Assembly: GCA_031370645.1 (NCBI GenBank)
Contig: JANMQV010000009.1
Coordinates: 2,200-66,199 of the forward strand
Direction of reading: 5' to 3'
Length of the DNA stretch: 64,000 nucleotides
Source: Candidatus Eiseniibacteriota bacterium
Lineage (GTDB): Bacteria > Eisenbacteria > RBG-16-71-46 > SZUA-252
Shown: one piece after another, positions 1 to 64,000 of the stretch
Layout: each line of letters begins with the position of its first letter
Position numbering within the stretch: the stretch's first letter is position 1
Notes under the pieces: model-generated
Told to the model about the DNA's origin: nothing
What the model saw: only the letters and a program-made list of their open reading frames with translations
Database searches by the model: none
Position numbers and translations under genes: made by a program

Positions 1-1179
1 GGAACCGCGATCCAGATCACGGTCAAGGACGAGAATCCCGAAGTGGCCAGGGACCTGGCCTCGGCGATCGGCGATCTCCTTCTCCAGCGTAGCCTCCAGA
101 ATACGCTCGAGAAGGTTCAGGCACGCGGCGAGTTCAGCAAGGACCAGGTTGTCGTCCTCGAGGAGCGCGTCCATGAGGCGGAAGCCGCGCTCCGCAAGTT
201 CCAGGAGTCGCATCTCCGAACCACGATCACGGCGGGGATATCCTCCGAGCAGGAACTGCAGTCCGCGCAATCCTCCCGCCGATCGACCGGGGAAGAGATC
301 GCGCAGCTTCGAGCGCGAATCGGCGCCGCGAACGAAGAGTGGAGAAGTTCGGCTGGAGGCGTAACGCTCCCGATTCTCTCGAGTAGCCGGGCGACCGAAT
401 TGGGGGGCCAGCTCGTCCGTCACGAGGTGACGGGGGTCATGGCCCAATTGTCCGGCCGCGGTGACAAGACCGGGGAATCCGACGCGCTTCAAGGGCGGAT
501 CACCGCCACGCGCCAAGCACTATTCGTCGAGTTCGATCGACTCGCGCAGGAGCTGGACGCCGGATATTCGGCGGAACTACGGAATACGGCCGCGGGCATT
601 GCACTCGACCGCGCGGTGCTTCGCTCGCTCCAGTCGCGCGAGGGTCGTCTCGGGTCGGCGATCGGGGAGTATCTCTCGAACGTGCAGCGGGCGCCGCGCG
701 ACCAGCTGGAGCTCCAGACGCTCCAGGACAACTTGACGTCTGCTCGGACCCTTCTCTCGACCATGCGAAACGAGACGGTGTCGTCGGGCGTCTCGGAAGC
801 CCTCGCCACGAGCCAGATGGGGCCGCGTCTCGAAATCGTCGAGCACCCGCTCCTCCCGCTCCAGCCTTCGTCCATCGGCGCCCGAGCGACGTATGCCGTC
901 GCGGGATTCCTCGGATTGGTCATCGACGCGCTCATCATTTTCGCGGGTGAGCGTCTCGCGGCGGTCGTCCGCACGGTGGAGCAGGCCGAGGCGGAGTACG
1001 GGCTCCGCGTCGTCGGCGTCGTTCCGCGCATCGAGACGCGCCCGAAGCCGGGCGGGTATCTACGGAATCACTGGCCCAAGTTCGCCATTCTCGCGGTGCT
1101 GCTCGTTTCGGCCCTCGTCGTCGTCTTCGATGAGTTCGTTTTCCCTCACCCGACGAAGACCGGCCAGGTCCAGCGGTAG
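1..1179 (+). CDS. Polysaccharide chain-length determinant protein (Wzz/GumC-like, PEP-CTERM locus subfamily), 5'-truncated by the window edge
   Basis: The reading frame is open from base 1 (GTAIQITVKDENPEVARDLASAIGD...). It has a coiled-coil-rich periplasmic region and a C-terminal hydrophobic TM segment (FAILAVLLVSALVVVF). It sits immediately upstream of a BY-kinase, as in TIGR03007/TIGR03018 pairs. Confidence 0.7.
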   Translation, partial: GTAIQITVKDENPEVARDLASAIGDLLLQRSLQNTLEKVQARGEFSKDQVVVLEERVHEAEAALRKFQESHLRTTITAGISSEQELQSAQSSRRSTGEEIAQLRARIGAANEEWRSSAGGVTLPILSSSRATELGGQLVRHEVTGVMAQLSGRGDKTGESDALQGRITATRQALFVEFDRLAQELDAGYSAELRNTAAGIALDRAVLRSLQSREGRLGSAIGEYLSNVQRAPRDQLELQTLQDNLTSARTLLSTMRNETVSSGVSEALATSQMGPRLEIVEHPLLPLQPSSIGARATYAVAGFLGLVIDALIIFAGERLAAVVRTVEQAEAEYGLRVVGVVPRIETRPKPGGYLRNHWPKFAILAVLLVSALVVVFDEFVFPHPTKTGQVQR

Positions 1180-1194
1180 TCGACAGGAGCGGCC

Positions 1195-1977
1195 TTGTTC
1201 TTCGCGAAGCACGAGTCTCAGGATCTTCTCGACGGATTCCAGATCGACGCCCCCTATGTGACGGAGGTGCGGCGGCTTCTGCAGAATCTCGGCCGGCAGC
1301 GCGGCAACGAGAAGCTCGAGAGACAGGTGTACCTGGTGACCAGCGCGGCGCGCGACGAAGGGAAGAGCACCACGTGCGCGCTCATGGCCATCGTGGCGGC
1401 GCGGGTCTTTCGGCGGCGAACGTTGTTGATCGACGGCGACCTCCGGCGGCCCACGATTCACTCGCTCTTGCGCGTGGCGCGCGGCCCCGGGTTGCGGGAG
1501 ATTCTCGCCGGAACCGTATCGATCACGGACGCGACGCGGCCGACCGCGCTTCCGCTCCTCTCCGTGATTCCGAGGGGCGACTCGATCGTTCCGGCGAGCG
1601 AGGCGTATTCCGACGAGGTCTTCGCGGATTTGATCCGTGATTCCCGTGGACGTTACGATCTGATTCTCGTCGACGCGGCGCCGGTCGTACCGGTCATCGA
1701 GCCGATTCTCATGGCCGAGCATGTCGATGCCATTCTCGTGGTCGCGATGGCGGGGAAGACGCCCGTGACCGCGGTGCGACGATCGATGCAGATTCTCGCG
1801 CCCGTGGTTTCTAAGATCGCCGGCATCGTGCTCAACAACGCGATGAACGGTTTGCCCTACTACTACGACTACCGTTATTACGGCTACAAGGAACGCCGAC
1901 CCACACCCCTCGGCCAGTCGGACGAGCCGCGCGAGCGCGCGCCGTCACGCGATCGAGATTTCGAAGGAGACCGTTAG
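1195..1977 (+). CDS. Tyrosine-protein kinase (BY-kinase, CpsD/CapB-type; EPS/PEP-CTERM locus tyrosine autokinase)
   Basis: Walker A (ARDEGKSTT), Walker A' / B (LLIDGDLRRP, LILVDAAP) and a C-terminal tyrosine cluster (YYYDYRYYGYK). TTG start with an AGGAG RBS. Its stop overlaps the next start (TAGTG). Confidence 0.85.
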   Translation: MFFAKHESQDLLDGFQIDAPYVTEVRRLLQNLGRQRGNEKLERQVYLVTSAARDEGKSTTCALMAIVAARVFRRRTLLIDGDLRRPTIHSLLRVARGPGLREILAGTVSITDATRPTALPLLSVIPRGDSIVPASEAYSDEVFADLIRDSRGRYDLILVDAAPVVPVIEPILMAEHVDAILVVAMAGKTPVTAVRRSMQILAPVVSKIAGIVLNNAMNGLPYYYDYRYYGYKERRPTPLGQSDEPRERAPSRDRDFEGDR

Positions 1978-3305
1978 TGGCGCCCAGGAAACGATCGATG
2001 CCCCTTCTTCAGAAGTTCACTCGCCGTGTCGAGAACCGAAAGGCTCGGATCGGCGTTATCGGGCTCGGCTACGTCGGGCTTCCGCTGGCGGTCGAATTCG
2101 CGAAGGCCGGATTTTACGTGACCGGTTTCGACATCGACGCCAAACGCGTCGCGGCGCTGAACGCCGGACGCTCCTACATTCAGGACGTGCCGACCGGCGA
2201 ACTTCGCGACCTCGTCCGTTCGGGGCGCCTCACCGCGAGCGTGGAATCCGACGCGCTCCGGCAGATGGACGCGATCGAGATTTGCGTTCCGACACCGCTC
2301 CGGAAAACGCGCGACCCCGACGTTTCCTACATCATCGCGTCCGTCCAGGAGATCGCGCCCCGGCTTCGGAAGGGGGCGCTCGTCGTGCTCGAGAGCACGA
2401 CCTACCCGGGCACGACGGATGAGTTGGTACGCCCGATGCTCGAGGAGGGCGGGATGCGGGCCGGCAAGGACTTCTTCCTCGCCTTCTCGCCCGAGCGCGT
2501 CGATCCGGGGAATCCGAAGTACCACACGCGAAACATTCCGAAAGTGACGGGCGGGCACACCCCGGACTGCAGCACCGCGGTGTCGACGCTCTACGCCCAG
2601 ATCTTCGACCAAGTCGTGCCGGTCTCGTCCACCCAGGTGGCCGAGACGGTCAAGCTGCTCGAGAACACGTTCCGAAGCGTGAACATCGGCCTCGTGAACG
2701 AAATGGCGCTCATGTGCGACAAGCTCAACATCGACGTCTGGGAGGTCATCGACGCCGCCTCCACGAAGCCGTTTGGATTCATGCCGTTCTATCCCGGTCC
2801 GGGGCTCGGCGGGCACTGCATTCCGATCGATCCGTTCTACCTCTCATGGAAGGCCCGCCAGAGCGGGTTCGAGGCGCGTTTCATCGAACTCGCCGGGCAG
2901 GTGAACGGGAGCATGCCGTACCACGCGGCGCGCCTCGTCTCCGACGCGTTGAACTCGAAGCGCCGGTCGATCCGGGGCGCCCATGTGTTGATCCTCGGCA
3001 TGGCGTACAAGGCCGACATCGACGACGTGCGCGAGTCGCCGTCGCTCGACGTCATGGAAATCCTCGAGAAGGAAGGGGCTCGCGTCTCGTTCTGCGATCC
3101 CTATGTTCCGTCGATCCGTCACGGGGGAAGCGTGAAGAAGTCGTTGCCGTTCCGGGCGAGCACGCTCCGAGCGGCCGACTGCGTCATCATCGCGACCGCG
3201 CACAAGGTGTTCGACTACGCCCTCGTCTCGCGACATGCGCGGACCGTCGTCGACTGCCGAAACGCCCTCAAGGGCCGCCGCACGCGCGGCGTGTTCCGGA
3301 TCTAG
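1977..3305 (+). CDS. UDP-N-acetyl-D-glucosamine/mannosamine 6-dehydrogenase family (nucleotide-sugar dehydrogenase, WecC/WbpA/Cap5O-like)
   Basis: N-terminal Rossmann fold (IGVIGLGYVGLPLAVEFA), a catalytic Cys region (GGHCIP) and typical UDPG_MGDP_dh central and C-terminal domains. GTG start 9 nt after GAAGGAGA. Confidence 0.8.
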   Translation: MAPRKRSMPLLQKFTRRVENRKARIGVIGLGYVGLPLAVEFAKAGFYVTGFDIDAKRVAALNAGRSYIQDVPTGELRDLVRSGRLTASVESDALRQMDAIEICVPTPLRKTRDPDVSYIIASVQEIAPRLRKGALVVLESTTYPGTTDELVRPMLEEGGMRAGKDFFLAFSPERVDPGNPKYHTRNIPKVTGGHTPDCSTAVSTLYAQIFDQVVPVSSTQVAETVKLLENTFRSVNIGLVNEMALMCDKLNIDVWEVIDAASTKPFGFMPFYPGPGLGGHCIPIDPFYLSWKARQSGFEARFIELAGQVNGSMPYHAARLVSDALNSKRRSIRGAHVLILGMAYKADIDDVRESPSLDVMEILEKEGARVSFCDPYVPSIRHGGSVKKSLPFRASTLRAADCVIIATAHKVFDYALVSRHARTVVDCRNALKGRRTRGVFRI

Positions 3306-3308
3306 TCC

Positions 3309-4256
3309 GTGGGACTTCGTCTCGTCACGGGGGGCGCCGGTTTCATCGGTTCGCACGTCGCCGCTCGGCTCCTGGAGGACGGCCACCGGGTGAGGGTTCT
3401 CGACAACCTTTCCACCGGCCGGCAGTCGAACCTCGATTTCCTGCAGCGCACCTACGGAGAGCGATTCGAGCCGATTCTCGGTGACATCCGGGATCGAGAC
3501 GTCTGCCGCAGGGCCTGCGACGGAGTCGAGTTCGTCTTCCATCAGGCCGCGCTGGCGTCCGTCCAGCGCTCCATCGAAAACCCAGCCGACAGCACGGCAG
3601 TGAACGTGCTCGGCACCGTGAACGTCTTCACGGCGGCACGCGAGGCCGGCGTACGCCGGGTGGTCGCGGCGAGTTCCTCCTCCGTTTACGGCGACACGCC
3701 GACCTTGCCGAAGCACGAGGAGATGCCGACCTTGCCCCGCTCGCCCTATGCGGCGAACAAGCTCGCGGGGGAACACATGGCGCGAGTCTTCGCCGGAACG
3801 ATGGGGCTCGAGACCGTCTCGCTTCGCTACTTCAACGTTTTCGGCCCCCGGCAGGACCCGAACTCCGCCTACGCGGCCGTGATTCCGCTCTTCATCACCG
3901 CGTTGATGACAGGGGATCGCCCTACGATCTTCGGCGACGGCACGCAGAGCCGCGACTTCACGTATATCGACAACGTGGTCGACGCCAACCTTCGCGCGTC
4001 GACGTGCGCCGATGGAACGGGGGAGGCGGTGAACGTGGCGTGCGGCGATCGTTTCTCGCTCCTCGATCTTCTCGACCAACTGGGGCGAATCATCGGAAAG
4101 AAGGCGGACCCGCAGTTCCTTCCGCCTCGCGCGGGCGACGTACTCCACTCCCAGGCATCCATCGAGAAGGCGCGGCGCCTGTTCGGCTTCCAGCCCGGGA
4201 TCGGGTTCGAGGAAGGCCTTCGGCGGACCGTCGAGCACTTCCGCCTTGAGCGCTGA
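3309..4256 (+). CDS. NAD-dependent nucleotide-sugar epimerase/dehydratase (GalE/WbpP-like extended SDR)
   Basis: GGAGFIGSH Rossmann motif, an SSS..YG motif and the catalytic YxxxK (YAANKLAGE). Confidence 0.8.
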   Translation: MGLRLVTGGAGFIGSHVAARLLEDGHRVRVLDNLSTGRQSNLDFLQRTYGERFEPILGDIRDRDVCRRACDGVEFVFHQAALASVQRSIENPADSTAVNVLGTVNVFTAAREAGVRRVVAASSSSVYGDTPTLPKHEEMPTLPRSPYAANKLAGEHMARVFAGTMGLETVSLRYFNVFGPRQDPNSAYAAVIPLFITALMTGDRPTIFGDGTQSRDFTYIDNVVDANLRASTCADGTGEAVNVACGDRFSLLDLLDQLGRIIGKKADPQFLPPRAGDVLHSQASIEKARRLFGFQPGIGFEEGLRRTVEHFRLER

Positions 4257-5319
4257 CGGGGGCGCATCGCTCGGACTCACCGGGAAGCCGTCCGAACTCG
4301 AGATCGAAACGGCCGCTGACCCCGGCGCGGAATGGGACGAATTCGCGGCGGGGCGCCCTGACGCGACGCTGTTCCATCGCTCCGGCTGGCAGCGGGCGGT
4401 TCGCCGGACCTTTGGATACCGCTCCCACTGCCTCGTCGCCCGCCGCGGCGGCCGAATCGCAGGAATCCTTCCACTCTTCGCCGTCCCGACGCTCCCCTGG
4501 GGCCGCGCGCTCGTGTCCGCGCCGCAGGCCGTCTACGGAGGACCGGTCGCCACGGATCCTGCCGCGCTCGACGCGCTTCTAGGCCGGGCCAAAGAGATCG
4601 GCGAGAGCCTCGGCGCCCGCTATATCGAGTTCCGAAACGTTTCTCCCCTCGCGGATCTCCCCGGCAAGGATCTCTACGTGACGTTCCGGAAGCCGATTCT
4701 CTCGACGAGCGATGAGAACATGGCCGCGATTCCAAGGAATCAGCGCCGCAGCATCCGGATCGCCATGAAAAATGGGCTCACCTACGAGGTCGGCAGGGAG
4801 GAGCACTTCGACGCGTTCTACGATCTCTACTCCCAGAGCGTTCGAAATCTTGGAACGCCGGTCTTTCCACGAAGCCTCTTCCGGAATCTGCTCGAAGAGT
4901 TCGGCGCCAATGGAAAGATTCTCCTCGTCCGCCGGGATGGACGCCCCGCGGCGGCCGTGCTCACGTTCTTCTATCGCGACGAGGTGCTCCCGTACTACGG
5001 CGGCGCGCGGCGTGAGGAGTTCCGGTACGCCGTGAACGACTTCATGTACTGGAGTCTTCTCTGTTACGGCATGGAGCAGGGCTACAAAGTCTTCGACTTC
5101 GGCCGGAGCAAGAAGGGGAGCGGATCGTACGATTTCAAACGCCACTGGGGCTTCGAACCGACCCCGCTCCATTATCAATACCAACTCGTGCGGCAGCGGT
5201 CGCTCCCCGACCTGAGCCCGCGAAATCGCAACTTCTCGGTCGCGATCGAAATGTGGAAGCGGACGCCCCTCTGGCTCTCGCGGCGGATCGGCCCCGCGCT
5301 CGTGCGGTATTTCCCGTGA
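4246..5319 (+). CDS. FemAB-family protein, PEP-CTERM system-associated (TIGR03019-like)
   Basis: FemAB/GNAT-fold signature (FHRSGWQRAV, RYAVNDFMYWSLL, YDFKRHWGF). It overlaps the upstream stop by 11 nt, so the true start may be a few codons downstream. Confidence 0.7.
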   Translation: MSADGGASLGLTGKPSELEIETAADPGAEWDEFAAGRPDATLFHRSGWQRAVRRTFGYRSHCLVARRGGRIAGILPLFAVPTLPWGRALVSAPQAVYGGPVATDPAALDALLGRAKEIGESLGARYIEFRNVSPLADLPGKDLYVTFRKPILSTSDENMAAIPRNQRRSIRIAMKNGLTYEVGREEHFDAFYDLYSQSVRNLGTPVFPRSLFRNLLEEFGANGKILLVRRDGRPAAAVLTFFYRDEVLPYYGGARREEFRYAVNDFMYWSLLCYGMEQGYKVFDFGRSKKGSGSYDFKRHWGFEPTPLHYQYQLVRQRSLPDLSPRNRNFSVAIEMWKRTPLWLSRRIGPALVRYFP

Positions 5320-6518
5320 GGATTCTCTTTCTCTCGAACCGGGTGCCCTACCCGCCCACGAAGGGCGAAAAGATCCGCTCGTATCACGAGATCGCCGAAT
5401 TGTCGCGGCGGCACGAGGTCCATCTCGTCACGATGGCGGACGCGGGGATCGACGAGGAGTCCGTGGCGTTCCTCGGAAAGCAGTGCGCCTCCGTCGGCGT
5501 TGCCTATCGCTCTCGATACGCAGCGGGGTTTTCGGCGTTTGGCGCGTTAACCTCCGGACGCCCCCTCTCCATCGCCGCATTCGATTCGCGATCCTTTCGG
5601 AATCTCGTCGTGGAGCGTGTTCGCTCCACTCGCCCCGACATCCTCTTCGCCTATACGGCGGCCGTGGCGCCCAGCCTCGAAGGGTTGTCGGGGACGCCGC
5701 GGGTGATCGACTTCGTCGACGCCGACTCCGAGAAATATCGCGTCTACAGCCGCCGGCGGGGATTCCCTCAGTCGCTGCTCTACGCCTTCGAAGCGAACCG
5801 ACTCGCGCGCTACGAGGGGCGCCTCGCGTCGGAGTTCGACGCGTCGATTGTCGTCACGGCGGCCGAGGCCGAGATCGTTCGGCGGCACTCGCCATCGAGC
5901 CATCCGGTGGTGCTACCGAATGGCGTCGACCTCGAGCTTTTCCGGCCGTCGCCGGACGCCGAGCGCCCACCGAAGCCGAACATCGTCTTCACCGGCGTGA
6001 TGGGGTATTACCCGAATGTCGACGCCGTCACGTACTTCGCGCGCGACGTGATGCCGCACCTTCGCGCGCAGGTTCCGGAGGCGCAGTTTCTCATCGTGGG
6101 GCGAGATCCGGTGGGAGCCGTGCGCCGGCTGGCGGATCTCCCGGGCGTCGTCGTGACGGGCACCGTTCCGGACGTCCGCCCCTATCTCGCCGACGCGGCC
6201 CTCGCTGTCGCTCCCTTTCGGATCGCGCGCGGCGTCCAGAACAAGGTCCTCGAGGCGATGGCATCCGGCCTTCCCGTTGTCGGGACGAGTCTCGCGTTTC
6301 AGGGCCTTGCGGCGAGTGCGGCAGACGGCGTTCGAATGGCCGATTCGCCCGACACGCTGGCGACGGCGGTGGCGACTCTGCTGCGGAACGAAGGGGAGCG
6401 GCGGGAGTGCGGACGCCACGCGCGCCTCTTCGTCGAACGCCACCATCATTGGGGGCGCTTCGGGGAAAAACTGGAAGGGCTTCTCACGGATCTGGTCGCC
6501 AGGCGGTCCGTACGATGA
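5316..6518 (+). CDS. GT4 glycosyltransferase, PEP-CTERM/EpsH1 system-associated sugar transferase family (TIGR03087-like)
   Basis: Begins (V)RILFLSNRVPYPPTKGEKIRSYHEI, the hallmark N-terminus of this family. C-terminal GT1 motif (EAMASGLPVVGT). GTG start overlapping the upstream TGA (GTGA). Confidence 0.75.
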   Translation: MRILFLSNRVPYPPTKGEKIRSYHEIAELSRRHEVHLVTMADAGIDEESVAFLGKQCASVGVAYRSRYAAGFSAFGALTSGRPLSIAAFDSRSFRNLVVERVRSTRPDILFAYTAAVAPSLEGLSGTPRVIDFVDADSEKYRVYSRRRGFPQSLLYAFEANRLARYEGRLASEFDASIVVTAAEAEIVRRHSPSSHPVVLPNGVDLELFRPSPDAERPPKPNIVFTGVMGYYPNVDAVTYFARDVMPHLRAQVPEAQFLIVGRDPVGAVRRLADLPGVVVTGTVPDVRPYLADAALAVAPFRIARGVQNKVLEAMASGLPVVGTSLAFQGLAASAADGVRMADSPDTLATAVATLLRNEGERRECGRHARLFVERHHHWGRFGEKLEGLLTDLVARRSVR

Positions 6519-6647
6519 CCAGAAATAGCGTTCGCGTCGCCCGTGGCGCCTGGTATGCTAGATGCCGATGAAATCGACACTTGAGCGCGATGCCTTCGCG
6601 AATCGCCACCTCGGAGCGCCTTCACGAATGAACTCGATCGAGCGCGC

Positions 6648-7556
6648 ATGACGCACCCGGCGCCAACCACGGAGTCCGCAGCGGCCGTGACGCCGCGCGT
6701 CTCCATTCTCGGCGATCTGACCGATATCGCGCGCGACTTTTGGCATTATCGCGACCTCCTCTACCAGGTGACGCTTCGCGACATCCGCATCCGCTACAAG
6801 CAAGCGGTCATGGGATTCGGCTGGGCGCTCCTCATGCCGGCGTTGGTCGTTCTCGCCGGGCTCCTCATCAAGATCGCCATGGCCAGTTTTGCGGGGAAGG
6901 CGATCCAATCGACCGATATCGCGAGCGTGATGGTGAAGGCCATCCCGTGGGCGTTCTTCGTCGGCGCGATCGGCTTCTCGGCGGCGAGCCTTCTCTCCAA
7001 TATCCAACTGGTCACGAAGGTTTACCTTCCTCGAGAGGTGTTCCCGGTCGCCGCGACGATCGCCCAAGCATTCGACACCTTGATCGGCGCGACAGTGGCG
7101 ACAATCGTGCTCCCGTTCATGGGTGTGACCTTCTCGTGGACCCTGGCGTGGGTGCCGGTCTTGGCGCTCCTTCTCTTTCTATTCACGACGGCTGTCGGGC
7201 TCTTTCTCAGTTGCGCGAATCTCTTCTTCCGAGACGTGAAGTACATCGTGCAGGTTCTACTCACTTTTGGGATTTTCTTCACTCCCGTGCTGTTCGACGC
7301 GTCGATGTTCGGAGCTAAGGGTTCGGTGCTCGTGATGCTCAATCCGCTCTCGCCCTTTCTCGAGGGGCTCCGACTCTGCATCGTGAAGCACCACGATCTC
7401 CTACAGGTACTCACGATCGTGAACGCCGCGGGACAGACCATCCTGGTCTGGAGCCCCTGGTACCTGCTTGCCGCCTTCGTCTGGAGCGTCGGAGGATTCC
7501 TTGCCGCCTCGCTCTACTTCCACCGTCTCGAGTTCGTGTTCGCCGAGTACATCTAG
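6648..7556 (+). CDS. wzm: ABC-2 type polysaccharide export permease (Wzm/TagG/KpsM family)
   Basis: ABC-2 signature (DIRIRYKQAVMGFGWALLMP) and six predicted TM helices. It is immediately upstream of an ATPase. Confidence 0.8.
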   Translation: MTHPAPTTESAAAVTPRVSILGDLTDIARDFWHYRDLLYQVTLRDIRIRYKQAVMGFGWALLMPALVVLAGLLIKIAMASFAGKAIQSTDIASVMVKAIPWAFFVGAIGFSAASLLSNIQLVTKVYLPREVFPVAATIAQAFDTLIGATVATIVLPFMGVTFSWTLAWVPVLALLLFLFTTAVGLFLSCANLFFRDVKYIVQVLLTFGIFFTPVLFDASMFGAKGSVLVMLNPLSPFLEGLRLCIVKHHDLLQVLTIVNAAGQTILVWSPWYLLAAFVWSVGGFLAASLYFHRLEFVFAEYI

Positions 7557-7597
7557 CCGCGTGAGCGCGCGAACGAACAGGAACGGGGAATAAGCCC

Positions 7598-8821
7598 ATG
7601 AGCGAGTACGCCATCGAAGTCGCCGATGTCTGGAAGAAGTTCCATCGCGGCGCGATCCACGACAGTTTGCGGGACCTGGTCCCGGCGGTGGCGAAGCGAC
7701 TCGTCGGCCGCGGCCCCAAGCCGGCCGAGCTCGAGAAGGGCGATTTCTGGGCGCTCCGTGAAGTGACCTTCCAGGTGAAGCCGGGGGAAGCGCTCGGGAT
7801 CATCGGGCCGAACGGCGCCGGCAAGTCGACGATGCTGAAGGTCCTCACGAAGATCCTGCGTCCGACGCGCGGGAGTTGCATCGTGCGCGGTCGCGTGGGC
7901 GCGCTGATCGAGGTCGCAGCCGGTTTCCATCCCGATCTGACGGGAATGGAAAACATCTTCCTTCAGGGCGCGATCATGGGGATGCGCTCGGCGGAAATCG
8001 CCCGGAAAGTCGACGAGATCGTGGCGTTTGCTGGCGTCTCTGACTTCATCGACACGCCGGTGAAGCGTTATTCCTCTGGCATGCACGCGCGCCTCGGATT
8101 CTCGGTCGCGGCGCATCTCGACCCCGATGTGCTCCTGATCGACGAAGTTCTTTCGGTTGGGGACATGGCGTTTCAGGAGCGCTGCATCGAGCGCATGAAA
8201 CAGTTCAAGCGCCAGGGTGTGGCCATCGCCTTCGTCTCGCACAACATGCAGGCCGTGGCCGAGCTCTGCGATACGGGAGTCTACCTCTCCAGCACCGTCC
8301 GGGAAATCGGCACGGCCAATCAGGCGATCGGCACCTACGTCCGCTCCGTCTCTCAACAGACCGCATCCCCGAAGGGGGCCGCGATCGACATCGTGAAGGC
8401 GGAGTTGATCGACGAAGCGGGGGAGCCCGCCGTGAACGTGAGCCCCGGCGCGCCGTTGACGCTCCGCGTCACCTATCAGGTGCAAAAGCCGACCAAGGAA
8501 TACCATATGCGGTTTATTCTCTATCGCTCGACGGACGGCCTGAAGGTATTCGACGGAAATCTTCGAAGCGACGAGCTCGGACTGGACTCGGTCCAGGCAG
8601 GGGAGCGCTTCACGATCGATTTCAAATTCCGAGCGCACCTTGTCCGGGGGCAGTATCACATCGCCACCTGGGTCTTCGACAACCCGACGCTGGCGCCGAT
8701 CTCGCACCTGGTCCCCTGCGGTCTCTTCGCCGTCAGCGAGACGAGGACATACGGGGGAGGGGTCGCCGACCTCGAACTCACGTGCGGCGGCGTGGGACGG
8801 TCGGCCCCGGTTCGCGTCTAA
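7598..8821 (+). CDS. wzt: ABC transporter ATP-binding protein for polysaccharide export (Wzt/TagH family) with C-terminal substrate-binding beta-sandwich extension
   Basis: Walker A (GPNGAGKST), signature (YSSGMHARLGF), Walker B (LLIDEV) and an H-loop (SHN). It carries a roughly 150-aa C-terminal extension, as in Wzt carbohydrate-binding domains. Confidence 0.85.
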   Translation: MSEYAIEVADVWKKFHRGAIHDSLRDLVPAVAKRLVGRGPKPAELEKGDFWALREVTFQVKPGEALGIIGPNGAGKSTMLKVLTKILRPTRGSCIVRGRVGALIEVAAGFHPDLTGMENIFLQGAIMGMRSAEIARKVDEIVAFAGVSDFIDTPVKRYSSGMHARLGFSVAAHLDPDVLLIDEVLSVGDMAFQERCIERMKQFKRQGVAIAFVSHNMQAVAELCDTGVYLSSTVREIGTANQAIGTYVRSVSQQTASPKGAAIDIVKAELIDEAGEPAVNVSPGAPLTLRVTYQVQKPTKEYHMRFILYRSTDGLKVFDGNLRSDELGLDSVQAGERFTIDFKFRAHLVRGQYHIATWVFDNPTLAPISHLVPCGLFAVSETRTYGGGVADLELTCGGVGRSAPVRV

Positions 8822-9015
8822 CGCTTAGCCGGCCTCGGTCCGCCGGCGGCCAAATGTCGACGAGGTAGAGCCTCATTGGGGGCCCGAAACCTGCTATGAT
8901 TGAGGTTGAAGTGTCGCCCGTAGGTGAAACGTGGACCTTAGTTTAGGCCAGCAGCGCTCGCGAAGCGCCGACCCCGATCGAGCGACCCCTGGCCGGGCCC
9001 TTTCCAAGCCCGCCG

Positions 9016-9032
9016 TGGCGCGAAGCTTGCAA
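9016..9032 (+). promoter_or_regulatory. Candidate sigma54 (RpoN) promoter, TGGCGCG-N4-TTGCAA, about 55 nt upstream of the epimerase-rfbF operon
   Basis: GG and GC dinucleotides with exact -24/-12 spacing. It matches TGGCAC-N5-TTGCW at 10 of 11 consensus positions. It lies in a 265-bp intergenic region, and a sigma54-dependent activator (PrsR) is encoded in the same window. Confidence 0.4.
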
Positions 9033-9086
9033 CCTCACTCCCCGGTTCGACCCGGAAGCGTTTCTCCCATCGTAAAGGGCGCCTGA

Positions 9087-10154
9087 ATGAAAGTACTAGT
9101 CACCGGACATCAGGGGTACATCGGCTCGGTTCTGACCCCGCTCTTCCAGCGCTCCGGCCACGAGGTGGTTGGTCTCGACAGCGGGCTCTTCGCCGACTGC
9201 ATCTTCGGGGCCGCCCCGCCCGAGGTTCCCTCGATCCGAGTCGATCTCCGGGATGTCACCGTCGACACGCTTCGTGGGTTCGACGCGGTGATTCACTTGG
9301 CCGCGCTCTCGAACGACCCGCTTTCGAACCTGAATCCGAACATCACCTACGACATCAATCACCGCGCGACCGTGCGGCTCGCGGCCCTGGCCAAGGAGGC
9401 GGGCGTCAGCCGCTTCCTCCAGTCCTCCTCCTGCAGCCTCTACGGCAAAGCGGGGGACGAGATGCTGACCGAAAGCGCCGGCTTCAATCCCGTGACGGCG
9501 TACGGCGAATCGAAGGTGTTCGTCGAGCGCGACGTGGCCGCCCTGGCGGACGACCGCTTCAGCCCCACGTACCTCCGGAACGCCACCGCGTACGGTTCGT
9601 CTCCGAGGCTACGCGCCGATTTGGTCGTGAACAATCTCGTCGGCTACGCCTACACCACGAGGCGCATTCTGATCATGAGCGACGGCTCGCCCTGGCGCCC
9701 GCTGGTTCACCTTGAAGATATCTCCCGGGCGTTTCTTGCGATCATGGAAGCGCCCCGCGAGCGGATCCACAACGAGGCGTTCAACGTCGGGCGGAACGAG
9801 GAGAACTACCGGGTTCGCGAGCTGGCCGCGATGGTCAAGGAGGCGATCCCCGCGAGCGAAGTACAATATGCCGAGGGCGGCGGACCCGATACGCGCGACT
9901 ACCGCGTCGACTGCAGCAAGATCGCGCGGGTCATCCCCGAGTTCAAACCGCAATGGACGGTCCGGCGCGGCATCGAGGAGTTGTTGGACGCGTATCGGAA
10001 GAACGGTCTGACGACCGAGGAGTTCCTTAGCTCTCGATACCTTCGCATCAAGCGGGTCACGGAACTGCAGGGAAGCGGAGAGCTCGATTCCGAGCTCCGC
10101 CGTACGAAGCGTGGCCCGGAAGCCGCGACCGCTTCGGCGCGTCGATCGGGCTGA
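9087..10154 (+). CDS. NAD-dependent epimerase/dehydratase family protein (extended SDR)
   Basis: N-terminal [12 protein letters not shown] Rossmann motif and the catalytic YGESK. It has a low-complexity C-terminal tail of about 25 aa. Confidence 0.7.
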
Positions 10155-10164
10155 GGAGAGAACC

Positions 10165-10953
10165 ATGAAGGTCGTGCTCTTCTGCGGTGGGCTCGGACTT
10201 CGGCTCGGAGACGGCCCCAACGCCACTCCGAAGCCGATGGTGATGATCGGCCAGCGTCCGATTCTTTGGCACGTCATGAAGTACTACGCCCACTACGGCC
10301 ACAAGGATTTCATCCTCTGCCTCGGCCATCGGCCCGGCGCGATCAAGGACTACTTCCTCACTTACAGCGAAGCCGTCTCGAACGACTTCGTCCTCTCCGA
10401 GGGCGGTCGCACGATCCGACTCCTGAATCAGGACATCGCCGACTGGCGCATCACCTGCATCGACACGGGACTTAACTCGACGATCGGTCAGCGGCTGCGG
10501 GGCGTTCGCGAGCACCTCGCCGGCGAAGAGGTCTTCCTCGCCAACTACAGCGACGGGGTCTCCGATCTTCACCTTCCGGGCCTGATCGACGGGTTCGTCG
10601 CGGGGCCCTGCGTCGGCGCGGTGGTCTGCGTCCGCCCGCCGCTCAGTTATCACGCCGTCGAAATTGGGAAGGGCTCGCGTGTCGAGAGCGTTCGCCCCTT
10701 CACGGAGGCGGGGCCGCTCATCAACGGCGGCTTCTTCGTCCTTCGCCAGTCGATCTTCGACTACTACAAGGACGGCGAGGATCTCGTGGTCCACGCCTTC
10801 CCTCGCCTCGTGGCGAAGGGGCTTCTCCTCGGCCACGAGCACAAGGGATTCTGGGCGAGCATGGACACGTTCAAGGACAAGCAGGCGCTGGAGGAACTCA
10901 TGGCGCGCGGCGACGCCCCGTGGGAGATCTGGCGGCAGGGCCCGCGCGCTTGA
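10165..10953 (+). CDS. rfbF: Glucose-1-phosphate cytidylyltransferase
   Basis: MKVVLFCGGLGLRL, PKPMVMIGQRPILWHVMKYY, INGGFFVL, GFWASMDTFKDK and APWEIW match RfbF. The ATG is preceded by GAGGAG. The longer ORF from 10111 is an unlikely N-extension. Confidence 0.85.
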   Translation: MKVVLFCGGLGLRLGDGPNATPKPMVMIGQRPILWHVMKYYAHYGHKDFILCLGHRPGAIKDYFLTYSEAVSNDFVLSEGGRTIRLLNQDIADWRITCIDTGLNSTIGQRLRGVREHLAGEEVFLANYSDGVSDLHLPGLIDGFVAGPCVGAVVCVRPPLSYHAVEIGKGSRVESVRPFTEAGPLINGGFFVLRQSIFDYYKDGEDLVVHAFPRLVAKGLLLGHEHKGFWASMDTFKDKQALEELMARGDAPWEIWRQGPRA

Positions 10954-11600
10954 GGTCGCTCGGGATTCTCGATCACCTGCCGCGAAACCCGACGATTCTC
11001 TGCCTCGGGGCTCACTGCGACGACATCGAGATAGGTTGCGGCGCGTCGATGCTCCGGATCCTTCGCGAACGGAAAGACGTCTCGGTCCGGTGGGTCGTCC
11101 TGAGTTCCACGGAGGTGCGGGCGCGCGAAGGCACGGCGGCGGCGACCCTCTTCCTCCGGGGCGCCAAGCGCCGCATGGTGAGGATCGAAGCGTTCACGGA
11201 CGGCCATTTCCCGTACCAGGGCGCCGAGATCAAGCAGGTCTTCGAGGAACTCAAGCAGGACTCCACGCCCGACCTGATCTTCACCCATTATCGCGACGAC
11301 CGACACCAAGACCACCGGGTCGTCAGCGACAGCACCTGGCAGACCTTCCGCGATGCGATGATCCTGGAATACGAAATTCCAAAGTACGACGGAGACCTCG
11401 GCATTCCGAACGTCTTCACGGAGATTGATTCTGCGACCTGCGAACGAAAGATTCGATACCTCACGAAGTGCTACGCCACGCAGCGCGCGAAACCTTGGTT
11501 CACCGCGGAGACGCTTCGAGCGCTCATGCGGATTCGGGGCGTCGAGTCGCGCGCGCCCCGCTATGCCGAGGCGTTTCACGGCCGAAAACTCGTCCTCTAA
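10920..11600 (+). CDS. PIG-L/LmbE family N-acetylglucosaminyl deacetylase
   Basis: LCLGAHCDDIEIGCG metal-binding motif followed by HxDH (HQDHRVV). The start is uncertain (GTG 10920 or TTG 10950). It overlaps the rfbF stop. Confidence 0.7.
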   Translation: MGDLAAGPARLRSLGILDHLPRNPTILCLGAHCDDIEIGCGASMLRILRERKDVSVRWVVLSSTEVRAREGTAAATLFLRGAKRRMVRIEAFTDGHFPYQGAEIKQVFEELKQDSTPDLIFTHYRDDRHQDHRVVSDSTWQTFRDAMILEYEIPKYDGDLGIPNVFTEIDSATCERKIRYLTKCYATQRAKPWFTAETLRALMRIRGVESRAPRYAEAFHGRKLVL

Positions 11601-11639
11601 CGTTCCGTGCCCCCTTCGGGCGTCCCCAGGAGTGGATCC

Positions 11640-12203
11640 ATGATCTTCACCGAAACCAAGTTGAAGGGAGCCTTCATCGTCGACCTCGAGCGCCGGGAGG
11701 ATAGCCGCGGCTTTTTCGCCCGATCGTTCTGCCAGCACGAGTTCGAGGAGCACGGCTTGAAACCAGTCATCGCCCAGGCGAACATCGCCTTCAACGTTCG
11801 GAAGGGCACCCTTCGGGGAATGCATTTCCAGTTTCCGCCGGCGGCGGAGACGAAGCTCGTTCGGGCCACCCGGGGAGCGATCCTGGACGTCATCGTCGAC
11901 CTCCGCCCCGAGAGCCCAACCTACCTCCAACACGTCGCCGTGGAACTGAGCGCCGAGAATCACCGCGCGCTCTACGTTCCGGAGCGATTCGCGCACGGCT
12001 ATCAGGTTCTCGAAGACACCACCGAGACGAGCTACCAGGTGGGGGAGTTCTACGCGCCCGGAACCGAGGGGGGCCTCCTCTACTCGGACGAACGGCTCGG
12101 GCTCCGCTGGCCGCTTCCGGTCACCGAGATCTCCCCCAAGGATGCCGTCTGGAAGCCACTAAGCGAGGTGGAGGCCGAGGTGAAGCGGCGGATGACTCGA
12201 TGA
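11640..12203 (+). CDS. RmlC-like cupin sugar-nucleotide 3,5-epimerase (dTDP-4-dehydrorhamnose 3,5-epimerase family)
   Basis: ETKLKGAFIV, RGFFARSF, GMHFQ, RGAILDVIVDLR and FAHGYQVL motifs. ATG at 11640; the upstream ORF extension is unlikely. Confidence 0.75.
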   Translation: MIFTETKLKGAFIVDLERREDSRGFFARSFCQHEFEEHGLKPVIAQANIAFNVRKGTLRGMHFQFPPAAETKLVRATRGAILDVIVDLRPESPTYLQHVAVELSAENHRALYVPERFAHGYQVLEDTTETSYQVGEFYAPGTEGGLLYSDERLGLRWPLPVTEISPKDAVWKPLSEVEAEVKRRMTR

Positions 12204-13528
12204 TCCTCGTCGACACCGCGCTCCAGGCGCGCGAGGAGCAGGGAAAGCCGATCCGCGTCGGTATGATCGGCGCCGGCTTCATGGGGCAGGGGCTCACGAA
12301 CCAAATCGTGAACAGCGTGCCCGGCATGCGCATGGCCGCGATCTACAACCGGAAGCCGGAGCGCGCCGTCGGCGTCTACCACTACTCGGGCTGCCCCGAT
12401 GTGGTCGTGGCGAAGACGCAAGCGGCCCTCGACGACGCCGTGCGCCGTGGGGTTCCCGCGGTGGCGGAAGACGCGTTCACGATCTGCCGCTCCCCGGAGA
12501 TCGACGTTCTGATCGACGTGACGGGCTCGGTCGATTTCGGCGCCCAGGTCATCCTCGAAGCGTTCCAGCATGGAAAGTCGGTCGTGCTCATGAACGCCGA
12601 GGTCGACGCGACCCTGGGGCCGATCCTTCGCGTCTATGCGAAGAAGCACGGCGTCATCCTCTCCGCCTGCGACGGGGACGAGCCGGGCGTGCAGATGAAT
12701 CTCTACCGCTGGGTGAAGGGGCTGGGACTCACGCCGCGCGCCATGGTGAACGTGAAGGGGCTGCAGGATCCCTATCGGAATCCCACGACCCAGCAAGCGT
12801 GGGCGGAGCGCTGGGCGCAGAACGCGGCCATGGTCACTTCCTTCGCGGACGGCTCGAAGATCAGCTTCGAGCAGTCGATCGTCGCGAACGCCACCGGCTT
12901 CAAGGTTCGTTCGCGCGGAATGTCCCGAGGGCTCGAGTTCAAGGGCTCCGTCATGGATGTCCAGAAGATCTACGACGTGGAGGAGCTGCGCGCCCTCGGG
13001 GGGATCGTCGACTACGTCGTCGGACTTCCGCTGGTGAAGGTGTTCTGCCTCGCGGAACATACCGACCCCAAGCAGCAGCACTACCTGAACCTCTACAAGA
13101 TGGGGGAAGGGCCGCTCTATCCCTTCTGGATCCCCTATCACCTCGTCCACTTCGAAACCCCGTTCGCGATCGCGCGCGTGGTCCTCTTCAAGGACGACGT
13201 GGCGCCGTCGTTGGGAGGCCCGGTCGTCGAGGTTTGCGCCTTGGCGAAACGGAATCTCAAGTCGGGGGAGGTGCTCGACGCCTACGGCATGTATATGACC
13301 TACGGTGAGGCGGCGAACGCGGAGGAGATGAACCGAGGGCGGTACTTGCCGGAGGGGCTTGTGGAGGGATGCCGCTTGCGACACGACATCGCGAAGGACG
13401 CCGTGCTCACCTACGACGATGTCGAGCTACCGGAGGGGCGCCTGGCCGATCGCTTGCGCGCCGAGCAGTACCGGCACTTTCGAGGCGAAACCTGGCTCGA
13501 AGATCGGCTCGCCGCTCGTCCTACCTGA
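12200..13528 (+). CDS. NAD(P)-binding oxidoreductase with SAF domain (COG4091-like, 'predicted homoserine dehydrogenase' family)
   Basis: N-terminal GMIGAGFMGQG Rossmann motif, about 440 aa, architecture typical of COG4091. ATGA start/stop overlap with the upstream gene. Confidence 0.55.
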   Translation: MILVDTALQAREEQGKPIRVGMIGAGFMGQGLTNQIVNSVPGMRMAAIYNRKPERAVGVYHYSGCPDVVVAKTQAALDDAVRRGVPAVAEDAFTICRSPEIDVLIDVTGSVDFGAQVILEAFQHGKSVVLMNAEVDATLGPILRVYAKKHGVILSACDGDEPGVQMNLYRWVKGLGLTPRAMVNVKGLQDPYRNPTTQQAWAERWAQNAAMVTSFADGSKISFEQSIVANATGFKVRSRGMSRGLEFKGSVMDVQKIYDVEELRALGGIVDYVVGLPLVKVFCLAEHTDPKQQHYLNLYKMGEGPLYPFWIPYHLVHFETPFAIARVVLFKDDVAPSLGGPVVEVCALAKRNLKSGEVLDAYGMYMTYGEAANAEEMNRGRYLPEGLVEGCRLRHDIAKDAVLTYDDVELPEGRLADRLRAEQYRHFRGETWLEDRLAARPT

Positions 13529-16469
13529 GCAGGGCGAGCTTCATCGAGCGCGCCCCGTCGGAGGCTTCCAGGCGCGCGATGTAGATCCCGGTCGACAGAA
13601 GCATACCGCTATCCGATGTTCCATCCCACCCGACTGAGTGCTCCCCTTCGGAAAGCCTCGGGAGAGCGAACGTCTTCACGAGTCGTCCCGCCACGTCGAA
13701 AATCCGCAACGTCGCCTGTTCCGCCGTCGTCAACCGATAGCGAATCCTCGTATTTGGATTGAAGGGGTTGGGATCGGCGCTAAGGAGGGCGCTGGTCCTC
13801 GGAGGGGAGTTCTGCCCCGTGTCGACGGCGGTTAGGATGGGATTCGCCATGTCGTGCTGGACCTCCGCGGCCGACAGCGCGCGGTTGTAGATCAGGACCT
13901 CGTCGATTCGCCCTGTGAAGAACTGGCCGAAGAGGGCGTCACCCCCGACGGAAAGCGGGCCGCCCGATGTAGGCAAGGAGTCCGTCTCCGCTCGGTTGCT
14001 CACCTCGTTGCCGTTCAGATAGAGCCGAATCATGGCCCCATTGTAGGTCGCCGCCAAATGCGACCACGCGTTCACAGGCAATGGTGAGACGGAGTAGAGG
14101 GGGTACGTGATACTCGAACCCGTTGCGGCCCTCCCGCCGGGCGTCGCGGTCGCCGCGAGAAAGAAATCATCGTTCTGCTTCATGATGACGTCGGACCAAT
14201 TGCCGACCTGCGCCGTCGGGTAGACCCAGGCCTCCAGCGTCATCGCCGATTTCAGGCGGAGTGATGGTGAGTCGGGAATCGTGACCTTCGAGGTGGTCCC
14301 GTTGAACTGAAGCGCGTTCCCGTACTTTCCCAACGCGGTCCACGTCGCGCCGGAGAGCGTCCCCGTGTTGCTGTTCCCTGATTTGTCCGCCGCCGTCGTC
14401 CCGCTCCCGGCGGCGAAATCGTAGGCCGCCACCAGTCCGAACGGAGTCCCGGCCGGGCCGAATGTCGCGGACCAGCTCGCGTCGCTCGTCGGCACGATGA
14501 TTTCGTGAGATCGGAGCCCTCCGTCCGACCAGGCGGCGAAGTCGTACCATTGCCCCGTCACGAGCTGCGGCGGCGCGTTGATCGTGTAATGAAACCCCTT
14601 CAGCGCATCCAGCACGAAGGGCGAGACCTTTCGGATGCCATCGACGTCGAGCGAAAGCCCGCTCGGTTGGGTCGAGAACGACAAATTCACCTTGTCCGGA
14701 TAGACGCGGACTGAGTTCGAGGCCGAGAGGCCGCTCGCGTCGGTGACGGTCAGAATGATCTCGTAGTTCGTCGAGCTGGTGAAGTCGTGCCCGCTGATTG
14801 GAATGGTGAAGGTCCCGGAGACTCCCGGAAACGGCCCGCCCGCGGGATGGACATGCGTCAGGTGGTGAAACAGGATGTTCCAGGCGTAGGCGCTCGGCGG
14901 GAGGGGATTCCCGGACCCGTCGAGCCCGCTTCCGGAGTAGGAGATCACGTCTCCCGCTCGGAACAGGATTCCGTCCGCCGGGGTCAGGATCTGCACGGTG
15001 GGGGGGACGCCGACCGTGATGACGAGATTGCTCGAGAGCGTCGAGTTCACGCCGTCGGAGACCTGGACCCGAGCGGTGTATGTCCCGTTCGCCGCGTACG
15101 TGTGCGACGGATTCGCCGCGGTGGAGGTGGCGAGATCCCCGAAGGTCCAGAGATAGGTGAGGGGCTGGCCCTCCGGATCGAGCGACCCGGCGCTGGAGAA
15201 GGCGACTGTGAGCGGCGCGGAGCCTATTCGCGGCGTCGCGTCCGCGACCGCTACGGGAGCAGCATTACCGGTCGAGTACCGGATGCGGCGGATGGTGGCC
15301 TCGTTCGGTTCGTGCACGTCGTTGAAGCCGATGTCCACGTAATAGAGCGCGCCGTCGGGGCCCTGGAGGAGCTTCGTGAAATCGCCGTAGGGCCCGTCCG
15401 GCGTACCGTCGGTCGGTTCGAAATTGAGGACCGAGGCCAGATTTCCGGAGCCGTCGAAAGTCAGACGCTTGATCCAATTCTGAGAATAATCCGCAAAGAA
15501 ATAACTCCCCTCATAACCGCTGGGGAAATTGCCGCCTCGGTAAACGAAGCCCCCCATGATGGCGGCATCCCGTCCCGAGTGCCCGTAGTCGTAAAGGGGA
15601 TTGGTCATTCCGGGCGTGGCGCAGGCGCCCTCGCAGAGGGGCCACCCGTAGTTCGCGCCGGCGACCCCGATGTTGACCTCTTCTCGCGCGGTCGCCACGG
15701 AATTGCCGCCGACATCCGCGATGAAGATTCGCCCGCTCGTGGCGTCGTAGTTCATACGAACCGGATTGCGAAGTCCGTACGCCCAAATTTCATCGTAGTT
15801 CGGCCCCGCGCCGTCGTAGAACGGATTGTCCGTCGGGATCGAACCGTCGGGATTGACGCGCAGCAACTTGCCGCGGTAGGTGTCGAGGCGCTGGGCATCG
15901 TTGGCGTAGAACGCTTCGCCGACCGCGATGAACAGCTTGCCCTGGGGACCAAAGGCGAGGCCCCCGCCATGGTGGTCGAAGTTGGCGTCGGCATCATCCT
16001 GCCAGATGACGACCTCGCTTCCCGCGAGCGTGGTGTCGCCGTTCGCCGTAAATCGGCCGACGCGGTCGTGGTTCCCACCCGTGGCGAAGCACTTTGTGTA
16101 GAAGACGTAGTACCAACTGTTCGTCGCGAAATTGGGGTCGAGGATGATCTCCATCAATCCCTGTTCGCCGGCGAGGGTACTGTTGTCGAGCGCGAGGAAG
16201 GGGTTCGGCTCGGGCGTGCTCAAACCAGGATGGACCACCCAGATCCGTTCGTTCAATTCGCCGACCAGCATGCGGCCGTCGGGGAGGAACGCGATCGTGA
16301 GCCCCGAGGAGATTCCCGGGACGATGACCTCGTTGACGAAATTCGGGGGGGCAGCTGCTGCGGGGTGAACGTGAAGGGATTGGCCCAACGTTAGAAGGGT
16401 GAAGATAATGCCGCGAAGGCCACGACGGGCCGCCCTCGCGTAGGTCGTCCCGCGAACCGCATCCACCAT
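13521..16469 (-). CDS. Large secreted multidomain protein: PQQ-dependent sugar dehydrogenase-like beta-propeller + PKD + Ig-like + LamG/concanavalin-like + T9SS-type C-terminal sorting domain
   Basis: GSDH motifs (IWAYGLRNP, GRIFIADVGGN), a PKD segment (PLTYLWTFGD...YTARVQVSDG) and a LamG-like region (GNALQFNGTTSKVTIPD...LYLNGNEV). The C-terminus is PNPFNPNTRIRY...GIYIARLEA...KLALLR, resembling TIGR04183. The start was chosen at the internal Met preceding a signal-like segment; the ORF extends to 16574. Confidence 0.7.
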   Translation of the reverse strand: MVDAVRGTTYARAARRGLRGIIFTLLTLGQSLHVHPAAAAPPNFVNEVIVPGISSGLTIAFLPDGRMLVGELNERIWVVHPGLSTPEPNPFLALDNSTLAGEQGLMEIILDPNFATNSWYYVFYTKCFATGGNHDRVGRFTANGDTTLAGSEVVIWQDDADANFDHHGGGLAFGPQGKLFIAVGEAFYANDAQRLDTYRGKLLRVNPDGSIPTDNPFYDGAGPNYDEIWAYGLRNPVRMNYDATSGRIFIADVGGNSVATAREEVNIGVAGANYGWPLCEGACATPGMTNPLYDYGHSGRDAAIMGGFVYRGGNFPSGYEGSYFFADYSQNWIKRLTFDGSGNLASVLNFEPTDGTPDGPYGDFTKLLQGPDGALYYVDIGFNDVHEPNEATIRRIRYSTGNAAPVAVADATPRIGSAPLTVAFSSAGSLDPEGQPLTYLWTFGDLATSTAANPSHTYAANGTYTARVQVSDGVNSTLSSNLVITVGVPPTVQILTPADGILFRAGDVISYSGSGLDGSGNPLPPSAYAWNILFHHLTHVHPAGGPFPGVSGTFTIPISGHDFTSSTNYEIILTVTDASGLSASNSVRVYPDKVNLSFSTQPSGLSLDVDGIRKVSPFVLDALKGFHYTINAPPQLVTGQWYDFAAWSDGGLRSHEIIVPTSDASWSATFGPAGTPFGLVAAYDFAAGSGTTAADKSGNSNTGTLSGATWTALGKYGNALQFNGTTSKVTIPDSPSLRLKSAMTLEAWVYPTAQVGNWSDVIMKQNDDFFLAATATPGGRAATGSSITYPLYSVSPLPVNAWSHLAATYNGAMIRLYLNGNEVSNRAETDSLPTSGGPLSVGGDALFGQFFTGRIDEVLIYNRALSAAEVQHDMANPILTAVDTGQNSPPRTSALLSADPNPFNPNTRIRYRLTTAEQATLRIFDVAGRLVKTFALPRLSEGEHSVGWDGTSDSGMLLSTGIYIARLEASDGARSMKLALLR

Positions 16470-16705
16470 TGTTTCCAGATTCCTCTCTGCAGCACTTCTT
16501 GAAGCACCACGCTGTTTCGGAGCATCAAAGGATGCCCGGTGGGCGACTCCGGCGCCTCGGGGGGAGAGCCACACACGGAGAGAGTATACCGCGCCACCGA
16601 GCGAAACCGTGCTTCATTACTGCAGATGGGCGCTGTAAACCATTGTAGGGTGGATTGTTGCAGCAAGTGGCGCGGCGCCTGTTCGGGGAGCGATGGGGCT
16701 CTCAG

Positions 16706-18031
16706 TTACGGTCGTTCTTGGCGCCTCGGTCCCAGAACGGTCTCGTACTGCGCCTTCAGGTCATTCCGGTACATCTCGAGCCGCCGCTGAATTCGATCCC
16801 CGGCGTCATGGTCCCGCTCCAGAGCCGCGAGGCGCTCAAGCAGCTGTTCGGCGGTCATGTCCGTGATGTCGACGGCGTACGCGCCCTGACCAACGTCCAC
16901 GAGGAGGTCGCGCGTAGAACGGCGGTAGACGATACCGAGGGTCGGCTTCCCGAGCATCTGGGATATCAAGGCCCCGTGGAAACGGGCGGCGACGACGAGG
17001 TCCGCCGCCGAAAACTGCGCCACGAGGTCCTCGAAGTTCGTGACGCTGGTTTGGAGCGACGCCGCTCCGCCGCTCGCTCCCGCTCGCTCGCCGATCGCTC
17101 GGAGGATATCGGTGACCACGAGGGGATCGGCGCGCAATTGGGTCGGGACGAAGCGAACCCGATAGCCGCGCTCCCCTAGCATCACGGTGAAGGTCGCCAT
17201 CGTGTCGACGTAGCGCTGGTAGATGACCGCATCGCGTTCCGCCCACGAGCGCGGATCGAAGTAGGGGAGGGGATTGATCGCGACCAGCGTTCCCGACTCC
17301 GCCGGCGCGGCGGCGCCGGGCCGCACGGAGGGCCGGAGGCCGTGCGCCAGATCGGGCGCGAGGAGGTGCGGACCGGGAACGCCGATCGCCGCTACGGCGT
17401 CGCGCGACCCCAGATCTCGATAGGAGCGATACGTCGCGAGCGCGAGCGCCATCCGAATGAGAAGTCCGCTCCCGCGAGCGCGGATCGGGCCGGCGCCCAC
17501 GCTGAGGAACGCGACGCGCGCGCCGGCGAGGCGCGCTGCGAGCGACCAAGCCCAGAGCGTGTAGGGAAAGCCCCACGCTCCGCCGTAGTAGTCCGAGAGC
17601 TGATTGGAGCCGGCCACGATCAGAAGGTCGACGCGCCTCATCCGGCGATAGCGGACGATCCAGAAGGCCGTCTCCCGCATCATTTCTCGGAGCCAGCGTG
17701 TCCCGGCGGCCGCCGCGGCGAGGAACCTGCCGAGGCCGGGAGTTCGGCGGAGGGCCGTGCGCCAGCCATTGGACGATGCCGGCGCCGCCGTGGGCGGAGG
17801 CGGGGCGGCGCCAGGTGCGGAGGTGCGGCCGGTGTCGAGCCCGCGCCTCAACGGAAAGGACGGTATCCCGTGTCGCGCCTCGGTATCGGCCGGACGAATG
17901 GTGAACGCAACGAACGTCGCGTCGGGGATTTCCTCACGAACGCCGCGGAGCAACGCGTCGATGATCGCCTCGTCGCCGAGGTTCCCGTTCCCGACGTGCC
18001 CGATGATTCCGATCCGCCGCGGTGGACTCAT
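16706..18031 (-). CDS. Polysaccharide pyruvyl transferase (CsaB/WcaK family)
   Basis: N-terminal IGIIGHVGNGNLGDEAII and the overall PS_pyruv_trans architecture. Confidence 0.75.
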   Translation of the reverse strand: MSPPRRIGIIGHVGNGNLGDEAIIDALLRGVREEIPDATFVAFTIRPADTEARHGIPSFPLRRGLDTGRTSAPGAAPPPPTAAPASSNGWRTALRRTPGLGRFLAAAAAGTRWLREMMRETAFWIVRYRRMRRVDLLIVAGSNQLSDYYGGAWGFPYTLWAWSLAARLAGARVAFLSVGAGPIRARGSGLLIRMALALATYRSYRDLGSRDAVAAIGVPGPHLLAPDLAHGLRPSVRPGAAAPAESGTLVAINPLPYFDPRSWAERDAVIYQRYVDTMATFTVMLGERGYRVRFVPTQLRADPLVVTDILRAIGERAGASGGAASLQTSVTNFEDLVAQFSAADLVVAARFHGALISQMLGKPTLGIVYRRSTRDLLVDVGQGAYAVDITDMTAEQLLERLAALERDHDAGDRIQRRLEMYRNDLKAQYETVLGPRRQERP

Positions 18032-18915
18032 GGACGCGCGGAGGAACGATGTCGAAGCGCGCTCACCAACTCCCGGAGGAGTTCACGACGCACCGCGATG
18101 CAGATCCTCGCGATGGTTCCGGCGACGCGCGCCTTATCCGCCACGGAAATGGGGGAGCGGAGATCGGCGCGAAGGTACTCGTACTGGTGCCGCCACGTAC
18201 GCATCACAAACGTGCCGCGAGTCGCCGGCGAGAAGAACTCCTGCCAACTCTCCAGCGTCGCGTTGTGGATCGCGTTCGTCGATTCGTACCGGCGATGAAA
18301 CAGAATTTCCGGTACTTCCACAAACGTTCCGTGAAGGCTCAATTCTCCGAGCAGGACCATGTCGGACCCGGGGTAGTCTCCGAGCAGCCCGGTGCGGCGC
18401 AGAACTTCCGGGCGCATCAAGCCGAAGAGGGCGTTGCAAAGGCGCACGCGGCGGAGGTATTCGCGGAAGCGGCGCGGCGGCTCCGGCCAGGGGAGGTCGA
18501 GATTGTCTTCATAGACCTGTGTCGTCGCGCCCCGTTCGTCGATGATGCTCGTCTTCGGATAGGCGAGAACCGCCCGTGGATTCGTTTCGAGGACGTCGAG
18601 ACACCGGCGCAGAAACGGGGGATCGTGAACGTCGTTCGACGACGCCCACTTGAAGTACCGGCCTCGGGCGAGTCGGACGACCTGGTTGAAATTCGGCGCG
18701 ACGCCGAGATTCACCTCGTTCCGGACGTAGCGAATCCGCGGATCGCGCGACGCGAAATCGCGGCAGATCCGCTCTGTCGCGTCGGTCGAATGATTGTCCG
18801 AGATGATGATTTCGAAATCGTCGACCGTCTGCGCGAGGAGCGACTCGAGAGACGAAGCGATCCGCAACTCGCCGTTGTAGACGGGGAGCCCAATGCTGAT
18901 CAGGGGGGCGCTCAT
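18028..18915 (-). CDS. Family 2 glycosyltransferase
   Basis: ISIGLPVYNGE...IIISDNHSTD...DxD-like region. Roughly 290-aa GT-A fold. Confidence 0.8.
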   Translation of the reverse strand: MSAPLISIGLPVYNGELRIASSLESLLAQTVDDFEIIISDNHSTDATERICRDFASRDPRIRYVRNEVNLGVAPNFNQVVRLARGRYFKWASSNDVHDPPFLRRCLDVLETNPRAVLAYPKTSIIDERGATTQVYEDNLDLPWPEPPRRFREYLRRVRLCNALFGLMRPEVLRRTGLLGDYPGSDMVLLGELSLHGTFVEVPEILFHRRYESTNAIHNATLESWQEFFSPATRGTFVMRTWRHQYEYLRADLRSPISVADKARVAGTIARICIAVRRELLRELVSALRHRSSARP

Positions 18916-20153
18916 TGGGGGCCGGCCGGAATCCCGACCCGATCGGCGATCTCGCGCGCGATGGCCAACGACGACGTCGCCGCCGGCGACGGGGCGTTCA
19001 TGACGTGGAATTCAGCGCCTTCCGACTTGATGGCGAAGTCCTCGATGAAACTTCCGTCGCGCGCGACGGCCTGCGCCCGAATTCCGGAGGGACCGTCCAG
19101 GAGATCCGACGCCCGCACTTCCGGCACGTAGCGGGCGAGGTCTCGCGCGTAGACTTCCTTCACCCAGTCCCTCCAGAGTTCCGCCACTCCGGCGCGCCAA
19201 TGACGACCCATGATTCGCCAGAGCCCCGGCCAGGAGACGCTGTCCCTCACGTCCGAGAAGGAGAAGGAAGTGCGTCCGTAGCCCTCCCTCGCCAGAGAGA
19301 GCACGGCGTTCGGGCCGGCCCAGACGTCGCCGTCGTACCGCCGCGTGAAATGGACGCCGAGGAACGGGTAGCGGGGGTCGGGCACCGGATAGATCATCGA
19401 GCGGATCAACGAGCGAGCCTCCGGGCGAAGTCGGTAGTAGTCACCGCGGAAGGGAATGATGCGGAGATCGTCGACTCGGCCAGACTGCGACGCGACGCGG
19501 TCGCATTGGAGTCCGGCGCAGGCGATGAGCCGCTTCGCGGTCAGTGATCCGCCGGTCGAGTCGATCCGAACTCCGTCCCCGTCGCGGCGAATGGAGCGAA
19601 CCTCGTGCGACACGAGGATCTCCGCGCCGAGGGCCGTGGCTTCCCGCGCCAGCGCTTCCGCGACGGAAACGTAATCGACGATCCCGGCGCCCGGCACCCA
19701 GATCGCCGCGATGCCGGTCGCATGAGGCTCCCGTTCCCGTAGTGCCGAGGCATCGAGGAGTTCGAGCCCTTCGACACCGTTGGCCCGGCCCCGGGCGAGG
19801 ATCTCCTCGAGACGGGCGCGTTCGGACTCCTCCACGGCGACGATCAGCTTCCCCGTGATCGCGTGCGAAATGCCGTTCACCTCGCAGAATCGGATCATGG
19901 CCGCTCGACCTTCGACGCAGAGGCGGGCCTTGAGGCTTCCGGGCTTGTAATAGATTCCGGTGTGGATGACGCCGCTGTTGTGCCCGGTCTGATGCCGGGC
20001 AATGGCCGGCTCCTTCTCCAACAGCACAACCCGGCTCCCGGGAGCGCGCTGAAGGACTTCTCGGGCGGTGGCGAGGCCGAGGATTCCTCCGCCGACAACG
20101 GCTACATCGAACCGGCCACGGGGAAGCGTCGACTCGGATCGATCTGGAGTCAT
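18912..20153 (-). CDS. lhgO: L-2-hydroxyglutarate oxidase (FAD-dependent)
   Basis: Strong co-linear similarity to E. coli LhgO: FDVAVVGGGILGL, HQTGHNSGVIHTGIYYKPGSLKA, REREP, PFRGDYYRL, PDPRYPFLGVHFTR, GPNAV and NAPSPAATSS. Start taken at the internal Met, 13 codons into the ORF. Confidence 0.8.
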   Translation of the reverse strand: MTPDRSESTLPRGRFDVAVVGGGILGLATAREVLQRAPGSRVVLLEKEPAIARHQTGHNSGVIHTGIYYKPGSLKARLCVEGRAAMIRFCEVNGISHAITGKLIVAVEESERARLEEILARGRANGVEGLELLDASALREREPHATGIAAIWVPGAGIVDYVSVAEALAREATALGAEILVSHEVRSIRRDGDGVRIDSTGGSLTAKRLIACAGLQCDRVASQSGRVDDLRIIPFRGDYYRLRPEARSLIRSMIYPVPDPRYPFLGVHFTRRYDGDVWAGPNAVLSLAREGYGRTSFSFSDVRDSVSWPGLWRIMGRHWRAGVAELWRDWVKEVYARDLARYVPEVRASDLLDGPSGIRAQAVARDGSFIEDFAIKSEGAEFHVMNAPSPAATSSLAIAREIADRVGIPAGPQ

Positions 20154-20326
20154 GGGCCCGCAGGGTACCAGGTAGAGCCGGAAGTAATCCACCGAGGCAT
20201 TCCGAGATACTCCTCCATTCGCGGAACCAGCGCTTCCGCAAGGTGTTGTGCTATAAGTTGAAGGAACTGTCGAGGGTATGAGACCCTTATAGGAAGAATT
20301 CCGATTCCGACCCTGAGGATCCCGAC

Positions 20327-21025
20327 GTGAAGATATTCCGACGCGCGCCGATCGCCTGGACGCTTCAGCTCGTCCTCTGCTTCGGCGCGGCTGCGCATTC
20401 TAGCGCCGCGGGCGCGCCCAACTCGTCGACGACCGCCGGGACCACGCCAGTCGTCGGCGGAAATCCCTCCGGCGGAGACGTGGAGAATCCCATGGGGGGC
20501 GGGAATTACGACTACTTCACGGCGGATCAGGATCCCGGGTTGAGCAAGTACCTCGCGCTCGTCTCGCATCGCCATGTCGGCGAAGTCGTTTGGGCTCGCT
20601 TCTGGTCGGGCAACTACACCGAGCCGCTGGCGGATTGCCGGTATGCCCTCGAACGGTTTCCCAATCACCCCCGCGCCCTTCACCTCGTTGGGGAGATCGC
20701 CAAGATCACGAACCAGGTTTCGCTGGCCATTCCCTACTTTGAATACGCCTTGAGGCTTTACCCGCAGTATGGCTTCACGCACGCTCAATACGGCCACTAT
20801 CTGGTCGACATCGGAGCGTTCACCGCCGGCGTGGTGGAACTCCGCGAAGCGCTTCGCCTCGAACCCAAGCAATTTCAGGCCAAGGCGTGGCTGGCTGAAG
20901 CCCTCGCTGCCCATCCGGAGTTGGGAGAGGAAAAACCGGCACCCGGATCCGCCACCGGCGCTACGGCTCCCAAGACGAGCGGCGGTACTGCTCCCAAGAC
21001 GAGCGGCGCGAAGGGGAGTCGGTAA
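20327..21025 (+). CDS. Secreted TPR-like repeat protein (hypothetical)
   Basis: N-terminal signal peptide (LQLVLCFGAAAHSSAAG), TPR-like helical repeats, and a Pro/Thr/Gly/Lys-rich tail with APKTSGGTAPKTSG repeats. GTG start with a GAGGA RBS. Confidence 0.5.
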   Translation: MKIFRRAPIAWTLQLVLCFGAAAHSSAAGAPNSSTTAGTTPVVGGNPSGGDVENPMGGGNYDYFTADQDPGLSKYLALVSHRHVGEVVWARFWSGNYTEPLADCRYALERFPNHPRALHLVGEIAKITNQVSLAIPYFEYALRLYPQYGFTHAQYGHYLVDIGAFTAGVVELREALRLEPKQFQAKAWLAEALAAHPELGEEKPAPGSATGATAPKTSGGTAPKTSGAKGSR

Positions 21026-21037
21026 CAGCCGTTTCGA

Positions 21038-22156
21038 TCAGGCGGACTTCCGCGACGCACGCCGCGCGGCCGCAACCTCGTAGACCTTCAAGAGCCCCTC
21101 CCGGACCCGCTCCCAGGCAAAACGGCGAACCAACTCGTGGCCCGATAGCACCTGGGCATTTCGACGCGCGTCATCCGTGAGCAGACCGATCGCCTCCCGG
21201 GCCATGGCGTCGTGATCGCGAGGAGCGACGAGTGACGCCGTGACGCCGTCCTTCACCAGATCGGGAATCCCCCCCACATTCGTGCTCACGACCGGAACGC
21301 CGCTTGCGAGCGCCTCCAAGATCGAAATCGGCATGTTATCGACCAGGCTCGGGTTCAGCATGAGGTTGGCTTGCCTGAAGAGTCCCGCCATCTGATCGTT
21401 GTCGAGCCGCCCGGTGAACGTGACCGAGTCCTGGATCCCGAGTTCCCCTGCTAGCAATTCCAACGAGGCACGCTCGGCGCCGGCGCCAGCGATGGAGATC
21501 CGGGCTCCCGGGAACCGTTCGCGAAGGATGCGAAACGCTCGGAGCGCGGTATCGTTTCCGTAAATCGGTTCGAGATGCCGCGCCACGATGATGTGAGGCG
21601 CGCGCGAAGCGGCAGCGCCGTCGTCCGGGATCGAGGCCGGCGCGAATCGGGCGAGGTCGACGATGTTCGGAACCACGACCGCCTCAAACCCGAAATCGCG
21701 AAAGACGCGCTCCAGGAACGGCGAGGGGACCATGATCGCGGAGGCGCGCGCGAGGGTCGGTCGAACCCAAAGGGCCGACTGGCGGAAGAAGTCGGAGGCG
21801 CCGCCGCCCCGGTAATTCACCACGACGGGGAGGCGCCGCCACGACGCGATCCATACGGCGGGAGCGGCTCGCAGGTGCCACGACCAGCCCGAATTCGCCA
21901 TGACGTGCATCACGTCGGCCCGCCCTGCCGCGTTCCATAGATCGCCGAGGTAGGGAAGAAGCCGGAAGAGAGCGCGGACGCCGCGGAGATGGACGGTCCA
22001 CCTCGGACGGTAGGGAGCGTTCACCGCCCGCAGTTCCACGGCCGCTCCTTCCTGGCGAAGGAGCCTCGCGAGTTGGGCGGTCTGGTTCGCCATTCCTCCG
22101 TCGGGAGGAGGAACGGGGCCGACCAGGAGAATGCGCAGCCCGCTGAAGCCGGTCAT
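21038..22156 (-). CDS. GT4 (group 1) glycosyltransferase
   Basis: MTGFSGLRILLVGPVPPPDGG ... EALASGVPVVSTNVGGIPDLV. Real start at the Met overlapping the upstream stop (ATGA). The Arg-rich N-terminal ORF extension is spurious. Confidence 0.8.
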   Translation of the reverse strand: MTGFSGLRILLVGPVPPPDGGMANQTAQLARLLRQEGAAVELRAVNAPYRPRWTVHLRGVRALFRLLPYLGDLWNAAGRADVMHVMANSGWSWHLRAAPAVWIASWRRLPVVVNYRGGGASDFFRQSALWVRPTLARASAIMVPSPFLERVFRDFGFEAVVVPNIVDLARFAPASIPDDGAAASRAPHIIVARHLEPIYGNDTALRAFRILRERFPGARISIAGAGAERASLELLAGELGIQDSVTFTGRLDNDQMAGLFRQANLMLNPSLVDNMPISILEALASGVPVVSTNVGGIPDLVKDGVTASLVAPRDHDAMAREAIGLLTDDARRNAQVLSGHELVRRFAWERVREGLLKVYEVAAARRASRKSA

Positions 22157-23367
22157 CAGGCGCGAGCCGCGTGCGCCATGGCGTAGACCTTCCGGTAGCG
22201 TTCCACGACTGTCGGCCAGGAGCGCTCGCTTTCGACGAAGGCTCTGGCCGCGCGCCGCAACGACGGAAAGGTTTCCGGTGCCCGAATCAGACGAACCACC
22301 GCGTCGGCGAGCGCGCCCGGATCCCCGGCCCGAAAGAGCGTTCCGGTCGATCCGTCGCGAACGAGCTCGCGATGCCCTCCGACGTCGGACGCCACGACCA
22401 ATCGCCCCTGGGCCATGGCCTCGAGCGGCTTCAGCGGCGTCACGAGTTCCGTGAGGCGATTCGGAAGACGTGGATAGACGAAGATATCGATGAGATCGTA
22501 GTAGCGCTCGATCTCCGCGTGGGGAATCCGGCCGACGAAGCGGATCCGATCTCCGTGAAGCGTCGCCGCCGCGAGCGCGCGGAGCCGCGCATCCTCCGGC
22601 CCTCCGCCGGCCAGGATGACGCGAATCGTCGGCACCTGCGCCACGAGGGCAGGCAGCGCCTCGATGAGAATCTCGAGTCCCTCGTAGCGGTAGAACGAGC
22701 CGATGAAGCCGAGCACCGGCCCCCCATCGAGACCGAGCGACTTCGCGAGAGCCGGATCGGCATCGTGCGCGCCCGAGAAGCGTTGGAGGTCGACGGCGTT
22801 CGGAATGACGGTGACCCGGTCGGCCGCGATGCCCCGTGCGACGATGTCGCCCCGGAGCCCTTCGCAGATGGTGGTGACGGCGGAGGCGCGCCGGAGCGCG
22901 TTCGTTTCGAGTGCGCGCGTGACGCGATAGCGCGCGCCCCACTCCTTCGTGGTGCCGTGGTCGACCGCCGCGTCTTCCCAAAAGGCCCGCACTTCATAGA
23001 CGACCGGGATCCGGAGGCGCCGGCCGACGCTCAAGGCGGGAAAGGCATTCAGCACCGGAGAATGGGCGTGAAGGATGTCGGGGCGGGTCTCCCGCGCCAG
23101 CGCGTCGAGTCGCCGCTCCACGTCCCGCATCTGGGCGAGCTCTCGAAGGACCGGAACGTCGAGCGGGCCGCCCGAGCGTGGTTGCGTGCGGTGAAATTGC
23201 AGGTCGTCCACCTGCTCCACCTCGGCTGAGGTCGGTCCCTGCTTGGGGCTCGTGAGGTGGACCGTTTCCCATCCCAGTTTTCGTTGCTCGCGTAGGATGG
23301 CGAGCGTGCGGAAGGTATAGCCGCTGTGGAGCGGCACGGAGTGGTCGAGGACGTGCAGGATTCGCAC
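22156..23367 (-). CDS. GT4 glycosyltransferase, exosortase A system-associated family (TIGR04063-like)
   Basis: Begins (V)RILHVLDHSVPLHSGYTFRTLAILREQRKLGWETVHLTSPKQ, the signature N-terminus of this family. GTG start 3 nt downstream of the asnB stop. Confidence 0.8.
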   Translation of the reverse strand: MRILHVLDHSVPLHSGYTFRTLAILREQRKLGWETVHLTSPKQGPTSAEVEQVDDLQFHRTQPRSGGPLDVPVLRELAQMRDVERRLDALARETRPDILHAHSPVLNAFPALSVGRRLRIPVVYEVRAFWEDAAVDHGTTKEWGARYRVTRALETNALRRASAVTTICEGLRGDIVARGIAADRVTVIPNAVDLQRFSGAHDADPALAKSLGLDGGPVLGFIGSFYRYEGLEILIEALPALVAQVPTIRVILAGGGPEDARLRALAAATLHGDRIRFVGRIPHAEIERYYDLIDIFVYPRLPNRLTELVTPLKPLEAMAQGRLVVASDVGGHRELVRDGSTGTLFRAGDPGALADAVVRLIRAPETFPSLRRAARAFVESERSWPTVVERYRKVYAMAHAARA

Positions 23368-23369
23368 GA

Positions 23370-25295
23370 TCAGACTTGGACGGCGTCGTCGACGCGCGGC
23401 CTGAGGCCGCGGAGGCGCTGGAGGCTCGACTCGAACATCATGAGCGACCAAAGAGGGGCGCTGTGGTCGCGAAATCCCGCCTGGTGTTCGTCGACCATTC
23501 TCTCGATGGTGGCGAAGTTGAAGATTCCGAGTTCGCGCATCGACGGCCCGAGCACCGCCTGGCGGACGCGCTCCCGCAACGGTCCGCGGAACCACGACGT
23601 GAGCGGAACGGCGAAGCCCATCTTCGGCCGATAGAGAATGTCCGAAGGAAGGTAGGGTTCGAGCGCCTTCTTGAAGATGTACTTCCCCTCGCTTCCTCTC
23701 AGTTTCATGGAAGAGGGAAGCTTCGCCATCCATTCGACCAGCGGGTGATCGAGCAGGGGAACGCGGACCTCGAGCGAATGCGCCATGCTGGCCCGGTCGA
23801 CCTTCGTCAGGATGTCGCCGGGGAGGTAGGTCTTGATGTCGAGGTACTGAACCATCGAGAGCGGATCCTCGACCGGGGCGCGACGGGCGTGACGACGCAG
23901 CACCTCCACGGCGTTGTACCCCTGGAGCCCGCGGCGGAACGATTCGCTGAAGAGATCGCGCCGTGCCGCCGTGCCGAAGAGCGACACGCTGTGGAAGTAA
24001 CCGTCGACCGAGTCTCGCGCAATTCCCTGAAACGTCGTCTTCGCGCGCAGGAAGCGCGGCGCCCAGTCCGCTTTGGGGTAAAGGCTCCCCATGAGGCCGA
24101 AGAGCGGCTGGCGAATCGCGCCGGGAAGCAGGCGACGAAGCCGTTCCTCGTAGGCGTGCCAACGGTAGCGGCGGTACCCGGCAAGATTCTCGTCGCCGCC
24201 GTCGCCGGAGAGGGCGACGACGACGCGCTTCCGGGCGAGACCGCAGACGCGATAGGTCGGAATGGCGGAGCTGTCGGCGAACGGCTCGTCGTACATGTCG
24301 GCGAGCCGGGAGACGAGATCGAAACTGTCGGAGCTCACGCGCTCGACCTGGTGGCTCGTCTTGTATCGCGTGGCGACGTCCTGCGCGAAGTCCGATTCGT
24401 CGAAGCCGCGCTCCCCGAAGGCCATCGTGCACGTGTTGACCGGATCGGGCGAGAGCCCCGCCATGAGCGCGACGACGGCGCTCGAGTCCACACCCCCAGA
24501 GAGGAAGGCGCCGAGCGGAACTTCGGCGACGAGACGAATGCGAACCGCCTCACGGAGGCGCTCGATCAACTCCTCGCCGATCTCCTGTTCGGAGCCGCGG
24601 ATCGTGGCCTCGAACGTAACGTCCCAGTACTCGTGCGGCTCGGGAACCGGCTCGCCGTGGCGGATGGTCAGCGTATGCGCGGGAGGGAGCTTTTTCACCT
24701 GCCGCAAGATCGTCCGCGGCTCCGGAACGTATCCGTACGCGAAGTATTCCTCGATGGCGCAGGGATCGAGTTCGGGAGAGACGTCCGGGTAACAGAGGAT
24801 CGTCTTCATCTCGGAGCCGAAGAGAAAGGTCCCGTCGGGGAGGGAAGCGTAGTAGAGCGGCTTGATGCCGAGCCGGTCGCGCGCCAGGAAGAGCGTCCGG
24901 CGGTCCATGTCCCAAAGCGCGAAGGCGAAGAAACCGCGGAAGCGCTCGACGCAGCGTTCTCCCCACTCCTCCCAGGCGTGAACGACGACCTCCGTGTCGC
25001 AGCGCGTCTTGAAGACGTGGCCGAGGGCCGTCAGCTCCTCGATCAATTTCGGGAAGTTGTAGATCTCGCCGTTGTAGACGAGGACGATGCGTCCGTTCTC
25101 GTTGTAGAGCGGCTGACGCCCGCCAGAAAGATCGATGATGGAAAGCCGCCGATGGACGAGGCCGACTCCCGGCTCTTCGTGGAAGCCGAAGGCGTCGGGA
25201 CCGCGGTGATGGATGATTTCGCTCATCCGCTCGAGGAGGGAGTGATCGGGGCTTCGACGACCGCGAGTGTCGATGATGCCGGCAATTCCGCACAT
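23370..25295 (-). CDS. Asparagine synthase (glutamine-hydrolysing)-like amidotransferase, exosortase A system-associated paralog 1
   Basis: MCGIAG N-terminal nucleophile, an SGGVDSS PP-loop, and the AsnB C-terminal domain. The ORF's N-extension upstream of MCGIAG is rejected. Confidence 0.85.
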   Translation of the reverse strand: MCGIAGIIDTRGRRSPDHSLLERMSEIIHHRGPDAFGFHEEPGVGLVHRRLSIIDLSGGRQPLYNENGRIVLVYNGEIYNFPKLIEELTALGHVFKTRCDTEVVVHAWEEWGERCVERFRGFFAFALWDMDRRTLFLARDRLGIKPLYYASLPDGTFLFGSEMKTILCYPDVSPELDPCAIEEYFAYGYVPEPRTILRQVKKLPPAHTLTIRHGEPVPEPHEYWDVTFEATIRGSEQEIGEELIERLREAVRIRLVAEVPLGAFLSGGVDSSAVVALMAGLSPDPVNTCTMAFGERGFDESDFAQDVATRYKTSHQVERVSSDSFDLVSRLADMYDEPFADSSAIPTYRVCGLARKRVVVALSGDGGDENLAGYRRYRWHAYEERLRRLLPGAIRQPLFGLMGSLYPKADWAPRFLRAKTTFQGIARDSVDGYFHSVSLFGTAARRDLFSESFRRGLQGYNAVEVLRRHARRAPVEDPLSMVQYLDIKTYLPGDILTKVDRASMAHSLEVRVPLLDHPLVEWMAKLPSSMKLRGSEGKYIFKKALEPYLPSDILYRPKMGFAVPLTSWFRGPLRERVRQAVLGPSMRELGIFNFATIERMVDEHQAGFRDHSAPLWSLMMFESSLQRLRGLRPRVDDAVQV

Positions 25296-25459
25296 GTCTG
25301 GTTTCGTTCCTCGACACTTGGAAGGGGTGACGCGTCTCGCGAGCACGCGCAAGCGGCCCCGGAATTTACAGTTACCCCGGGCGCCGGGAAACACCTTATT
25401 CTATCGAAAATCTCGCTGCGCATGCTTCGGCATTTTCGACGACACAAGGAGACCCGACG

Positions 25460-26854
25460 TTGGGGCGTGACGCGTACAGCGCGCTCGTAGCTGGAGTCCT
25501 CTTCCCGCTCCACGAGAATCTCAAAGGTCACGACACGAACCGCCGGCTCCGCCAGTTGGAGCGAAGCCAGTGGTGGGCCGCCGCCACGCTGGAGGCGGAT
25601 CAACTCGCGCGGCTCCGCACATTCCTCGGAACCATCGGATCGAACGTCGCCTACTATCGCGACCTCTTTCGCCGCTCGGACTTCCAACCCGCCTCGATCC
25701 GAAGCGCCTCCGACCTGGCGCAATTGCCGATCCTCACGAAGAGCACCATCCGCGCCCATCACGCCGCCTTCCTTCGAGCAGGAGCCCGGGGCCTCACCAC
25801 GTACAGCACCGGTGGATCGACCGGCGAGCCGCTCCAGCTCTTCGTGGGACCGGCGCGAATCACGGCCGACGTCGCCCATCGCCGCCGCGCGATGCGGTGG
25901 TGGGGGGTCGACATCGGCGACCCCGAAATCGTTCTGTGGGGGTCCCCGATCGAGGTGACGAGACAAGACCGCGTACGGGAGTTCCGCGACCGACTCTTCC
26001 GGAGCACGCTCCTCTCCGCGGCGGGCATGACGCCGCGGCGCATGGACGAGTACCTGGACACGGTCGTTCGGGTCAGGCCGGCGCAACTGTTTTCACACGC
26101 CTCGGTCCTCTGCGAACTCGCGGCGCATGCGGAGCGAACCGGGCGAGCCCTCACCGGGCTCGGGACGCGCGTGGTGTTTGTCACGTCGGAGGAGCTCTAC
26201 GACTATCAGCGCGTGCAACTCGAGCGCGTCTTCGGGTGCCCCGTCGCGAACGGGTACGGCGGACGCGATGCCGGCTTCATCGCCCAGGAGTGCCCGAAGG
26301 GCGGGATGCACCTGAGCGTCGAGGACATTGTGGTCGAGATCGTGGACGACCGCGGCGCCCCGGTCCCGCGAGGGAGCTCGGGCGAGATTGTCGTGACGCA
26401 CCTTGCGAGCGACGACTTTCCGTTCGTCCGCTACGCGACGGGGGACATCGGCATTCTCCACGACACCCCCTGCGCCTGCGGACGGGGGCTACCGCTCCTG
26501 CGCGAGCTGCATGGCCGCGCCGACGACTTGTTGCTCGCGACGGACGGGTCGCGAGTCCCCGGGCAGATGGTCGTGCACCTGGTGAAGGGGCTTCCCGAGA
26601 TCGAAGCCTTCAAGCTCATCCAGGAGACTCCCGATCTCGTGAGAATTCTGCTCGTCGCGTCGGCGGAAATCGCGGAGGAGGCGAAGTCGTCGATCGTCGC
26701 CGGCGTCCGCGCCCGTTTGGGCGAGGGAATGCGCGTCGAGTTCGAAAAGGTGGAGACGATCCCGCGAGAAGCGTCGGGGAAGTATCGAACCGTCGTGAGC
26801 CGACTCGGGCTCAGTCCCGCGCTGCAGGCGAAGCGCGCCGCTTCCGGTTCCTGA
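25460..26854 (+). CDS. Phenylacetate-CoA ligase-like adenylate-forming enzyme (CapK / coenzyme F390 synthetase family)
   Basis: TYSTGGSTGEP AMP-binding motif with PaaK-like length and layout. TTG start 8 nt after AAGGAG. Confidence 0.7.
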   Translation: MGRDAYSALVAGVLFPLHENLKGHDTNRRLRQLERSQWWAAATLEADQLARLRTFLGTIGSNVAYYRDLFRRSDFQPASIRSASDLAQLPILTKSTIRAHHAAFLRAGARGLTTYSTGGSTGEPLQLFVGPARITADVAHRRRAMRWWGVDIGDPEIVLWGSPIEVTRQDRVREFRDRLFRSTLLSAAGMTPRRMDEYLDTVVRVRPAQLFSHASVLCELAAHAERTGRALTGLGTRVVFVTSEELYDYQRVQLERVFGCPVANGYGGRDAGFIAQECPKGGMHLSVEDIVVEIVDDRGAPVPRGSSGEIVVTHLASDDFPFVRYATGDIGILHDTPCACGRGLPLLRELHGRADDLLLATDGSRVPGQMVVHLVKGLPEIEAFKLIQETPDLVRILLVASAEIAEEAKSSIVAGVRARLGEGMRVEFEKVETIPREASGKYRTVVSRLGLSPALQAKRAASGS

Positions 26855-28022
26855 TTCGTCGTTCCCGCTCCAGCGCGAGTTCCGAGTAGAGCGCGGCGTA
26901 GGCCCGAATCATTCCGGGCATGGAATGCACCGCCTCCATGCGCGCCCGTCCCGCCGCCCCCATCCGCTCTCGGAGCGCGGCGTCATTTAGCAGTTCCAGG
27001 ATTCGTCTCGCCATCGCCTCTGGTTCGACGGCCGGTACGAGGTAGCCGGTCACGCCGTCTCCGACGAGGTCCGGATTTCCGCCGACCGCCGTCGCCACCA
27101 CGGGCCTGCCCGCCGCCATGGCCTCCAAAATCGTATTCGACATTCCTTCGTAGCGTGACGAGTTGACGTAGACGTCGCACGTCCGAAGGAGCCGCGGGAT
27201 GTCGTGCCTCACGCCGGCGAAACGGACGGCTGCGCCGACGCCGAGCGACTCCGCCTCCCGGTCGAGCCCGCCGCGCGGATTCTCCGGGCTCCCTTGCCCG
27301 ATCAGAAGAAGCCTCGCCCGCGGCTCCGTGCGATGAACGAGGGCGAAGGCGCGAAGCAGGGTCGCGTGGTCCTTGACCGAGCGGAAGCCGCCGGTGTTCA
27401 TGACGACTCGGTCCTCTGGCGTCAGCCCCAGCTCGCCGCGCAACGCTTCCGAACGGTCGTCGCCACCGAAGGCATCCAGGTCGACCCCGTTCGGAATCCA
27501 GCGGACGCGATCCGCGGGGACCTTCCAGTCCCGAACCACTTCCTCCGCGAGGTCCCGTGACACGGCACAGACACGGTCGGCGCCCATCGCCAGGAGGCGG
27601 CTCCCGAGCACGCGCTTCGGATGGCGAAGTGTGTCGTCCTTGCCGTGCTCTCCGTGGATGACGATCGGCACTCCGGCGAGACGGGCGGCGCAGACGGCGT
27701 AGAGGAAGGTCGACCAATTGTGGGAGTGGACGACGTCGATCTCCTGCTCCCGGAAGAGTGCCGCCAGCCGTCCGATCACGCTCCAATTCCGCCCCGACTC
27801 CTTCCGCATCTCGAAGACGGCAACGTCGTGCGAGAGGAGCGCTTTCACGTCCTCGCGCTGATGGCGCATACAAACGATGATCGAGCGAAACCGATCAGGA
27901 TCGAGTCGGTTCACGAGCTTCACCACGCCGTACTCCATGCCGGCGAGCGCCAGCACGTCGACGATATGCGCGATTCGAAGGGGAGACGCCGGAGTAGCGA
28001 CGGGCGTTCGCGGGGCGTGCAT
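26811..28022 (-). CDS. GT4 (group 1) glycosyltransferase
   Basis: LRIAHIVDVLALAGMEYGVVKLVNRL N-terminus, an EGMSNTILEAMAAGRPVVATAVGGNPDLV motif. Convergent 44-nt overlap with the upstream ligase. Confidence 0.75.
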   Translation of the reverse strand: MHAPRTPVATPASPLRIAHIVDVLALAGMEYGVVKLVNRLDPDRFRSIIVCMRHQREDVKALLSHDVAVFEMRKESGRNWSVIGRLAALFREQEIDVVHSHNWSTFLYAVCAARLAGVPIVIHGEHGKDDTLRHPKRVLGSRLLAMGADRVCAVSRDLAEEVVRDWKVPADRVRWIPNGVDLDAFGGDDRSEALRGELGLTPEDRVVMNTGGFRSVKDHATLLRAFALVHRTEPRARLLLIGQGSPENPRGGLDREAESLGVGAAVRFAGVRHDIPRLLRTCDVYVNSSRYEGMSNTILEAMAAGRPVVATAVGGNPDLVGDGVTGYLVPAVEPEAMARRILELLNDAALRERMGAAGRARMEAVHSMPGMIRAYAALYSELALERERRIRNRKRRASPAARD

Positions 28023-28269
28023 GGCTGCAGAGTACCAACCGGCGCTCGTGCCTGTCACCCCGCGCCTCCTTGGGGCGCTTGGATGTCTCGCCGGCGCGTG
28101 AGAGCGGCAACTTTCCCGTGGACTTTCCATCGGTCGGAATCTAGCCTCATCGGCTCATGAAGGATTCGCGCGAGTTCCTTCCGCGTTGCGCTCCGTCACC
28201 GATCCGACAGACTTCCATGGCCTCTCCCACAATCCATCTCGCCTTCGCGGCGCCGATCCCGGAGCAGCC

Positions 28270-30165
28270 ATGAGCGGCATTTGCGGCGTCCTGTCCAGGC
28301 CCGGCGGTCCCTCGATCGCTCCCGCGGGCATCGACGCGATGTGCCGGCGGCTTTCCTTGGGAGACGCGGGAGTCGATCCTGTTGTCTGCACGACCCTCTC
28401 GCTCGGCCCCGTGGCGCTCGGCGCTTCCACGTTCGGGCGCCACCGGGGCGGAGTCGGTAGCCTCCAGCACGAGGGGCACACCGTCGCGATCGCGGTGCTC
28501 GGCAGTTTCTACGATCAAGACGCTCCGCGCGCGGCGATCCCCGAACACTTCCTGGCGCGCTACCTGGAGGAGGGAATTCGATTCGTCGAAGGAGTTCGCG
28601 GCGAGGCGACGTTCGCGGTCTGGGACGGTCGGACCGAGGAGCTTCACGTCACGACCGATCGCTTCCGGTTTCACTCCATGTTCACGAGCGACCGGCCCGA
28701 CCAATTCGCGTTCGCCTCCCGGATCGGCGCACTCCTCGCGTCGCCGATCCCGCTTGAGGCCACGCTTCGCCCCGAGGCGATCGTGGATGCCGTCGGTTCT
28801 TCGATCATTCCGACGCCCCACACCGCCTACCGGGAAGTATTCAAATTGCCGCCCGCGCACCGGCTCACGCACCGGGCGGGAAAGATCTCGCTCGCGCCCT
28901 ATTGGGAAATCGACTTTCGAAATCCACGACGGGCGAGCGAAGCGGAGCTGGCGGAAGATCTTCGCGCGCGGTTCTCCGAGGCGATGGCGCGGCGCGTCCG
29001 GGTCGACGGGGAGCCCGAACGGCTCGGCTCGTTCCTGAGCGGCGGCGTCGATAGCAGCACCGTGACGGGGGTCCTTCAACAGGTCTCCGGTCGCCGCATG
29101 AAGAGCTTCTCGATCGGATTCGGGGAAGCGCGCTACAACGAGATCTCGTTCGCTCGTCTCGCCGCCGACGCCCTGAAGTCCGACTACCACGAATACTTCG
29201 TCGTGCCTCGCGACGTCTCCGAAGCGCTACCGACCATTCTCGCGTCGTTCGACGAGCCGTACGCGAATGCTTCGGCGATTCCGACCTATTTCTGCGCGCG
29301 GCTCGCGCGGAAGCACGGCGTGGACGTCCTTTACGCCGGGGACGGAGGGGACGAACTCTTCGCGGGAAACGAACGCTACGCCACGCAGAAACTCTTCGAG
29401 TACTACCGTCGCGTTCCGCGCTGGCTCGGTCGCGGGTTCGTCGAACCGACGGTCGGGGCGCTCGCCGATCTTCTGAAACTCGATCTCTTCGTCAAAGGTC
29501 GAAAGTACATCCGGAGGGCGCTTATCCCGCCGGCGAAGCGGCTGACGTCGTACGATTTCTTCCGGCTCGTCCCGCTCGAGGGGTTCCTGACCCCCGAGTT
29601 CATGGAGCACGTCGGGAAGCAGTACGAGCCCGGGGCCGCGCTGGAGGCACTCCACGGCCGCGCCACCGGGCCGACCGAGTTGGATCGCCAGCTCTACGTC
29701 GATCTCCATCTCACCATCTCCGACAACGACATCGTCAAGGTGACGCGCATGACGGAGGCAGCCGGGGTGACGGTGCGATTTCCGTTCTTGGATCAGGCGT
29801 TCGCCGAGTTTGCCATGACCGTGCCGGCCGGCGTCAAGATGCGGGGCCGAACGCTACGAACCTTCTTCAAGGGGGCGTACGCGGACATCCTTCCGCCGGA
29901 AATCCGGTCGAAGTCGAAACACGGATTCGGGCTCCCGATCGCGGAGTGGCTCCGGACCGATCCGGCGCTCGCGGAGGTGATGAACGATGCGCTCCTGAGC
30001 CCGCGTTCGCTCGCGCGCGGCTATTTCCGACAGGAGGCCCTCGCGGAGCTGCTGAAGCGCCATCGCGAGGACCCCACGTCCTTCTACGGGACCACGCTCT
30101 GGAATCTGGTCATCCTCGAGTTGTGGTTGCGGCGCCAAGAGGAGGAGGGAAGGAACCGGGCGTAA
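28270..30165 (+). CDS. Asparagine synthase (glutamine-hydrolysing)-like amidotransferase, exosortase A system-associated paralog 2
   Basis: MSGICGV N-terminal nucleophile, an SGGVDSS PP-loop and the AsnB C-terminal domain. Confidence 0.85.
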   Translation: MSGICGVLSRPGGPSIAPAGIDAMCRRLSLGDAGVDPVVCTTLSLGPVALGASTFGRHRGGVGSLQHEGHTVAIAVLGSFYDQDAPRAAIPEHFLARYLEEGIRFVEGVRGEATFAVWDGRTEELHVTTDRFRFHSMFTSDRPDQFAFASRIGALLASPIPLEATLRPEAIVDAVGSSIIPTPHTAYREVFKLPPAHRLTHRAGKISLAPYWEIDFRNPRRASEAELAEDLRARFSEAMARRVRVDGEPERLGSFLSGGVDSSTVTGVLQQVSGRRMKSFSIGFGEARYNEISFARLAADALKSDYHEYFVVPRDVSEALPTILASFDEPYANASAIPTYFCARLARKHGVDVLYAGDGGDELFAGNERYATQKLFEYYRRVPRWLGRGFVEPTVGALADLLKLDLFVKGRKYIRRALIPPAKRLTSYDFFRLVPLEGFLTPEFMEHVGKQYEPGAALEALHGRATGPTELDRQLYVDLHLTISDNDIVKVTRMTEAAGVTVRFPFLDQAFAEFAMTVPAGVKMRGRTLRTFFKGAYADILPPEIRSKSKHGFGLPIAEWLRTDPALAEVMNDALLSPRSLARGYFRQEALAELLKRHREDPTSFYGTTLWNLVILELWLRRQEEEGRNRA

Positions 30166-30188
30166 CGGCCGGAACCTTCGCCGGCGAC

Positions 30189-31262
30189 ATGGGCCCTACT
30201 CCGCCACGCTTCCGGGCGCGCCTCTTCGCGTTTGTCGCGCGAATCCTCCATGCCTGCGGCCTCGTCACCCTCGCGCGCCCCCTCGTGAACCGCACGCGGC
30301 TTGTGCTGGGCGCACCGGGGCGGGCGCGGCTCCCGCGTCTCGTCGAGCGTCCCGGGCGAAACGCGCAGATCCTCATCTACCACCGCGTGAACGACGAGGG
30401 TGATCCCTACTTCGGCGGTATTTCCCCCGCTCTCTTCGAGCGACAGATGGCCTACGTCTCGTCACGCTTCACCGTCCTCCCCCTGGAGGAACTTGTGGCG
30501 GCCCTTGGGGCGCGGGCGGTTCCTCCGAATGCCATCGCCGTCACACTCGACGACGGGTACCGCGACAACTACCTCGAGGCGTTTCCCGTCTTCCAGCGCC
30601 ATTCCATCCCCGCGACGATCTTTCTGGCGACGTCGGCCGTCGGGTCGGAGCAGACGCTCTGGCACGACGACGTCTTCTCGGCTTTTCGGGAAACGAAGTC
30701 GCCGACTCTCGACGCGTTCGGTCCGCGCTCGATCGGGGGTTCGCTCGCGAGCGTCGGCGATCGACTACACGTGATGCGCCAAGTCCTCGAAACTGTTCGC
30801 GCCGTTCCGGACGACGAACGCGCCGAAGCCGTCGTGAAACTGCGCGAGGCTCTGAACGTGGGGCCATCCCGCCCCGTTCCGGGTCTCATGCTCACGTGGG
30901 ACGAGGCGCGTGAGATGAGCCGCGGTGGAATCCGCTTCGGCTCGCACACGGTTTCACACCCCATCCTCTCGCGAGTCGATCGTGACCGCGCTCGGCGGGA
31001 GCTCTCGGATTCGAAAGCGGTGATCGAGGAGCGCCTGGGACTTCCGGTGGTCGGATTCGCCTATCCCAACGGGACGCCCGCCGATTTTCGCTCCGAGACG
31101 AAGACCCTCCTGGACGAGTGCGGGTACCGATTCGCCGTGACGACCACCCCAGGCGCGAACGACGAAACGACCGACCGTTTCGAGCTCCGGCGGGGCACCC
31201 CGTGGGACGACGACCTATTTGCATTCGGGGCACGGTTGCTCTACAATAAGTGGCAGTCATGA
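30189..31262 (+). CDS. Polysaccharide deacetylase (NodB-homology domain) family protein
   Basis: ILIYHRV, TLDDGYRDNY, ATIFL and LMLTWDEAREM...GSHTVSHP NodB motifs. Start at the Met 24 nt after the asnB stop. Confidence 0.7.
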   Translation: MGPTPPRFRARLFAFVARILHACGLVTLARPLVNRTRLVLGAPGRARLPRLVERPGRNAQILIYHRVNDEGDPYFGGISPALFERQMAYVSSRFTVLPLEELVAALGARAVPPNAIAVTLDDGYRDNYLEAFPVFQRHSIPATIFLATSAVGSEQTLWHDDVFSAFRETKSPTLDAFGPRSIGGSLASVGDRLHVMRQVLETVRAVPDDERAEAVVKLREALNVGPSRPVPGLMLTWDEAREMSRGGIRFGSHTVSHPILSRVDRDRARRELSDSKAVIEERLGLPVVGFAYPNGTPADFRSETKTLLDECGYRFAVTTTPGANDETTDRFELRRGTPWDDDLFAFGARLLYNKWQS

Positions 31263-31342
31263 ACCAACCTACGCGAGTTTGGCCCGCCGTCGAGCGACTC
31301 CGTCTCGACCCAGTCTTCGCATCCTGAACCGGATCGAATGCG

Positions 31343-32377
31343 GTGCCGCTGAAGATCCGGCCGGCGGACGTACACGCGGACCGAAACGTGATCATCGACT
31401 GCCTCCGCCGCTTCCTGTCGCCCGATGCGGATGCCGGTCGTTACGACTGGCTCTACCTCCAGAGTCCGCACGGACCGGCGGTCGCGTGGATCGCCTTCGA
31501 TGAAACCAGCGGCGAAACGATCGGCGTCGCAAGCGCCTTTCCGCGACGCGCGCTCCTGGACGACTCGGAAACCGTCGCCTGGGTGCTGGGCGACTTCTGC
31601 ATCCACGACCAATACCGCACACTCGGCCCCGCGCTTCAGCTCAATCGCGCCTGCCTCGACGCGGTGGGCCGCGGCGACGCCGCCTTCTGCTACGATTTTC
31701 CGAGTCAGAGCATGATGGCCGTCTATCGCCGCCTGCGCATCGCCCCGCTAGGAAACGTCGTGCGCCACGCTCGCGTCCTTCGGTGGGGGCGCCGGCTCGG
31801 GCAGGCGATTTCGGTCCCCGGCCTTCGCGAGGGAGTGACCGCAATCGCATCGATCGCCGACCTGGCGCCGCCATCGCGCGCGCGGGCACCCGAAGGACTT
31901 GCCGTCGGTCTCCAGACCGAAGCGTGCGGGAGCGAATTCGATGAACTCGACCGCGCGCGACGCGGACGGACGCGAGTCCACCTCGAGCGCTCGGCGGCGC
32001 ATTTGAATTGGCGCTACCGAGGGAAGCCGGGATCGCGCCACGAACTCCTGGCCGCGCGAGACTCCCGAGGGCTACGCGGCTATGCCGTCGTTCTTTCGGA
32101 AGGCTCCGAGGCCTCCATTTCCGACCTGGCCGCTCTCGATGAAGAGGCGGCCCAGGCGCTCCTCGATGAGAGCGCCGTCCATTCGTGGCGGCGGGGAGCG
32201 GTCACGCTGTCGATGTCGGTGTTCGCCTCGCACGCGATCGCACCCGTCTTGCAGCGCAGCGGATTTCGTCCCCGAGAGGAGCGCCCGGTGATCGCGCATG
32301 CCGGTCCCGATCTCGGGCGGCGCCCCGCCTTGCGCGAAGGCGACGTTCCGCTCACGGACGGAGACCGGGAGAGTTGA
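31343..32377 (+). CDS. GNAT/FemAB-like acyltransferase-fold protein (exosortase-locus associated, hypothetical)
   Basis: About 340 aa with weak GNAT-like core (VLGDFCIHDQYR...GPAL). Its position between the deacetylase and ACP matches the XrtA-associated cassette. GTG start. Confidence 0.5.
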   Translation: MPLKIRPADVHADRNVIIDCLRRFLSPDADAGRYDWLYLQSPHGPAVAWIAFDETSGETIGVASAFPRRALLDDSETVAWVLGDFCIHDQYRTLGPALQLNRACLDAVGRGDAAFCYDFPSQSMMAVYRRLRIAPLGNVVRHARVLRWGRRLGQAISVPGLREGVTAIASIADLAPPSRARAPEGLAVGLQTEACGSEFDELDRARRGRTRVHLERSAAHLNWRYRGKPGSRHELLAARDSRGLRGYAVVLSEGSEASISDLAALDEEAAQALLDESAVHSWRRGAVTLSMSVFASHAIAPVLQRSGFRPREERPVIAHAGPDLGRRPALREGDVPLTDGDRES

Positions 32378-32395
32378 TCCCGGCCCGAATCGCTC

Positions 32396-32662
32396 ATGAA
32401 CGCTGACACCACGACCGGACGGATCCGGCACTTCATCCTGAACCAGTTTCCCTTGGCCCGCCAACGCGCCATCGGCGATGACGACCCGCTGCTCCGAACG
32501 GGGATCCTCGATTCGCTCGGCATTCTCGAGGTCGTCGCTTTTATCGAGTCCGAGTTCCAGATCACGGTCGCCGACGAGGAGCTCGTTGCGGAGAGTTTCG
32601 AGTCGATCGCCACGATGGCTCGGTTCGTGGACGGGAAACGCCAGCGCGAGGTCGGCGCGTAG
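32396..32662 (+). CDS. Acyl carrier protein
   Basis: 88 aa. The LDSLGILEVVAFIE motif carries the phosphopantetheine-attachment serine (DSL). Confidence 0.6.
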   Translation: MNADTTTGRIRHFILNQFPLARQRAIGDDDPLLRTGILDSLGILEVVAFIESEFQITVADEELVAESFESIATMARFVDGKRQREVGA

Positions 32663-32675
32663 CCGCCGGGACACC

Positions 32676-34247
32676 GTGGACTTCTTGATCCACCACATGC
32701 TGCGGTCGAGCGCCGCCCGCCTCCCGGAGAAAGAGGCGCTGGTGTGCGGCGATCAGCGCCTTTCGTACGCCGAGGTGTGGGCGCGCGTCCGTGGCCTCGC
32801 CGCGGGAATCCGCCGCGCCGGGATCGAGCGCTCCGATCGCGTCGGGATCTTCCTCGACGCCTCCGTCGAGCAGTCGATCTCGATTTTCGCCGTCTCGCGC
32901 GCCGAGTGCGTCTTCGTGCCGATCAGCGGCGTCTTGCTTCAAGATCAGGTGGCGCACATCGTCCGCGATTGCCGCATGCGATGCCTCATCGTCTCCGCGT
33001 CGAAACTGGAGATCGTGGTGCCGGTACTCTCGTCTATTCCGACGCTGGAGCGGCTCATCGTGGTCGGGGGAAGCGCGCCCGCGGGGACGCCGCTTCCGGC
33101 CGACTCGTACGAGGCGCTCTGCGGCGACGTGCCGGCCTCCGACGCCCCGGAAGCATCGATCGAGAAGGATCTCGCGGCGATCCTCTACACGTCCGGGTCG
33201 ACCGGGAAGCCGAAGGGCGTCATGTTGAGCCACGGGCAGGTGATGGCCGGCGCCACGATCGTCTCGACCTATCTCGAGATCACGGAATCGGAGCGGATCC
33301 TCGCGGTCCTCCCGTTCAGTTTCGATGCCGGCATGAACCAGATCATGACGGCGTTCCAGCGCGGCGCGACAATCGTCCTGAAGCCGTTCGTCTTCGCCCG
33401 CGAGCTGGTGACGGCGCTGAAGAACGAACGGATCACGGGCCTCGCCGGCGTGCCGACGCTCTGGGGTCTCCTCGCCCAGCCGAGCTCGTCGCTCAGCAAG
33501 GGGACCTACCCGCATCTTCGCTACATCACGAACACCGGCGGCGTCATGCCGCAGGACGTCCTCGCCACGCTTCGGGCGGCGCTCCCGACGACGAAGGTCT
33601 TCCTCATGTACGGGCTGACCGAAGCGTTTCGCTCGACCTATCTGCCTCCCTCCGAACTCGACAAGCGACCGACCTCGATGGGGAAGGCGATTCCCGATAC
33701 CGAAATCCTGGTGATCGACGAGAATGGCCGGCGGTGCGGGCCCGGCGAAATCGGCGAACTGGTCCATCGCGGCCCGACGGTGTCGATGGGGTATTGGGGA
33801 CAGCCGGAACTGACGGCGCGCGTGCTCCGACCCCATCCATTCCTTCCGCCGGAGCTCGGCGACACGGAACGGGTCTGCTATTCCGGCGATCTCGTCAAGA
33901 TGGACGAGGACGGCTTCCTCTACTTCATCGGGCGGCGAGACAATATGATCAAGTCGTCCGGATATCGAATCAGTCCGACCGAGGTCGAAGAGGTGCTCTT
34001 CCAGAGCGGAATGGTCCAACTTGCCGCTGTCATCGGCGTCCCGGATCCGATGCTTGGCGCGATCGTCGTCGCCTTCGTCGTGCCGAGCGAAGGAGGGTCG
34101 TTCGACCCCGCTGCGCTCCAGGCCTACTGCTCCGCGAAGATGCCGCCCTACATGTTGCCGAAGACAATCGAGGTCCTCGACCACTTGCCGAAGACGAGCA
34201 GCGGCAAGGTGGACTATCCCGCGCTGCGCCGTCGAACGGGGAGCTGA
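32676..34247 (+). CDS. Acyl-CoA ligase (AMP-forming), exosortase A-associated family (TIGR03098-like)
   Basis: YTSGSTGKPKGV AMP-binding motif, a YGLTE motif, and a C-terminal SSGKVDY lysine motif. GTG start at 32676 after the ACP stop. Confidence 0.8.
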   Translation: MDFLIHHMLRSSAARLPEKEALVCGDQRLSYAEVWARVRGLAAGIRRAGIERSDRVGIFLDASVEQSISIFAVSRAECVFVPISGVLLQDQVAHIVRDCRMRCLIVSASKLEIVVPVLSSIPTLERLIVVGGSAPAGTPLPADSYEALCGDVPASDAPEASIEKDLAAILYTSGSTGKPKGVMLSHGQVMAGATIVSTYLEITESERILAVLPFSFDAGMNQIMTAFQRGATIVLKPFVFARELVTALKNERITGLAGVPTLWGLLAQPSSSLSKGTYPHLRYITNTGGVMPQDVLATLRAALPTTKVFLMYGLTEAFRSTYLPPSELDKRPTSMGKAIPDTEILVIDENGRRCGPGEIGELVHRGPTVSMGYWGQPELTARVLRPHPFLPPELGDTERVCYSGDLVKMDEDGFLYFIGRRDNMIKSSGYRISPTEVEEVLFQSGMVQLAAVIGVPDPMLGAIVVAFVVPSEGGSFDPAALQAYCSAKMPPYMLPKTIEVLDHLPKTSSGKVDYPALRRRTGS

Positions 34248-34249
34248 AC

Positions 34250-35554
34250 GTGGACCACGTCCGAGAGCTCGTGGCACGGCACTTCGGCGAACGCGGCGGA
34301 GAGCTCTTGGTCGGCGGCATGGCGATTCGTGAATTGGCGGAGAAGTTCGGTACGCCGCTCTTCATCTACGACGCCGCCGCCATCGATCGGCAGATCGAGA
34401 ATCTCCGCTCCACCTATCCCGCGCCATTCGAGATCTACTACTCAGTCAAGGCGAACCCCTGTCCCGCGGTGGTCCGCCACTTCGTGGAGCGCGGCCTCGG
34501 GCTCGAGATCGCCTCCGGCGGGGAATTCCACCAGGCGATTCGGGCGGGATGCGCGGCCGATCGAATTCTCTTCGCGGGTCCCGGGAAGAGCGAGCGGGAA
34601 CTCGCCTACGTCCTCGAACACGGAATCGGCGAGATCCATCTCGAGTCGATCCTCGAGGGGAAGCGGGTCGCGTCGATCAGCAAGCGATTGGGAATTCGAA
34701 CGCGAGTCGCGCTTCGAGTCAATCCGGGCGCCGAAGCGCAGGGGGGCGCCATGCGAATGGGCGGGAAGCCGGCCCCGTTTGGCGTGGACGAAGAGCTCCT
34801 CGACGACGTCCTCAATCATTTGCTGGCCGAGTCGTCGCTCGATCTCCAGGGAATCCACCTCTACGCGGGGACGCAGATCCTCGACGACCGGATCCTCGTG
34901 ACGCAGTACCGTCGAGGAATCGAGATCGCCCGGCGCGTTGCCGACCGGATGGGCCGCCCGCTCCGAACGATCGATTTCGGGGGCGGGCTCGGCATTCCCT
35001 ACTTCCCGAGCGAGTCGCCGCTGCCCCTCGCGCCGCTTGCGGAGGGTCTCGCGGTGATGGTGAAGGAGCTCCAGCCGGATGCTCGATTCGCGGGCACGCG
35101 TTTCATCATCGAACCGGGCCGCTATCTCGTCGGCGAAGCGGGGATCTACGTCACGCGCGTGAACGACATGAAGGTCTCGCGCGGGAAGACGTTTCTCGTC
35201 GTCGACGGCGGAATGAATCACCACTTGGCGGCGTCGGGAAATCTCGGCCAGGTCATCAAACGGAATTTCCCGGCCGCGATCTTGAATCGTCTTCAGGGCG
35301 ATTCAACGCTGAAGGCCGACGTTGTCGGCCCGCTCTGCACGCCGCTCGACGTCATTGCCCGCGACCTTCCGCTTCCCGCCGCCGAGGTAGGGGATCTGTT
35401 CGGAATCTTCCAGTCGGGAGCCTACGGCCGCTCGGCGAGCCCACTCGGATTCCTGAGCCAGCCTACGCCCGCGGAAGTGCTGGTCCGAAACGGGGAGGCG
35501 ATCCTGGCGCGTCGCGCCGGAACGTTCGAAGAGACCCTTGGAGACGTCCCCTGA
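34250..35554 (+). CDS. Pyridoxal-dependent decarboxylase, exosortase A system-associated (Orn/DAP/Arg decarboxylase fold-III family, TIGR03099-like)
   Basis: FEIYYSVKANPCPAVV (PLP lysine), a GGGLGIPYF motif, and EPGRYLVGEAG. It is the 3' third of ORF 32744..35554. GTG start 3 nt after the ligase stop. Confidence 0.8.
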   Translation: MDHVRELVARHFGERGGELLVGGMAIRELAEKFGTPLFIYDAAAIDRQIENLRSTYPAPFEIYYSVKANPCPAVVRHFVERGLGLEIASGGEFHQAIRAGCAADRILFAGPGKSERELAYVLEHGIGEIHLESILEGKRVASISKRLGIRTRVALRVNPGAEAQGGAMRMGGKPAPFGVDEELLDDVLNHLLAESSLDLQGIHLYAGTQILDDRILVTQYRRGIEIARRVADRMGRPLRTIDFGGGLGIPYFPSESPLPLAPLAEGLAVMVKELQPDARFAGTRFIIEPGRYLVGEAGIYVTRVNDMKVSRGKTFLVVDGGMNHHLAASGNLGQVIKRNFPAAILNRLQGDSTLKADVVGPLCTPLDVIARDLPLPAAEVGDLFGIFQSGAYGRSASPLGFLSQPTPAEVLVRNGEAILARRAGTFEETLGDVP

Positions 35555-35600
35555 CCGCTGGAGGGATCGTGCCGGGGCAAACGGGTTGAAGCAAGTTCTC

Positions 35601-36830
35601 ATGATCGCCTATCACTATCCTCCGCTTCGGGGGAGTAGCGGAATTCAGCGGACGCTTGCGTTCTCGCGCGATCTTCGCGAATTCGGATGGCAGCCGATCG
35701 TCCTGTCGGCCAACCCGCGCGCCTATCCCGGAACCGGCGCCGACCAGCTGCGCGATATCCCTGCGGATGTTCCCGTCTACCGCCCCTTCGCACTCGATAC
35801 GTCGCGGCACCTGTCGATCCGTGGCGCCTATCCGCAGGCGCTCGCGCTCCCCGATCGGTGGTCGAGCTGGCTCCTCGGCGCGGTGCCCGCGGGGTGGGGC
35901 ATCATTCGCCGGCATCGGCCCGACGTCATCTGGTCGACCTATCCGATCGCCACGGCCCACTTGATCGGTCTCTGGCTGCAGCGACTCTCCGGGCTCCCCT
36001 GGGTCGCCGATTTTCGCGACTCCATGACGGAGGCCAACTTTCCGCCGGACCCCACGCTTCGCCGCGTCCGCCAAGACCTCGAACGGAAAACCGTGGAGCG
36101 CGCGTCGCGATCCGTGTTCACGACGCCCGGCGCCCGGCGTATGTATGCGGAGCGCTACCCGAACCTCTCGGCGGAGCGATGGACCGTGATCCCGAACGGA
36201 TACGACGAGGGGCCGTTTCACGACGCGGAGGGCGCCGCCGGACCGACGCGGGCCGAGGGAGCGCCGACCGTGCTCGTCCACAGCGGGCTCCTCTATCCCA
36301 ACGAGCGAGATCCCCGCGCGTTTTTCGATGCGCTGGCGTCGCTACGGCGCCAAGGGGCGGTCTCGTCGAGCACGTTGCAGGTCGTCCTCCGGGCAACCGG
36401 CTTCGACGATCCGTACCGTCCCATGCTGCGCGAGCGGGGAATCGAAGATCTCGTGCGTCTCGAGCCGCCGCTCGGTTACCGCGCCGCGCTCGCCGAGATG
36501 CTCGCCGCCGACGGGCTTCTCCTCTTCCAGGCCGCGAACTGCAATCATCAGATCCCGGCGAAGGTCTACGAGTACCTTCGGGCGCGACGACCGATCTTCG
36601 CCATGACCGACTCCGGCGGCGACACCGCGCGCGTCCTCCGAGAAGCGGGAGTCGACAGCATCGTCCCGCTCGATTCCGCGGAGAAGATCGCTCAGGGTCT
36701 GTCGACCTTCCTCGACGCGCTCCGCCGGAAGGCCGCAGCGGTGCCCGGGCCCGAAGTGGTCGACCGCTATTCTCGTCGCGCGCGGGCACGCGAGCTCGCG
36801 GCGCTTCTCGATTCGATCACCGGAGGCTGA
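35601..36830 (+). CDS. Glycosyltransferase (GT4-like), exosortase-locus associated
   Basis: MIAYHYPPLRGSSGIQRTLAFSRDL N-terminus, with a GT-B C-terminal region. Confidence 0.65.
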   Translation: MIAYHYPPLRGSSGIQRTLAFSRDLREFGWQPIVLSANPRAYPGTGADQLRDIPADVPVYRPFALDTSRHLSIRGAYPQALALPDRWSSWLLGAVPAGWGIIRRHRPDVIWSTYPIATAHLIGLWLQRLSGLPWVADFRDSMTEANFPPDPTLRRVRQDLERKTVERASRSVFTTPGARRMYAERYPNLSAERWTVIPNGYDEGPFHDAEGAAGPTRAEGAPTVLVHSGLLYPNERDPRAFFDALASLRRQGAVSSSTLQVVLRATGFDDPYRPMLRERGIEDLVRLEPPLGYRAALAEMLAADGLLLFQAANCNHQIPAKVYEYLRARRPIFAMTDSGGDTARVLREAGVDSIVPLDSAEKIAQGLSTFLDALRRKAAAVPGPEVVDRYSRRARARELAALLDSITGG

Positions 36831-36843
36831 CCGAGGAGCATTC

Positions 36844-38157
36844 ATGCGCGACTATCTCGTGCTGGCCATCATCCTTCTCGGGGCGCCGCTCGCCCTCTTC
36901 CGGCCGTATCTCGGCATCCTCTGGTGGTGCTGGATCAGCTACATGAATCCCCACCGCCTTACGTGGGGGATCGCCTACAACTTCCCGGCCGCCATGGTGA
37001 TCGGCGGCGCCACGCTGGCGGGGCTCCTCTTCACCAAGGATCGAACGAAGGTCCCGTTCGAGCGAGAGACGATCCTTCTCATCATTCTCTACATCCTGTT
37101 CGTCGTGACGACGAACTTCGCCCTCGCTCCTATTTCAGCGTGGAGCCGCTTCACGGAAATCTCGAAGATTCTCCTGATGACGGTCGCCACGATGGCGCTC
37201 GTCACCTCGCGGCATCGGTTCCGGACGTTTCTTTTGGTGATCGCCTTGTCGGTCGGATTCTTCGGCGCGAAGGGAGGCCTCTTCAGCCTTCGGGGCGGCG
37301 GCGTGGACCGAATCTACGGCCCCCCGGGCTCGTTCCTCGAGGACAACAATGATCTGGCGCTCGCCATCGTCATGGTGCTTCCGCTGCTCTTCTACCTGAC
37401 CCGCGACGAACCTCGAGCCTGGTTCCGGTGGGTGTTGCGAGGGACGGGCCTTCTTTCGATTCTCACCGTCATCTTCACCTACTCGCGCGGAGGGTTCGTC
37501 GGGCTCGCGGCTATCGCGGGGTGGTCGCTTCTGAAGTCGAAGAAGAAGTTTTTGGCGGTGATTCTGCTCGCGCTCGCGGTCGGAGTCGGATTCTTCTTCG
37601 TGCCGACGCAGTGGGTGGATCGAATGCAGACGATCGGCGACGTCGCGGACGAGTCGGCGCAAGGGCGGATCAACGCCTGGATGTTCGCCTACAATCTCGC
37701 TTCCGCCCGGCTCTTCGGCGGAGGCTTCGATGTCTGGTCGCCCGACCTCTTTCTCAGATACGCGCCGAATCCGACGGATTTTCACGCCGCTCACAGCATC
37801 TATTTCGAAATGCTCGGCGAGCAGGGCTTCATCGGGCTCGGACTCTTCCTGGCCATCCTCGCCTCTTCGATCTTCAGTTTGCAGGGACTACGTCGCTACC
37901 GACACTGGCCGGAGATGCGGTGGGTATCGGACTACGCCGACATGCTGCAGATCGCCTTGATCGGCTACGTCACGAGCGGGGCGTTTCTCGGGCGCGCGAA
38001 CTTCGACCTCTACTACCACTTGATCGCCGCCACGATCATCTTGAAAGCGCTCGCGAAACGGGAGGCGTGGGCTCTCTCGCAGGCCGCCGCGGAGCCGGAG
38101 CCCGCGTCCGAGATTCCCGCGCTGTCCCAGCCCGTGCCGGGACTACAACCGGGGTGA
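36844..38157 (+). CDS. O-antigen ligase-like / putative O-glycosylation ligase, exosortase A system-associated (TIGR03097-like, Wzy_C family)
   Basis: About 10-12 TM helices and a Wzy_C-type loop (FTYSRGGFVGLAAIAGWSLL...HSIYFEMLGEQG). GAGGAG RBS. Confidence 0.75.
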   Translation: MRDYLVLAIILLGAPLALFRPYLGILWWCWISYMNPHRLTWGIAYNFPAAMVIGGATLAGLLFTKDRTKVPFERETILLIILYILFVVTTNFALAPISAWSRFTEISKILLMTVATMALVTSRHRFRTFLLVIALSVGFFGAKGGLFSLRGGGVDRIYGPPGSFLEDNNDLALAIVMVLPLLFYLTRDEPRAWFRWVLRGTGLLSILTVIFTYSRGGFVGLAAIAGWSLLKSKKKFLAVILLALAVGVGFFFVPTQWVDRMQTIGDVADESAQGRINAWMFAYNLASARLFGGGFDVWSPDLFLRYAPNPTDFHAAHSIYFEMLGEQGFIGLGLFLAILASSIFSLQGLRRYRHWPEMRWVSDYADMLQIALIGYVTSGAFLGRANFDLYYHLIAATIILKALAKREAWALSQAAAEPEPASEIPALSQPVPGLQPG

Positions 38158-38198
38158 GCAGCACCGGCGACAAACCGAGCGCCGGCTGAGGAAGGGAA

Positions 38199-39659
38199 TT
38201 ACGGAGCGCGGAGGTTGAGGGGAACGCCGGGAGGTGTCGTATCGGCTCCCGTCGCGACCGACGACTTGAGAGCAGCCTGCAAGCGCCAGCCGGGATTCAC
38301 GCCCTGTCCCGCATAGGCCCCCCGGTAGCGGAAGTCGGCCTTCGCGTCCGCATTGAAGTCGCGGTCGTAGGCGACGTTGGTGGAAAAGGGTGAAAGATCG
38401 AGCGGCGTCCCGCTACAGCCGCTGCACGAAATCGCCGGGTAGAAGTCCATCTGCCCGAGGATCTCCGAGGGCGCCGTGAAGTAGGGGGAACCGTCCGAGG
38501 GGGTACCGATCACGTTGCTCCCGGCCGTCGGCACCGAACCGCCGAGTCCTGCCCCGCCGGTCACGATGAGATTCCCGCGCACGATTCCACCCTCACGCGG
38601 CGCGGTCGAGTACCGAATCCCGCCGCCGGAAACGCTGTAGACCGTGTTGTTGTAGACGTTCGTGAGCTTCAGCGGGCCGTTGTGATCGGTAAAGACCACC
38701 GACATCTGTCCGGCACCGGACGAAACGAACACGTTGTCGTGAACCGTCATTCGGCCCGTCGCCTGGAAAAGCGCTTCATTCGGGTTCTTGTAGAAGAAAT
38801 TGCCGTAGATCTCGTAGAGGTCCTGGCTTCCCATTCCGGTGTCGGGGAAGGGATCGACGAGCAGATTGGGCCGCACCGCGACCACCTGCCCCGGCGCCCA
38901 GTTGTTCTTCTCCTTGATGAAGACGTTGTTCCGGATGATCGTCCGATGAGGCTCCGGCGGGAGCGCGGTGGCCCACGGCTGCGTTCCGTAGGCGAGTTGA
39001 TTCTTGATCTCCATGTTGTAGCCGATGCTGTTGAGGAACAGATTCCCCTCGATCACGCCCGCGACGAACGGCTGCGTCCCGTCGGAGTTCCCGAGATAGA
39101 TGCCGGTTCCCGCCTCGATGATCTTGTTGCCGCGAATCGTCCAGTTCCAAGCGGGGGACTTGGTGGAAATCGCGACCGTCCCCTGACTGTTGTCCTGGCC
39201 GATCAGAGTGCAATTCTCGATGAGAATGTCGTGGGTTGGGTTTCCCTTCGCGTTGATGCCGTCGATGGCATCCAGACCCGCGCTGTCGATCGTGACGTTC
39301 CGTAGCACGACGTACGATGTGCCGCCCAGCTGAACCGTGTTGCAGCAGGTCGACGCCGTCGTGATGGTCGCGGCAGGGCCCGACGCGGGCCCCGTGATGA
39401 CGATCCACGCCGAAGGGGTGCCATTCTTTCCATCCAGAACGAGGCGATCCGGGTAATTGCCGGAAGGGAGGTAGAGCGTGTCGCCGGGCGCGAGCGATCC
39501 GACGAGCGTCCGATAGTAGCCTGCTTGGCCGGAGACCGCTCCCGGCGTCGCGACGAGGGTTCGAGACTCCGCCATCGAAGGAAGGCTTACGCCCACCACG
39601 AGGAGCGCCAGAGCAACCGCGGCGCGAACCGGCGATGCCAATTCCACTCGACGATTCAT
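38199..39659 (-). CDS. Secreted right-handed parallel beta-helix repeat protein (pectate-lyase fold; candidate polysaccharide lyase/epimerase)
   Basis: Signal peptide (MNRRVELASPVRAAVALALLVVGVSLPSMA) and repeated NxxIxxN/GxxIxxN beta-helix rungs (VTIDSAGLDAIDGI, ILIENCTLIGQDNS, WTIRGNKIIEAGTGIYLGNS, IRNNVFI, TVHDNVFV). Confidence 0.6.
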   Translation of the reverse strand: MNRRVELASPVRAAVALALLVVGVSLPSMAESRTLVATPGAVSGQAGYYRTLVGSLAPGDTLYLPSGNYPDRLVLDGKNGTPSAWIVITGPASGPAATITTASTCCNTVQLGGTSYVVLRNVTIDSAGLDAIDGINAKGNPTHDILIENCTLIGQDNSQGTVAISTKSPAWNWTIRGNKIIEAGTGIYLGNSDGTQPFVAGVIEGNLFLNSIGYNMEIKNQLAYGTQPWATALPPEPHRTIIRNNVFIKEKNNWAPGQVVAVRPNLLVDPFPDTGMGSQDLYEIYGNFFYKNPNEALFQATGRMTVHDNVFVSSGAGQMSVVFTDHNGPLKLTNVYNNTVYSVSGGGIRYSTAPREGGIVRGNLIVTGGAGLGGSVPTAGSNVIGTPSDGSPYFTAPSEILGQMDFYPAISCSGCSGTPLDLSPFSTNVAYDRDFNADAKADFRYRGAYAGQGVNPGWRLQAALKSSVATGADTTPPGVPLNLRAP

Positions 39660-40083
39660 GTCGTTCGCTCCGGGCTCGGCCGCACGAGAGTTAGGCGTAG
39701 GGAGTTGGATCCCGATGACCATCTCGCGCGTTGCGTGTTTGGGGTCGATCAGAACCGAGTACCCCGTTTTGGGCGAACTCGTTCCCGAATCCACCCGGAA
39801 TTTAGCACGATTCGGGCCAAGTCGCGCTCCCGTATGGAATCGAGCACTTGGCGCCGAATCATTCCCGATTCATCGACAGAACGCGTGTCGCGGCTTGCAC
39901 TCCGCGAGGGCGAAATCGCGAAGCGCGGTGAAAACCGAGCCGGTCGTTCCGCATCCAATGGTTCTACCCCTTCCGGCGGCAGGAAAAGGTGTGCCGTCTG
40001 GCCGGGGGACTAACGTCCCGGCAGGAAACGTGTTAGGCCGATCGATGCGCTCCCTGCAAACGCCGGGAGAAGCGGAGTGGCGT

Positions 40084-40099
40084 TGGTGCGAAATTTGCG
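40084..40099 (+). promoter_or_regulatory. Candidate sigma54 promoter TGGTGCG-N4-TTGCG, about 55 nt upstream of the Fn3/CTD gene and exosortase
   Basis: Correct GG-N10-GC spacing, with 2 mismatches in the -24 box. It lies in a 495-bp divergent intergenic region. Confidence 0.3.
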
Positions 40100-40154
40100 T
40101 CATTCTTCGACGATCCTACCCTGTATGGGTTTAGCGTCCGATGCGGAGGCCTTG

Positions 40155-41198
40155 ATGAGAGTCCGATTCATGCCCGACGTGGTTCGCGCCCTGGCGTGCG
40201 CGGGTATCGTCTCAACCATGACGATTGCCCCGGCGGCGTTCTTCCTGCCGGCGACGCCTGCCTTCGCGCAGACCAGTGCCGCGAACAGCATGACACTACT
40301 TTGGACGGCGTCGGGAGATGACGGAGACCAGGGGCAGGTGAGCGGTTATGAAGCGCGCTTTCGCACCACCCCGCCTGCCGCGGGCGACACCCTCACCTGG
40401 TGGAATGGCGTGCCCTCCGGGCAACGAATCACCCTCGGCCCGCCTCGCGCGTCGGCTGGCGCCGATGATTCGACGAAAGTGACCGGATTGTCTCAGAACA
40501 CTACGTATTACTTCGTGATTCGGGCCTTCGACGAACAGCCCAATTACTCCGCGTACTCGAACGTCGCTACCGGAACTACCGCCTCATGCAACGCTCCCAG
40601 CGCGGCGCCAACCGGATTCGGAGCGGTTGCCGACACGGGACAGGTGACCGTCTCGTGGGGCGCCACGTCCGACCCGCTCGCGCTCTCCCTCCACTTGTAC
40701 CGAGCTCAGGGTTCGACGGGCGCGTTCAACCAGATTCAGAATCTCTCGCCCGGCACGACCTCGTTCCTCGACACGTCCGTCTTGGCCGGCACGACCTATC
40801 GATATCGCGCGGCCTACATGGGCACGCTCTGCGAAGGCCCGACGACCGGCGTCGCGACCGTGACGCTGCCGGGGACGCCGCCGCCACCGCCGCCCGCGGC
40901 CACGGCGGGCTCTTCGACCATTCACGCCTATCCGAACCCCGCGAGCAGCGCGACCGGATCGATTCGGATCGTCGTCGATGTGGACGCCACCGTGGCGACA
41001 CCGGCCTACCTTCGTCTCTTCGACCTGAACGGACACTGGGTCGCCACGCTGGCCGATGGGAACTACCCGCCCGGTAAGACCGAGGTAGCCTGGAACCGGA
41101 TCGGGCGCGACGGGCGAACCGTGGGACCCGGTTACTATGAAATCCTCGGGACCATAGGCATCACGCGGGTACGCGACCGCATCGTCCTCCTTCCGTAG
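40155..41198 (+). CDS. Secreted Fn3-like repeat protein with T9SS-type C-terminal sorting domain
   Basis: Signal peptide ending AFAQ. First repeat LLWTASGDDGDQGQVSGYEARFRT...TLTWWNG; second Fn3-like domain (LYRAQGS...TTYRYRAAY). C-terminus HAYPNPASS...LRLFDLNGHWVATL...GYYEILG...RIVLLP. GGAGG RBS. Confidence 0.65.
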   Translation: MRVRFMPDVVRALACAGIVSTMTIAPAAFFLPATPAFAQTSAANSMTLLWTASGDDGDQGQVSGYEARFRTTPPAAGDTLTWWNGVPSGQRITLGPPRASAGADDSTKVTGLSQNTTYYFVIRAFDEQPNYSAYSNVATGTTASCNAPSAAPTGFGAVADTGQVTVSWGATSDPLALSLHLYRAQGSTGAFNQIQNLSPGTTSFLDTSVLAGTTYRYRAAYMGTLCEGPTTGVATVTLPGTPPPPPPAATAGSSTIHAYPNPASSATGSIRIVVDVDATVATPAYLRLFDLNGHWVATLADGNYPPGKTEVAWNRIGRDGRTVGPGYYEILGTIGITRVRDRIVLLP

Positions 41199-42733
41199 TG
41201 AATCCCGCCCCTTCGCGCGGTTGGACCTCCGCGCTCGTCGCGTTCGCCGCGACGTTTGTCTTCGCGCTCCTCGTCTACGGGAGCACCATCGCGTCGCTCG
41301 TGAACATCTGGAGAATCTCGGACACCTTCGCGCATGGATTCCTCGTGCTGCCGGTCTGCGTCCTTCTTGCGTGGCGCTCGCGCGACCGGCTGGTAACGCT
41401 CCAGCCGCGACCCTACCCCCTCGCCCTGATCGGACTCCTTCCACTCGGCTTCGGGTGGATCATGGGCCGCGCCGCGAGCACGCTCTCCGTCGAACAGTTC
41501 TGTTTCGTGGCGATGATTCCGATCCTCGTGATTGCGCACTTCGGCCCGGCCGTCGCTCGCCGCCTCGCGTTTCCGCTCGCGTTTCTCTTCTTCGCCGTGC
41601 CGTTCGGCGATGTCTTCCAGCCGCGGCTCATGGAGATCACCGCCGGGTTCGCGGAGCGGACGCTTCGATGGAGCGGCGTGGAAGTTTCCCGGGAGGGGCT
41701 CTTCCTCGCCACGACGAATTCACGCTGGCGGGTCGTCGAGTCGTGCAGCGGGCTGCGATTCACGGTCGCGGGAGTCGTTCTGGCGACTCTCTTCGCCCAC
41801 CTCTCGTACCGTTCGAATCTCAAGCGGGCCATCTTCGTCGCCTCGGCCGTGCCCGTTTCGATTCTCGCGAACGGGATCCGCGCATACGTCCTCATCATGC
41901 TCGGACACCTGACCCACATGCGCCGTGGCGTGGGATTCGATCACTACATGTACGGATGGCTCGTCTTCACGCTCGTGATGGCCGCGTTCTTCATGATCGG
42001 CTCCGCATTTCGAGATCCTGAACGGCCGGCAACTCCCGCGGGTACGGGAGAAGGGGACGGTCCGCCGAGTGCGCCGCTCCCCCTCGGCCGTCGCGTCTCT
42101 GTCGCGGCTCTCGCGGCCATCTTCCTTGCCGCGTGGCCGGTGCTCGATGCGATCGGTTCGTCCCGCGGACTCGATCGGACTCCCGTCGTTCTCGCCGCCC
42201 CGGCCCCGCAGCGTGGCTGGGTGCTCGAGGCCGTGCAGGACTCGCTTTGGAAGCCCCACTTTCTCGGCGCCACTTCCGAGCTGAATGAACGCTATGCCGG
42301 AGCCGGCGGCACCGTTCAATGCTTTGTCGCGTATTACACGAACCAGTCGCAGGGGCGGGAACTGCTGCACACGGGGAACCGGATCATCGTGATGGGAGAT
42401 CCGACGTGGCTCGTCGTCGGGGAGGGGAGCCGCTCGTTGCCCGGCAGCTCGCCGCCCGCGTCGATCCGTGAGACCTCGGTTCGCGGTCCCGACGGTCCGA
42501 TGGTCGTCTGGAACTGGTACTGGCTTCCCGACGAGTACACTTCCGACCCGTTCCGGGCAAAGTGGCTTCAAGCGAAGAGCCGCATGCTCGGCCGGGGAGA
42601 CCGTGCCGCCGTGATCGTGCTCGCCGCGACCGCGCCCGATCCGCGCGACGCCGAACGGTTGCTGGCGCAATTCAGCGGCGACATGCTCCCTTCGATCCGA
42701 CTCGCCCTTCGAAGCGCGCAACATTCCCGCTAG
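41198..42733 (+). CDS. xrtA: Exosortase A fused to EpsI-family domain (XrtA-EpsI)
   Basis: Eight TM helices with exosortase catalytic motifs (ESCSGLRF Cys, ANGIRAY Arg, FAHG). The C-terminal roughly 200 aa are EpsI-like (soluble, after GSAFRD). GTG start overlapping the upstream TAG (TAGTG). Confidence 0.85.
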   Translation: MNPAPSRGWTSALVAFAATFVFALLVYGSTIASLVNIWRISDTFAHGFLVLPVCVLLAWRSRDRLVTLQPRPYPLALIGLLPLGFGWIMGRAASTLSVEQFCFVAMIPILVIAHFGPAVARRLAFPLAFLFFAVPFGDVFQPRLMEITAGFAERTLRWSGVEVSREGLFLATTNSRWRVVESCSGLRFTVAGVVLATLFAHLSYRSNLKRAIFVASAVPVSILANGIRAYVLIMLGHLTHMRRGVGFDHYMYGWLVFTLVMAAFFMIGSAFRDPERPATPAGTGEGDGPPSAPLPLGRRVSVAALAAIFLAAWPVLDAIGSSRGLDRTPVVLAAPAPQRGWVLEAVQDSLWKPHFLGATSELNERYAGAGGTVQCFVAYYTNQSQGRELLHTGNRIIVMGDPTWLVVGEGSRSLPGSSPPASIRETSVRGPDGPMVVWNWYWLPDEYTSDPFRAKWLQAKSRMLGRGDRAAVIVLAATAPDPRDAERLLAQFSGDMLPSIRLALRSAQHSR

Positions 42734-43145
42734 TTCCTCCCGCTTCACCTCCTCACCCCCAAACGATTCTCGTTCGATCGCGTGCAGCATGAGCGACCGC
42801 CGCGTGCGGATCGCGCCGTGCATCGTGCGCGTTCGGACACGCCTCGCGCGCTAGCTGCTTACCGACGACCGTGTTTGCAGCGTGCAGGGTGCACCGCGCG
42901 TACTCCGCGCCATGGCACATTTCGTGCAGACACTGGCGCGCGGTGGGATGGGGGTCCTGCCAAACATCAATCGAGTCCCATGAACGCATGCGACCCGCCC
43001 TCTCGGGTGGGGAGCAACACCGTGGGCAATCGGACCCAGGCGAACGCTCGCGTTCGGCTGGGTACAGAACTGCATCTCGAGGAGGATCTCCATGCGCCGT
43101 TGCCTACCTGTTCCTCACCACCCCCTTCGCGGCCCTCGAATCGCG

Positions 43146-43979
43146 ATGCGGGGAGTCATGCGCCGTTCTCTCCTGATCGGAGCGGCGATTCTCACCATGT
43201 TCGCGGCCGGAGTCGCGAAAGCACAGACCTCGGCCGACTCGTCGGTAGTTCTGCAGTGGACCGCGCCGGGAGATGACGGCACGATCGGCCGCGCCACATC
43301 GTATGACCTTCGGTATCGCACGACCGCGATCTCGGCCACGGATACTCTGACGTGGTGGAACGGCGCGACTCCGGTAAGCGGCGAGCCCGTCCCGAGCACC
43401 TCCGGAGCGACCGATTCGATGCGAGTACGCGGTCTCACGCCCTTGACGACCTACTTCTTCATCGTGCGCGCGGCCGATGAGGTTCCGAATTGGTCGGGAT
43501 ACTCGAACGTGGCGAGCAAGACGACGTCCGGCGATGCGACGCCGCCGGCCGCCATTACCACGCTGGCGGTGACCGCTACGACCGGCTCCACCATGGCACT
43601 TCGGTGGAACGCTCCGGGTAACGACGGGAGCACGGGCACGGCCGCCAGCTACGATATCCGCTATTCGACGAGTCCCATCACCTCGGCCAATTGGACAACC
43701 GCAACGCAGGCGACCGGGGAACCGGCTCCCGCCGTCGCGGGGACGCAGCAGGTCTACACACTCCCCGGACTCTCCGGAAGTCAGACCTATTACGTGGCGA
43801 TCAAGGCGACGGACGGCAGCGGTAACGTCGGAGCGCTGTCGAATGTCGTGAGCGGCACCACGGCCGACACGGTCGCGCCGGCCGCGGTTCGCGATCTCTC
43901 GATGCGCGATCTGCCGGCGGGCAATCAAGGGCCGCCGGTCGCGACGCTTCGCGGCGGCAACGAGCGTCATGATTCCTAA
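43146..43979 (+). CDS. Secreted protein with two Fn3-like repeats (paralog of flanking genes; no C-terminal sorting domain)
   Basis: Signal peptide (MRGVMRRSLLIGAAILTMFAAGVAKAQ). Repeats VLQWTAPGDDGTIGRATSYDLRYRT...TLTWWNG and ALRWNAPGNDGSTGTAASYDIRYST. Confidence 0.55.
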   Translation: MRGVMRRSLLIGAAILTMFAAGVAKAQTSADSSVVLQWTAPGDDGTIGRATSYDLRYRTTAISATDTLTWWNGATPVSGEPVPSTSGATDSMRVRGLTPLTTYFFIVRAADEVPNWSGYSNVASKTTSGDATPPAAITTLAVTATTGSTMALRWNAPGNDGSTGTAASYDIRYSTSPITSANWTTATQATGEPAPAVAGTQQVYTLPGLSGSQTYYVAIKATDGSGNVGALSNVVSGTTADTVAPAAVRDLSMRDLPAGNQGPPVATLRGGNERHDS

Positions 43980-44934
43980 ACGTTCTCCTGGAGGTTGCTT
44001 CGGGGTTGCGAGGGCGGCGGCATTCGCCGCCCTCCTTCTCCCGGGATCGGCCGCGGCCGATTCAATCACGCTCTCGTGGACCGCGCCGGGCGACGACGGC
44101 AACACGGGCCGGGCGACCTCCTATGAGCTTCGCTACTCGGATCAGGCGATTGCGGGGCAGGACACGGTCTCGTGGTGGAACTCCGCCTCCGTGGCCGGCG
44201 CGCTTCCTTCGCCTCAGTCGGCGGGGGCTCGCGAGTCGTTCACGTTGCCGGGGCTGACGACCGGACTCACGTATTACTTCGTCCTCCGCACGTCGGATGA
44301 AGTGCCGAACGTCTCCGGATTCTCGAACGCGCGCATGCGCCAGGTCGGAGCGGTCGCGCTCGCGACGCCGACCGGCTTCACCGCGCAGGCGGCGACGGGC
44401 GGAGTCCTGCTGTCGTGGCAAGAGCCGGCGTCGGGCGCGGGGGAGGGGTACCATCTCTATCGTCGCGAAGGCGCGAGCGGCGCGGACACGCTGCTTCGGA
44501 CCTCACCGCTCGGCACGACGCGATGGACCGACCCGTCCGCCAAGGCGGGCACGGACTATGAATATCGGATCGCAACCTATCTCGGCGCCGTGGAAGGCAC
44601 GCCCGCCGTCGCGACCATCAACGTCCCGGCCGTCGCCATCGCCGAAGGCGTGACCGTGATCGAGGGCTATCCTAATCCCGCTCACGGCAGCGTGACGTTT
44701 CGATTCCGCGCCGAGACGAGGGATGGATCACCAGGACACGCGCGAATCGTCGTCTTCGACATGGGCGGCCACCGAATCGCTCAACTCCTCGATGGAGAGG
44801 TACCGTCCGGCGAGCAATCGATCCAGTGGCTCTGCCGCTCCGACCAGGGAAGCCCGGTGTCCCCGGGCCTCTACAACGCCATCCTCGACGGACCCGAGGG
44901 GCGTTCCGTGATGCGCGTGGCTGTCGTTCCCTGA
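43969..44934 (+). CDS. Secreted Fn3-like repeat protein with T9SS-type C-terminal sorting domain
   Basis: Signal peptide (AFAALLLPGSAAA). ITLSWTAPGDDGNTGRATSYELRYS...TVSWWN, and a second Fn3-like domain (HLYRREG...DYEYRIATY). C-terminus GYPNPAHGSVTF...IVVFDMGGHRIAQL...GLYNAIL...RVAVVP. Confidence 0.65.
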   Translation: MIPKRSPGGCFGVARAAAFAALLLPGSAAADSITLSWTAPGDDGNTGRATSYELRYSDQAIAGQDTVSWWNSASVAGALPSPQSAGARESFTLPGLTTGLTYYFVLRTSDEVPNVSGFSNARMRQVGAVALATPTGFTAQAATGGVLLSWQEPASGAGEGYHLYRREGASGADTLLRTSPLGTTRWTDPSAKAGTDYEYRIATYLGAVEGTPAVATINVPAVAIAEGVTVIEGYPNPAHGSVTFRFRAETRDGSPGHARIVVFDMGGHRIAQLLDGEVPSGEQSIQWLCRSDQGSPVSPGLYNAILDGPEGRSVMRVAVVP

Positions 44935-45043
44935 TCGAGCAATCCCCGCTTTCCGCCTTCCCGCACCCCCCCTACAATGGCCAGGCGCGCGGCAACCCGC
45001 CGCGACTTCGCGTGGCGGATCGTAGACGGCGTCGAGGGGAACG

Positions 45044-45976
45044 GTGAAGGGGACGGAATCGAACTCGAAACGCTCCGCGGAGCCTCTCTTCGCGATGAGC
45101 GTCGACGTCGAGGAGCACTTCCAAGTTCAGGCGTTCGCGAAACTCGTCCCGCGAGAGTCGTGGCCGCTTCACCCGTCCCGTGTCGAGCAGAACACCCGCC
45201 TCTTGCTCGACCTCTTCGACGAATCCGGGACCAAGGCCACGTTCTTCACGCTCGGCTGCGTGGCGCGGGAACACCCGAGCCTCGTTCGCGAAATCGTGGT
45301 TCGCGGTCACGAGATGGCTTCGCACGGCATGGATCATCGAATGTTGACCGAACTCACCCCCGACGAATTCCGAATTCAAGCACGCGATTCGCGCGCCCTC
45401 CTCGAAGATCTCACGGGGAAGCGGGTCCTCGGATTTCGAGCGCCCTCCTATAGCATCGGACGCTCGACGCTCTGGGCCATCGATTTGCTCGCGGAGACGG
45501 GGTACGAATATGATTCGAGCGTCTATCCGATCCGCCGGCGGCGGTACGGATATCCGGAGGGCCCGGTGGCGCCCGCGATGATTCGTGGGCCGGGCGGCGC
45601 GTCGCTCGCGGAATTTCCATTACCGACACTCGCGGTCGGTCCGTTGCGGATTCCCGTACTCGCCGGCGCATTCCTGCGCCTCCTTCCACTTCATCTCTCG
45701 CGTCTCGCGCTCGAGCTTCATCGCTCCGGTGCCCGCGCGCTCATCGTGAACGTTCACCCTTGGGAACTCGATCCCACGCAACCGACCCTCGGTCCGTCAC
45801 GCCGCGCGACCTGGACGCACTACGCGCGACTCGGCCGCGTGGAGGGAATTCTCCGCGCGCTACTTTCGCGCGCGACATTTCGGACCGCGGCGACTCGACT
45901 GGGGCAACTCGGACTCTTGCCTGGCTCGAGGGGCTTGAACGAGATTCCGAGTGCCGACGTCAAATCGGGGGACTAG
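45044..45976 (+). CDS. Polysaccharide deacetylase family protein, PEP-CTERM locus subfamily (TIGR03006-like)
   Basis: MSVDVEEHFQVQAF N-terminus typical of this family, with a NodB-like core (FFTLGCVAREHP, HGMDH). The start may be the internal Met at 45095. Confidence 0.75.
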   Translation: MKGTESNSKRSAEPLFAMSVDVEEHFQVQAFAKLVPRESWPLHPSRVEQNTRLLLDLFDESGTKATFFTLGCVAREHPSLVREIVVRGHEMASHGMDHRMLTELTPDEFRIQARDSRALLEDLTGKRVLGFRAPSYSIGRSTLWAIDLLAETGYEYDSSVYPIRRRRYGYPEGPVAPAMIRGPGGASLAEFPLPTLAVGPLRIPVLAGAFLRLLPLHLSRLALELHRSGARALIVNVHPWELDPTQPTLGPSRRATWTHYARLGRVEGILRALLSRATFRTAATRLGQLGLLPGSRGLNEIPSADVKSGD

Positions 45977-46047
45977 CGTAGCAACTATCTGGCATGCAAT
46001 GGGTTACGAGGGTCTAAAAATTCTTCACTTTCTACCCGAAAAGTTGG

Positions 46048-46076
46048 TTGACACTTTGTGCGGGGAAGAGTAGATT
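46048..46076 (+). promoter_or_regulatory. Sigma70-like promoter (TTGACA-17-TAGATT) in an AT-rich island upstream of the PEP-CTERM gene
   Basis: Perfect -35 hexamer, a 17-nt spacer and a 4/6 match in the -10 hexamer. The surrounding roughly 270 bp are conspicuously lower in GC than the rest of the window. Confidence 0.35.
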
Positions 46077-46243
46077 TATCAGTGCGCGAGGGAGTGCCGA
46101 CGATTGTCGCCTAAAGATTTACGGTGACAAAGTGAGCGGCCACAGCGTACGATTCTCAGCACTTGAAGAAGCGCTGCGAACGTTTCCGTATTCGGATCGT
46201 AGTGAACGAGCGCCCCTAGCATCCACGGGAGAGGTAAACCGAC

Positions 46244-46972
46244 TTGAAGCAAAGCCGACTTTGGATCCCTGCTCTGATCATCGCCGTCATGGCGGTGAAT
46301 GCTCCCGCGGCCTTTGCTATTCCCGCCCTGCAGCTTTATTGCCCGGACGCCACGTACGACCAGCTGAACGAAACGTGGGTGATCTCCGATAACACCTTCG
46401 AGCTCCAGGTCATCGGCGCCGTCGGGAGTTATGGATCGATCTACGACGTGACGCTCGCGGCCTCGTTCTACGGCACCGGCGGCAACATGAGTATTCTCCC
46501 TGGACTCGCGGTCGACGCAGACTACGCCGACAAGCCGGGCTTCAAGGCAGGGGTCTCCAATCACGCCGAGTTCAAGAACGCGAACAGCCACGCGTTCTAC
46601 GACATCGGCGACTTCACGAAGACGACCGACACGATTTACGATTACACTGGCGGACCGCTCGGTTCGGCGAAGCAGGGCGAGATCAAGTCGTACATGATCC
46701 ACATCACTGGTTACGACGCGGTCCACTTCGACGCCTTCGACCACTACTACACGCAGCAGGGTCGGACGGCGACGTACAAGCTCCACGGAGTCTTCGCCCC
46801 GTTCTCCCACGATGCGACGGGTGGCGGTGGTGAAGGTGGCAGCGGTGGAGGTGGCGGTAGCGGTGGTGGTGGCGGGAACGGCGGTGGCGGTGGCTCCACG
46901 GTTCCTGAGCCCGCGTCGCTGCTTCTTCTGGCTCCGGGTCTCGCGGGACTGCTGATCCGCCGCAAGAAGTAA
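46244..46972 (+). CDS. PEP-CTERM sorting-domain protein (exosortase substrate)
   Basis: Signal peptide (IPALIIAVMAVNAPAAFA), a Gly-rich linker (GGGGEGGSGGGGGSGGGGGNGGGGGS), then VPEPASLLLLAPGLAGLLIRRKK: PEP motif + TM helix + basic tail. TTG start 9 nt after GGGAGAGG. Confidence 0.85.
   Translation: MKQSRLWIPALIIAVMAVNAPAAFAIPALQLYCPDATYDQLNETWVISDNTFELQVIGAVGSYGSIYDVTLAASFYGTGGNMSILPGLAVDADYADKPGFKAGVSNHAEFKNANSHAFYDIGDFTKTTDTIYDYTGGPLGSAKQGEIKSYMIHITGYDAVHFDAFDHYYTQQGRTATYKLHGVFAPFSHDATGGGGEGGSGGGGGSGGGGGNGGGGGSTVPEPASLLLLAPGLAGLLIRRKK
46816..46900 (+). repeat. Glycine-codon simple repeat (GGN)n inside the PEP-CTERM gene linker
   Basis: ggtggcggtggtgaaggtggcagcggtggaggtggcggtagcggtggtggtggcgggaacggcggtggcggtggc. 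Confidence 0.5.
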
Positions 46973-47007
46973 TAGCAGTACCGAACATCAACGACGCGAC
47001 ACAACGA

Positions 47008-47046
47008 AGCCGGATCGACTCTCCAGTCGGTCCGGCTCTTCTATTG
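47008..47046 (+). terminator. Rho-independent terminator after the PEP-CTERM gene
   Basis: 12-bp GC-rich stem (GCCGGAUCGACU / AGUCGGUCCGGC, one G-U pair), a CUCC loop, and a UCUUCUAUU tail 36 nt after the stop. Confidence 0.4.
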
Positions 47047-47072
47047 CGCGGTGAAGGGAACCCGCCGCGTCC

Positions 47073-47102
47073 TTGACACGTCCTTCGGGCACCGCCTATA
47101 GT
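47073..47102 (+). promoter_or_regulatory. Sigma70-like promoter (TTGACA-18-TATAGT) directly abutting the start codon of the next gene
   Basis: Perfect -35 hexamer and a 5/6 -10 hexamer. The -10 ends 8 nt before the ATG at 47111, implying a leaderless or near-leaderless mRNA. Confidence 0.35.
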
Positions 47103-47110
47103 GCGCGGCG

Positions 47111-48202
47111 ATGGCCAAGCCTTCGATCCTTCCTCTGCTAATTCTCACCACGCTACTCGTCCCCACGTTTGCATCCGCGCAGGCGGCGGCCTCTGACGTT
47201 CCAGTTGCGCCGCAGGCGCCCCGCGAACTTCTCACGATTCTAGCCGAGCCGGCCCAGACACGCCTCCGCCTCGACTCGAAGAGCGGCGAGATTCACGGCC
47301 TGGCCCCGCTCGACGTCGCCGCGACCTTTGAGGGGCCGTTCCGCGTCACCCTCGAAGGACCACGCGTGGCGCGCACTCGTGGATCGATCGTCATTCCGGG
47401 TCACGGCGGAAGGGTATCTCTGCTCTCCGAGCCGCGTCAGCCTAGCTTGGAGCTTCTGGTGCGGTCGCTCAACTTCCCGGGCGTCGCCAATATCACGACT
47501 GGCCGGACGGGGCGCGGAATCGTCCTCGGCGTGGCGGCCATCGGCGGCCTGTTCGCTACGACTCGCGCTCACATGATGTATCGCGATCGACTCGGGGAGT
47601 TCGGCGACTATGCGGCCGACCGTGCCCGCGACGAGCGCCTCTCTCGGAATTCCTGGGCGCGCTACAGCGCCGCGACATGGGGGGTGAGCGCGGTCGACTA
47701 CTGGCTCCGCCCGCGCCTCGCGATCGAAGAGGTCGCGAACCAACGCCTCGTCCTTTCCGCCCCGGCCGTCACGCGAACCTCCATCGTCTGGCGGTCGCTT
47801 CTGATCCCGGGCGCCGGGCAGGAATTCGCGAACCACAGCGGCCGCGGCGCGCTTTGGCTTGGAGCCACGTTGGCCGCCGGCGCGGGGCTCGTGGTGGCCG
47901 ACGGCATGGTGGAGCGTGATCAGACTCGGGTCGATTGGGCGGAAATGCAGATCGACAGCGCGGGCCCGACGGAGCGTGTCGAGCGCGTGCGTGACTGGGA
48001 ACGCCGGAAGCGCGATCTCCAATCCTCCGAAGACCTGCGACGCGGATTTCGCTACGGCCTGATCGGCTCCTATCTCGCGAACGTCGTCGATGCGATCTTC
48101 GTCCCCATGGGACGTCCCGCTCCGGTAGGGAAGGCGCGGCTCTCCACCTCGGCGATCATCCGACCGGATGGTCCCGAGCTCGTAACGACTCTCCACTTCT
48201 AG
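47111..48202 (+). CDS. Secreted/membrane hypothetical protein with DUF5683-like motif
   Basis: Signal peptide (LLILTTLLVPTFASAQA). The central SLLIPGAGQEF...ALWLGATLAAGAGLVV resembles the S-x-(L/I)PG-x-GQ motif plus TM of DUF5683. Confidence 0.5.
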   Translation: MAKPSILPLLILTTLLVPTFASAQAAASDVPVAPQAPRELLTILAEPAQTRLRLDSKSGEIHGLAPLDVAATFEGPFRVTLEGPRVARTRGSIVIPGHGGRVSLLSEPRQPSLELLVRSLNFPGVANITTGRTGRGIVLGVAAIGGLFATTRAHMMYRDRLGEFGDYAADRARDERLSRNSWARYSAATWGVSAVDYWLRPRLAIEEVANQRLVLSAPAVTRTSIVWRSLLIPGAGQEFANHSGRGALWLGATLAAGAGLVVADGMVERDQTRVDWAEMQIDSAGPTERVERVRDWERRKRDLQSSEDLRRGFRYGLIGSYLANVVDAIFVPMGRPAPVGKARLSTSAIIRPDGPELVTTLHF

Positions 48203-48543
48203 GCAGCCCTCCTTACGGCGGCGCGCACGCGCCTGCATCGCGCACCCTCCCGGCGCGTTCGAGCCAATCTCTCTCCTTCTTCGAACCCTCATCGCGAGAC
48301 GCCTCACTGTGCAATATGCGGCATCCGTACCGATCCGTGCGTGGCTGGTTCGACGCGCCGCCATGCGCGCGATGCACCCCCTTGCGCCGCAACGAAGTCG
48401 AGGCTCGCGGAGCGCCGCAGCGCCGCTTTTCCCGTGGCACGCTAACTGCTTTAACGGGAAGTGGGTCTGCTGTGTCGCACCGCGCCAGGGGGTCGAAGGC
48501 CGGCGACCAGGCTATGGGGGATTCTTCAGACGGGAGATTTCTT

Positions 48544-50127
48544 ATGACTTGGTCCACTCCGGGTCGAACGACGCCGAAGCACGCGATGCTCCGACTCGCT
48601 CCTCTCGCTGTTCTGATGGCCACACTCCTGTACCCGGGGGTACGTGGCACCGCATCCGCCGCGCTCGTCGGCGGGTCGTCGGCGGACTTCCTTCAGTTCG
48701 AGGTCGGCGGTCGATCGGCGGGCATGGGCGGCGCCCAAACGGGCGTCGCGACGGGCGTGACGGCTCAGTTCTGGAACCCCGCACTCTTGGCGACGCTTCA
48801 GAATCCGGAGGTCGGTGCGCTGCACGCCTCGTGGCTACAGGACCTGAGCTACGAGTGGGTCGGCTATGCGCGCCCCCTCGGATCGAGCCTCGGCGTTGGA
48901 TCGGTCTCGGCGGCGTACTTCCATATGCCGAGCATCCAGGGCGTCGATGAGTTCAACAACCCGACCGGCACCTTCCGCGTCTACGACCTCGCGATCACGG
49001 CCGGACTCTCGCGGCCCGTCGCGCGCGGCGTGAACGTCGGCGCCAATCTCAAGATGATCCGGCAGAATCTCGCGACCGTTTCAGCGACGGGCGTGGCCGC
49101 CGATTTCGGCGTCGCGGCGGCCGTGCTCGGCGGCACGGTCGGCCTCGCGGTCCAGAATGTGGGACCGAACATGGCGTACAGCGATGCCGCCTCCTACCCG
49201 CTACCGCAGCAGATCCGCTTCGGCGTGAGCCGCGGCTTTCTTCAAGAGCGCCTTCTTGTCGCGGCCGACTACAACTCGCCCCGCAACTATTTTAACGACG
49301 TCCGACTCGGCACCGAGTTCAAGGCGCACCGGAACATCTCCATTCGTCTCGGTTATCGCTATGAACTCGGAAGCTCGAACGACCCGGTCACCGGGCTCTC
49401 GTACGGACTCGGCCTTCACTTCGGCCCGGCATCGCTCGATTACGCGATGACTCCGAGCAACGACTTCGACAACGTGCAGCGCTTCGCGTTCGGATACAGT
49501 TTCGGCGGCGGCGCCGAGGAGACGCCGGCGAAGCCGCAGGCGCCGAAGAAGCAGAAGCCGCTGCCGCCGGCGCCGCCGAAGAACCCGACCACGGTCGCCG
49601 CCGCGCCGAACGCGAAGAAGAATCCGAAGCCGGTCGCACCCGTGAGCATCCTTTCGGACACGAAGACGGTTGCCTCCGCGCCCGTGGCCCCGGTCGTGTC
49701 GCCTGATGTCCGCTCCGCGACGGAGACTGCCGCGCCGAAGTCGAACAACACTCCGACCGAGTCGGCGCCGAGCCCCGCTCCCGTCGTGATCGCGACGGCT
49801 CCGGAGAAGGCGCCCGAAACAATCGTGGAGAAGGCCGCTGAGAAGGCTCCGGAGAAGAGTGCCCCGAAGGAATCGAAGCCCGTGAAGGTCGTCCTCGAGC
49901 ACCTCGTGTTGCTCCTCGGCTATAGCTCGATGGAAAGTGCTCAGTCCGAGATGAAGGCGCTCCAGCTACTCGGATTCAGGACGAAGGACGCGTCGATAGT
50001 GGCCGACCCGAAGGGGGGCTACGCCATTCGCCTCGCGCAGATGAAGTCGAAGGACAGCGCGGAGGGAATGGTTTCGGATCTCGCTCGGATGTCGTTTCGG
50101 GCCGTGGTACAGACCGTCCAGCGCTAG
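48544..50127 (+). CDS. PorV/PorQ-family-like outer-membrane beta-barrel protein with Pro/Lys/Ala-rich linker and C-terminal SPOR domain
   Basis: Signal peptide (MLRLAPLAVLMATLL). The N-terminal GSSADFLQFEVGGRSAGMGGAQTGVATGVTAQFWNPALLA matches the hallmark start of PorV-like barrels, followed by alternating beta-strand patterns. A low-complexity linker (PAKPQAPKKQKPLPPAPPKNP...EKAPEKSAPKESKP) follows. The C-terminal roughly 75 aa are SPOR-like (VVLEHLVLLLGYSSMESAQSEMKALQLLGF...GYAIRLAQMKSKDSAEGMVSDL). ATG 7 nt after GGGAGA. Confidence 0.55.
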   Translation: MTWSTPGRTTPKHAMLRLAPLAVLMATLLYPGVRGTASAALVGGSSADFLQFEVGGRSAGMGGAQTGVATGVTAQFWNPALLATLQNPEVGALHASWLQDLSYEWVGYARPLGSSLGVGSVSAAYFHMPSIQGVDEFNNPTGTFRVYDLAITAGLSRPVARGVNVGANLKMIRQNLATVSATGVAADFGVAAAVLGGTVGLAVQNVGPNMAYSDAASYPLPQQIRFGVSRGFLQERLLVAADYNSPRNYFNDVRLGTEFKAHRNISIRLGYRYELGSSNDPVTGLSYGLGLHFGPASLDYAMTPSNDFDNVQRFAFGYSFGGGAEETPAKPQAPKKQKPLPPAPPKNPTTVAAAPNAKKNPKPVAPVSILSDTKTVASAPVAPVVSPDVRSATETAAPKSNNTPTESAPSPAPVVIATAPEKAPETIVEKAAEKAPEKSAPKESKPVKVVLEHLVLLLGYSSMESAQSEMKALQLLGFRTKDASIVADPKGGYAIRLAQMKSKDSAEGMVSDLARMSFRAVVQTVQR

Positions 50128-50189
50128 CCCCGGGCCTCCACGGCCCGCCGCCGCCAACCGGCTGCGACAGAATAGCTTGTCGCTGGCCG

Positions 50190-50218
50190 TTGACCCCGCG
50201 ACCAAGGGAGCGTATACT
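50190..50218 (+). promoter_or_regulatory. Sigma70-like promoter (TTGACC-17-TATACT) upstream of the priming sugar transferase
   Basis: 5/6 matches in both the -35 and -10 hexamers, with a 17-nt spacer. A roughly 180-nt leader follows, containing direct repeats of ATACGTG. Confidence 0.35.
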
Positions 50219-50404
50219 TAGGGATACGTGGGGGCATAACGGGGCACCGTGGTATACGTGCGCCCCTTCCGCCTTTGCTCCCGCCACGGTGGTTCATGGT
50301 GCCGGTGCCCATGGATGCCGCGCCCAGAGGGCGCCGCTCGTAGCATTCCTCGCGAGTGGATCATTCCGCCCGGCGCAGCTTCGAGCCAACGACGGTGGCC
50401 ATTG

Positions 50405-51178
50405 ATGATTCTCCCATCAGGATATATCGGCCCCAAGGCAACCGCGGACACAAGCGTACGCCGCGACGCTCCCATCAAGCGAGCCGTCGACGTCGCCCTC
50501 TCCATCATCGGCCTCATCGTCATGCTGCCCGTCTTTGCCGTCATCGCCATCGCCATCAAACTCGACAGCCACGGGCCGATCATCTACGCCCAAGAGCGGA
50601 TCGGGCTGAATCGCCGCCGCGGCGCCTCGCGTCACGGGGGTTCGGGGACTGGCAACGGCAATGGCCACGAGAAACATGAAAACGGCAACGGCGCGACCAT
50701 TCTGACGCTGACTCCGGAACGCCGTCGTCGCGACACGTACGGCCGTCCATTCAAGATCTACAAGTTCCGAAGCATGGTGACCGACGCCGAGAAGAACACC
50801 GGCCCCGTCTGGGCGGCGAAGAGCGATTCGCGCATCACGCGGGTCGGCAACATTCTCCGAAAGACGAGGCTCGACGAGTTCCCGCAGCTCTGGAACGTCC
50901 TCCGTGGCGACATGAGCATCGTGGGCCCGCGCCCCGAGCGCCCGACGTTCGTGGTCGAGCTGACGCAGTCGCTTCCGGACTATCCGCAGCGCTGCAACAC
51001 GCTCCCGGGCATCACCGGACTCGCGCAGGTGAAGTGGCAGTACGACACTTCCATCGAGACCGTGAATCGCAAATTGGAATACGATCTCTACTATGTGCGC
51101 CATCGCCGCCTGCTACTCGATCTGAAGATCATGGCCGCCACGGTGAAGGTGATGGCCCGGGGAGAGGGCGCGCACTAG
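50405..51178 (+). CDS. Undecaprenyl-phosphate sugar phosphotransferase (bacterial sugar transferase, WbaP/WcaJ C-terminal-domain type)
   Basis: Single TM ([22 protein letters not shown]), then [30 protein letters not shown] and GITGLAQV motifs. A Gly/Asn/His-rich insertion ([29 protein letters not shown]) sits between the TM and the catalytic domain. Confidence 0.8.
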
Positions 51179-51207
51179 TTCGCTTCTCGTCATCGATCGC
51201 GATTCGA

Positions 51208-51240
51208 AAGGCCGGCCACGCGCCGGCCTTCTTCATTTCG
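51208..51240 (+). terminator. Rho-independent terminator after the sugar transferase
   Basis: AAGGCCGGC-cacgc-GCCGGCCTT 9-bp stem followed by a T-rich tract (cttcatttcgggccttttcc), 30 nt after the stop. Confidence 0.4.
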
Positions 51241-51278
51241 GGCCTTTTCCTTGACCCCCGTCGCGCCACGATGCTAGC

Positions 51279-53192
51279 GTGCGGCCCGAGACGCGGATGC
51301 GGCATGCATGGAGCGATCGCCCCCTTCGCGATTCCACTTTGAGACAACCCACACGGAGTACGCAGCGAGCCACGGTCGAGCGGCTGTGGCGACGCGCCGA
51401 AGAGATCCGCTCGCTCTGCGGCCTTCCTCCCTTGCCGCCCGAGGTCCCGGGTTCGCCCGACGGGCCGGACGCGGCGTCGCTCGAATTCCTCGTCGATTAT
51501 CTCCTTCACGACCTCGAAGGAAATTTTCGTCGCGAGCTCGCGACGCGCGTGCAGCTCGAAGGCCTCGCCGAACTCATGGCCACGACCGCCGGGGGTTCGG
51601 AGCCCGGGCGGGGCTACGGCCTGCTCGTGAACTATCTCGCCCGCGCCCTCGACGAGCCGCGTCTTTGGATCGGTGTCGTCGACGGGCAGCCGCCGACCTT
51701 CACGCTCTTCCGGGCGGGCGATCCCACGCTTCACGACGTTCAGCCGGATCGGGTGCATCTCCAGTGGCTTCATCCCGACTGGCTCCAGTGGCTCGCCCTC
51801 GGGGAGGGGGAGCCGGCGCTCTGGTCGGACCCCACCGGTTCGCGGAAAGGCGGCCCATGGCACGCCGTGCCGATTCGAGGCGAGATCCCGCACGATCGTT
51901 TCACCGGCGAGGTGACGGCCTGTCCCGGCTCGCTCGCCTCGGGCGACGCCTGCGCGCTCTCGCGCGGCCCTCTCGAAGAAATGGCGGGCGGGCACCGAGC
52001 CTGCGGCCGCTGCCAATTCCGCCGCATCGCAGGTCTCGTCGGGATCGAGGGGACTCTTCCGACGGAGCGGCGCGCGAGCCTTGAAGCCGTCGCCCCATCG
52101 CTCGGGCCGATCCTCGTCACCCTCGCGCTCCGTGAGGCGCTCGATCTCGAGGCGCGCTTCCGGGACGGCGTGATCGAGGAACTTCCGCTCGGAATCGTGG
52201 CCATTGACGAGCGGGGCCGCGCCCTCGCCTGGAATCGCGCGGCGGAGTCGATCGTCGGTCTCTCGAAGGAGCAGGTGCGTTCCACGCCGCTCGCAAGACT
52301 GCTGCCGGACCGGAGCTGGCATCAATCGCTCGTCCGGAGCCTCGAACTCGGCGTGGAGACCGATCGGACCGAGCACGACGTCGTCCGATCGGACGGGACC
52401 TCGCTCCCCGTGGAAGTCCGCACGTCCCCGCTCCGGGACGGCGAAGGGAGGATTCGGGGCGCCGTCGGAACGATGGTCGATCTCTCGAGCCTGAAGGGAA
52501 TGGAGGAGCGGATCCGCCAACTCGACCGGCTGGCCGCGGTCGGCCGATTCGTCTCGAGCGTCGCCCACGAGCTTCGAAACCCCCTGACGGGGATCGCCAC
52601 GGGCGTGCAGTACCTGAGCCGCGGGTTTCCCGAGGGGGACGAGCGCCACGAGAGCGTCACCTTCATTCTCCGCGAAGTCGTCCGGCTCAATACCATCATC
52701 CAAGACCTCTTCACGGCGGCGCGCCCTCGCGATCTCGTCCTGGCCCGTACCCCGGTCCTGGAAATCATCGACCGCGTCGTCCGGACCCTCTCCGGGGGGG
52801 CCGAAGCCTCGGGGGTCACGATCGCGCTGGAAGGTGCCGATAGGTGGCCCGATGCCATGATTGACGCCGACCAGGTCCAGCAGGTGTTCCTGAACCTGGT
52901 CGAGAACGCGATTCACGCCACCGCTCCAGGCGGAACGATTTCCATCCGCTCCGTCCGGCGATCCGCCCCGCCGGAGATCGTGGTGACCGTGGAGGACACG
53001 GGCGCGGGCATGCCGCCGGAGCAGCAGGCGCGCATCTTCGAGCCCTTCTATACGACGAAGGCGAAAGGCACCGGCCTTGGGCTCTTCGTGGCGCACGGTA
53101 TCGTGCAGCGGCATGGCGGGGCCATCGAGGTCGAAAGCGAGCCGGGCCGCGGAACTCGATTCCGCGTCGCCCTCCCCGGCACCCAGGAATAA
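51279..53192 (+). CDS. Sensor histidine kinase, PrsK-like (cytoplasmic; GAF/PAS-HisKA-HATPase)
   Basis: HisKA H-box (VSSVAHELRNPLTGI), N-box (FLNLVENAIHAT), G1/G2 boxes (VEDTGAGM, GTGLGLFVAHGIV), and a PAS-like segment (LPLGIVAIDERGRALAWNRAAESIVGL). No TM helices. The start is GTG 51279 or ATG 51297. Confidence 0.8.
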   Translation: MRPETRMRHAWSDRPLRDSTLRQPTRSTQRATVERLWRRAEEIRSLCGLPPLPPEVPGSPDGPDAASLEFLVDYLLHDLEGNFRRELATRVQLEGLAELMATTAGGSEPGRGYGLLVNYLARALDEPRLWIGVVDGQPPTFTLFRAGDPTLHDVQPDRVHLQWLHPDWLQWLALGEGEPALWSDPTGSRKGGPWHAVPIRGEIPHDRFTGEVTACPGSLASGDACALSRGPLEEMAGGHRACGRCQFRRIAGLVGIEGTLPTERRASLEAVAPSLGPILVTLALREALDLEARFRDGVIEELPLGIVAIDERGRALAWNRAAESIVGLSKEQVRSTPLARLLPDRSWHQSLVRSLELGVETDRTEHDVVRSDGTSLPVEVRTSPLRDGEGRIRGAVGTMVDLSSLKGMEERIRQLDRLAAVGRFVSSVAHELRNPLTGIATGVQYLSRGFPEGDERHESVTFILREVVRLNTIIQDLFTAARPRDLVLARTPVLEIIDRVVRTLSGGAEASGVTIALEGADRWPDAMIDADQVQQVFLNLVENAIHATAPGGTISIRSVRRSAPPEIVVTVEDTGAGMPPEQQARIFEPFYTTKAKGTGLGLFVAHGIVQRHGGAIEVESEPGRGTRFRVALPGTQE

Positions 53193-53204
53193 GAGGCGAC
53201 GCTC

Positions 53205-54633
<1,429 letters not shown>

Positions 54634-54647
<14 letters not shown>

Positions 54648-55146
54648 ACCTTTCGTCGCGGCGCTCCTCGCCGCGGCGTGTGCGGCCGGAGGCTGCGCCT
54701 ACTCGGTGTCCGGGGTCCTCCCGAGCCACCTGAAGACCCTCGCCGTCCCGGTCTTCGGCAACAACACGGTCGAGTTCCGGCTGGCCGATGACGTCACCCA
54801 GGCCATCACCGACGCGTTCCTCGCCGACCGCCGGCTTCGCATCGTGCGCGAGCGTGATGCCGACGCCGTCCTCCGCGGCACCGTCGTGGCCTACCGGAAT
54901 CAGGTCTACGGCTACACCGCGAAGGAGCGCGCCACCCAGTACGAAATTGTCCTCGTCGTCCAGGTGACGTTTCGCGACCAGGTGAAGAACCGCGTCCTCT
55001 GGAAGGAAGATCAGCTGGCGGTTCGGACGACGTACAATGTCGTCCCGCTGGGAGGGGAAATCGCGAAGACGGAGACCGATGGACGGCGCGAGGTGATTCA
55101 GAAATTGGCGGACCAGATCGTGAGCCGAACGGTGCAGGGATGGTGA
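54634..55146 (+). CDS. lptE: LPS-assembly lipoprotein LptE-like
   Basis: Lipobox (LLAAACAAGGC) followed by AYSVSGVLPSHLKTLAVPVFGNNT, typical of LptE. About 170 aa. Conserved linkage with holA and leuS. Confidence 0.6.
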
Positions 55147-56117
55147 CGGCGCGCTCCCGCGGCGGAGCCGGCGCGACCGGAACGCCGCAGGCGCTCGCGC
55201 GGGCCTGGCGCGACGGCGCGGAACCCGCTCCCTTCCTAGTCGCCACCGGGCCGAGCGACTATTGGCGCGTGCACCTCGTCGAGGCGTATCGCGAAAGCGC
55301 TGCGGCGGCGGGGGCGGAGTTCCAACGGCTGGAAGGGGACGACCTCGACGCCGAGACACTCGCGGGCGCCCTCGAGTCGCTCTCCCTCTTCGCGACGTCG
55401 CAGAGGCTTTGGATCCGCGAAGGGGCCAAACTCGAGAAGGCGTGCGAGGAGCGGCTTCTCCGGTTGGCCGGCGCTCCGATCGCCGGCGTCACCATCCTCC
55501 TCACGACCGCGCGCGATCCGTCCGAGTTGAAGTTCCTCGGCTCGCTCGCCGCGAAGGCGGCCGTCGTGTCATGCGAGGAGCGTTCGGGCGACTCCATGAA
55601 GGAGGCCCAGCGCCTCGCAACCGAAGCCGGACTGAAGCTCCCTCCGGGGCTCCTGGAAGCGATCACAGCCCGCGCCGGGTCGCTACAGTCGCTCCGTCAG
55701 GAATTGGCGAAATTGGGGGTTCTGGCGGATGGGACGGGGAAGATCGAACTCTCGGCGCTGAACGCCGTCGCGGCAGGTCGGAGCGCCGCCTCGGTGGAGC
55801 GATGGGCCGTCGCCGCTCTTCAGCGAGACGCGGCCCGTGCGCGTGTGGAGGCCGCGGCCCTGAGCGCCGAGGGATCGGCGACCGGATCCGCGCTCTGGGC
55901 GGTCGCCTCCATGGCTCTCGCGGCCCTCGAGCCACAGGCGTACGGATTTCGCCGTGGACCGTCCGGCCCGGCCCTTCGCCCCGCCGCGGCGCGGGCGGCG
56001 CTCGATGCGGTCTATCGGGCCGATCGCGCCATGAAACGGGGCGAGATCCGAGACGAGGAAGTGCTCGACGTGCTGGAACGAAGCCTGCAGGGAGGAACGA
56101 GTGTCCGAGACGCGTGA
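55140..56117 (+). CDS. holA: DNA polymerase III subunit delta (HolA)-like
   Basis: PFLVATGPSDYW...LESLSLFATSQRLWIREGAKL pattern and its length. Position between lptE and leuS as in many bacteria. Confidence 0.5.
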   Translation: MVTARSRGGAGATGTPQALARAWRDGAEPAPFLVATGPSDYWRVHLVEAYRESAAAAGAEFQRLEGDDLDAETLAGALESLSLFATSQRLWIREGAKLEKACEERLLRLAGAPIAGVTILLTTARDPSELKFLGSLAAKAAVVSCEERSGDSMKEAQRLATEAGLKLPPGLLEAITARAGSLQSLRQELAKLGVLADGTGKIELSALNAVAAGRSAASVERWAVAALQRDAARARVEAAALSAEGSATGSALWAVASMALAALEPQAYGFRRGPSGPALRPAAARAALDAVYRADRAMKRGEIRDEEVLDVLERSLQGGTSVRDA

Positions 56118-58656
56118 CGCCATCAACCTGAACCGAGGCTCCGCCCCAGACCCGGAGGAGGGGAGCCGCGCCGGCTATCCCTTCCGCGCGCTCGAGGAGA
56201 GCGCCCAGCGCCGGTGGGCCGAGGAACGTCTCTTCGAATCGGGCGATCCGATGGCGGCCGAGAAACGCTTCTACTGTCTGAATATGTTCCCCTATCCGTC
56301 GGGCGACCTCCACGTGGGGCACGGGCGGAATTACATCTTGGGCGACGCGGTCGCACGGCTGAAGCGGATGCAGGGCTACACGGTCCTATCCCCGATGGGA
56401 TGGGACGCGTTCGGGCTGCCGGCCGAGAATGCCGCGATCGCGAATCAGATCCATCCGGCCGTCTGGACGAAGCGGAACATCGCCCGCATGAAGGAGCAGT
56501 TTCACGCCTGGGGCGTCGGTTTCGATTGGACGCGGGAGATCGCGAGCTGCGATCCCGAGTACTACCGCTGGACGCAGTGGATCTTCCTCAAACTCTACGA
56601 GAAGGGACTCGCCTACCGCGCGAAGGGCGCCGTGAACTGGTGCCCCTCTTGCCAGACCGTGCTCGCGAACGAGCAGGTCGAGGATGGGAAGTGCGAGCGA
56701 TGCGGCACCGCCGTCGTCCTGCGTGATCTCGAGCAGTGGTATTTCAAGATCACGCACTACGCGGACGCGCTCCTGAACGATCTATCGCTCCTCAAGCAGT
56801 GGCCGGAGAAGGTTCGCGTCATGCAGGCGAACTGGATCGGCCGTAGCGAAGGTGCCTCGATCCGTTTCGCGGGGGCGGGGGAGAAGGCGCCGCTCGAAGT
56901 GTTCACGACGCGTCCCGACACGCTCCTCGGCGCGACCTTCCTGGCGCTTGCGGCGGAGCATCCTTTCGTCACGAGATGGAGGGAGCAGGGGAAGCTCGGC
57001 TCCGATGCCGCGGCGTTCATCGATCGCTTGAAGCGCTCCCGGATCGAGAACCGGTTCGCCATCGAAACCGAGAAGGAAGGATTCGACACCGGAGTTACGG
57101 TGGCGCATCCGCTGACCGGATCTCCGATCCCGGTCTGGATCGCGAACTACGTCATGATGGGATACGGCACCGGCGCGATCATGGCCGTGCCGGCTCACGA
57201 TCAGCGCGACTTCGAGTTCGCGACGAAGTACCGGATCCCGATCGTGGAAGTGATTCGGCCGGAAGCGGGCTCCGGGTCGGCGTTCGACGGGAGCGGCGCC
57301 TACGAAGGCGAAGGAATCCTGGTGAATTCCGGAGCGTTTGACGGCCTCGCGAGTGCGCACGCGCGGGGCGCGGTGACCGAGGCGCTGAGGGCGAAGGGGG
57401 CGGGGGAGAGCCGCGTGAATTTCCGGCTTCGCGATTGGCTGATCTCGCGCCAGCGCTACTGGGGCGCGCCAATCCCGATGATCCACTGCCCGAAGTGCGG
57501 CATCGTACCGGTTCCCGAGAAGGACCTCCCGGTCCTCCTGCCCGATCAGGTGGAGTTCAAGCCGACGGGTGAGTCGCCGCTCCTGTCGAACGAAGCCTTC
57601 CTCCGCGTCGATTGTCCGCGGTGCGGCGGTCCCGCGCGCCGGGAAACCGACACGATGGACACCTTCGTCGACTCTTCGTGGTATTTCATGCGCTTCCTGA
57701 GCCCTCGGCTGGAAACCGCTCCCTTCGCAACGGATGCGGTGAACCGTTGGCTCCCCGTGAACCAGTACATCGGAGGCGTCGAGCACGCGATTCTCCACCT
57801 CCTCTATTCGCGCTTCATGGTGAAGGTATTGCGCGACGTGGGCATGGTTTCGTTCTCGGAACCGTTCGAGCGCCTCTTCACGCAGGGGATGATCACGAAG
57901 GACGGAAACAAGATGTCGAAGTCGAAGGGGAACGTCGTCCCTCCCGATGCGCTCCTGCAGCGCTACGGGGCGGACACGGTTCGCCTCTACACGCTCTTCA
58001 TCGGGCCGCCGGAGAAGGACGCCGAGTGGAACGATCGTGGCGTGGAGGGGGCCTATCGGTTCCTCACCCGCTACTGGAAGATGATTGAGGATGTGGCTGG
58101 GAACGGCTCGCTTAGGAAGAAGGAATCGGCTCCACCGACGCCTAATTGGGTCGCATCCGGACCCCCTCGGGAGCTTCGCCGCCGAGTCCACCAACTGACC
58201 CAGCAGGTCTGCGACGATATGGACCGGTTCCACCTGAACACGGCCGTGAGCGGCCTCATGCAACTGGTGAACGCGGTCCAGGAATACCAAGGGGCGGGCG
58301 GAGATTTGCGCCTGGCCGAAGTCCGTGAAGCGGCCGAGATCTCGACCCGGCTCCTGGCCCCCCTGGCCCCACACACCGCGGAAGGCGCCTGGGAACTCCT
58401 GGGATACTCGAATTCGGTGGCGTTGGCGCCATGGCCGGCTCCAGCGCCGGAAGCCCTGGAAAGCGCCACAAAGAGCCTGGTGGTCCAGGTGAACGGCAAG
58501 CTGCGGGCCCACGTGATCGTGCCGGTGGGCGCCGATCAGGAGACGATTCGAAAGGCAGCCCTGGCGGACGAGAAGGTGGCGAAGATGGTCGAGGGGAAGA
58601 CGGTGGCCCAGGTGATCGTCGTTCCGGGCCGCCTGGTGAACATCGTCCTGCGGTAG
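56101..58656 (+). CDS. leuS: Leucine--tRNA ligase
   Basis: HVGH (PYPSGDLHVGHGRNY) and KMSKS (KMSKSKGN) class-I signatures, the WCPSCQTVLANEQV zinc knuckle, and the editing domain. 851 aa. GTG start. Confidence 0.95.
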   Translation: MSETRDAINLNRGSAPDPEEGSRAGYPFRALEESAQRRWAEERLFESGDPMAAEKRFYCLNMFPYPSGDLHVGHGRNYILGDAVARLKRMQGYTVLSPMGWDAFGLPAENAAIANQIHPAVWTKRNIARMKEQFHAWGVGFDWTREIASCDPEYYRWTQWIFLKLYEKGLAYRAKGAVNWCPSCQTVLANEQVEDGKCERCGTAVVLRDLEQWYFKITHYADALLNDLSLLKQWPEKVRVMQANWIGRSEGASIRFAGAGEKAPLEVFTTRPDTLLGATFLALAAEHPFVTRWREQGKLGSDAAAFIDRLKRSRIENRFAIETEKEGFDTGVTVAHPLTGSPIPVWIANYVMMGYGTGAIMAVPAHDQRDFEFATKYRIPIVEVIRPEAGSGSAFDGSGAYEGEGILVNSGAFDGLASAHARGAVTEALRAKGAGESRVNFRLRDWLISRQRYWGAPIPMIHCPKCGIVPVPEKDLPVLLPDQVEFKPTGESPLLSNEAFLRVDCPRCGGPARRETDTMDTFVDSSWYFMRFLSPRLETAPFATDAVNRWLPVNQYIGGVEHAILHLLYSRFMVKVLRDVGMVSFSEPFERLFTQGMITKDGNKMSKSKGNVVPPDALLQRYGADTVRLYTLFIGPPEKDAEWNDRGVEGAYRFLTRYWKMIEDVAGNGSLRKKESAPPTPNWVASGPPRELRRRVHQLTQQVCDDMDRFHLNTAVSGLMQLVNAVQEYQGAGGDLRLAEVREAAEISTRLLAPLAPHTAEGAWELLGYSNSVALAPWPAPAPEALESATKSLVVQVNGKLRAHVIVPVGADQETIRKAALADEKVAKMVEGKTVAQVIVVPGRLVNIVLR

Positions 58657-58716
58657 CCGCGAGCCCGACCTGGTCCCGGTTCGTTGTTTACATAATACTC
58701 ATTATACGACAAACCA

Positions 58717-59103
58717 CTAGAACTTGGGGGTAGGCTCCTCGACCCGCTCGGGGTCCGATTCGGTGGCCCGCCGCTCCGCCAGCTCCCCCAACCGGTCCCG
58801 CACCTGCTGCGTCAGCGTCGTCAGCTTCTCCAGAACGAATCCCGCGTGCTTCGTATTCTCCTCGACGGCCAGGATCACCTCGATCGCCTGGGCCGCGAAT
58901 ACGACATAGAGAAAGAAGAGTCCGCCCGAGGCGCCATACTTCACCCAGTCCCAGATCTCCTCGCTGGAACCCCCGATGATCGCCCGCGCGATGCCGACGG
59001 GCGTGATGAGGATCGTCAGGCCGAGCGCGACCCAGCCGACGACCGACAGGACCTTGCAAAGACGGCGGAGGAGCCAGAAGCGGCGTTCAGGTAGCCAAGA
59101 CAT
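58717..59103 (-). CDS. Small membrane protein (hypothetical, two predicted TM helices)
   Basis: LSVVGWVALGLTILITPVGIA and GGLFFLYVVFAAQAIEVILAV hydrophobic segments. Confidence 0.4.
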   Translation of the reverse strand: MSWLPERRFWLLRRLCKVLSVVGWVALGLTILITPVGIARAIIGGSSEEIWDWVKYGASGGLFFLYVVFAAQAIEVILAVEENTKHAGFVLEKLTTLTQQVRDRLGELAERRATESDPERVEEPTPKF

Positions 59104-59109
59104 GGTTTG

Positions 59110-59496
59110 TTAGAACGGCACCTTCTCGATGCCGTCTCCTAGAAACGGGATTCGCGCGAAAGAACCACTCGCGCCTTTCGCGACGCCGTAAACGGTCACG
59201 GCGAGGAACAGCAAACCAACCGCCAATCGGGCCGCCGCCGTGATCAGGAGGCCGAGGAACGGAATACGACCGACCGAGACGTCGAGAATCCAGAGCGCGA
59301 TCCACGCAGCAACCTCGACGCCGAAGAGAATCAGGCCTTGGCGGGCGTGGAATCGGACGTAGCGATTCGTGGGAGCCGCGGCGAATCCGACGAAGCAGAG
59401 GGCCGGGAGGTACGCCACCGCCGCAAGGATGCGCCCATCCTCGATCTCCTCGCTGCTGGCGTCCTCGAATCGGGGCGCGTCGGTCTCCGTCGGCAC
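59110..59496 (-). CDS. DUF4870-family membrane protein
   Basis: RILAAVAYLPALCFVGFAAAP...RFHARQGLILFGVEVAAWIALWIL...IPFLG matches the DUF4870 pattern. Start taken at GTG. The longer Arg-rich N-extension (to 59646 or 60531) is rejected. Confidence 0.5.
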   Translation of the reverse strand: MPTETDAPRFEDASSEEIEDGRILAAVAYLPALCFVGFAAAPTNRYVRFHARQGLILFGVEVAAWIALWILDVSVGRIPFLGLLITAAARLAVGLLFLAVTVYGVAKGASGSFARIPFLGDGIEKVPF

Positions 59497-59528
59497 CTCT
59501 AGATCATCGCATCCGCGCGCCGCGGGGG

Positions 59529-61673
59529 TCAAGTCGCCGACCCATGCGTGAGCCGCCGGTCGGCGGGAGGCCGCCCCACTCGAAACGAACCGTCGCGCGG
59601 CACGACGGCCACGGGGCGCCCTTGGCGTTCCACCAGGAGGCGCCATTCGAGCGACTTCCCTGGCGCGATTCCGAATTTCTGGAACGGAAGTCTGGCCTCG
59701 ACGTCGCCGTCGCGGGCGAATGCCCCCTCGTCCGGTTCGCCAAGGATCGCGCCACGCCAGGCCGGAGCACCCGAGACGGGCCCCCCGAGCGGAATCTCCG
59801 CCGCGATCGACGCACCCGCTTTGCCGACCGCTTCGACGAGGAGGAAACCCGAGTCGTCGATCGCCGCCGCCTCGCATTCGACGCGCACGTAGAGCGAGCG
59901 CTCGTCGAACCCGTAGCGAAGTTCCCGGATCACGACGGACGTCTGATGCATGCTTCCGGAGGTCGCCGCCGGGTCGACGCGCACGGCGTCCCGCCAGTCG
60001 AAATCGCCGGAGTCGCGTCCCTCGACGCGCGGGCGGATGGTAGGCGGAGAAGCCGCGGCGACGGGCGCCGTCTCGCGTAGCGAGCTCCGGAGTCGCGCCG
60101 GGATCTCGACTCCGAGAACTTCGTAAACGCGCGCGACATGTCCGCGGAAGAGCCGATCGAATTCGGCGGCGTGCGCGGTCGGATGATCGTCTCCGTACCA
60201 CCAGAACCAATCGCTCGCCTCGGCCGCGTAGAGCGACTCGCGCGCCGCCTCGAGGCTCGCCGCCGCGACGCCGTGGCGCTCCGCAGCGCGAAGTTCTTCC
60301 CGCGCATGATGGATCTCGACCCACCCGCGATTCTTCTCCGCGTGCCCCACCCAAATTCCGAGATCGGCCCGAATCCAGGATCCGACGGGGAACGCGGTGA
60401 GCGTTTCGCGCGGAGGCGCGGCCGCCAGCGCTTCGCTCACGGTGACCGCTTCGATCCCCTCCGCCCGCTCCAGCGCGCCATAGAGCGCGTCGAGAAACGG
60501 CCCGCCGTCCTCCTCGTACGACTCCCAGCAATTCTCCCCGTCCAAGATCACCGTCACCAGTGCCGGGTCATCACCGCGCCGGCCGGCGGCGGCCGCGCGG
60601 ACGCCGGCCACGAAGTCGGCCGCCGCGGCCGCTGGCTCGACGTGCATGTAGGTGAATCCGATGAGATCCGAGAGTCGCCGATCCCGGAAGAGCATCGCGA
60701 TCGGCCGAGAATTCCCAGACCCGGTGTCCACCGACCACGCTTGAAGCCGCGCCGCCGGATCGTTCGCGCGCGGATCTCCCATCGCGGCGAGGGCGCGGCC
60801 GAGCGTCTCTTCGTCGGAGGCCGCCCAGCGAAATCCCTCCTGCTCGAGAATCGCAAGCGACTCGCGGCTCACGGCTCCTTCCGCGGGCCACACTCCGCCC
60901 GGCGCCACGCCGAATCGCGCCTCATGGGACCGCCGCGCCGCGCGCACCTGCGCCACGGCGTCCTCGGGCGCGCGCGATCGCGGCGACGGGAGCGCGATCG
61001 TGGCCGAGACCTCTCGCGGCGCGTCGGTGTCGCACAGGAGCGGCAGAATGGGATGGTGGTACGGAACCGTCGCCAGTTCCACCTGGCCCCGCTCGAGCGC
61101 GGCGCGGTAGGCGGGGACGATTCGCGCCGCCAGGGCGATGCCCCAGTCGAGGAGCGCCCGCTTCTGTTCTTCGCTGAATCCCCTTCCCTGTCGCCAGAGC
61201 GACCGAATCGGTTCCTCCGCGCGATAGGTCGGATCGACCCAGGCGAGGTGAAACCACGTCTGGAGATCGCGTGCTTCCTCGACCGTGAGCGGCGCGCCGC
61301 CGGACCGCTCCTCCTCCGCACGGCTCGAGAGTTCGCGATAGCGCGGATGAGGATCGAGCATGCGAGTCCGCTGAACGTGGAAGAACTCACGGAGGAGGAA
61401 CTCGCGCTGCGTGGAGGTGAGCGCCTCGGAGGGGGTCCGCGCGAGCGCGAGATGCGGATCGTCGCCCGCCGTTCCAGTCGCGATGGCGTCGAGTTGATCG
61501 AGGAGGATGGGCGTCAGCGAAAACGTGACGTGGACGCCGGGGTGGGCTTGGAGCGCCGCCGCCATGTCGCCGTAGTCCTTCGTGGCGTGGAGACGGGTCC
61601 AGGGTAAGACGAAGCGGCCCGTCGCGGGATCGCGGTAGCTCGGCTGGTGCAGGTGCCACACCAGCGCCAGCAT
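59529..61673 (-). CDS. Glycoside hydrolase family 57 protein (alpha-glucan branching / amylopullulanase-like)
   Basis: MLALVWHLHQP...LTPILLDQLD N-terminus, WFWWYGDDHP, and a TIM-barrel GH57 layout. The ORF's 212-aa Arg-rich N-extension is rejected. Confidence 0.7.
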   Translation of the reverse strand: MLALVWHLHQPSYRDPATGRFVLPWTRLHATKDYGDMAAALQAHPGVHVTFSLTPILLDQLDAIATGTAGDDPHLALARTPSEALTSTQREFLLREFFHVQRTRMLDPHPRYRELSSRAEEERSGGAPLTVEEARDLQTWFHLAWVDPTYRAEEPIRSLWRQGRGFSEEQKRALLDWGIALAARIVPAYRAALERGQVELATVPYHHPILPLLCDTDAPREVSATIALPSPRSRAPEDAVAQVRAARRSHEARFGVAPGGVWPAEGAVSRESLAILEQEGFRWAASDEETLGRALAAMGDPRANDPAARLQAWSVDTGSGNSRPIAMLFRDRRLSDLIGFTYMHVEPAAAAADFVAGVRAAAAGRRGDDPALVTVILDGENCWESYEEDGGPFLDALYGALERAEGIEAVTVSEALAAAPPRETLTAFPVGSWIRADLGIWVGHAEKNRGWVEIHHAREELRAAERHGVAAASLEAARESLYAAEASDWFWWYGDDHPTAHAAEFDRLFRGHVARVYEVLGVEIPARLRSSLRETAPVAAASPPTIRPRVEGRDSGDFDWRDAVRVDPAATSGSMHQTSVVIRELRYGFDERSLYVRVECEAAAIDDSGFLLVEAVGKAGASIAAEIPLGGPVSGAPAWRGAILGEPDEGAFARDGDVEARLPFQKFGIAPGKSLEWRLLVERQGRPVAVVPRDGSFRVGRPPADRRLTHGSAT

Positions 61674-61702
61674 GACCGGCGCCGCCACGGGCCGCGAACT
61701 CC

Positions 61703-62401
61703 CTACGGCGTCGCGCCGCCCTGGAGTTCTCCGAGGCGTGCGTTGGCGGCGTCGAGGATCGGCTGCTCGGCGAGCGGGAGGAGCACCACGGCCTTGTAGA
61801 CGTCGATCGCCTTCGCGTTCTGTCCGGCGCGGAGGAAGCAGCGCGCCTCGGCGAGCATGGCCCGGCCCCGTTCGTTGTCGGTCGAGGATCGCTTCGCCGC
61901 GTCGCCGTAAGCGGCGGCTGCCTCGGCGAAAGCCTTGTTGTTCTCGTGCGCCGCGGCCAATCCCCAAACGCCCGCGAGCGCGGCAGCCTTGTCGCCGCCC
62001 GACTTGTCGATGAACTTCTGGTACCAGGACGCGGCATCGGCCGGCTTCCCTTGCGCGAGGGAGAGGTCGCCGAGATAGCGCATCGCGTCGCGCGCCGCCT
62101 TCGTTCCGGCGGAGTTGTCGATGAGTTCCTTCAGCATCGGCCCGGCCGTGACGTAATCGCTCTGCGCGATCGAGAGGACCGCGCGGAAGAGTTCTCCCTG
62201 CGCCCGCTCCTCCGACTGAGCGCGCGTCCGCATGACGAAGAGTCCGAGCACCGCCACCAACACCAACGCGCCGACACCGATGAGAATGGCGCGGCCATGA
62301 CGATCCCACACCTCGGTCGCCCGAAACGCGGCCGTGACGAGGGCGTCTTCCTTGATCGATCGCTTGGTCATCTTCTGGTGCTTCACCAGATGGGTCGACA
62401 T
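61703..62401 (-). CDS. Membrane-anchored TPR-like protein (YfgM/YbgF-like)
   Basis: Short cytoplasmic N-terminus, one TM (ILIGVGALVLVAVLGLFV), then an Ala-rich helical repeat region. Confidence 0.45.
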   Translation of the reverse strand: MSTHLVKHQKMTKRSIKEDALVTAAFRATEVWDRHGRAILIGVGALVLVAVLGLFVMRTRAQSEERAQGELFRAVLSIAQSDYVTAGPMLKELIDNSAGTKAARDAMRYLGDLSLAQGKPADAASWYQKFIDKSGGDKAAALAGVWGLAAAHENNKAFAEAAAAYGDAAKRSSTDNERGRAMLAEARCFLRAGQNAKAIDVYKAVVLLPLAEQPILDAANARLGELQGGATP

Positions 62402-62457
62402 GTCTGTTTCTCCCTTGGGGTTGAGCCCCCGAGTCTACCGGTGCACGGCCCCCGCTG

Positions 62458-63285
62458 TCAAACGGACTTCCCCGCCTTCGCCTCCGTCACGGCCGCCAGA
62501 AGCGCCGCCGCCACGAGCCTCGCTTCGGTGTCGAGCGCGCGCTGGCGAATGGCGGCCGCCAGTTTTCGCTCCCAGTCTTCCTTCAATTGGAGCATCCGCC
62601 CCGCTTCGCGATCCTCCGCGCGGCGGCGCCGGCCCGACCGCTCCTCCGCGATGAGCGACCGAAAGTGAACCGAGAGTTGGCGCATCTCGCGATGGAGCTC
62701 TCGGCGCATCTTGTCCTCGTACGGCTTCATTCGCTGCCGGATGCGCGACTCGAGAAGCCGAAGCCCTCGAATCCACGCGCCGGCGAGCGCCTCCGGATCG
62801 GGCGGCGCCAGACGCGCGCGTTCCTCAACGGTCGCTTCGCGAAACGCCGAGTCGGCCGGACGCCCTCCGACCCCACGCCCGCCGAGCGGGAGCGTCTGCG
62901 TGAGCAACTCCTCCGAGACGTCGTCGCTGCCGTAGCGAATCCGCCAATGGAGACGCACCCAGTATTTCGGCTCCGGTGCGGCGCCTCGGCCCACCGCCGG
63001 CACGTGAGCCACGAGCCGCGTCACGGCACCACGGGACCGTCCCAGCAGGAGGATTCGTTCCGTCAGCGTGGCATCGTTTTCCGCCCCGCGTGCGGCTCTC
63101 CCCGCCGGCGAGGCGAGAATGCGGACTCGCTCCACGCCGAGTTCCTTCGCGAGCGGCGGCGGGAGTTCGGCCTCCCACGCGGTGCCGCGGCGGTGAACGG
63201 TCGCCTGCTGCGATTCGAGGATGGCCGCCAAAAGATCCGGGAGCTCCGAGCGCTCCGGCCCGCGGCGGTTACGGCGCGGTTTCAT
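62458..63285 (-). CDS. Hypothetical protein (coiled-coil C-terminus)
   Basis: No recognised motifs. Downstream of, and overlapping, the SNF2 helicase fragment. Confidence 0.4.
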   Translation of the reverse strand: MKPRRNRRGPERSELPDLLAAILESQQATVHRRGTAWEAELPPPLAKELGVERVRILASPAGRAARGAENDATLTERILLLGRSRGAVTRLVAHVPAVGRGAAPEPKYWVRLHWRIRYGSDDVSEELLTQTLPLGGRGVGGRPADSAFREATVEERARLAPPDPEALAGAWIRGLRLLESRIRQRMKPYEDKMRRELHREMRQLSVHFRSLIAEERSGRRRRAEDREAGRMLQLKEDWERKLAAAIRQRALDTEARLVAAALLAAVTEAKAGKSV

Positions 63286-64000
63286 CGGACGCCAGCCCGT
63301 CGAGGAGCTGCCGGTCGAGTTCCTCGACCGCGTCGTAGCGCTTCCGGCCGACGAGGAGTGCCGCGCCCAGTTTCGAGAATTCGCGCTCCAGGTCGCGGTC
63401 GCCGCGCGCCTGAGCCCAGATGCTGAACACGGCGTCCTCGAACGAGCCGGCCTCCGCGAAGGGGCCGAGCACCATGTCCAAATCCCCGATCACGCTTCGG
63501 AAGAGATTGATCTTCTCGTGCACGATCTCGAGGACGTACGCCTCCACGGTGTTTCGCGCCGTGAAGTTGAAGACGTGGACGTCGTGATCCTGGCCGAGGC
63601 GGTGGAGCCGGCCGATGCGCTGCTCGATTCGCATCGGATTCCACGGGAGGTCGTAGTTTACGAGAAGATGGCAGAACTGGAGATTCCGCCCCTCGCCGCC
63701 CGCCTCCGTGCTCACGAGCACGCGAGCGCGATCCCGAAACTGCGCGATGGCGCTCTCCTTCTCCCGAAGCGAAAGAGCGCCATGAAACGTCGCCACCTTC
63801 ACGCCGCGGGCCCGGATCGAGCGCGTGATGAACTCGAGTGTGGCGCGGAATTGCGTGAAGATGACGATCTTGTCGCGCGACGCCTGCATCAGTTTCACGA
63901 TCCCCTCGAACTTCGCGTTTGTCTCGATGCCGCGCGCCGCCCGCCACAGCGCTTCGACATCGGTGCGAAAGGCAGCCATCCCTTCCCGCTGGAGAAGTTT
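63269..64000 (-). CDS. SNF2-family helicase, C-terminal helicase domain (5'-partial; continues beyond window end)
   Basis: Helicase motifs IV-VI (VIFTQF, LVSTEAGGEGRNLQ, QRIGRLHRLGQ). The reading frame is open to base 64000. Confidence 0.65.
   Translation of the reverse strand, partial: KLLQREGMAAFRTDVEALWRAARGIETNAKFEGIVKLMQASRDKIVIFTQFRATLEFITRSIRARGVKVATFHGALSLREKESAIAQFRDRARVLVSTEAGGEGRNLQFCHLLVNYDLPWNPMRIEQRIGRLHRLGQDHDVHVFNFTARNTVEAYVLEIVHEKINLFRSVIGDLDMVLGPFAEAGSFEDAVFSIWAQARGDRDLEREFSKLGAALLVGRKRYDAVEELDRQLLDGLASDETAP

What the first reader, a model, noticed from the sequence alone, without database searches (positions are those of the whole stretch)
9016..9032. Near-consensus sigma54 promoter ahead of the CDP-sugar sub-operon, matching the PrsR activator in the same window
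TGGCGCG-AAGC-TTGCAA has the invariant GG and GC at exact -24/-12 spacing, with only one mismatch elsewhere. It lies 55 nt upstream of the epimerase/rfbF/PIG-L/RmlC-like/SAF-oxidoreductase genes and directly after the wzm-wzt stop. The window also encodes PrsR, a sigma54 enhancer-binding protein (53205-54647). PrsK/PrsR-dependent expression of XrtA-locus genes is predicted from genomic context but largely untested. This gives a concrete testable promoter.
Basis: seen in the sequence. Interest (0 to 1): 0.5.

Follow-up and report, generated by a model that had tools for sequence, protein, structure and literature searches.

The report
Conserved sigma-54 promoter before sugar operon

Summary
TGGCGCGAAGCTTGCA lies at 9016-9031(+), with GG and GC at exact -24/-12 spacing and one mismatch to TGGCACG-N4-TTGCW. 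It is 55 nt before the ATG at 9087.

It is not chance. About 0.19 such sites are expected per 64 kb. The same element sits before the orthologous epimerase gene in at least six distinct Eisenbacteria lineages. Pairwise identity there is 85% in the motif and 34% in the flanks, and the 4-nt spacer varies.

Four more sigma-54-type sites in the window are also conserved in orthologous loci:
- 39819-39804(-)
- 40084-40099(+), ahead of the xrtA operon
- 42913-42928(+)
- 48435-48450(+), ahead of the PorV-like/priming transferase/kinase/activator operon

XrtA is present. The activator at 53205-54647 fails the PrsR model (377.8 against a cutoff of 502.6), and the kinase fails PrsK (103 against 300). 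Both are generic NtrC/AtoS-like, and the activator has a GAFTDA loop. No evidence links this activator to this promoter. The motif starts 195 nt after the wzt stop, not directly after it. A conserved sigma-70-like extended -10 element (8892-8900) suggests a second promoter upstream.

Verdict: a sound new member of a known kind, of moderate interest.

The parts
9016..9031 (+). P1: sigma-54-type promoter core, TGGCGCG-AAGC-TTGCA (-24 GG at 9017-18, -12 GC at 9029-30). This is the finding itself.
   Evidence: Conserved in at least six Eisenbacteria lineages with diverged flanks.
9041..9043 (+). Predicted transcription start, about 11-13 nt after the -12 GC. The 5' UTR would be about 45 nt, with a conserved AAGGG ribosome-binding site at 9073-9077.
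   Evidence: Inferred from sigma-54 promoter geometry (established knowledge). RBS conservation is visible. No transcript data.
9087..13528 (+). Five-gene operon served by P1: SDR epimerase/dehydratase (9087-10154), RfbF-like sugar-1-P nucleotidyltransferase (about 10165-10953), PIG-L deacetylase (10920-11600), RmlC 3,5-epimerase (11607-12203), DRL-type oxidoreductase (12200-13528). Gaps are at most about 10 nt or the genes overlap. A convergent gene follows.
   Evidence: The same gene order is found in L161-L168.
8892..8900 (+). TGCTATGAT, a sigma-70-type extended -10-like element and probable second (upstream) promoter for the same operon.
   Evidence: Only 2 matches to TGNTANNAT in the window. 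A like element is seen in 9 of 11 orthologous intergenic regions, including those lacking the sigma-54 motif: 8, plus a TGCTAT element read in the printed L165 sequence.
6648..8821 (+). Upstream wzm-like permease (6648-7556) and wzt ATPase with Wzt_C domain (7598-8821). They end the preceding co-directional gene run.
39804..39819 (-). P2: sigma-54-type site TGGCCCG-AATC-GTGCT, 144 nt before the ATG (39659) of a secreted beta-helix protein.
   Evidence: Orthologues: L174 TGGCCCGGATTGTGCT, L175 TGGCCCGAAACGTGCT.
40084..40099 (+). P5: sigma-54-type site TGGTGCG-AAAT-TTGCG, about 58 nt before the likely start (about 40158) of an fn3/T9SS-tail protein gene that abuts xrtA (41198-42733).
   Evidence: conserved block GGTGGCGTTGGTGCGGAATTTGCGTCAT in three genomes. 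XrtA identity.
42913..42928 (+). P3: sigma-54-type site TGGCACA-TTTC-GTGCA, 163 nt before an fn3 secreted-protein gene (43092).
   Evidence: The 16-mer is identical in L174 and L175, inside an unusually conserved intergenic region.
48435..48450 (+). P4: sigma-54-type site TGGCACG-CTAA-CTGCT, 94 nt before the likely ATG (48545) of the PorV-like gene. Co-directional genes follow: priming glycosyl-phosphotransferase, histidine kinase, enhancer-binding protein.
   Evidence: Orthologues: L171 TGGCACAGTAGCTGCA, L173 TGGCACGCTCCCTGCT, with diverged flanks.
51279..54647 (+). PAS histidine kinase (51279-53192) and NtrC-family response regulator / sigma-54 activator with GAFTDA loop and Fis-type HTH (53205-54647). 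Candidate activator, not proven, and not PrsK/PrsR.
   Evidence: Conserved synteny in L171-L173.

Best explanation
The motif at 9016-9031 is a functional sigma-54 (RpoN) promoter. Sigma-54 holoenzyme would bind the -24 TGGC and -12 TTGC blocks as a closed complex. It would start transcription near 9041-9043 only when an ATP-hydrolysing enhancer-binding protein remodels it. The transcript would cover the five-gene nucleotide-sugar modification operon 9087-13528, which presumably supplies a modified hexose for the polysaccharide exported by the adjacent Wzm/Wzt transporter.

The organism is a member of Candidatus Eisenbacteria. The promoter is one of at least five conserved sigma-54-type promoters spread over this XrtA/exopolysaccharide locus, so the locus probably forms a sigma-54 regulon. 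A conserved sigma-70-like extended -10 element 124 nt upstream probably gives a basal promoter, with the sigma-54 promoter adding signal-dependent induction.

The activator is unknown. The locus-encoded NtrC-family two-component pair (51279-54647) is the leading candidate, at roughly 0.4.

Shown: the motif, its statistics, its conservation, the gene content and the family scores. Inferred: sigma-54 binding, the start site, operon co-transcription, activator identity and physiological role.
For: - Exact -24/-12 geometry with one mismatch.
- Expected frequency is 0.19 per 64 kb.
- Ten of the 16 sites of this quality in 1.76 Mb of fetched DNA lie at the orthologous position.
- At least six distinct lineages keep TGGC(G/T)CG-N4-TTGC(A/T) 55-98 nt before the epimerase ATG. 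Flanks are 34% identical against 85% for the motif, and the spacer varies. This is the pattern expected if only the two sigma-54 contact blocks are under selection.
- None of the non-Eisenbacteria loci carrying the homologous cassette has a site of this quality just upstream of the epimerase gene.
- All four sites with at most 2 mismatches that lie in correctly oriented intergenic DNA, plus a fifth weaker one, are conserved in orthologous loci.
- A sigma-54 activator with an intact AAA+ domain is encoded in the window and conserved at 76-95% identity across the phylum. Its GAFTDA loop variant also occurs in a regulator of sigma-54-dependent genes in Desulfovibrio vulgaris, DVU2106 (PMC4641369).
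Against: - No transcript or binding data exist.
- rpoN itself was not seen. It is not in the window and I could not query the genome. Its presence is inferred from the activator and the motifs.
- Four syntenic relatives (L002, L082/83, L167, L169) lack the motif, so it is dispensable in some lineages.
- No conserved activator-binding site was found upstream. In L084/L164 the motif sits 13 nt after the wzt stop, so any enhancer there would lie in coding DNA.
- The fifth base is G or T, never the consensus A.
- A likely sigma-70 promoter upstream means the operon may not depend strictly on sigma-54.
Confidence: 0.8

Rival explanations
1. PrsK/PrsR model. The promoter belongs to the PEP-CTERM regulatory system: PrsR at 53205-54647, phosphorylated by PrsK, binds an upstream 'motif 1' and activates sigma-54 transcription at XrtA-locus genes.
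For: - XrtA and several XrtA-system marker genes are present.
- The regulator has the same domain architecture as PrsR (receiver, sigma-54 AAA+, Fis HTH) and is next to a histidine kinase and to EPS genes.
- TIGR02915 is its third-best hit.
Against: - PrsR scores 377.8 against a cutoff of 502.6. PrsK scores 103 against 300, on the kinase core only.
- No PrsT-sized TPR lipoprotein was seen.
- The family and its DNA site were described only in Proteobacteria, upstream of PEP-CTERM genes.
- No TTTACA-ending motif 1 is visible in 8822-9015 (read).
- The window's PEP-CTERM gene has no sigma-54 site upstream.
- Named close homologues are called NtrC/AtoC family or generic sigma-54-dependent regulator, not PrsR.
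Confidence: 0.05
2. Same promoter, different activator. P1 is sigma-54-dependent but is driven by an enhancer-binding protein encoded elsewhere in the genome, not by the locus-encoded NtrC-family regulator.
For: - No shared upstream sequence links P1 to P2-P5.
- The one candidate (CTCGCGRAGYGC) is not conserved in orthologues.
- The strongly conserved candidate enhancer blocks at P3 and between P2 and P5 have no counterpart upstream of P1.
- P1 is 44 kb from the regulator.
Against: - The regulator's synteny with the EPS locus is conserved, and its own operon has a conserved sigma-54 promoter, which fits a locus-wide circuit.
- The number of enhancer-binding proteins in these genomes is unknown.
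Confidence: 0.4
3. The conserved 16-mer is the operator of a different DNA-binding protein, or a chance match, and the operon is transcribed only from the upstream sigma-70-like promoter or by read-through from wzt.
For: - A conserved extended -10-like element exists upstream, even in lineages lacking the motif.
- No intrinsic terminator was detected after wzt.
- The spacer AAGC is conserved in most lineages, more than sigma-54 alone would require.
Against: - Conservation falls on exactly the two sigma-54 contact blocks at exact spacing, with spacer changes in L001 and L168.
- The element is not a dyad.
- Four further sites of the same architecture but different sequence are conserved in the same locus.
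- The chance expectation is 0.19 per window.
Confidence: 0.08

Closest known systems
PEP-CTERM/XrtA cis-regulatory site with PrsK-PrsR-PrsT (Haft et al. 2006, PMC1569441; Aquincola pepA, PMC9850573)
   Same: - Sigma-54 -24/-12 promoters inside an XrtA exopolysaccharide locus.
- An NtrC-type response regulator and kinase are encoded beside EPS genes.
- The distance from motif to start codon (55 nt) is within the reported range (mean 71).
   Different: - The host is not a proteobacterium.
- The regulator and kinase fail the PrsR and PrsK models.
- No motif 1 is present.
- The promoters precede sugar-biosynthesis, xrtA, secreted fn3/beta-helix and PorV-like genes rather than the PEP-CTERM substrate gene.
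- In Aquincola the EPS biosynthesis genes were reported not to be RpoN1-regulated.
Vibrio fischeri syp polysaccharide locus with the locus-encoded activator SypG (Yip et al. 2005, cited in PMC9850573; details from my own knowledge)
   Same: - A large polysaccharide locus split into several operons, each with its own sigma-54 promoter.
- A response-regulator-type enhancer-binding protein is encoded within the locus.
   Different: - Unrelated phylum and gene content, with no exosortase.
- The syp enhancer sequence is defined and dependence on SypG is demonstrated. Here both are inferred.
Canonical sigma-54 promoter consensus TGGCACG-N4-TTGCW (Barrios et al. 1999, from my own knowledge)
   Same: Invariant GG and GC, exact spacing, and 11 of 12 specified bases match.
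   Different: The fifth base is G or T in every Eisenbacteria orthologue instead of A. The local family reads TGGC(G/T)CG-N4-TTGC(A/T).

Membership tests
Sigma-54 (-24/-12) promoter | GG and GC dinucleotides in a 12-nt register within TGGCACG-N4-TTGCW | tested here: met
   TGGCGCGAAGCTTGCA, one mismatch.
Sigma-54 (-24/-12) promoter | Intergenic, oriented toward a gene, with a suitable distance to the start codon | tested here: met
   Lies in the 265-nt intergenic region, 55 nt before the ATG at 9087.
Sigma-54 (-24/-12) promoter | Selective conservation of the -24 and -12 blocks in orthologous regions | tested here: met
   At least six lineages. Motif 85% against flanks 34% pairwise identity. 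The spacer varies.
Sigma-54 (-24/-12) promoter | Genome encodes RpoN and at least one enhancer-binding protein | tested here: inconclusive
   An enhancer-binding protein is present. rpoN is not in the window and could not be searched for in the source genome.
Sigma-54 (-24/-12) promoter | Transcript start about 12 nt downstream, dependent on RpoN and an activator | not testable with these tools
   No transcript data, and the organism is uncultured.
Sigma-54 (-24/-12) promoter | Upstream activator sequence (enhancer) about 80-150 bp upstream | tested here: inconclusive
   The candidate CTCGCGRAGYGC at 8957 is not conserved in orthologues. No other shared motif was found.
PrsR (TIGR02915, PEP-CTERM-box response regulator) | Score at or above the curated equivalog cutoff | tested here: not met
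   377.8 against 502.6. NtrC (436.4) and AtoC (433) score higher.
PrsR (TIGR02915, PEP-CTERM-box response regulator) | Adjacent PrsK kinase (TIGR02916), with its own multi-pass membrane sensor domain | tested here: not met
   The kinase scores 103 against 300, matched only over residues 412-633. The best hit is AtoS. It has a PAS domain.
PrsR (TIGR02915, PEP-CTERM-box response regulator) | Bipartite site (motif 1 ending TTTACA, then about 63 nt, then the sigma-54 motif) upstream of PEP-CTERM genes, in Proteobacteria | tested here: not met
   No TTTACA in 8822-9015. The PEP-CTERM gene 46244-46972 has no GG-N10-GC site upstream. The host is Eisenbacteria. Definition from PMC1569441.
Bacterial enhancer-binding protein (NtrC class) | Receiver domain, Sigma54_activat AAA+ domain and Fis-type HTH | tested here: met
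   PF00072 90 bits, PF00158 237.5 bits, PF02954 38 bits.
Bacterial enhancer-binding protein (NtrC class) | GAFTGA sigma-54 contact loop | tested here: inconclusive
   The loop reads GAFTDA, as it does in all 120 closest homologues. The variant is listed as compatible with activation in D. vulgaris, but its effect is called unknown for VfmH.
XrtA (exosortase A) locus | XrtA above cutoff, plus XrtA-system marker genes and a PEP-CTERM substrate | tested here: met
   - TIGR03109 287.7 > 208, with an EpsI fusion.
- TIGR03006 289 > 276.
- TIGR03108 1049.8 > 816.9.
- TIGR03098 632.9 > 592.
- TIGR03097 449.8 > 188.
- C-terminus ...VPEPASLLLLAPGLAGLLIRRKK.

The most novel reading that the evidence does not exclude
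Eisenbacteria run their XrtA/exopolysaccharide locus as a multi-promoter sigma-54 regulon. It has at least five conserved -24/-12 promoters, including one ahead of xrtA itself and one ahead of the regulator's own operon. It would be governed by a phylum-conserved NtrC-family two-component system with a GAFTDA loop that is not PrsK/PrsR.

This would be an independently evolved, non-proteobacterial counterpart of the PEP-CTERM regulatory system. It would control the sorting enzyme, sugar supply and secreted T9SS/fn3 proteins rather than the PEP-CTERM substrates.
Probability: 0.4. Interest if true: 0.55.

Novelty: new member of a known kind. Interest (0 to 1): 0.4.

Why it matters
Sigma-54 control of exosortase systems has been described, and partly tested, only in Proteobacteria. 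There the promoters sit in front of PEP-CTERM substrate genes.

This window gives well-supported, conservation-backed promoter predictions for an uncultured phylum. They suggest that a different set of genes (sugar-nucleotide supply, xrtA, secreted proteins, the priming transferase and the regulator itself) is under enhancer-dependent control, through a regulator that is not PrsR.

This corrects an annotation shortcut: an NtrC-like regulator near XrtA is not necessarily PrsR. It also supplies defined DNA fragments for in vitro sigma-54 binding and transcription tests, and for reading metatranscriptomes. For the single promoter flagged, the result is solid but ordinary.

Tried and rejected
- **Shared enhancer search.** I ran a k-mer search over the 220 nt upstream of four promoters. 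It gave CTCGCGRAGYGC, exact at 8957(+), 48404(+) and 39897(-). The pattern is post hoc, is not enriched at one mismatch (11 observed, 9.45 expected), and is absent from orthologous promoters apart from one-mismatch matches in the near-identical L081 and in L173. Rejected as an enhancer.
- **Rfam.** No family reaches its gathering score anywhere in the window. The intergenic region gives only sub-threshold noise.
- **Sigma-70 and terminator consensus scan of 8500-9300.** Nothing was found. The extended -10-like element was seen only through comparison of orthologues.
- **GGGCCCGAAACCTGCT at 8880** as a second sigma-54 site in the same intergenic region. The spacing is not kept in L081 and the site is absent in L082. 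Rejected.
- **Small ORF at 8897-8947** (MIEVEVSPVGETWTLV). It is kept only in the near-identical L081 and has no start codon in L082. Not pursued.
- **AT-rich element as an IHF site.** It does not fit WATCAANNNNTTR, and its distance to the sigma-54 motif varies widely between lineages (the two starts are about 20 to 124 nt apart). Rejected in favour of a -10 box.
- **Literature.** A search for Eisenbacteria plus sigma-54 found no papers.

Full report
**1. The observation**

Positions 9016-9032 read TGGCGCGAAGCTTGCAA. GG is at 9017-9018 and GC at 9029-9030, which is the sigma-54 -24/-12 register. Only the fifth base departs from TGGCACG-N4-TTGCW. The next gene starts at ATG 9087, 55 nt after the motif, as stated.

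One detail is wrong. The preceding wzt ORF ends at 8821, so the motif starts 195 nt into a 265-nt intergenic region. It is not directly after the stop.

**2. Chance**

I required the invariant GG and GC and allowed one other mismatch. A first-order Markov model of the window (65.6% G+C) then gives 0.19 sites per 64 kb on both strands. Two are observed, at 9016 and 48435, and both lie in intergenic DNA pointing at the next gene.

The tool's own dinucleotide shuffles, at up to two mismatches without the invariants, are not significant (10 observed, 5.6 expected). The signal therefore lies in site quality and placement rather than in raw counts.

**3. Organism and gene context**

The closest genome records are Candidatus Eisenbacteria metagenome-assembled genomes, at 86% amino-acid identity for the epimerase. 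GC3-based gene calling and family scans show a large exopolysaccharide locus containing:
- A chain-length determinant-like protein.
- UDP-glucose dehydrogenase.
- Glycosyltransferases.
- Wzm/Wzt.
- XrtA-system amidotransferase (TIGR03108, 1049.8).
- XrtA-associated acyl-CoA ligase (TIGR03098, 632.9).
- XrtA-associated O-antigen-ligase-like protein (TIGR03097, 449.8).
- An XrtA-EpsI fusion at 41198-42733 (TIGR03109, 287.7 against a cutoff of 208).
- XrtA-system deacetylase (TIGR03006).
- One clear PEP-CTERM protein at 46244-46972.
- A PorV/PorQ-family protein.
- A priming glycosyl-phosphotransferase.
- A histidine kinase and a sigma-54 activator.

These are followed by lptE, a holA-like gene and leuS.

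Downstream of the motif, five tightly packed genes run from 9087 to 13528:
- An SDR epimerase/dehydratase.
- An RfbF-like nucleotidyltransferase (TIGR02623, 215 against a cutoff of 300).
- A PIG-L deacetylase.
- RmlC (TIGR01221, 166.5 against 155.75).
- A DRL-type oxidoreductase.

They end against a convergent gene. 'CDP-sugar' is a fair guess but is not established.

**4. Conservation of the flagged motif**

I fetched orthologous loci by scanning genome and metagenome collections with the epimerase. I added further loci by looking up contigs for its closest homologues. The wzm-wzt / epimerase cassette is syntenic across these loci.

The motif is found upstream of the epimerase ATG in these lineages:

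| Locus | Motif | Start relative to ATG |
|---|---|---|
| window | TGGCGCGAAGCTTGCA | -71 |
| L081 | TGGCTCGAAGCTTGCA | -71 |
| L001 | TGGCGCGATGCTTGCA | -74 |
| L084 = L164 | TGGCTCGAAGCTTGCT | -99 |
| L161-163 | TGGCTCGAAGCTTGCT | -88 |
| L165/166 | TGGCTCGAAGCTTGCA | -114 |
| L168 | TGGCTCGGCCCTTGCA | -81 |

When six distinct lineages are anchored on the motif, mean pairwise identity is 85% in the 16-mer and 34% in the 30 nt on either side. The invariant columns are TGGC.CG and CTTGC, and the spacer changes in L001 and L168. This is the footprint expected of sigma-54 contacts.

In all 1.76 Mb of fetched loci there are 16 sites of this quality, and ten of them are at this orthologous position. 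None of the loci from other phyla that carry the homologous cassette has such a site just upstream of the epimerase gene.

The motif is absent from syntenic L002, L082/83, L167 and L169. It is also absent from relatives in which another gene abuts the epimerase (L085-87, L170). It is therefore lineage-variable.

**5. It is not alone**

I listed every GG-N10-GC site in correctly oriented intergenic DNA and corrected three over-long ORF starts. Four sites have at most two mismatches:

| Promoter | Position | Distance to ATG | Downstream gene |
|---|---|---|---|
| P1 | 9016(+) | 55 nt | epimerase operon |
| P2 | 39804(-) | 144 nt | secreted beta-helix protein |
| P3 | 42913(+) | 163 nt | fn3 protein |
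| P4 | 48435(+) | 94 nt | PorV-like gene |

About 2.6 such sites are expected in the whole window. True, oriented intergenic DNA is under 3% of the search space.

Orthologous loci were fetched through the activator and through XrtA. They show that all of these sites are conserved:
- P4 reads TGGCACAGTAGCTGCA in L171 and TGGCACGCTCCCTGCT in L173.
- P3 is identical in L174 and L175.
- P2 reads TGGCCCGGATTGTGCT in L174 and TGGCCCGAAACGTGCT in L175.

A fifth site, P5 at 40084-40099 (TGGTGCGAAATTTGCG), is conserved in all three genomes. It lies upstream of the gene that abuts xrtA.

The one PEP-CTERM gene I recognised in the window has no candidate site upstream.

**6. The regulator**

The protein at 53205-54647 has receiver, Sigma54_activat, AAA-lid and Fis-HTH domains. 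It is a sigma-54 activator of the NtrC class.

It is not PrsR by the family's own criterion. TIGR02915 scores 377.8 against a cutoff of 502.6, behind NtrC and AtoC. The kinase scores 103 against 300 for PrsK, on the catalytic core only, and AtoS is its best match.

Among its 120 closest homologues (down to about 58% identity, mostly Eisenbacteria), every source name shown is generic: NtrC/AtoC family or sigma-54-dependent regulator. All 120 carry GAFTDA instead of GAFTGA. This variant occurs in DVU2106, listed as a regulator of sigma-54-dependent genes in D. vulgaris. Its effect is called unknown for VfmH.

The gene order PorV/SPOR, priming transferase, kinase, activator, lptE, holA-like, leuS is conserved in three other contigs.

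Haft et al. 2006 defined PrsK/PrsR/PrsT and their bipartite DNA site only in Proteobacteria, upstream of PEP-CTERM genes. Later work mapped an RpoN1-dependent start for a PEP-CTERM gene in Aquincola. It reported that EPS biosynthesis genes there were not RpoN1-regulated.

The weaker statement stands: a sigma-54 activator is encoded in the same locus.

**7. Which activator acts at P1 is open**

My search for a shared upstream element produced one candidate, which failed the orthologue test. Strongly conserved blocks that could be enhancers do exist upstream of P3 and between the divergent P2 and P5. They have no counterpart upstream of P1. I put the locus-encoded regulator at about 0.4 for P1.

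**8. A second promoter**

TGCTATGAT at 8892-8900 is one of only two TGNTANNAT matches in the window. A like element occurs in 9 of 11 orthologous intergenic regions, including those without the sigma-54 motif. Eight are listed, and a TGCTAT element is visible in the printed L165 sequence. Examples are:
- TGCTATCAT
- TGGTAGAAT
- TGGTAAGAT
- TGATAAAAT
- TGATATACT
- TACAAT/TATAAT

Its distance to the sigma-54 motif varies widely between lineages; the two starts are about 20 to 124 nt apart.

The simplest reading is a sigma-70-type extended -10 promoter giving basal expression, with P1 as an inducible add-on in some lineages. If so, an unchanged transcript level without RpoN would not by itself refute P1.

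**9. Comparison, novelty and score**

In function, this works like other polysaccharide loci with several sigma-54 promoters and a locus-encoded activator, such as V. fischeri syp or the proteobacterial PEP-CTERM/PrsR system. As a sequence feature it meets every testable criterion of a sigma-54 promoter. It is not a member of the PrsR system.

The flagged promoter is a new member of a known kind. The regulon-level picture in a non-proteobacterial, uncultured phylum is a modest extension of Haft 2006 and is the more interesting part.

Scores:
- Confidence that P1 is a functional sigma-54 promoter: 0.8.
- Interest: 0.4.

Noticed in passing
window 42734-43091 (with L174 6537-6898 and L175 6540-6879): The xrtA-fn3 intergenic region is 84% identical across three genomes whose XrtA proteins are only 65-78% identical. 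It holds a conserved block, GTGCAGCATGAG...GCGTGCGGATCGCGCCGTGCATCGTGCG, about 100 nt upstream of the sigma-54 site (a possible enhancer dyad, TGCGGATCGCGCCGTGCA, at about 42805-42822). It also holds a conserved leader of about 165 nt before the fn3 gene. There is no Rfam match. It could be a structured leader RNA or a dense regulatory region.
   Followed up: partly
window 8892-8900 and orthologous intergenic regions: An AT-rich extended -10-like element (TGCTATGAT) is conserved in 9 of 11 orthologous wzt-epimerase intergenic regions, at varying distance from the sigma-54 motif. It is present even where that motif is absent. It is probably a tandem sigma-70-type promoter.
   Followed up: partly
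window 39889-39945 (alignment A3 columns about 344-400): A conserved central block, CTTGCAC.CC..G.G..GAAATCGC.A....CGG.GAAA.CC..GCCGG, lies between the divergent sigma-54 sites P2 (39819-39804, -) and P5 (40084-40099, +). It is a candidate shared enhancer for both promoters.
   Followed up: no
window 53205-54647: The sigma-54 activator has GAFTDA in place of GAFTGA, as do all 120 closest homologues. This regulator is far more conserved across Eisenbacteria (76-95%) than the neighbouring XrtA (down to 46-65%).
   Followed up: partly
window 13521-16574(-), 40077-41198, 43969-44934, 48545-50127: The XrtA/PEP-CTERM locus is interleaved with type IX secretion features: proteins with Por_Secre_tail/FlgD_ig-like C-terminal domains and a PorV/PorQ-family gene. 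Two different protein-sorting systems therefore sit in one polysaccharide locus.
   Followed up: no
window 48316-50127, 38199-39794, 40077-41198: The longest-ORF starts are too far upstream. Likely true starts, judged by signal peptides and orthologue gene calls, are 48545, 39659(-) and about 40158. With these starts, three sigma-54 sites that first looked intragenic fall in intergenic DNA.
   Followed up: yes
L003-L080 and L088-L160 (loci from other phyla): The epimerase has 60-69% identical homologues in Thermoleophilia, Chloroflexota, Cyanobacteria, Planctomycetota and others. The gene, and possibly the whole cassette, may be widely shared or horizontally mobile. Synteny outside Eisenbacteria was not examined.
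   Followed up: no
window 8829-8850: A GC-rich palindromic hairpin (GCCGGC-N8-GCCGGC) lies just after the wzt stop and is partly kept in L081. It has no T-tract. It could be a weak or atypical terminator separating wzt from the downstream operon.
   Followed up: no
window 34248-35537 and 59104-61702: Two stretches (1.3 kb and 2.6 kb) have no confident gene call by GC3 and no Pfam hit on the ORFs tested. In L171-L173 the region corresponding to the second holds a GH57 glycoside hydrolase and small genes on the minus strand, so genes there may be disrupted or were missed by me.
   Followed up: no

What the first reader, a model, noticed from the sequence alone, without database searches (positions are those of the whole stretch)
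28270..35554. Exosortase-A-associated ACP / AMP-ligase / PLP-decarboxylase / GNAT / deacetylase / AsnB cassette: uncharacterised EPS decoration chemistry
A contiguous plus-strand operon (spacers of 3-24 nt) encodes, in order: an AsnB-like amidotransferase, a NodB deacetylase, a GNAT/FemAB-like protein, a standalone ACP, an adenylating ligase and a fold-III PLP decarboxylase (DAP/ornithine decarboxylase-like). It is followed by a GT4 and the Wzy_C-type ligase-like protein. This co-occurrence is a known genomic signature of XrtA loci, but no product has been assigned. The enzyme set suggests activation of a carboxylate on the ACP, decarboxylation of an amino acid to an amine, and N-acyl/aminoacyl transfer onto the sugar polymer.
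Basis: partly seen in the sequence, partly recalled or inferred. Interest (0 to 1): 0.55.

Follow-up and report, generated by a model that had tools for sequence, protein, structure and literature searches.

The report
Carrier-protein aminoacyl cassette in exosortase locus
A real, widely conserved operon in a polysaccharide/protein-sorting (exosortase A) locus probably loads an acidic amino acid onto a small carrier protein, decarboxylates it there, and transfers the resulting amino-acyl group to a sugar; this may supply the unknown amine to which sorted surface proteins are attached.

Summary
Six co-directional genes lie at 28270-35554, followed by a GT4 and a Wzy_C-type gene, inside an XrtA locus of a probable Candidatus Eisenbacteria genome.

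The interpretation needs correcting on three points.
- **Known markers.** Only the ligase (TIGR03098), the decarboxylase (TIGR03099, just under cut-off) and the Wzy_C protein (TIGR03097) are curated XrtA-associated families. The AsnB, NodB and GNAT genes are divergent extra copies. The canonical TIGR03108, TIGR03006 and TIGR03019 genes lie elsewhere in the window.
- **Decarboxylase.** Its closest solved relative is BtrK, the L-glutamyl-[carrier protein] decarboxylase of butirosin synthesis (38% identity). It shares BtrK's replacements of the LysA residues recalled to bind the far carboxylate of diaminopimelate.
- **Conserved core.** ACP-ligase-decarboxylase keeps the same order in nearly all of 80 related loci across many phyla. 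A GNAT-type transferase sits beside it in 64 of 80, and this GT4 often follows.

Best model: an acidic amino acid is loaded by its side-chain carboxylate, decarboxylated on the carrier, and transferred as an omega-aminoacyl group to a de-N-acetylated sugar. This resembles the Wbp/Vim linking sugar of type IX secretion. The AsnB copy has lost its glutaminase site. All chemistry is inferred.

The parts
28270..30165 (+). AsnB2: an asparagine-synthetase-family protein. The PP-loop synthetase domain is intact (SGGVDSS) but the glutaminase site is degenerate.
   Evidence: PF00733 scores 259 bits. TIGR03108 scores only 277 bits against a cut-off of 817, and matches only from about residue 95. It is 32% identical to the canonical copy over the C-terminal ~530 residues. 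All 10 orthologues lack the N-terminal MCG cysteine, the RLSIxD motif, the Asn/Glu of NGEIYN, and SDTE.
30189..31262 (+). NodB2: a CE4 polysaccharide deacetylase. It is not the XrtA-type TIGR03006 family.
   Evidence: PF01522 scores 78 bits, as a split match. The best NCBIfam hit is PgaB at only 45 bits. PDB hits are CE4 deacetylases. The TLDDG and HTVSH motifs can be read in the translation. There is no strong transmembrane segment.
31343..32377 (+). P344: a tandem-GNAT acyltransferase and the proposed aminoacyl transferase. The R-x-x-G-x-A pantetheine loop of the N-terminal GNAT domain is invariant (R92, G95, A97).
   Evidence: 656 homologues, many carrying PF00583 or PF13527. The AlphaFold model has pLDDT 92.7. 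Foldseek top hits are Eis-like tandem GNATs (2hv2, 2i00, 2ozg) and N-myristoyltransferases, TM 0.6-0.66. It lies upstream of the carrier protein in 41 of 67 related loci. No relation to TIGR03019 was found.
32396..32662 (+). Stand-alone carrier protein of the aminoacyl/peptidyl carrier type.
   Evidence: PF00550. The best PDB hits are peptidyl, aminoacyl and D-alanyl carrier proteins. The DSLG serine is invariant in 69 orthologues.
32676..34247 (+). Stand-alone adenylating ligase that probably loads an amino acid onto the carrier protein. The start is GTG 32676, or ATG 32697 in a public gene call.
   Evidence: TIGR03098 scores 633 bits against a cut-off of 592. The best single-domain PDB hits score ~180-200 bits, led by a feruloyl-CoA synthetase (203) and including NRPS A domains and the stand-alone beta-aminoacyl-ACP ligases HitB, IdnL1 and VinN. 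The family keeps an FD(A)G aspartate, SSGKVD, and a shortened beta13-beta14 loop with an Arg-Ser conserved in at least 90% of 67 orthologues.
34250..35554 (+). BtrK-like fold-III PLP decarboxylase, proposed to act on the carrier-bound amino acid.
   Evidence: TIGR03099 scores 462 bits against a cut-off of 478. It is 38% identical to BtrK (287-294 bits), against 203-210 bits for the best LysA. It shares derived motifs with BtrK in place of LysA's substrate motifs, and these are conserved in 78 orthologues.
35601..36830 (+). GT-B (GT4-type) glycosyltransferase and a core partner of the module. It remains ~59% identical in Betaproteobacteria.
   Evidence: PF13579 and PF13439 match the N-terminal domain. 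The AlphaFold model has pLDDT 89. Foldseek top hits are MshA (TM 0.70), BshA, GlgM and PimA. It follows the decarboxylase in 35 of 68 loci and is also present in the two-hydrolase variant L082.
36844..38157 (+). Wzy_C/DUF5935 membrane protein, named 'putative O-glycosylation ligase, exosortase A system-associated'.
   Evidence: TIGR03097 scores 450 bits against a cut-off of 188. PF19358 and PF04932 also match. It has many hydrophobic segments.
41198..42733 (+). Exosortase A fused to an EpsI domain. This is context: the candidate user of the product.
   Evidence: TIGR03109 scores 288 bits against a cut-off of 208. TIGR02914 (EpsI) scores 99 bits against 43.

Best explanation
The cassette is a carrier-protein-dependent aminoacylation module for a sugar of the XrtA-linked polysaccharide. 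All steps are inferred from homology and gene context; none was measured.

1. The ligase adenylates a dicarboxylic amino acid (Glu or Asp type). It loads it through the side-chain carboxylate onto the phosphopantetheine arm of the 88-aa carrier protein.
2. The BtrK-like PLP enzyme removes the free alpha-carboxylate while the substrate is on the carrier. This gives an omega-aminoacyl thioester (4-aminobutyryl or beta-alanyl type). The logic matches BtrI/BtrJ/BtrK in butirosin and VinL/VinN/VinO in vicenistatin.
3. The tandem-GNAT protein transfers that group to an acceptor amine or hydroxyl. The most likely acceptor is the amine exposed when the CE4 deacetylase de-N-acetylates an amino sugar placed by the MshA/BshA-like GT4.
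4. The glutaminase-dead AsnB copy adenylates a carboxylate, for example a uronic acid, and couples it to an amine other than glutamine-derived ammonia.

The expected product is a sugar carrying a free primary amine on a short spacer. This is comparable to the aminoacylated Wbp/Vim 'linking sugar' of type IX secretion.
For: **Decarboxylase**
- Its best solved relative is L-glutamyl-[BtrI carrier protein] decarboxylase, at 294 bits against 210 for the best LysA.
- All 78 orthologues score higher to BtrK than to LysA, with medians of 284 and 190 bits.
- The family shares BtrK's replacements at LysA motifs:
  - DGGMxHHLAAS, against DAGMNDLIRPS in LysA
  - GPLCTPLD, against CETGD
  - SASPxxFLSHPxP, against MSSxYNxRPR
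- BtrK's reaction is described in PMC7857480.

**Carrier protein and ligase**
- The carrier protein resembles aminoacyl and peptidyl carriers.
- The ligase keeps the amino-group-binding aspartate of A domains.
- It has a shortened beta13-beta14 loop with a conserved Arg. This recalls VinN, where a shortened loop carrying K330/R331 is key to recognising 3-methylaspartate as a beta-amino acid (PMC11253843).

**Gene context**
- ACP-ligase-decarboxylase keeps the same order in 61-65 of 67 loci across Eisenbacteria, Acidobacteriota, Nitrospirota, Cyanobacteria, Planctomycetota, Chloroflexota and Proteobacteria.
- 64 of 80 loci carry a GNAT-type gene next to the core. In 23 of them it is a PF13480 FemAB/VimA-type gene.
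- Another variant, seen in the JGI locus L082, has two alpha/beta hydrolases instead.

**Other components**
- P344 is a tandem GNAT with an invariant cofactor loop.
- The GT4 has the MshA/BshA fold.
- All enzymes except Wzy_C lack clear membrane segments, which suits cytoplasmic precursor chemistry.
- The precedent of deacetylase, then aminoacyl transfer, then a sortase-type acceptor is in PMC7468200.
Against: - No biochemical evidence exists for any family member, and no paper was found.
- The amino acid is not identified.
- BtrJ, the loading enzyme in butirosin, is an ATP-grasp enzyme rather than an ANL ligase.
- No protecting-group enzyme is evident. A 4-aminobutyryl thioester would tend to cyclise, which favours beta-alanyl or another unseen solution.
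- The decarboxylase nominally passes the LysA model (302.5 bits against 297.9).
- The roles of LysA's Arg and Tyr in binding the distal carboxylate are recalled from the literature, not tested here.
- The acceptor, and the roles of the AsnB and deacetylase copies, rest on analogy only. These two genes accompany the core in only 7 and 14 of 62 loci.
- The deacetylase has a borderline hydrophobic N-terminus. It could act outside the cytoplasm, which would break the proposed order of steps.
Confidence: 0.5

Rival explanations
1. The decarboxylase makes a free amine from a free amino acid, such as lysine or cadaverine-type from diaminopimelate or ornithine. The AsnB-like enzyme then amide-links that amine to a uronic acid. 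Separately, the ligase and carrier protein activate an unrelated carboxylic acid for N-acylation by the GNAT.
For: - The glutaminase-dead AsnB copy needs some external amine.
- The window encodes TviB/TviC-like enzymes that make amino-uronic acids.
- The decarboxylase passes the LysA model's cut-off.
Against: - The decarboxylase is closer to BtrK than to any free-substrate decarboxylase in the PDB.
- It lacks the LysA distal-carboxylate motif.
- It is almost always adjacent to the carrier protein and ligase. The AsnB copy is present in only 7 of 62 loci.
- The ligase and carrier protein look aminoacyl-type.
Confidence: 0.15
2. Decarboxylate first, then load. The decarboxylase makes free GABA or beta-alanine, or another omega-amino acid. 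The ligase then loads this onto the carrier protein for GNAT transfer.
For: - It gives the same end product and fits the same gene set.
- It avoids any need for side-chain activation.
Against: - The ligase pocket keeps a conserved Arg-Ser in the specificity loop. This suggests its substrate still carries a carboxylate.
- The decarboxylase shares BtrK's carrier-substrate-type motifs.
Confidence: 0.12
3. A small-molecule or lipid pathway that merely sits in the locus. Examples are an N-acyl amino acid, an aminolipid head group or a short non-ribosomal product.
For: - The A-domain-like ligase and PCP-like carrier are typical of secondary metabolism.
- The carrier's best NCBIfam hit is an ornithine-lipid carrier protein, far below its cut-off.
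Against: - The cassette has no condensation, thioesterase or ketosynthase gene.
- Its constant partners are a GT4 and a Wzy_C-type protein, with a deacetylase and an AsnB homologue in some variants.
- The operon lies between glycosyltransferases and XrtA.
Confidence: 0.1
4. The decarboxylase is simply the organism's lysine-biosynthetic LysA, as public annotation says, and is placed in the locus by chance.
For: - Sources name homologues 'diaminopimelate decarboxylase'.
- TIGR01048 scores 302.5 bits against a cut-off of 297.9.
Against: - TIGR03099 scores much higher, at 462 bits.
- The motif Arg and Tyr of LysA are replaced.
- Synteny with the ligase and carrier protein is conserved in 80 loci from many phyla.
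Confidence: 0.03

Closest known systems
BtrI/BtrJ/BtrK of butirosin biosynthesis (carrier-bound L-glutamate decarboxylated to 4-aminobutyryl-S-carrier, then transferred to an aminoglycoside)
   Same: - A small stand-alone carrier protein, a loading enzyme and a fold-III PLP decarboxylase.
- The decarboxylase is 38% identical to BtrK and shares its derived active-site motifs.
- In both cases the acceptor is, or is proposed to be, a sugar amine.
   Different: - The loading enzyme here is an ANL adenylating ligase, not the ATP-grasp BtrJ.
- No BtrO/BtrV hydroxylase, BtrH or BtrG homologue is seen.
- The transferase is a tandem GNAT.
- The setting is an exopolysaccharide/exosortase locus, not an antibiotic cluster.
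VinN/VinL/VinO of vicenistatin and related macrolactam starter pathways
   Same: - A stand-alone ANL adenylation enzyme loads an acidic amino acid by its side-chain carboxylate onto a stand-alone carrier protein.
- A PLP decarboxylase then acts on the carrier-bound substrate. VinO's role is recalled from memory.
- VinN and its relatives are among the best single-domain PDB hits.
- Both have a shortened specificity loop carrying a basic residue.
   Different: - Similarity to VinN is only ~188 bits.
- There is no polyketide synthase, no VinM-type protecting ligase and no VinK acyltransferase.
- The downstream partners are a GNAT and glycosyltransferases.
Wbp/Vim linking-sugar pathway of type IX secretion (WbpS AsnB-type amidotransferase, VimE CE4 deacetylase, VimA FemAB-like aminoacyl transferase, VimF GT4; PMC7468200)
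   Same: - The same enzyme classes occur next to a sortase-like sorting system: AsnB-type, CE4 deacetylase, GNAT-type transferase and GT4.
- That paper already noted that the XrtA markers TIGR03019 and TIGR03108 resemble VimA and WbpS. It speculated that an amino-acid-modified sugar is the acceptor.
   Different: - The aminoacyl donor here would be a decarboxylated, carrier-bound amino acid made by three extra genes.
- The cassette's GNAT is not PF13480, although 23 related loci have a PF13480 gene inside the module.
- The AsnB copy lacks a glutaminase site.
- The product is unknown.
Mycothiol and bacillithiol pathways (MshA/BshA GT4, a deacetylase, an amino-acid ligase, the MshD tandem GNAT)
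   Same: - The logic is the same: place GlcNAc, deacetylate it, then acylate the amine with an amino acid.
- The GT4 model's best fold matches are MshA and BshA.
- P344 has a tandem-GNAT fold, as MshD does (by recollection); its best fold matches are Eis-like proteins.
   Different: - The deacetylase is CE4, not LmbE-type.
- The ligase uses a carrier protein.
- The fold matches are generic for GT4 and tandem GNATs.
- No thiol chemistry is implied.

Membership tests
TIGR03098 acyl-CoA ligase (AMP-forming), exosortase A system-associated | Score above the curated cut-off | tested here: met
   633.5 bits against a cut-off of 592.35, full length.
TIGR03098 / TIGR03099 pair | Ligase and decarboxylase adjacent to each other, in a genome region with exosortase A | tested here: met
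   A 2-nt gap separates the two genes. XrtA lies 5.6 kb downstream. The pair is adjacent in 65 of 67 related loci.
TIGR03099 pyridoxal-dependent decarboxylase, exosortase A system-associated | Score above the curated cut-off | tested here: not met
   462.1 bits against a cut-off of 478.45. It is by far the best family, with the next (LysA) at 302.5 bits. This is a near miss and the context criteria are met.
TIGR03097 putative O-glycosylation ligase, exosortase A system-associated | Score above the curated cut-off | tested here: met
   449.8 bits against a cut-off of 188.1.
TIGR03108 XrtA/PEP-CTERM system amidotransferase (for the cassette's AsnB copy) | Score above the cut-off, plus an intact class II glutaminase site (N-terminal Cys, Arg, Asn-Gly-Glu, Asp) | tested here: not met
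   277 bits against a cut-off of 816.9. The glutaminase motifs are missing in all 10 orthologues. The true member is at 23370-25394(-), scoring 1050 bits.
TIGR03006 XrtA system polysaccharide deacetylase (for the cassette's NodB copy) | A match to the family model | tested here: not met
   No hit. It belongs only to the general CE4 family, PF01522. The true member is at 45044-45976.
TIGR03019 / PF13480 FemAB-VimA-type transferase (for the 344-aa protein) | Sequence or profile similarity to the family | tested here: not met
   No NCBIfam hit. hhalign against the window's TIGR03019 protein gives a probability of 0.7%. The true member is at 4246-5319.
GNAT superfamily (for the 344-aa protein) | GNAT fold with a conserved cofactor-binding loop | tested here: met
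   A tandem-GNAT model with pLDDT 92.7. Foldseek gives E ~1e-15 to Eis-like proteins and N-myristoyltransferases. R92, G95 and A97 are invariant. Homologues carry PF00583 or PF13527.
BtrK-type carrier-protein-dependent amino-acid decarboxylase | Closer to BtrK than to free-substrate fold-III decarboxylases, with loss of LysA's distal-carboxylate Arg/Tyr motif | tested here: met
   294 bits to BtrK against 210 or less to LysA. 78 of 78 orthologues score higher to BtrK. HHLAAS replaces DLIRPS, as in BtrK.
BtrK-type carrier-protein-dependent amino-acid decarboxylase | A dedicated carrier protein and loading enzyme encoded alongside | tested here: met
   The ACP and ligase lie immediately upstream, conserved in 61-65 of 67 loci.
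BtrK-type carrier-protein-dependent amino-acid decarboxylase | Decarboxylates the aminoacyl-S-carrier protein and not the free amino acid | not testable with these tools
   Needs an enzyme assay with intact-protein mass spectrometry.
LysA diaminopimelate decarboxylase (TIGR01048) | Model score, plus the residues that bind the distal carboxylate of diaminopimelate | tested here: not met
   The score just passes (302.5 bits against 297.9). In the alignment the motif Arg becomes Ala and the Tyr becomes Lys, and CETGD becomes CTPLD. The roles of these residues are from memory.
Wbp/Vim-type linking-sugar pathway | The product is an aminoacylated sugar amide-bonded to the C-terminus of sorted proteins | not testable with these tools
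   Only the enzyme classes and the sorting-system context match.

The most novel reading that the evidence does not exclude
The cassette makes the long-sought acceptor of exosortase A. This would be a sugar carrying an omega-aminoacyl spacer whose free primary amine attacks the XrtA-protein thioester. PEP-CTERM proteins would then become amide-linked to the exopolysaccharide. In this organism the neighbouring type-IX-style cargo proteins may be attached in the same way. On-carrier decarboxylation would be how bacteria build a non-proteinogenic 'linker amine' for protein-to-glycan attachment.
Probability: 0.2. Interest if true: 0.85.

Novelty: new variant of a known kind. Interest (0 to 1): 0.55.

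Why it matters
Exosortase A systems are widespread in soil, sediment and wastewater bacteria. They matter for floc and biofilm formation. What the exosortase attaches its substrates to is still unknown, and so is the function of the conserved ligase, decarboxylase and carrier-protein genes.

Reading the decarboxylase as a BtrK-type enzyme turns a vague 'decoration' cassette into a specific prediction. The product should be an omega-aminoacyl sugar with a defined mass increment: 85 Da for 4-aminobutyryl or 71 Da for beta-alanyl. This can be tested by intact-protein mass spectrometry of three purified proteins, and by C-terminal peptide mass spectrometry of PEP-CTERM proteins.

The result also flags a large family, with at least ~8000 database hits. 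Where public sources name its members, they are labelled 'diaminopimelate decarboxylase' or 'type III PLP-dependent enzyme', and the first label is probably a misannotation.

Tried and rejected
- **LgrA similarity.** The apparent strong match of the ligase to linear gramicidin synthetase (323 bits) suggested a glycine-type A domain. The alignment showed it is the sum of two separate A domains (133 + 180 bits), so it carries no specificity information.
- **P344 and FemAB.** P344 against the canonical FemAB-family protein gave no relation by hhalign. The 'FemAB-like' label was dropped. A PF13480 protein from related loci against the window's TIGR03019 protein also gave no BLASTP signal.
- **Sequence-only PDB searches.** Searches with P344 and with the GT4 found nothing. 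Structure prediction was needed.
- **Third GNAT-like cluster.** The cluster found in cyanobacteria, planctomycetes and alphaproteobacteria shows only weak support for GNAT homology (hhalign E = 8.5e-4; PF00583 below its cut-off). It is treated as tentative.
- **Regulatory scans.** Terminator and sigma-70 promoter scans of 26500-40200 gave no more sites than shuffled sequence. A sigma-54 consensus scan was not clearly above chance (19 matches against 11.7 ± 3.3) and found none upstream of the cassette. Co-transcription therefore rests only on tight spacing and conserved order.
- **PEP-CTERM regex.** My first regular expression for PEP-CTERM tails found nothing. Reading the C-termini directly found one.
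- **Literature.** Searches for the family names, and for exosortase plus ligase, decarboxylase or carrier protein, found no functional study. A search for aminobutyryl-substituted polysaccharides found nothing relevant. Haft 2006 does not mention these genes in its main text. Craig et al. 2011 is not held.
- **Failed look-up.** A look-up of a Pseudoduganella homologue's contig failed.

Full report
**1. What is there**

The window is 65% G+C. Long ORFs with high third-position G+C, together with NCBIfam and Pfam scans, give a plus-strand run of eight genes:

| Gene | Coordinates |
|---|---|
| AsnB-like | 28270-30165 |
| CE4/NodB deacetylase | 30189-31262 |
| 344-aa protein (P344) | 31343-32377 |
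| 88-aa carrier protein | 32396-32662 |
| Adenylating ligase | 32676 or 32697-34247 |
| Fold-III PLP decarboxylase | 34250-35554 |
| GT4-like protein | 35601-36830 |
| Wzy_C/DUF5935 membrane protein | 36844-38157 |

- A public gene call on an identical contig gives the same boundaries.
- The gaps between genes are 23, 80, 18, 13-34, 2, 46 and 13 nt.
- Terminator-like and promoter-like sites are no more frequent than in shuffled sequence.
- The closest relatives are Candidatus Eisenbacteria MAGs, at 82-85% identity for the decarboxylase.

**2. Context**

The whole window is an exosortase A locus. It contains:
- an XrtA-EpsI fusion at 41198-42733 (TIGR03109, 288 bits)
- a PEP-CTERM protein at 46244-46972, ending ...STVPEPASLLLLAPGLAGLLIRRKK
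- chain-length and tyrosine-kinase genes, TviB/TviC-like amino-uronic-acid enzymes, and stp1/stp2-type glycosyltransferases
- a priming transferase and a sigma-54 two-component pair

The canonical XrtA marker enzymes are present separately from the cassette:
- TIGR03108 amidotransferase (1050 bits) at 23370-25394(-)
- TIGR03019 FemAB-family protein at 4246-5319
- TIGR03006 deacetylase at 45044-45976

The cassette's own AsnB copy scores 277 bits against a cut-off of 817. Its NodB copy has no TIGR03006 hit and its GNAT has no TIGR03019 hit. They are additional, divergent genes. Within the cassette, only the ligase (TIGR03098, above cut-off), the decarboxylase (TIGR03099, 462 against 478) and the Wzy_C-type protein (TIGR03097) are curated XrtA-associated families.

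**3. The decarboxylase is BtrK-like, not LysA-like**

- Against all PDB sequences, the best match is BtrK, the L-glutamyl-[BtrI acyl-carrier protein] decarboxylase (7ru7/2j66). It scores 294 bits at 38% identity over 418 residues. The best diaminopimelate decarboxylase scores 210 bits, and ornithine/lysine/arginine decarboxylases score far lower.
- All 78 orthologues taken from related loci score higher to BtrK than to LysA, with medians of 284 and 190 bits. BtrK itself scores only 177 bits to that LysA.
- The alignment shows that the family shares derived motifs with BtrK at places where LysA is conserved:

| This family | BtrK | LysA |
|---|---|---|
| DGGMxHHLAASGNLGQ | DGGMHHH-AAS | DAGMNDLIRPSxxY |
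| GPLCTPLD | CTPED | CETGD |
| SASPxxFLSHPxP | SFSPVHFLGHPTP | MSSxYNxRPR |
| MRMGGKPAPFGxDE | IKMGGVPRQFGMDE | (not shared) |

- From my knowledge of LysA structures, the Arg and Tyr of the DLIRPxLY motif hold the distal carboxylate of diaminopimelate. This was not tested here. Their loss fits a substrate whose far end is a thioester.
- The PLP lysine (SVKANP), the glycine loop and EPGR are kept.
- BtrK's reaction, glutamyl-S-BtrI to 4-aminobutyryl-S-BtrI, is described in PMC7857480.
- Where public sources name homologues of this family, they call them 'diaminopimelate decarboxylase' or 'type III PLP-dependent enzyme'.

**4. The ligase and carrier protein look aminoacyl-type**

- The carrier protein's best solved relatives are peptidyl, aminoacyl and D-alanyl carrier proteins. 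Its DSLG serine is invariant.
- The ligase has all the ANL core motifs.
- The 323-bit hit to LgrA is the sum of two A domains. Real single-domain scores are ~180-200 bits. They are led by a feruloyl-CoA synthetase (203) and include the stand-alone beta-aminoacyl-ACP ligases HitB, IdnL1 and VinN.
- Across 67 orthologues the pocket segments are conserved in most positions: SFDaGlNQ, GVPtxW, RYITNtGG and LMYGLTEAF--RSTyLPP (capitals mark residues shared by at least 90% of orthologues; lower case at least 60%).
- These segments keep the aspartate that binds the substrate amino group in A domains.
It carries a conserved Arg-Ser.
- In VinN, which activates 3-methylaspartate as a beta-amino acid through its side-chain carboxylate, a shortened loop carrying K330/R331 is the key feature (PMC11253843).
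- This favours a substrate with both an amino group and a second carboxylate. It does not identify the substrate.

**5. Conservation of the module**

A scan of one genome per species returned 222 relatives. The best 80 loci span Eisenbacteria, Acidobacteriota, Nitrospirota (including cultured Nitrospira moscoviensis), Gemmatimonadota, Rokubacteria, Cyanobacteria, Planctomycetota, Chloroflexota and Alphaproteobacteria. Mapping the window's proteins onto them gave these counts among loci with enough flanking sequence:

| Gene, relative to the decarboxylase | Loci |
|---|---|
| Ligase upstream | 65 of 67 |
| Carrier protein upstream | 61 of 67 |
| P344 upstream | 41 of 67 |
| This GT4 downstream | 35 of 68 |
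| NodB copy | 14 of 62 |
| AsnB copy | 7 of 62 |

- Unassigned genes inside the module form three clusters:
  - a PF13480 FemAB/VimA-type acetyltransferase, in 23 loci, lying between carrier protein and ligase or just after the decarboxylase
  - a weakly GNAT-like family, in 19 loci
  - a DegT-type aminotransferase, in 9 loci
- In all, 64 of 80 loci have a GNAT-type gene beside the core. Most of the rest are truncated contigs.
- A JGI locus shows another arrangement: Wzy_C, deacetylase, AsnB, carrier protein, two alpha/beta hydrolases and the same GT4, with the decarboxylase and ligase on the opposite strand.
- The invariant core is therefore carrier protein, ligase and decarboxylase, usually with this GT4. 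The transferase is interchangeable.

**6. The other cassette members**

- **P344.** It has no useful sequence match. Its model (pLDDT 92.7) is a tandem GNAT, closest to Eis-like proteins and N-myristoyltransferases (TM 0.6-0.66). The R-x-x-G-x-A loop is invariant. GNAT enzymes that use acyl-carrier-protein donors are known from my own knowledge (LuxI-type synthases, OlsB).
- **GT4.** It stays ~59% identical as far away as Betaproteobacteria. Its model (pLDDT 89) best matches MshA and BshA, the GlcNAc transferases that start mycothiol and bacillithiol synthesis. These are generic GT4 matches.
- **AsnB copy.** It keeps the PP-loop (SGGVDSS). In all ten orthologues it lacks the N-terminal nucleophile position, the Arg of RLSIxD, the Asn and Glu of NGEIYN, and the SDTE Asp. 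It probably adenylates a carboxylate and uses an amine other than glutamine-derived ammonia.
- **Deacetylase.** It has the CE4 metal and catalytic motifs and only a borderline hydrophobic N-terminus.
- Apart from Wzy_C, no cassette protein has a clear membrane segment.

**7. Mechanism proposed**

All steps are inferred.
1. An acidic amino acid is loaded through its side-chain carboxylate onto the carrier protein.
2. It is decarboxylated on the carrier, giving an omega-aminoacyl thioester.
3. A GNAT, or a hydrolase pair in the other variant, transfers the group to a sugar amine exposed by the CE4 deacetylase on a residue placed by the GT4.
4. The AsnB copy makes a substituted amide.

The closest worked example at the pathway level is the Wbp/Vim linking sugar of type IX secretion:
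- WbpS (AsnB-type), VimE (CE4), VimA (FemAB-like) and VimF (GT4) build 2-N-seryl-3-N-acetylglucuronamide.
- The amino group of that sugar receives the cargo C-terminus.
- The authors already pointed to the XrtA markers TIGR03019 and TIGR03108. They speculated about an amino-acid-modified sugar acceptor (PMC7468200).

What is added here is that XrtA loci carry a second route, with a carrier protein and on-carrier decarboxylation supplying the aminoacyl group. I found no paper on these families.

**8. Uncertainties**

- The amino acid is unknown. Glu would give 4-aminobutyryl, Asp would give beta-alanyl, and a diaminopimelate-derived lysyl group cannot be excluded.
- A 4-aminobutyryl thioester tends to cyclise, and no protecting step is evident.
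- The acceptor and the order of steps are by analogy.
- The AsnB and NodB copies are accessory across the family.
- The rival models are listed with their tests in the rival-explanations section.

**9. Verdict**

The feature is real, conserved and correctly described at the gene level. It belongs in part to catalogued XrtA-associated families, so it is not a new kind of locus. The likely chemistry is butirosin/vicenistatin-type on-carrier decarboxylation, used to aminoacylate a glycan next to a sortase-like system. That is a new variant of known systems, and it gives a concrete test for the unresolved exosortase acceptor.

Noticed in passing
window 40077-41198 (+), 43969-44934 (+), 13521-16574 (-), 48316-50127 (+), 46244-46972 (+): Two C-terminal sorting systems share one locus. 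Three proteins end in type-IX-secretion-style C-terminal domains (one with a Por_Secre_tail hit; two are fn3 proteins with the same kind of tail). A PorV/PorQ-family outer-membrane protein is also present. All sit around XrtA and a classical PEP-CTERM protein. The gene just upstream of XrtA (40077-41198) keeps that position in three related Eisenbacteria loci (L002, L003, L042).
   Followed up: partly
window 23370-25394 (-), 4246-5319 (+), 45044-45976 (+): The canonical XrtA marker enzymes are all present outside the cassette: the TIGR03108 amidotransferase with an intact MCG glutaminase start, the TIGR03019 FemAB-family protein, and the TIGR03006 deacetylase. The locus therefore carries two parallel AsnB / deacetylase / GNAT-type sets.
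   Followed up: yes
window 25460-26854 (+): A second adenylating enzyme of the PaaK/coenzyme-F390-synthetase type (DVU_1553 family, 138 bits) lies between the canonical amidotransferase and a glycosyltransferase. It is also present in related loci L003 and L061. Its substrate is unknown.
   Followed up: no
window 18912-20192 (-): A gene scoring 533 bits to L-2-hydroxyglutarate oxidase (cut-off 299) lies in a minus-strand run with a GT2 glycosyltransferase and a CsaB-like pyruvyl transferase. This is an odd place for a central-metabolism repair enzyme. It could hint at a hydroxy-acid substituent.
   Followed up: no
window 43092-43979 and 43969-44934 (+): Two ORFs with the same fn3-type repeats (…WTAPGDDG…GRATSY[DE]LRY…) overlap by 11 nt in different frames. 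They could be one gene split by a frameshift or assembly error, or a tandem pair.
   Followed up: no
window 10920-11600 (+): An LmbE/BshB1-like deacetylase (52 bits, below cut-off) lies in a nucleotide-sugar gene group with RmlC and a glucose-1-phosphate cytidylyltransferase. It is a third type of sugar deacetylase in the locus.
   Followed up: no
window 1977-4256 (+): A nucleotide-sugar C6 dehydrogenase (best specific hits are UDP-ManNAc dehydrogenase and TviB) and a TviC-like 4-epimerase are present. They predict N-acetyl amino-uronic acids in the polymer. These would be natural substrates for the two AsnB-type enzymes.
   Followed up: no
L032 12846-17277, L036 12823-17250, L069 12930-17371 (- strand): Three Acidobacteriaceae loci carry a second, more distant decarboxylase (39-42% identity) and ligase (36-37%) on the opposite strand a few kb downstream of the main module. 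This suggests a paralogous system.
   Followed up: no
window 9016-9031 (+), 42913-42928 (+), 39804-39819 (-), 6544-6559 (+): Sigma-54-like -24/-12 elements lie in intergenic positions upstream of several locus genes. A sigma-54-dependent response regulator is at 53205-54647. The total count is not clearly above chance (19 against 11.7 ± 3.3), and none precedes the cassette.
   Followed up: partly
window 63269-63979 (-): The window ends in a fragment of a DISARM DrmD-like SNF2 helicase (148 bits, far below cut-off). It is next to unannotated ORFs at 59529-63285 and may mark the edge of a defence island.
   Followed up: no
window 31218-31247 (+): This is the only sigma-70-like promoter match in 26500-40200 (TTTGCA-18-TACAAT). 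It lies at the 3' end of the deacetylase gene, ahead of the 80-nt gap before P344. That gap is where the widely conserved part of the module begins. One match is what chance predicts.
   Followed up: no

What the first reader, a model, noticed from the sequence alone, without database searches (positions are those of the whole stretch)
40155..44934. Exosortase gene embedded in and translationally coupled to T9SS-CTD cargo genes with a distinctive Fn3-like repeat
Seen in the sequence:
- Three paralogous secreted proteins (40155-41198, 43146-43979, 43969-44934) flank the XrtA gene.
- Each carries a roughly 90-aa Fn3-like module with a conserved signature: W(T/N)APGDDG..G.A.SY(D/E)(L/I)RY...TL(T/S)WWN ... 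TYYF.(I/L)RA.DE.PN.S..SN.
- Two of them, and the 980-aa protein at 13521-16469, end in an 80-90-aa domain (YPNPA/PNPFNP...(I/V)RI..(F/Y)D..G..V..L...........W.......G.Y.....(V/L)(V/L)(L/V)P/R) that looks like a type-A T9SS C-terminal sorting domain.
- None of them has a PEP-CTERM motif.
- The exosortase start (GTG) overlaps the stop of the first gene (TAGTG), indicating co-translation.

From established knowledge: XrtA cleaves PEP-CTERM proteins, whereas T9SS CTDs are removed by PorU.

Inference: two normally separate surface-sorting systems are interleaved in one EPS locus. Either both cargo classes are deployed into the same matrix under common control, or these Fn3 proteins are unrecognised partners or substrates of XrtA.
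Basis: partly seen in the sequence, partly recalled or inferred. Interest (0 to 1): 0.72.

Follow-up and report, generated by a model that had tools for sequence, protein, structure and literature searches.

The report
Exosortase locus with built-in CTD/PorV-like module
In uncultured soil bacteria of the candidate phylum Eisenbacteria, a standard exosortase-type slime (exopolysaccharide) gene cluster also carries a conserved set of fibronectin-like surface proteins tagged with a type-IX-secretion-style tail and a matching PorV-like outer-membrane barrel, so two protein-sorting systems normally studied separately appear to be wired into one locus.

Summary
Three paralogous Fn3 genes flank a canonical XrtA-EpsI gene. 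A and C end in a T9SS-type C-terminal domain (CTD), none has PEP-CTERM, and A's stop overlaps the xrtA GTG (TAGTG).

Corrections:
- The Fn3 signature is a widespread Fn3 subtype.
- The 982-aa CTD protein lies on the minus strand.

The window is from Candidatus Eisenbacteria, and about 55 kb of it is a textbook XrtA/PEP-CTERM exopolysaccharide locus.

- About 25 related loci share a core of B, then C with its CTD, then the XrtA-system deacetylase.
- A PorV/Q-like barrel lies nearby, or directly abuts C in distant loci.
- xrtA precedes B-C in 10 loci. It is inverted in one of them, and absent from four close loci and from all distant ones.
- B and the barrel gene each carry a conserved sigma-54 promoter element.
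- Every locus-type CTD ends in proline. Generic CTDs nearby do not.
- The CTD profile matches the CTDs of PorU and PorZ best among solved structures.

Best reading: a sigma-54-controlled, CTD-dependent surface module built into the locus, not XrtA substrates. T9SS core genes could not be tested. I rate it a new variant of known kinds, of moderate interest.

The parts
40084..40098 (+). Weak candidate sigma-54 -24/-12 element (TGGTGCGAAATTTGC), 57 nt upstream of the start of gene A
   Evidence: It matches 8 of 10 specified positions, with the GG and GC kept. Similar elements lie a similar distance upstream of A in L010, L008 and L092. Weaker than the B and barrel sites.
40155..41198 (+). Gene A: signal peptide, Fn3 with the signature, a second Fn3, a Pro-rich linker, and a C-terminal CTD (about 40926-41195) ending ...RIVLLP
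   Evidence: Pfam fn3 28.8 bits. Orthologues at 42-60% identity occur in L001/2, L007, L008, L010 and L012, with A-position genes also called in L090 and L092. The CTD is conserved and always ends in Pro. No hit to a T9SS-CTD model at E<=0.01 for the window copy.
41198..42733 (+). xrtA: exosortase A with a fused C-terminal EpsI domain. Its GTG start shares one base with A's TAG stop.
   Evidence: TIGR03109 287.7 bits (cutoff 208), PF09721 and PF11984, TIGR02914. Junction sequence. Orthologues are 43-100% identical in Eisenbacteria; beyond them come betaproteobacterial XrtA at 37-41%.
42913..42927 (+). Sigma-54-type -24/-12 promoter element (TGGCACATTTCGTGC) in the 412-nt gap between xrtA and B
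   Evidence: TGGCAC-N5-(C/G)TGC lies upstream of B in 11 of 11 close loci, and also in L091 and L092. Flanks are not conserved. Chance expectation is 0.0155 per 510 nt.
43146..43979 (+). Gene B: signal peptide plus two signature Fn3 domains. It has neither a CTD nor PEP-CTERM.
   Evidence: Pfam fn3 56.7 bits in two stretches. Conserved at 62-76% identity immediately upstream of C in all close loci, with a conserved 4- or 11-nt overlap with C.
43969..44934 (+). Gene C: signal peptide, signature Fn3, a second Fn3, and a CTD (about 44650-44931) ending ...RVAVVP
   Evidence: More than 120 full-length orthologue clusters, those with names being Candidatus Eisenbacteria. The AF2 model has three beta-sandwiches, the last with 7 strands and pLDDT of about 90. 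The CTD family hits TIGR04183 in 18 of 21 orthologues. The CTD profile best matches the PorU CTD (6za2_A, E=1.4e-7) and also the PorZ CTD.
45044..45976 (+). XrtA-system polysaccharide deacetylase, probably in the same transcription unit as B-C
   Evidence: TIGR03006 289.1 bits (cutoff 276.2). It follows C after a 65-160-nt gap in every close locus.
46244..46972 (+). PEP-CTERM protein (choice-of-anchor N domain): the only recognisable XrtA substrate in the window
   Evidence: PF07589 24.7 bits (cutoff 20.7), NF038141 109.6 bits. The tail is VPEPASLLLLAPGLAGLLIRRKK.
47111..48202 (+). 363-aa membrane protein of unknown function, conserved just upstream of the barrel gene
   Evidence: No family hit for the window copy. 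Orthologues carry a weak DUF5683 hit. Synteny in L001-3, L007, L012, L013, L090 and L092. Signal peptide and hydrophobic segments are visible in the translation.
48435..48449 (+). Sigma-54-type -24/-12 element (TGGCACGCTAACTGC) upstream of the PorV-like gene
   Evidence: Present at 9 of 10 positions upstream of the orthologous gene in 6 of 7 loci, plus L092. L012 and L090 have 8 of 10.
48586..50127 (+). PorV/PorQ-family 14-strand outer-membrane barrel, a Pro/Ala/Lys-rich linker, and a C-terminal SPOR-like domain. The ORF opens at 48316; the likely start is the Met before the signal peptide.
   Evidence: NF033709 157.6 bits (cutoff 90). The PorQ model scores 104 (cutoff 220) and the PorV model 54.5 (cutoff 250). 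The only sequence hit among solved structures is PorV 6h3i_F. The AF2 barrel's best Foldseek hits are PorV 8gl6_F and 6h3i_F at E of about 1e-12. Orthologues carry PF05036 SPOR.
50249..51178 (+). Priming polyprenyl glycosylphosphotransferase of the EPS pathway
   Evidence: TIGR03025 280.6 bits and TIGR03013 257.9 bits, both just below their cutoffs.
51279..54647 (+). PAS histidine kinase (51279-53192) and an NtrC-type sigma-54 activator response regulator (53205-54647): candidate regulators of the sigma-54 promoters
   Evidence: TIGR02915 (PEP-CTERM-box regulator) scores 377.8 against a cutoff of 502.6, so this is related to PrsR but is not an equivalog. The pair is syntenic in all long loci.
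13521..16469 (-). 982-aa GSDH-PKD-LamG protein with a generic T9SS type A CTD ending KLALLR. It serves as the comparison CTD.
   Evidence: TIGR04183 29.8 bits (cutoff 23), PF13860 48.6 bits.
43..38157 (.). The rest of the XrtA/PEP-CTERM EPS locus. It includes the homologues of VimA (TIGR03019, 4246-5319) and PGN_1234 (TIGR03108, 23370-25394, minus strand), glycosyltransferases, the TIGR03098 ligase, and the TIGR03097 O-ligase-like gene (36844-38157).

Best explanation
The window is a canonical XrtA/PEP-CTERM exopolysaccharide locus of a Candidatus Eisenbacteria bacterium. A second, CTD-based surface-display module is built into it.

**Proposed mechanism (inferred unless marked as shown)**
1. 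A, B and C are exported by Sec.
2. A and C cross the outer membrane by way of their T9SS-type C-terminal domain.
3. They are then held at the cell surface by the locus-encoded PorV/PorQ-like barrel, which is itself tethered to peptidoglycan by its SPOR domain.
4. The CTD is probably retained on the barrel, in the way PorU sits on PorV and PorZ on PorQ.
5. B has no CTD and is translationally coupled to C. It probably rides along as C's partner.
6. The module is transcribed from its own sigma-54 promoters, before B-C-deacetylase and before the barrel gene.
7. Those promoters probably answer to the histidine kinase and NtrC-type activator at the end of the locus, so the module is made together with the polysaccharide.
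8. XrtA separately processes the PEP-CTERM protein(s).

The position of xrtA between A and B is a conserved syntenic habit of one Eisenbacteria clade. It is not evidence that XrtA acts on the Fn3 proteins.

**Shown here:** gene identities, synteny, promoter-element conservation, CTD and barrel homology, and the terminal-proline signature.

**Inferred:** secretion route, docking, co-regulation by the neighbouring regulator, and the role of the Fn3 proteins in organising or binding the polysaccharide.
For: **Locus identity**
- TIGR03109, TIGR03006, TIGR03097, TIGR03098, TIGR03108, TIGR03019 and TIGR03087 all score above their cutoffs.

**CTD identity**
- 18 of 21 C orthologues hit TIGR04183, and 17 of 21 hit the PorU model; where the matched region was reported, it is the model's C-terminal CTD.
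- The CTD profile's best hit among solved structures is PorU residues 1057-1145 (E=1.4e-7). PorZ residues 676-757 score E=0.0076.
- The profile retrieves proteins of many sizes with a single match at the extreme C-terminus. Nine of 10 such proteins sampled pass TIGR04183.
- The modelled CTD is a 7-strand sandwich, as described for solved T9SS CTDs (PMC11285876).

**Barrel**
- NF033709 scores 157.6 against a cutoff of 90.
- The model has 14 strands, and PorV is the top match by both sequence and fold.

**Linkage of CTD protein and barrel**
- The barrel gene lies within 7 kb downstream of C in the window, L001/2, L003, L005, L007, L012, L013, L090 and L092.
- It directly abuts C, with 0-4-nt spacing in L014 and L024, in the distant loci L014, L015, L016 and L024, and lies within 250 nt of C in L019 and L020. 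L024 carries two successive [Fn3-CTD][barrel] pairs.
- All 31 locus-type CTDs end in Pro. The generic CTDs on the same contigs end in Arg.

**Independence from XrtA**
- There is no xrtA within 9-10 kb in L003, L005/6, L007, L013 or any distant locus. xrtA is inverted in L008.
- XrtA-less L003, L005 and L013 also lack PEP-CTERM ORFs.

**Own promoters**
- TGGCAC-N5-CTGC is conserved before B in 13 loci and before the barrel gene in 7 loci, with unconserved flanks.

**Published precedent**
- PorU and PorZ are anchored at the surface by PorV and PorQ respectively (PMC5562754). Their CTDs are not removed (PMC11285876).
Against: - T9SS core components (SprA/Sov, PorK/L/M/N, PorU) were not shown in any Eisenbacteria genome. 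No query sequence or literature was available.
- Window A and C on their own miss the TIGR04183 and PF18962 thresholds. Distant C-like proteins hit only FlgD-type models.
- The same Ig-like domain also occurs as 9-14 internal tandem repeats in giant proteins, so the fold alone is not a secretion signal.
- The barrel fails the PorV and PorQ equivalog cutoffs. Its family also includes non-T9SS FadL-like proteins such as UPF0164.
- Wherever xrtA was found in Eisenbacteria (10 of 10 loci) it lies next to B-C, and A-xrtA overlap or near-abutment recurs in six loci. Some functional tie to XrtA therefore cannot be excluded.
- L011 has xrtA-B-C-deacetylase but no barrel gene within 10 kb downstream.
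- Nothing here shows what the Fn3 domains bind.
Confidence: 0.55

Rival explanations
1. The Fn3 proteins are non-canonical substrates or accessory partners of XrtA. XrtA, or its EpsI domain, would act on or with A, B and C even though they lack PEP-CTERM.
For: - A's stop overlaps or nearly abuts the xrtA start in the window, L001/2, L010, L012, L090 and L092.
- In all 10 Eisenbacteria loci where xrtA was seen, it lies immediately upstream of B-C.
Against: - A, B and C have no PEP motif, no C-terminal transmembrane helix and no basic tail.
- B-C have their own conserved sigma-54 element.
- The B-C-deacetylase-barrel set persists without xrtA in L003, L005/6, L007, L013 and in all distant loci.
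- xrtA is inverted in L008.
- A true PEP-CTERM substrate is present in the locus.
Confidence: 0.12
2. The C-terminal domain is only a generic FlgD-like Ig domain, and the barrel is a FadL-like channel serving polysaccharide or lipid traffic. On this view the resemblance to T9SS parts is shared ancestry, and no CTD-dependent sorting occurs.
For: - Window A and C miss the T9SS CTD thresholds, and FlgD models often score as well or better.
- The domain also forms long internal tandem arrays.
- The barrel fails the PorV and PorQ equivalog cutoffs, and FadL, TodX and TbuX are the next structural matches.
- T9SS core genes are untested.
Against: - The domain is always the last about 90 residues of A and C, and of many unrelated enzymes.
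- Nine of 10 sampled neighbours in profile space pass TIGR04183.
- PorU and PorZ CTDs outrank or match FlgD in the search of solved structures.
- The CTD gene and the barrel gene are repeatedly adjacent, and are paired twice in L024.
- The invariant terminal Pro points to selection on the extreme C-terminus, which is where T9SS signals are read.
Confidence: 0.2
3. The Fn3 genes are a lineage-specific insertion with no functional link to the EPS pathway (genomic hitch-hiking).
For: - The Fn3 subtype is common and mobile across phyla.
- Copy number varies: L010 has an extra B, and A is absent in L009, L011 and L091.
Against: - B-C-deacetylase order, overlaps and promoter element are conserved down to 46% identity.
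- The deacetylase is the XrtA-system equivalog.
- The module sits between EPS genes in every locus.
Confidence: 0.05

Closest known systems
XrtA/PEP-CTERM exopolysaccharide locus (Haft et al. 2006; TIGR03109 and associated TIGRFAMs)
   Same: - XrtA with EpsI.
- A PEP-CTERM protein.
- TIGR03006 deacetylase, TIGR03019 FemAB-like protein and TIGR03108 amidotransferase.
- TIGR03097 O-ligase-like protein, TIGR03098 ligase and the stp glycosyltransferases.
- A chain-length determinant and tyrosine kinase, and a sigma-54 two-component pair.
- All are present.
   Different: - No described XrtA locus model includes Fn3 proteins with a T9SS-type CTD or a PorV/PorQ-family barrel. No NCBIfam model names A, B, C or the 363-aa protein.
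- The regulator pair scores below the PrsK and PrsR equivalog cutoffs.
T9SS attachment complex: PorU-PorV and PorZ-PorQ (P. gingivalis; PMC5562754, PMC11285876)
   Same: - A surface protein with a type A-like CTD is paired with a 14-strand PorV/PorQ-family barrel.
- C's CTD profile is closest to the CTDs of PorU and PorZ, which are retained rather than cleaved.
   Different: - The passenger is two Fn3 domains, not a sortase or an A-LPS carrier.
- The CTD ends in an invariant Pro.
- The barrel carries a C-terminal SPOR domain.
- The genes sit in an exosortase EPS locus under sigma-54 elements.
- The organism lies outside Bacteroidota, and T9SS core genes were not shown.
T9SS cargo anchoring to A-LPS through a Wbp/Vim-pathway linking sugar (Veith et al. 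2020, PMC7468200)
   Same: That paper noted that VimA, VimE and PGN_1234 are homologues of the TIGR03019, deacetylase and TIGR03108 genes of PEP-CTERM loci. All three types are in this window, the deacetylase directly after C.
   Different: In that paper the link was a cross-organism analogy. Here CTD proteins, a PorV-like barrel, XrtA and these enzymes lie in one locus. No chemistry is known for this organism.
'Choice-of-anchor' protein families (NCBIfam)
   Same: The locus shows that this genome uses both PEP-CTERM and T9SS-type CTD anchors. The PEP-CTERM protein is a choice-of-anchor N member.
   Different: In every orthologue seen, A and C use only the terminal-Pro CTD. No PEP-CTERM variant of them was found.

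Membership tests
Exosortase A (XrtA, TIGR03109) | HMM score above the curated cutoff | tested here: met
   287.7 bits against a cutoff of 208. PF09721 scores 223.5 bits.
Exosortase A (XrtA, TIGR03109) | An EpsI partner or domain, and the marker genes of the XrtA EPS locus, in the neighbourhood | tested here: met
   A fused EpsI domain (TIGR02914, 99 bits). TIGR03006, TIGR03019, TIGR03087, TIGR03097, TIGR03098 and TIGR03108 all score above their cutoffs.
Exosortase A (XrtA, TIGR03109) | PEP-CTERM substrate(s) encoded in the genome | tested here: met
   There is one in the window, at 46244-46972 (PF07589 and TIGR02595 above their cutoffs).
PEP-CTERM proteins (as applied to A, B and C) | A C-terminal PEP motif, a transmembrane helix and a basic tail | tested here: not met
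   No PF07589 or TIGR02595 hit and no motif in A, B or C, or in their orthologues.
T9SS type A C-terminal sorting domain (TIGR04183 / PF18962) | HMM score above the curated cutoff | tested here: inconclusive
   - Window A has no hit. Window C has no TIGR04183 hit at E<=0.01. The 982-aa protein scores 29.8 against 23.
- 18 of 21 C orthologues hit at E<=0.01, and one is named a T9SS type A sorting-domain protein by NCBI.
- Nine of 10 profile neighbours pass the cutoff.
T9SS type A C-terminal sorting domain (TIGR04183 / PF18962) | The domain occupies the extreme C-terminus of a protein that has an N-terminal signal peptide | tested here: met
   The last 87-88 residues of A and C. Signal peptides were read by eye from the translations. 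No predictor was run.
T9SS type A C-terminal sorting domain (TIGR04183 / PF18962) | A compact 7-strand Ig-like beta-sandwich | tested here: met
   In the AF2 model of C, residues 230-319 form 7 strands at pLDDT of about 90. The PorU CTD is the best sequence match among solved structures.
T9SS type A C-terminal sorting domain (TIGR04183 / PF18962) | A T9SS translocon and motor (SprA/Sov, PorK/L/M/N, PorU) encoded in the same genome | not testable with these tools
   - Only 64 kb of this genome, and flanks of at most 10 kb elsewhere, were available.
- No core-component query sequence was at hand.
- No paper pairs Eisenbacteria with T9SS.
PorV/PorQ family (NF033709) | HMM score above the family cutoff | tested here: met
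   157.6 bits against a cutoff of 90. NCBI names the orthologues 'PorV/PorQ family protein'.
PorV (NF033710) or PorQ (NF033711) equivalogs | HMM score above the equivalog cutoff | tested here: not met
   PorV scores 54.5 against 250, and PorQ 104.2 against 220. It is therefore a family member but neither PorV nor PorQ proper.
PorV/PorQ family (NF033709) | A 14-strand FadL-type barrel most similar to PorV | tested here: met
   14 strands in the AF2 model. The Foldseek top hits are 8gl6_F and 6h3i_F (PorV) at E of about 1e-12, ahead of TbuX, TodX and FadL.
Fibronectin type III (PF00041) | HMM score above the gathering threshold | tested here: met
   A 28.8, B 56.7 and C 51.7 bits against 25. The fold search returns Fn3 tandems.

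The most novel reading that the evidence does not exclude
Eisenbacteria carry a dedicated, locus-encoded CTD-sorting pair. It consists of a terminal-proline subclass of the T9SS-type CTD, read by its own SPOR-tethered PorQ/PorV-like barrel. The pair displays Fn3 proteins that organise an exosortase-dependent polysaccharide matrix. On this reading the polysaccharide, or a Vim-like amino-acid-modified linking sugar made by the same locus, is the common acceptor onto which both XrtA (for PEP-CTERM cargo) and a PorU-type sortase (for CTD cargo) attach proteins. That would give physical genomic evidence that exosortase and type IX attachment chemistry are two faces of one ancestral glycan-anchoring system.
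Probability: 0.15. Interest if true: 0.8.

Novelty: new variant of a known kind. Interest (0 to 1): 0.55.

Why it matters
Exosortase/PEP-CTERM sorting is still biochemically unresolved: what XrtA attaches its substrates to is unknown. T9SS attachment to A-LPS is much better understood. Veith et al. (PMC7468200) pointed out that the enzymes making the T9SS linking sugar are homologues of signature genes of PEP-CTERM loci, but they had no organism in which the two systems meet.

This Eisenbacteria locus is such a meeting point, and it is conserved across a phylum-level radiation. It holds:
- XrtA and a PEP-CTERM protein;
- T9SS-type CTD proteins with a private C-terminal signature;
- a PorV/Q-like barrel;
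- what look like shared sigma-54 promoters.

It offers testable predictions about CTD-barrel specificity, through the terminal Pro, and about a shared glycan acceptor. It would also extend CTD/PorV-type sorting to a phylum for which the literature searches made here found no T9SS report.

If instead it is only co-location, the result is still a useful annotation. It would give three unnamed, phylum-wide protein families (A, B, C) and a PorV/Q-SPOR barrel family as accessory genes of the Eisenbacteria XrtA locus.

Tried and rejected
**Searches that found nothing**
- An exact look-up of window protein C found no record. The source contig was not recovered. Only short Logan contigs carry the identical barrel gene.
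- Literature searches for Eisenbacteria with 'type IX secretion', 'T9SS' or 'secretion system' found nothing relevant.
- An Rfam scan of 39500-50500 at E<=0.1 found nothing, so the 412-nt gap holds no known RNA element.

**Uninformative results**
- A Foldseek search of the whole C model gave only generic Fn3 tandems, with PorU at rank 34. It says little about the CTD.
- The plain window-wide count of sigma-54 consensus matches is at chance level (40 against 36.2 expected). Only the comparative test across loci made those sites meaningful.
- The terminator scan found nothing above chance. No terminator-like site lies between xrtA and B.

**Attempts to find T9SS core genes**
- I tried to reach a PorU-like protein through the CTD profile. 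The 10 long proteins sampled were ordinary CTD cargo, not PorU.
- I tried to reach a porU-porV operon through homologues of the barrel. The top 120 hits were all orthologues of the locus barrel.

**Ideas considered and rejected**
- That the Fn3 signature defines an unnamed, locus-specific family. It is a widespread subtype that also partly matches the CLCA C-terminal Fn3, MXAN_2561 and CbhB models.
- That B carries a degenerate CTD or a conserved tail. Its last about 25-40 residues are not conserved.
- That the XrtA-EpsI fusion is unusual. Betaproteobacterial XrtA proteins have the same length and domains.

Full report
**1. Observation**

The ORF map matches the finding.
- Gene A (40155-41198), gene B (43146-43979) and gene C (43969-44934) are paralogous secreted proteins.
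- All three pass Pfam fn3 (28.8, 56.7 and 51.7 bits against a cutoff of 25).
- All carry the motif W-T-A-(P/S)-G-D-D-G ... T-Y-Y-F ... D-E-x-P-N-x-S. B carries it twice.
- The gene between A and B is exosortase A with a fused EpsI domain (TIGR03109 287.7 bits against a cutoff of 208; TIGR02914 99 bits).
- A's TAG stop and the xrtA GTG start share one base (…CCGTAGTGAAT…).
- B and C overlap by 11 nt.
- A motif scan of all ORFs finds exactly three proteins with a PNP(A/F)… domain 83-88 residues from the C-terminus: A, C and the 982-aa protein. It finds exactly one PEP-CTERM tail, and that tail is in none of them.

- The 982-aa gene is on the minus strand.
- A 412-nt gap separates xrtA from B.

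**2. Setting**

Orthologues of C, of the barrel and of XrtA that carry a source name are mostly from Candidatus Eisenbacteria (Eiseniibacteriota). GC content is about 65%. From position 43 to about 54.6 kb the window is a textbook XrtA/PEP-CTERM exopolysaccharide locus:
- a chain-length determinant and tyrosine kinase, and TviB/TviC-like sugar enzymes;
- TIGR03019 FemAB-like protein and TIGR03087 glycosyltransferase;
- TIGR03108 amidotransferase, a TIGR03088-like glycosyltransferase and TIGR03098 ligase;
- TIGR03097 O-ligase-like protein and TIGR03006 deacetylase;
- a priming transferase, a PAS histidine kinase and an NtrC-type sigma-54 activator.

LptE, HolA and LeuS follow.

**3. The Fn3 signature is not distinctive**

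Back-translated patterns of the signature retrieved 538 confirmed relatives in species-representative genomes. These include Zixibacteria, Phycisphaerae, Patescibacteria, Gammaproteobacteria, Paenibacillus, Myxococcota, Cloacimonadota and an archaeon. The module also partly matches the CLCA C-terminal Fn3, MXAN_2561 and CbhB models. It is a common Fn3 subtype. What is specific is the full-length architecture of A, B and C. More than 120 clusters of full-length C orthologues were found, and those that carry names are Eisenbacteria.

**4. The C-terminal domain**

On their own, window A and C do not reach the T9SS CTD model thresholds. C gives only weak hits to FlgD_ig (E=0.004) and to the CTD end of the PorU model (E=3e-4). 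The 982-aa protein passes TIGR04183 (29.8 against 23).

At family level the picture is clearer.
- 18 of 21 C orthologues hit TIGR04183 at E<=0.01, 17 hit the PorU model and 3 hit PorZ.
- NCBI names one orthologue a T9SS type A sorting-domain protein.
- A profile of the C-family CTD, searched against all solved structures, hits P. gingivalis PorU residues 1057-1145 of 1156 best (E=1.4e-7). FlgD follows (4e-4), then PorZ residues 676-757 of 758 (E=0.0076), then the RgpB CTD only marginally.
- Against 1.84 billion representative proteins, the profile finds 75,162 proteins at E<=1e-3. Many, of very different lengths, have a single match at the extreme C-terminus. Nine of 10 sampled pass TIGR04183.
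- The AF2 model of C shows three beta-sandwiches. The last has 7 strands at pLDDT of about 90, the architecture described for solved T9SS CTDs (PMC11285876).

One caveat: the same profile also hits giant proteins with 9-14 internal tandem copies. The fold alone is therefore not a sorting signal.

**5. A private CTD signature**

Every A-type or C-type CTD in the window and in the related loci ends in proline (31 instances). This includes a beta-helix protein in L006. Endings include …LLP, …VVP, …IIP and …RVP. The generic CTDs on the same contigs end in arginine: KLALLR in the 982-aa protein and LVVLGR in a protease in L014. Selection on the last residue is what one expects if the extreme C-terminus is being read by a partner.

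**6. The PorV/PorQ-like barrel**

- The gene at 48586-50127 scores 157.6 bits on NF033709 (cutoff 90). It falls below the PorQ (104 against 220) and PorV (54.5 against 250) equivalog cutoffs.
- Its only sequence match among solved structures is F. johnsoniae PorV.
- Its AF2 model is a 14-strand barrel, a disordered Pro/Ala/Lys linker and a beta-alpha-beta-beta-alpha-beta SPOR-like domain. Orthologues carry PF05036 SPOR.
- The top Foldseek hits are PorV in the T9SS translocon structures 8gl6_F and 6h3i_F (E of about 1e-12), ahead of TbuX, TodX and FadL.

**7. Comparative genomics**

I compared 16 proteins of this part of the window with 87 fetched loci by tblastn, and read gene calls for further loci.

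Close Eisenbacteria loci (C at 46-86% identity):
- All show B-C-deacetylase.
- When enough sequence is present, most then show a PEP-CTERM protein, the 363-aa membrane protein, the barrel, the priming transferase, and the kinase and regulator.
- xrtA lies immediately upstream of B in the window, L001/2, L009, L010, L011, L012, L090, L091 and L092. It is on the opposite strand in L008.
- A precedes xrtA, with overlap or a gap of a few bases, in the window, L001/2, L010, L012, L090 and L092.
- L007 has A-B-C with no xrtA between them.
- L003, L005/6 and L013 have B-C-deacetylase-…-barrel with no xrtA within 9-10 kb. Those three also lack any PEP-CTERM ORF.

More distant Eisenbacteria loci (C at 29-36% identity):
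- There is no xrtA.
- B, C and a 341-348-aa PorV/Q-family barrel form a tight operon with 0-4-nt spacing (L014, L024). L016 and L020 keep the B-C-barrel order, and in L015 and L019 a barrel gene follows C closely.
- L024 has two successive [Fn3-CTD][barrel] pairs.

The one exception is L011, which has xrtA-B-C-deacetylase but no barrel gene within 10 kb.

The evolutionarily stable unit is therefore B plus C (with its CTD) plus the PorV/Q-like barrel, attached to EPS genes. The position of xrtA next to it is a conserved habit of one clade.

**8. Promoters**

- A window-wide scan for TGGCAC-N5-TTGC is at chance.
- However, three of the four one-mismatch hits lie in plus-strand intergenic regions, including 42913-42927 (before B) and 48435-48449 (before the barrel).
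- Across loci, TGGCAC-N5-(C/G)TGC is found upstream of B in 11 of 11 close loci, plus L091 and L092. It is found upstream of the barrel gene in 6 of 7 loci, plus L092.
- The flanks are unconserved, and the chance expectation is 0.0155 per 510 nt.
- A weaker element (TGG-N-N-C-G-N-AA-N-TTGC) precedes A in the window, L010, L008 and L092.
- No known RNA family and no terminator-like site lies between xrtA and B.

B-C, and probably the deacetylase, therefore have their own sigma-54 promoter, and so does the barrel gene. The sigma-54 activator encoded at 53205-54647 is the obvious candidate regulator, though that is inference.

**9. Mechanism proposed**

Shown:
- identities, synteny and promoter elements;
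- CTD and barrel homology;
- the terminal-Pro signature;
- independence of the module from xrtA in several lineages.

Inferred:
- A, B and C are Sec-exported. Signal peptides were read by eye.
- A and C use their CTD to cross the outer membrane and are held on the locus-encoded barrel, which its SPOR domain ties to peptidoglycan.
- This follows the precedent of PorU on PorV and PorZ on PorQ (PMC5562754), whose CTDs are retained (PMC11285876).
- B, coupled to C, is a likely partner.
- The Fn3 array would bind or organise the polysaccharide made by the locus.
- XrtA handles the PEP-CTERM cargo in parallel.

An alternative sub-mechanism is cleavage of the CTD and attachment to a locus-made glycan. 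[quoted passage not shown]

**10. What could not be done**

I could not show SprA/Sov, PorK/L/M/N or PorU in an Eisenbacteria genome.
- Only 64 kb of this genome, and flanks of at most 10 kb elsewhere, were accessible.
- No core-component sequence was available as a query.
- The literature library holds no paper that pairs Eisenbacteria with T9SS.
[quoted passage not shown] That is indirect support only.

**11. Verdict**

- 'Two sorting systems interleaved under common control' is supported and strengthened.
- 'Fn3 proteins are XrtA substrates or partners' is not supported.
- The Fn3 repeat is ordinary.
- The conserved combination has no description in the libraries or literature searched. That combination is an XrtA EPS locus, terminal-Pro CTD Fn3 proteins, a PorV/Q-SPOR barrel and sigma-54 elements.
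- It is a new variant of known kinds, of moderate interest. It has a more novel reading, a dedicated CTD-barrel pair or a shared glycan acceptor for exosortase and T9SS-type attachment, that the evidence does not exclude.

Noticed in passing
window 42913-42927 and 48435-48449 (also 9016-9030 and 40084-40098): Sigma-54-type -24/-12 elements sit in plus-strand intergenic regions. The ones before B and before the PorV-like gene are conserved across Eisenbacteria loci, with unconserved flanks.
   Followed up: yes
window 49890-50127 (C-terminal ~80 aa of the PorV-like gene): The PorV/PorQ-like barrel carries a long Pro/Ala/Lys-rich linker and a C-terminal SPOR-like domain. Orthologues hit PF05036. 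This suggests an outer-membrane barrel tethered to peptidoglycan. Neither the PorV and PorQ models matched here nor the solved PorV chains extend into such a C-terminal extension.
   Followed up: partly
window 13521-16469 (-): A 982-aa glucose/sorbosone dehydrogenase-PKD-LamG protein with a generic T9SS type A CTD sits on the opposite strand in the middle of the EPS locus. It has no obvious tie to polysaccharide synthesis.
   Followed up: partly
window 44935-46243, compared with L001 12037-13473 and L007 11970-13406: Most related loci have a conserved gene of about 478 aa, with no family hit, right after the deacetylase. The window, L090 and L092 lack it.
   Followed up: no
L024 10422-16354: Two successive pairs of an Fn3-CTD protein and a PorV/Q-family barrel (335 aa + 341 aa, then 533 aa + 654 aa). 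This suggests that the pair duplicates as a unit.
   Followed up: partly
L010 8323-10357: An extra copy of gene B lies between xrtA and the B-C pair.
   Followed up: no
Protein-representative hits P0241-P0248: The CTD profile scores highest on giant proteins (1250-2417 aa) with 9-14 internal tandem copies of the FlgD_ig-like domain. The 'CTD' fold is thus also used as a repeat module. Their taxa are unknown.
   Followed up: no
L008, L011, L012 (record titles): Loci with this Eisenbacteria-type architecture, and 53-57% identity to C, are deposited under Hyphomicrobiales, Limnocylindrales and Bacteroidota MAG names. These are probably binning or labelling errors.
   Followed up: no
window 28186-30165 (+): A second asparagine-synthase-like gene matches TIGR03108 only from model position 110 onward (276.8 bits against a cutoff of 816.9). 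It is a paralogue of the XrtA-system amidotransferase that apparently lacks the N-terminal glutaminase part.
   Followed up: no
window 63269-63979 (-): A fragment of an SNF2-type helicase most similar to DISARM DrmD (148 bits, far below the cutoff) lies at the window edge.
   Followed up: no
window 47008-47037 and 47073-47102: A 13-bp GC-rich hairpin lies after the PEP-CTERM gene. A near-consensus sigma-70-type promoter (TTGACA-18-TATAGT) follows it, before the 363-aa membrane-protein gene. The pattern scans suggest a transcription-unit boundary here.
   Followed up: no
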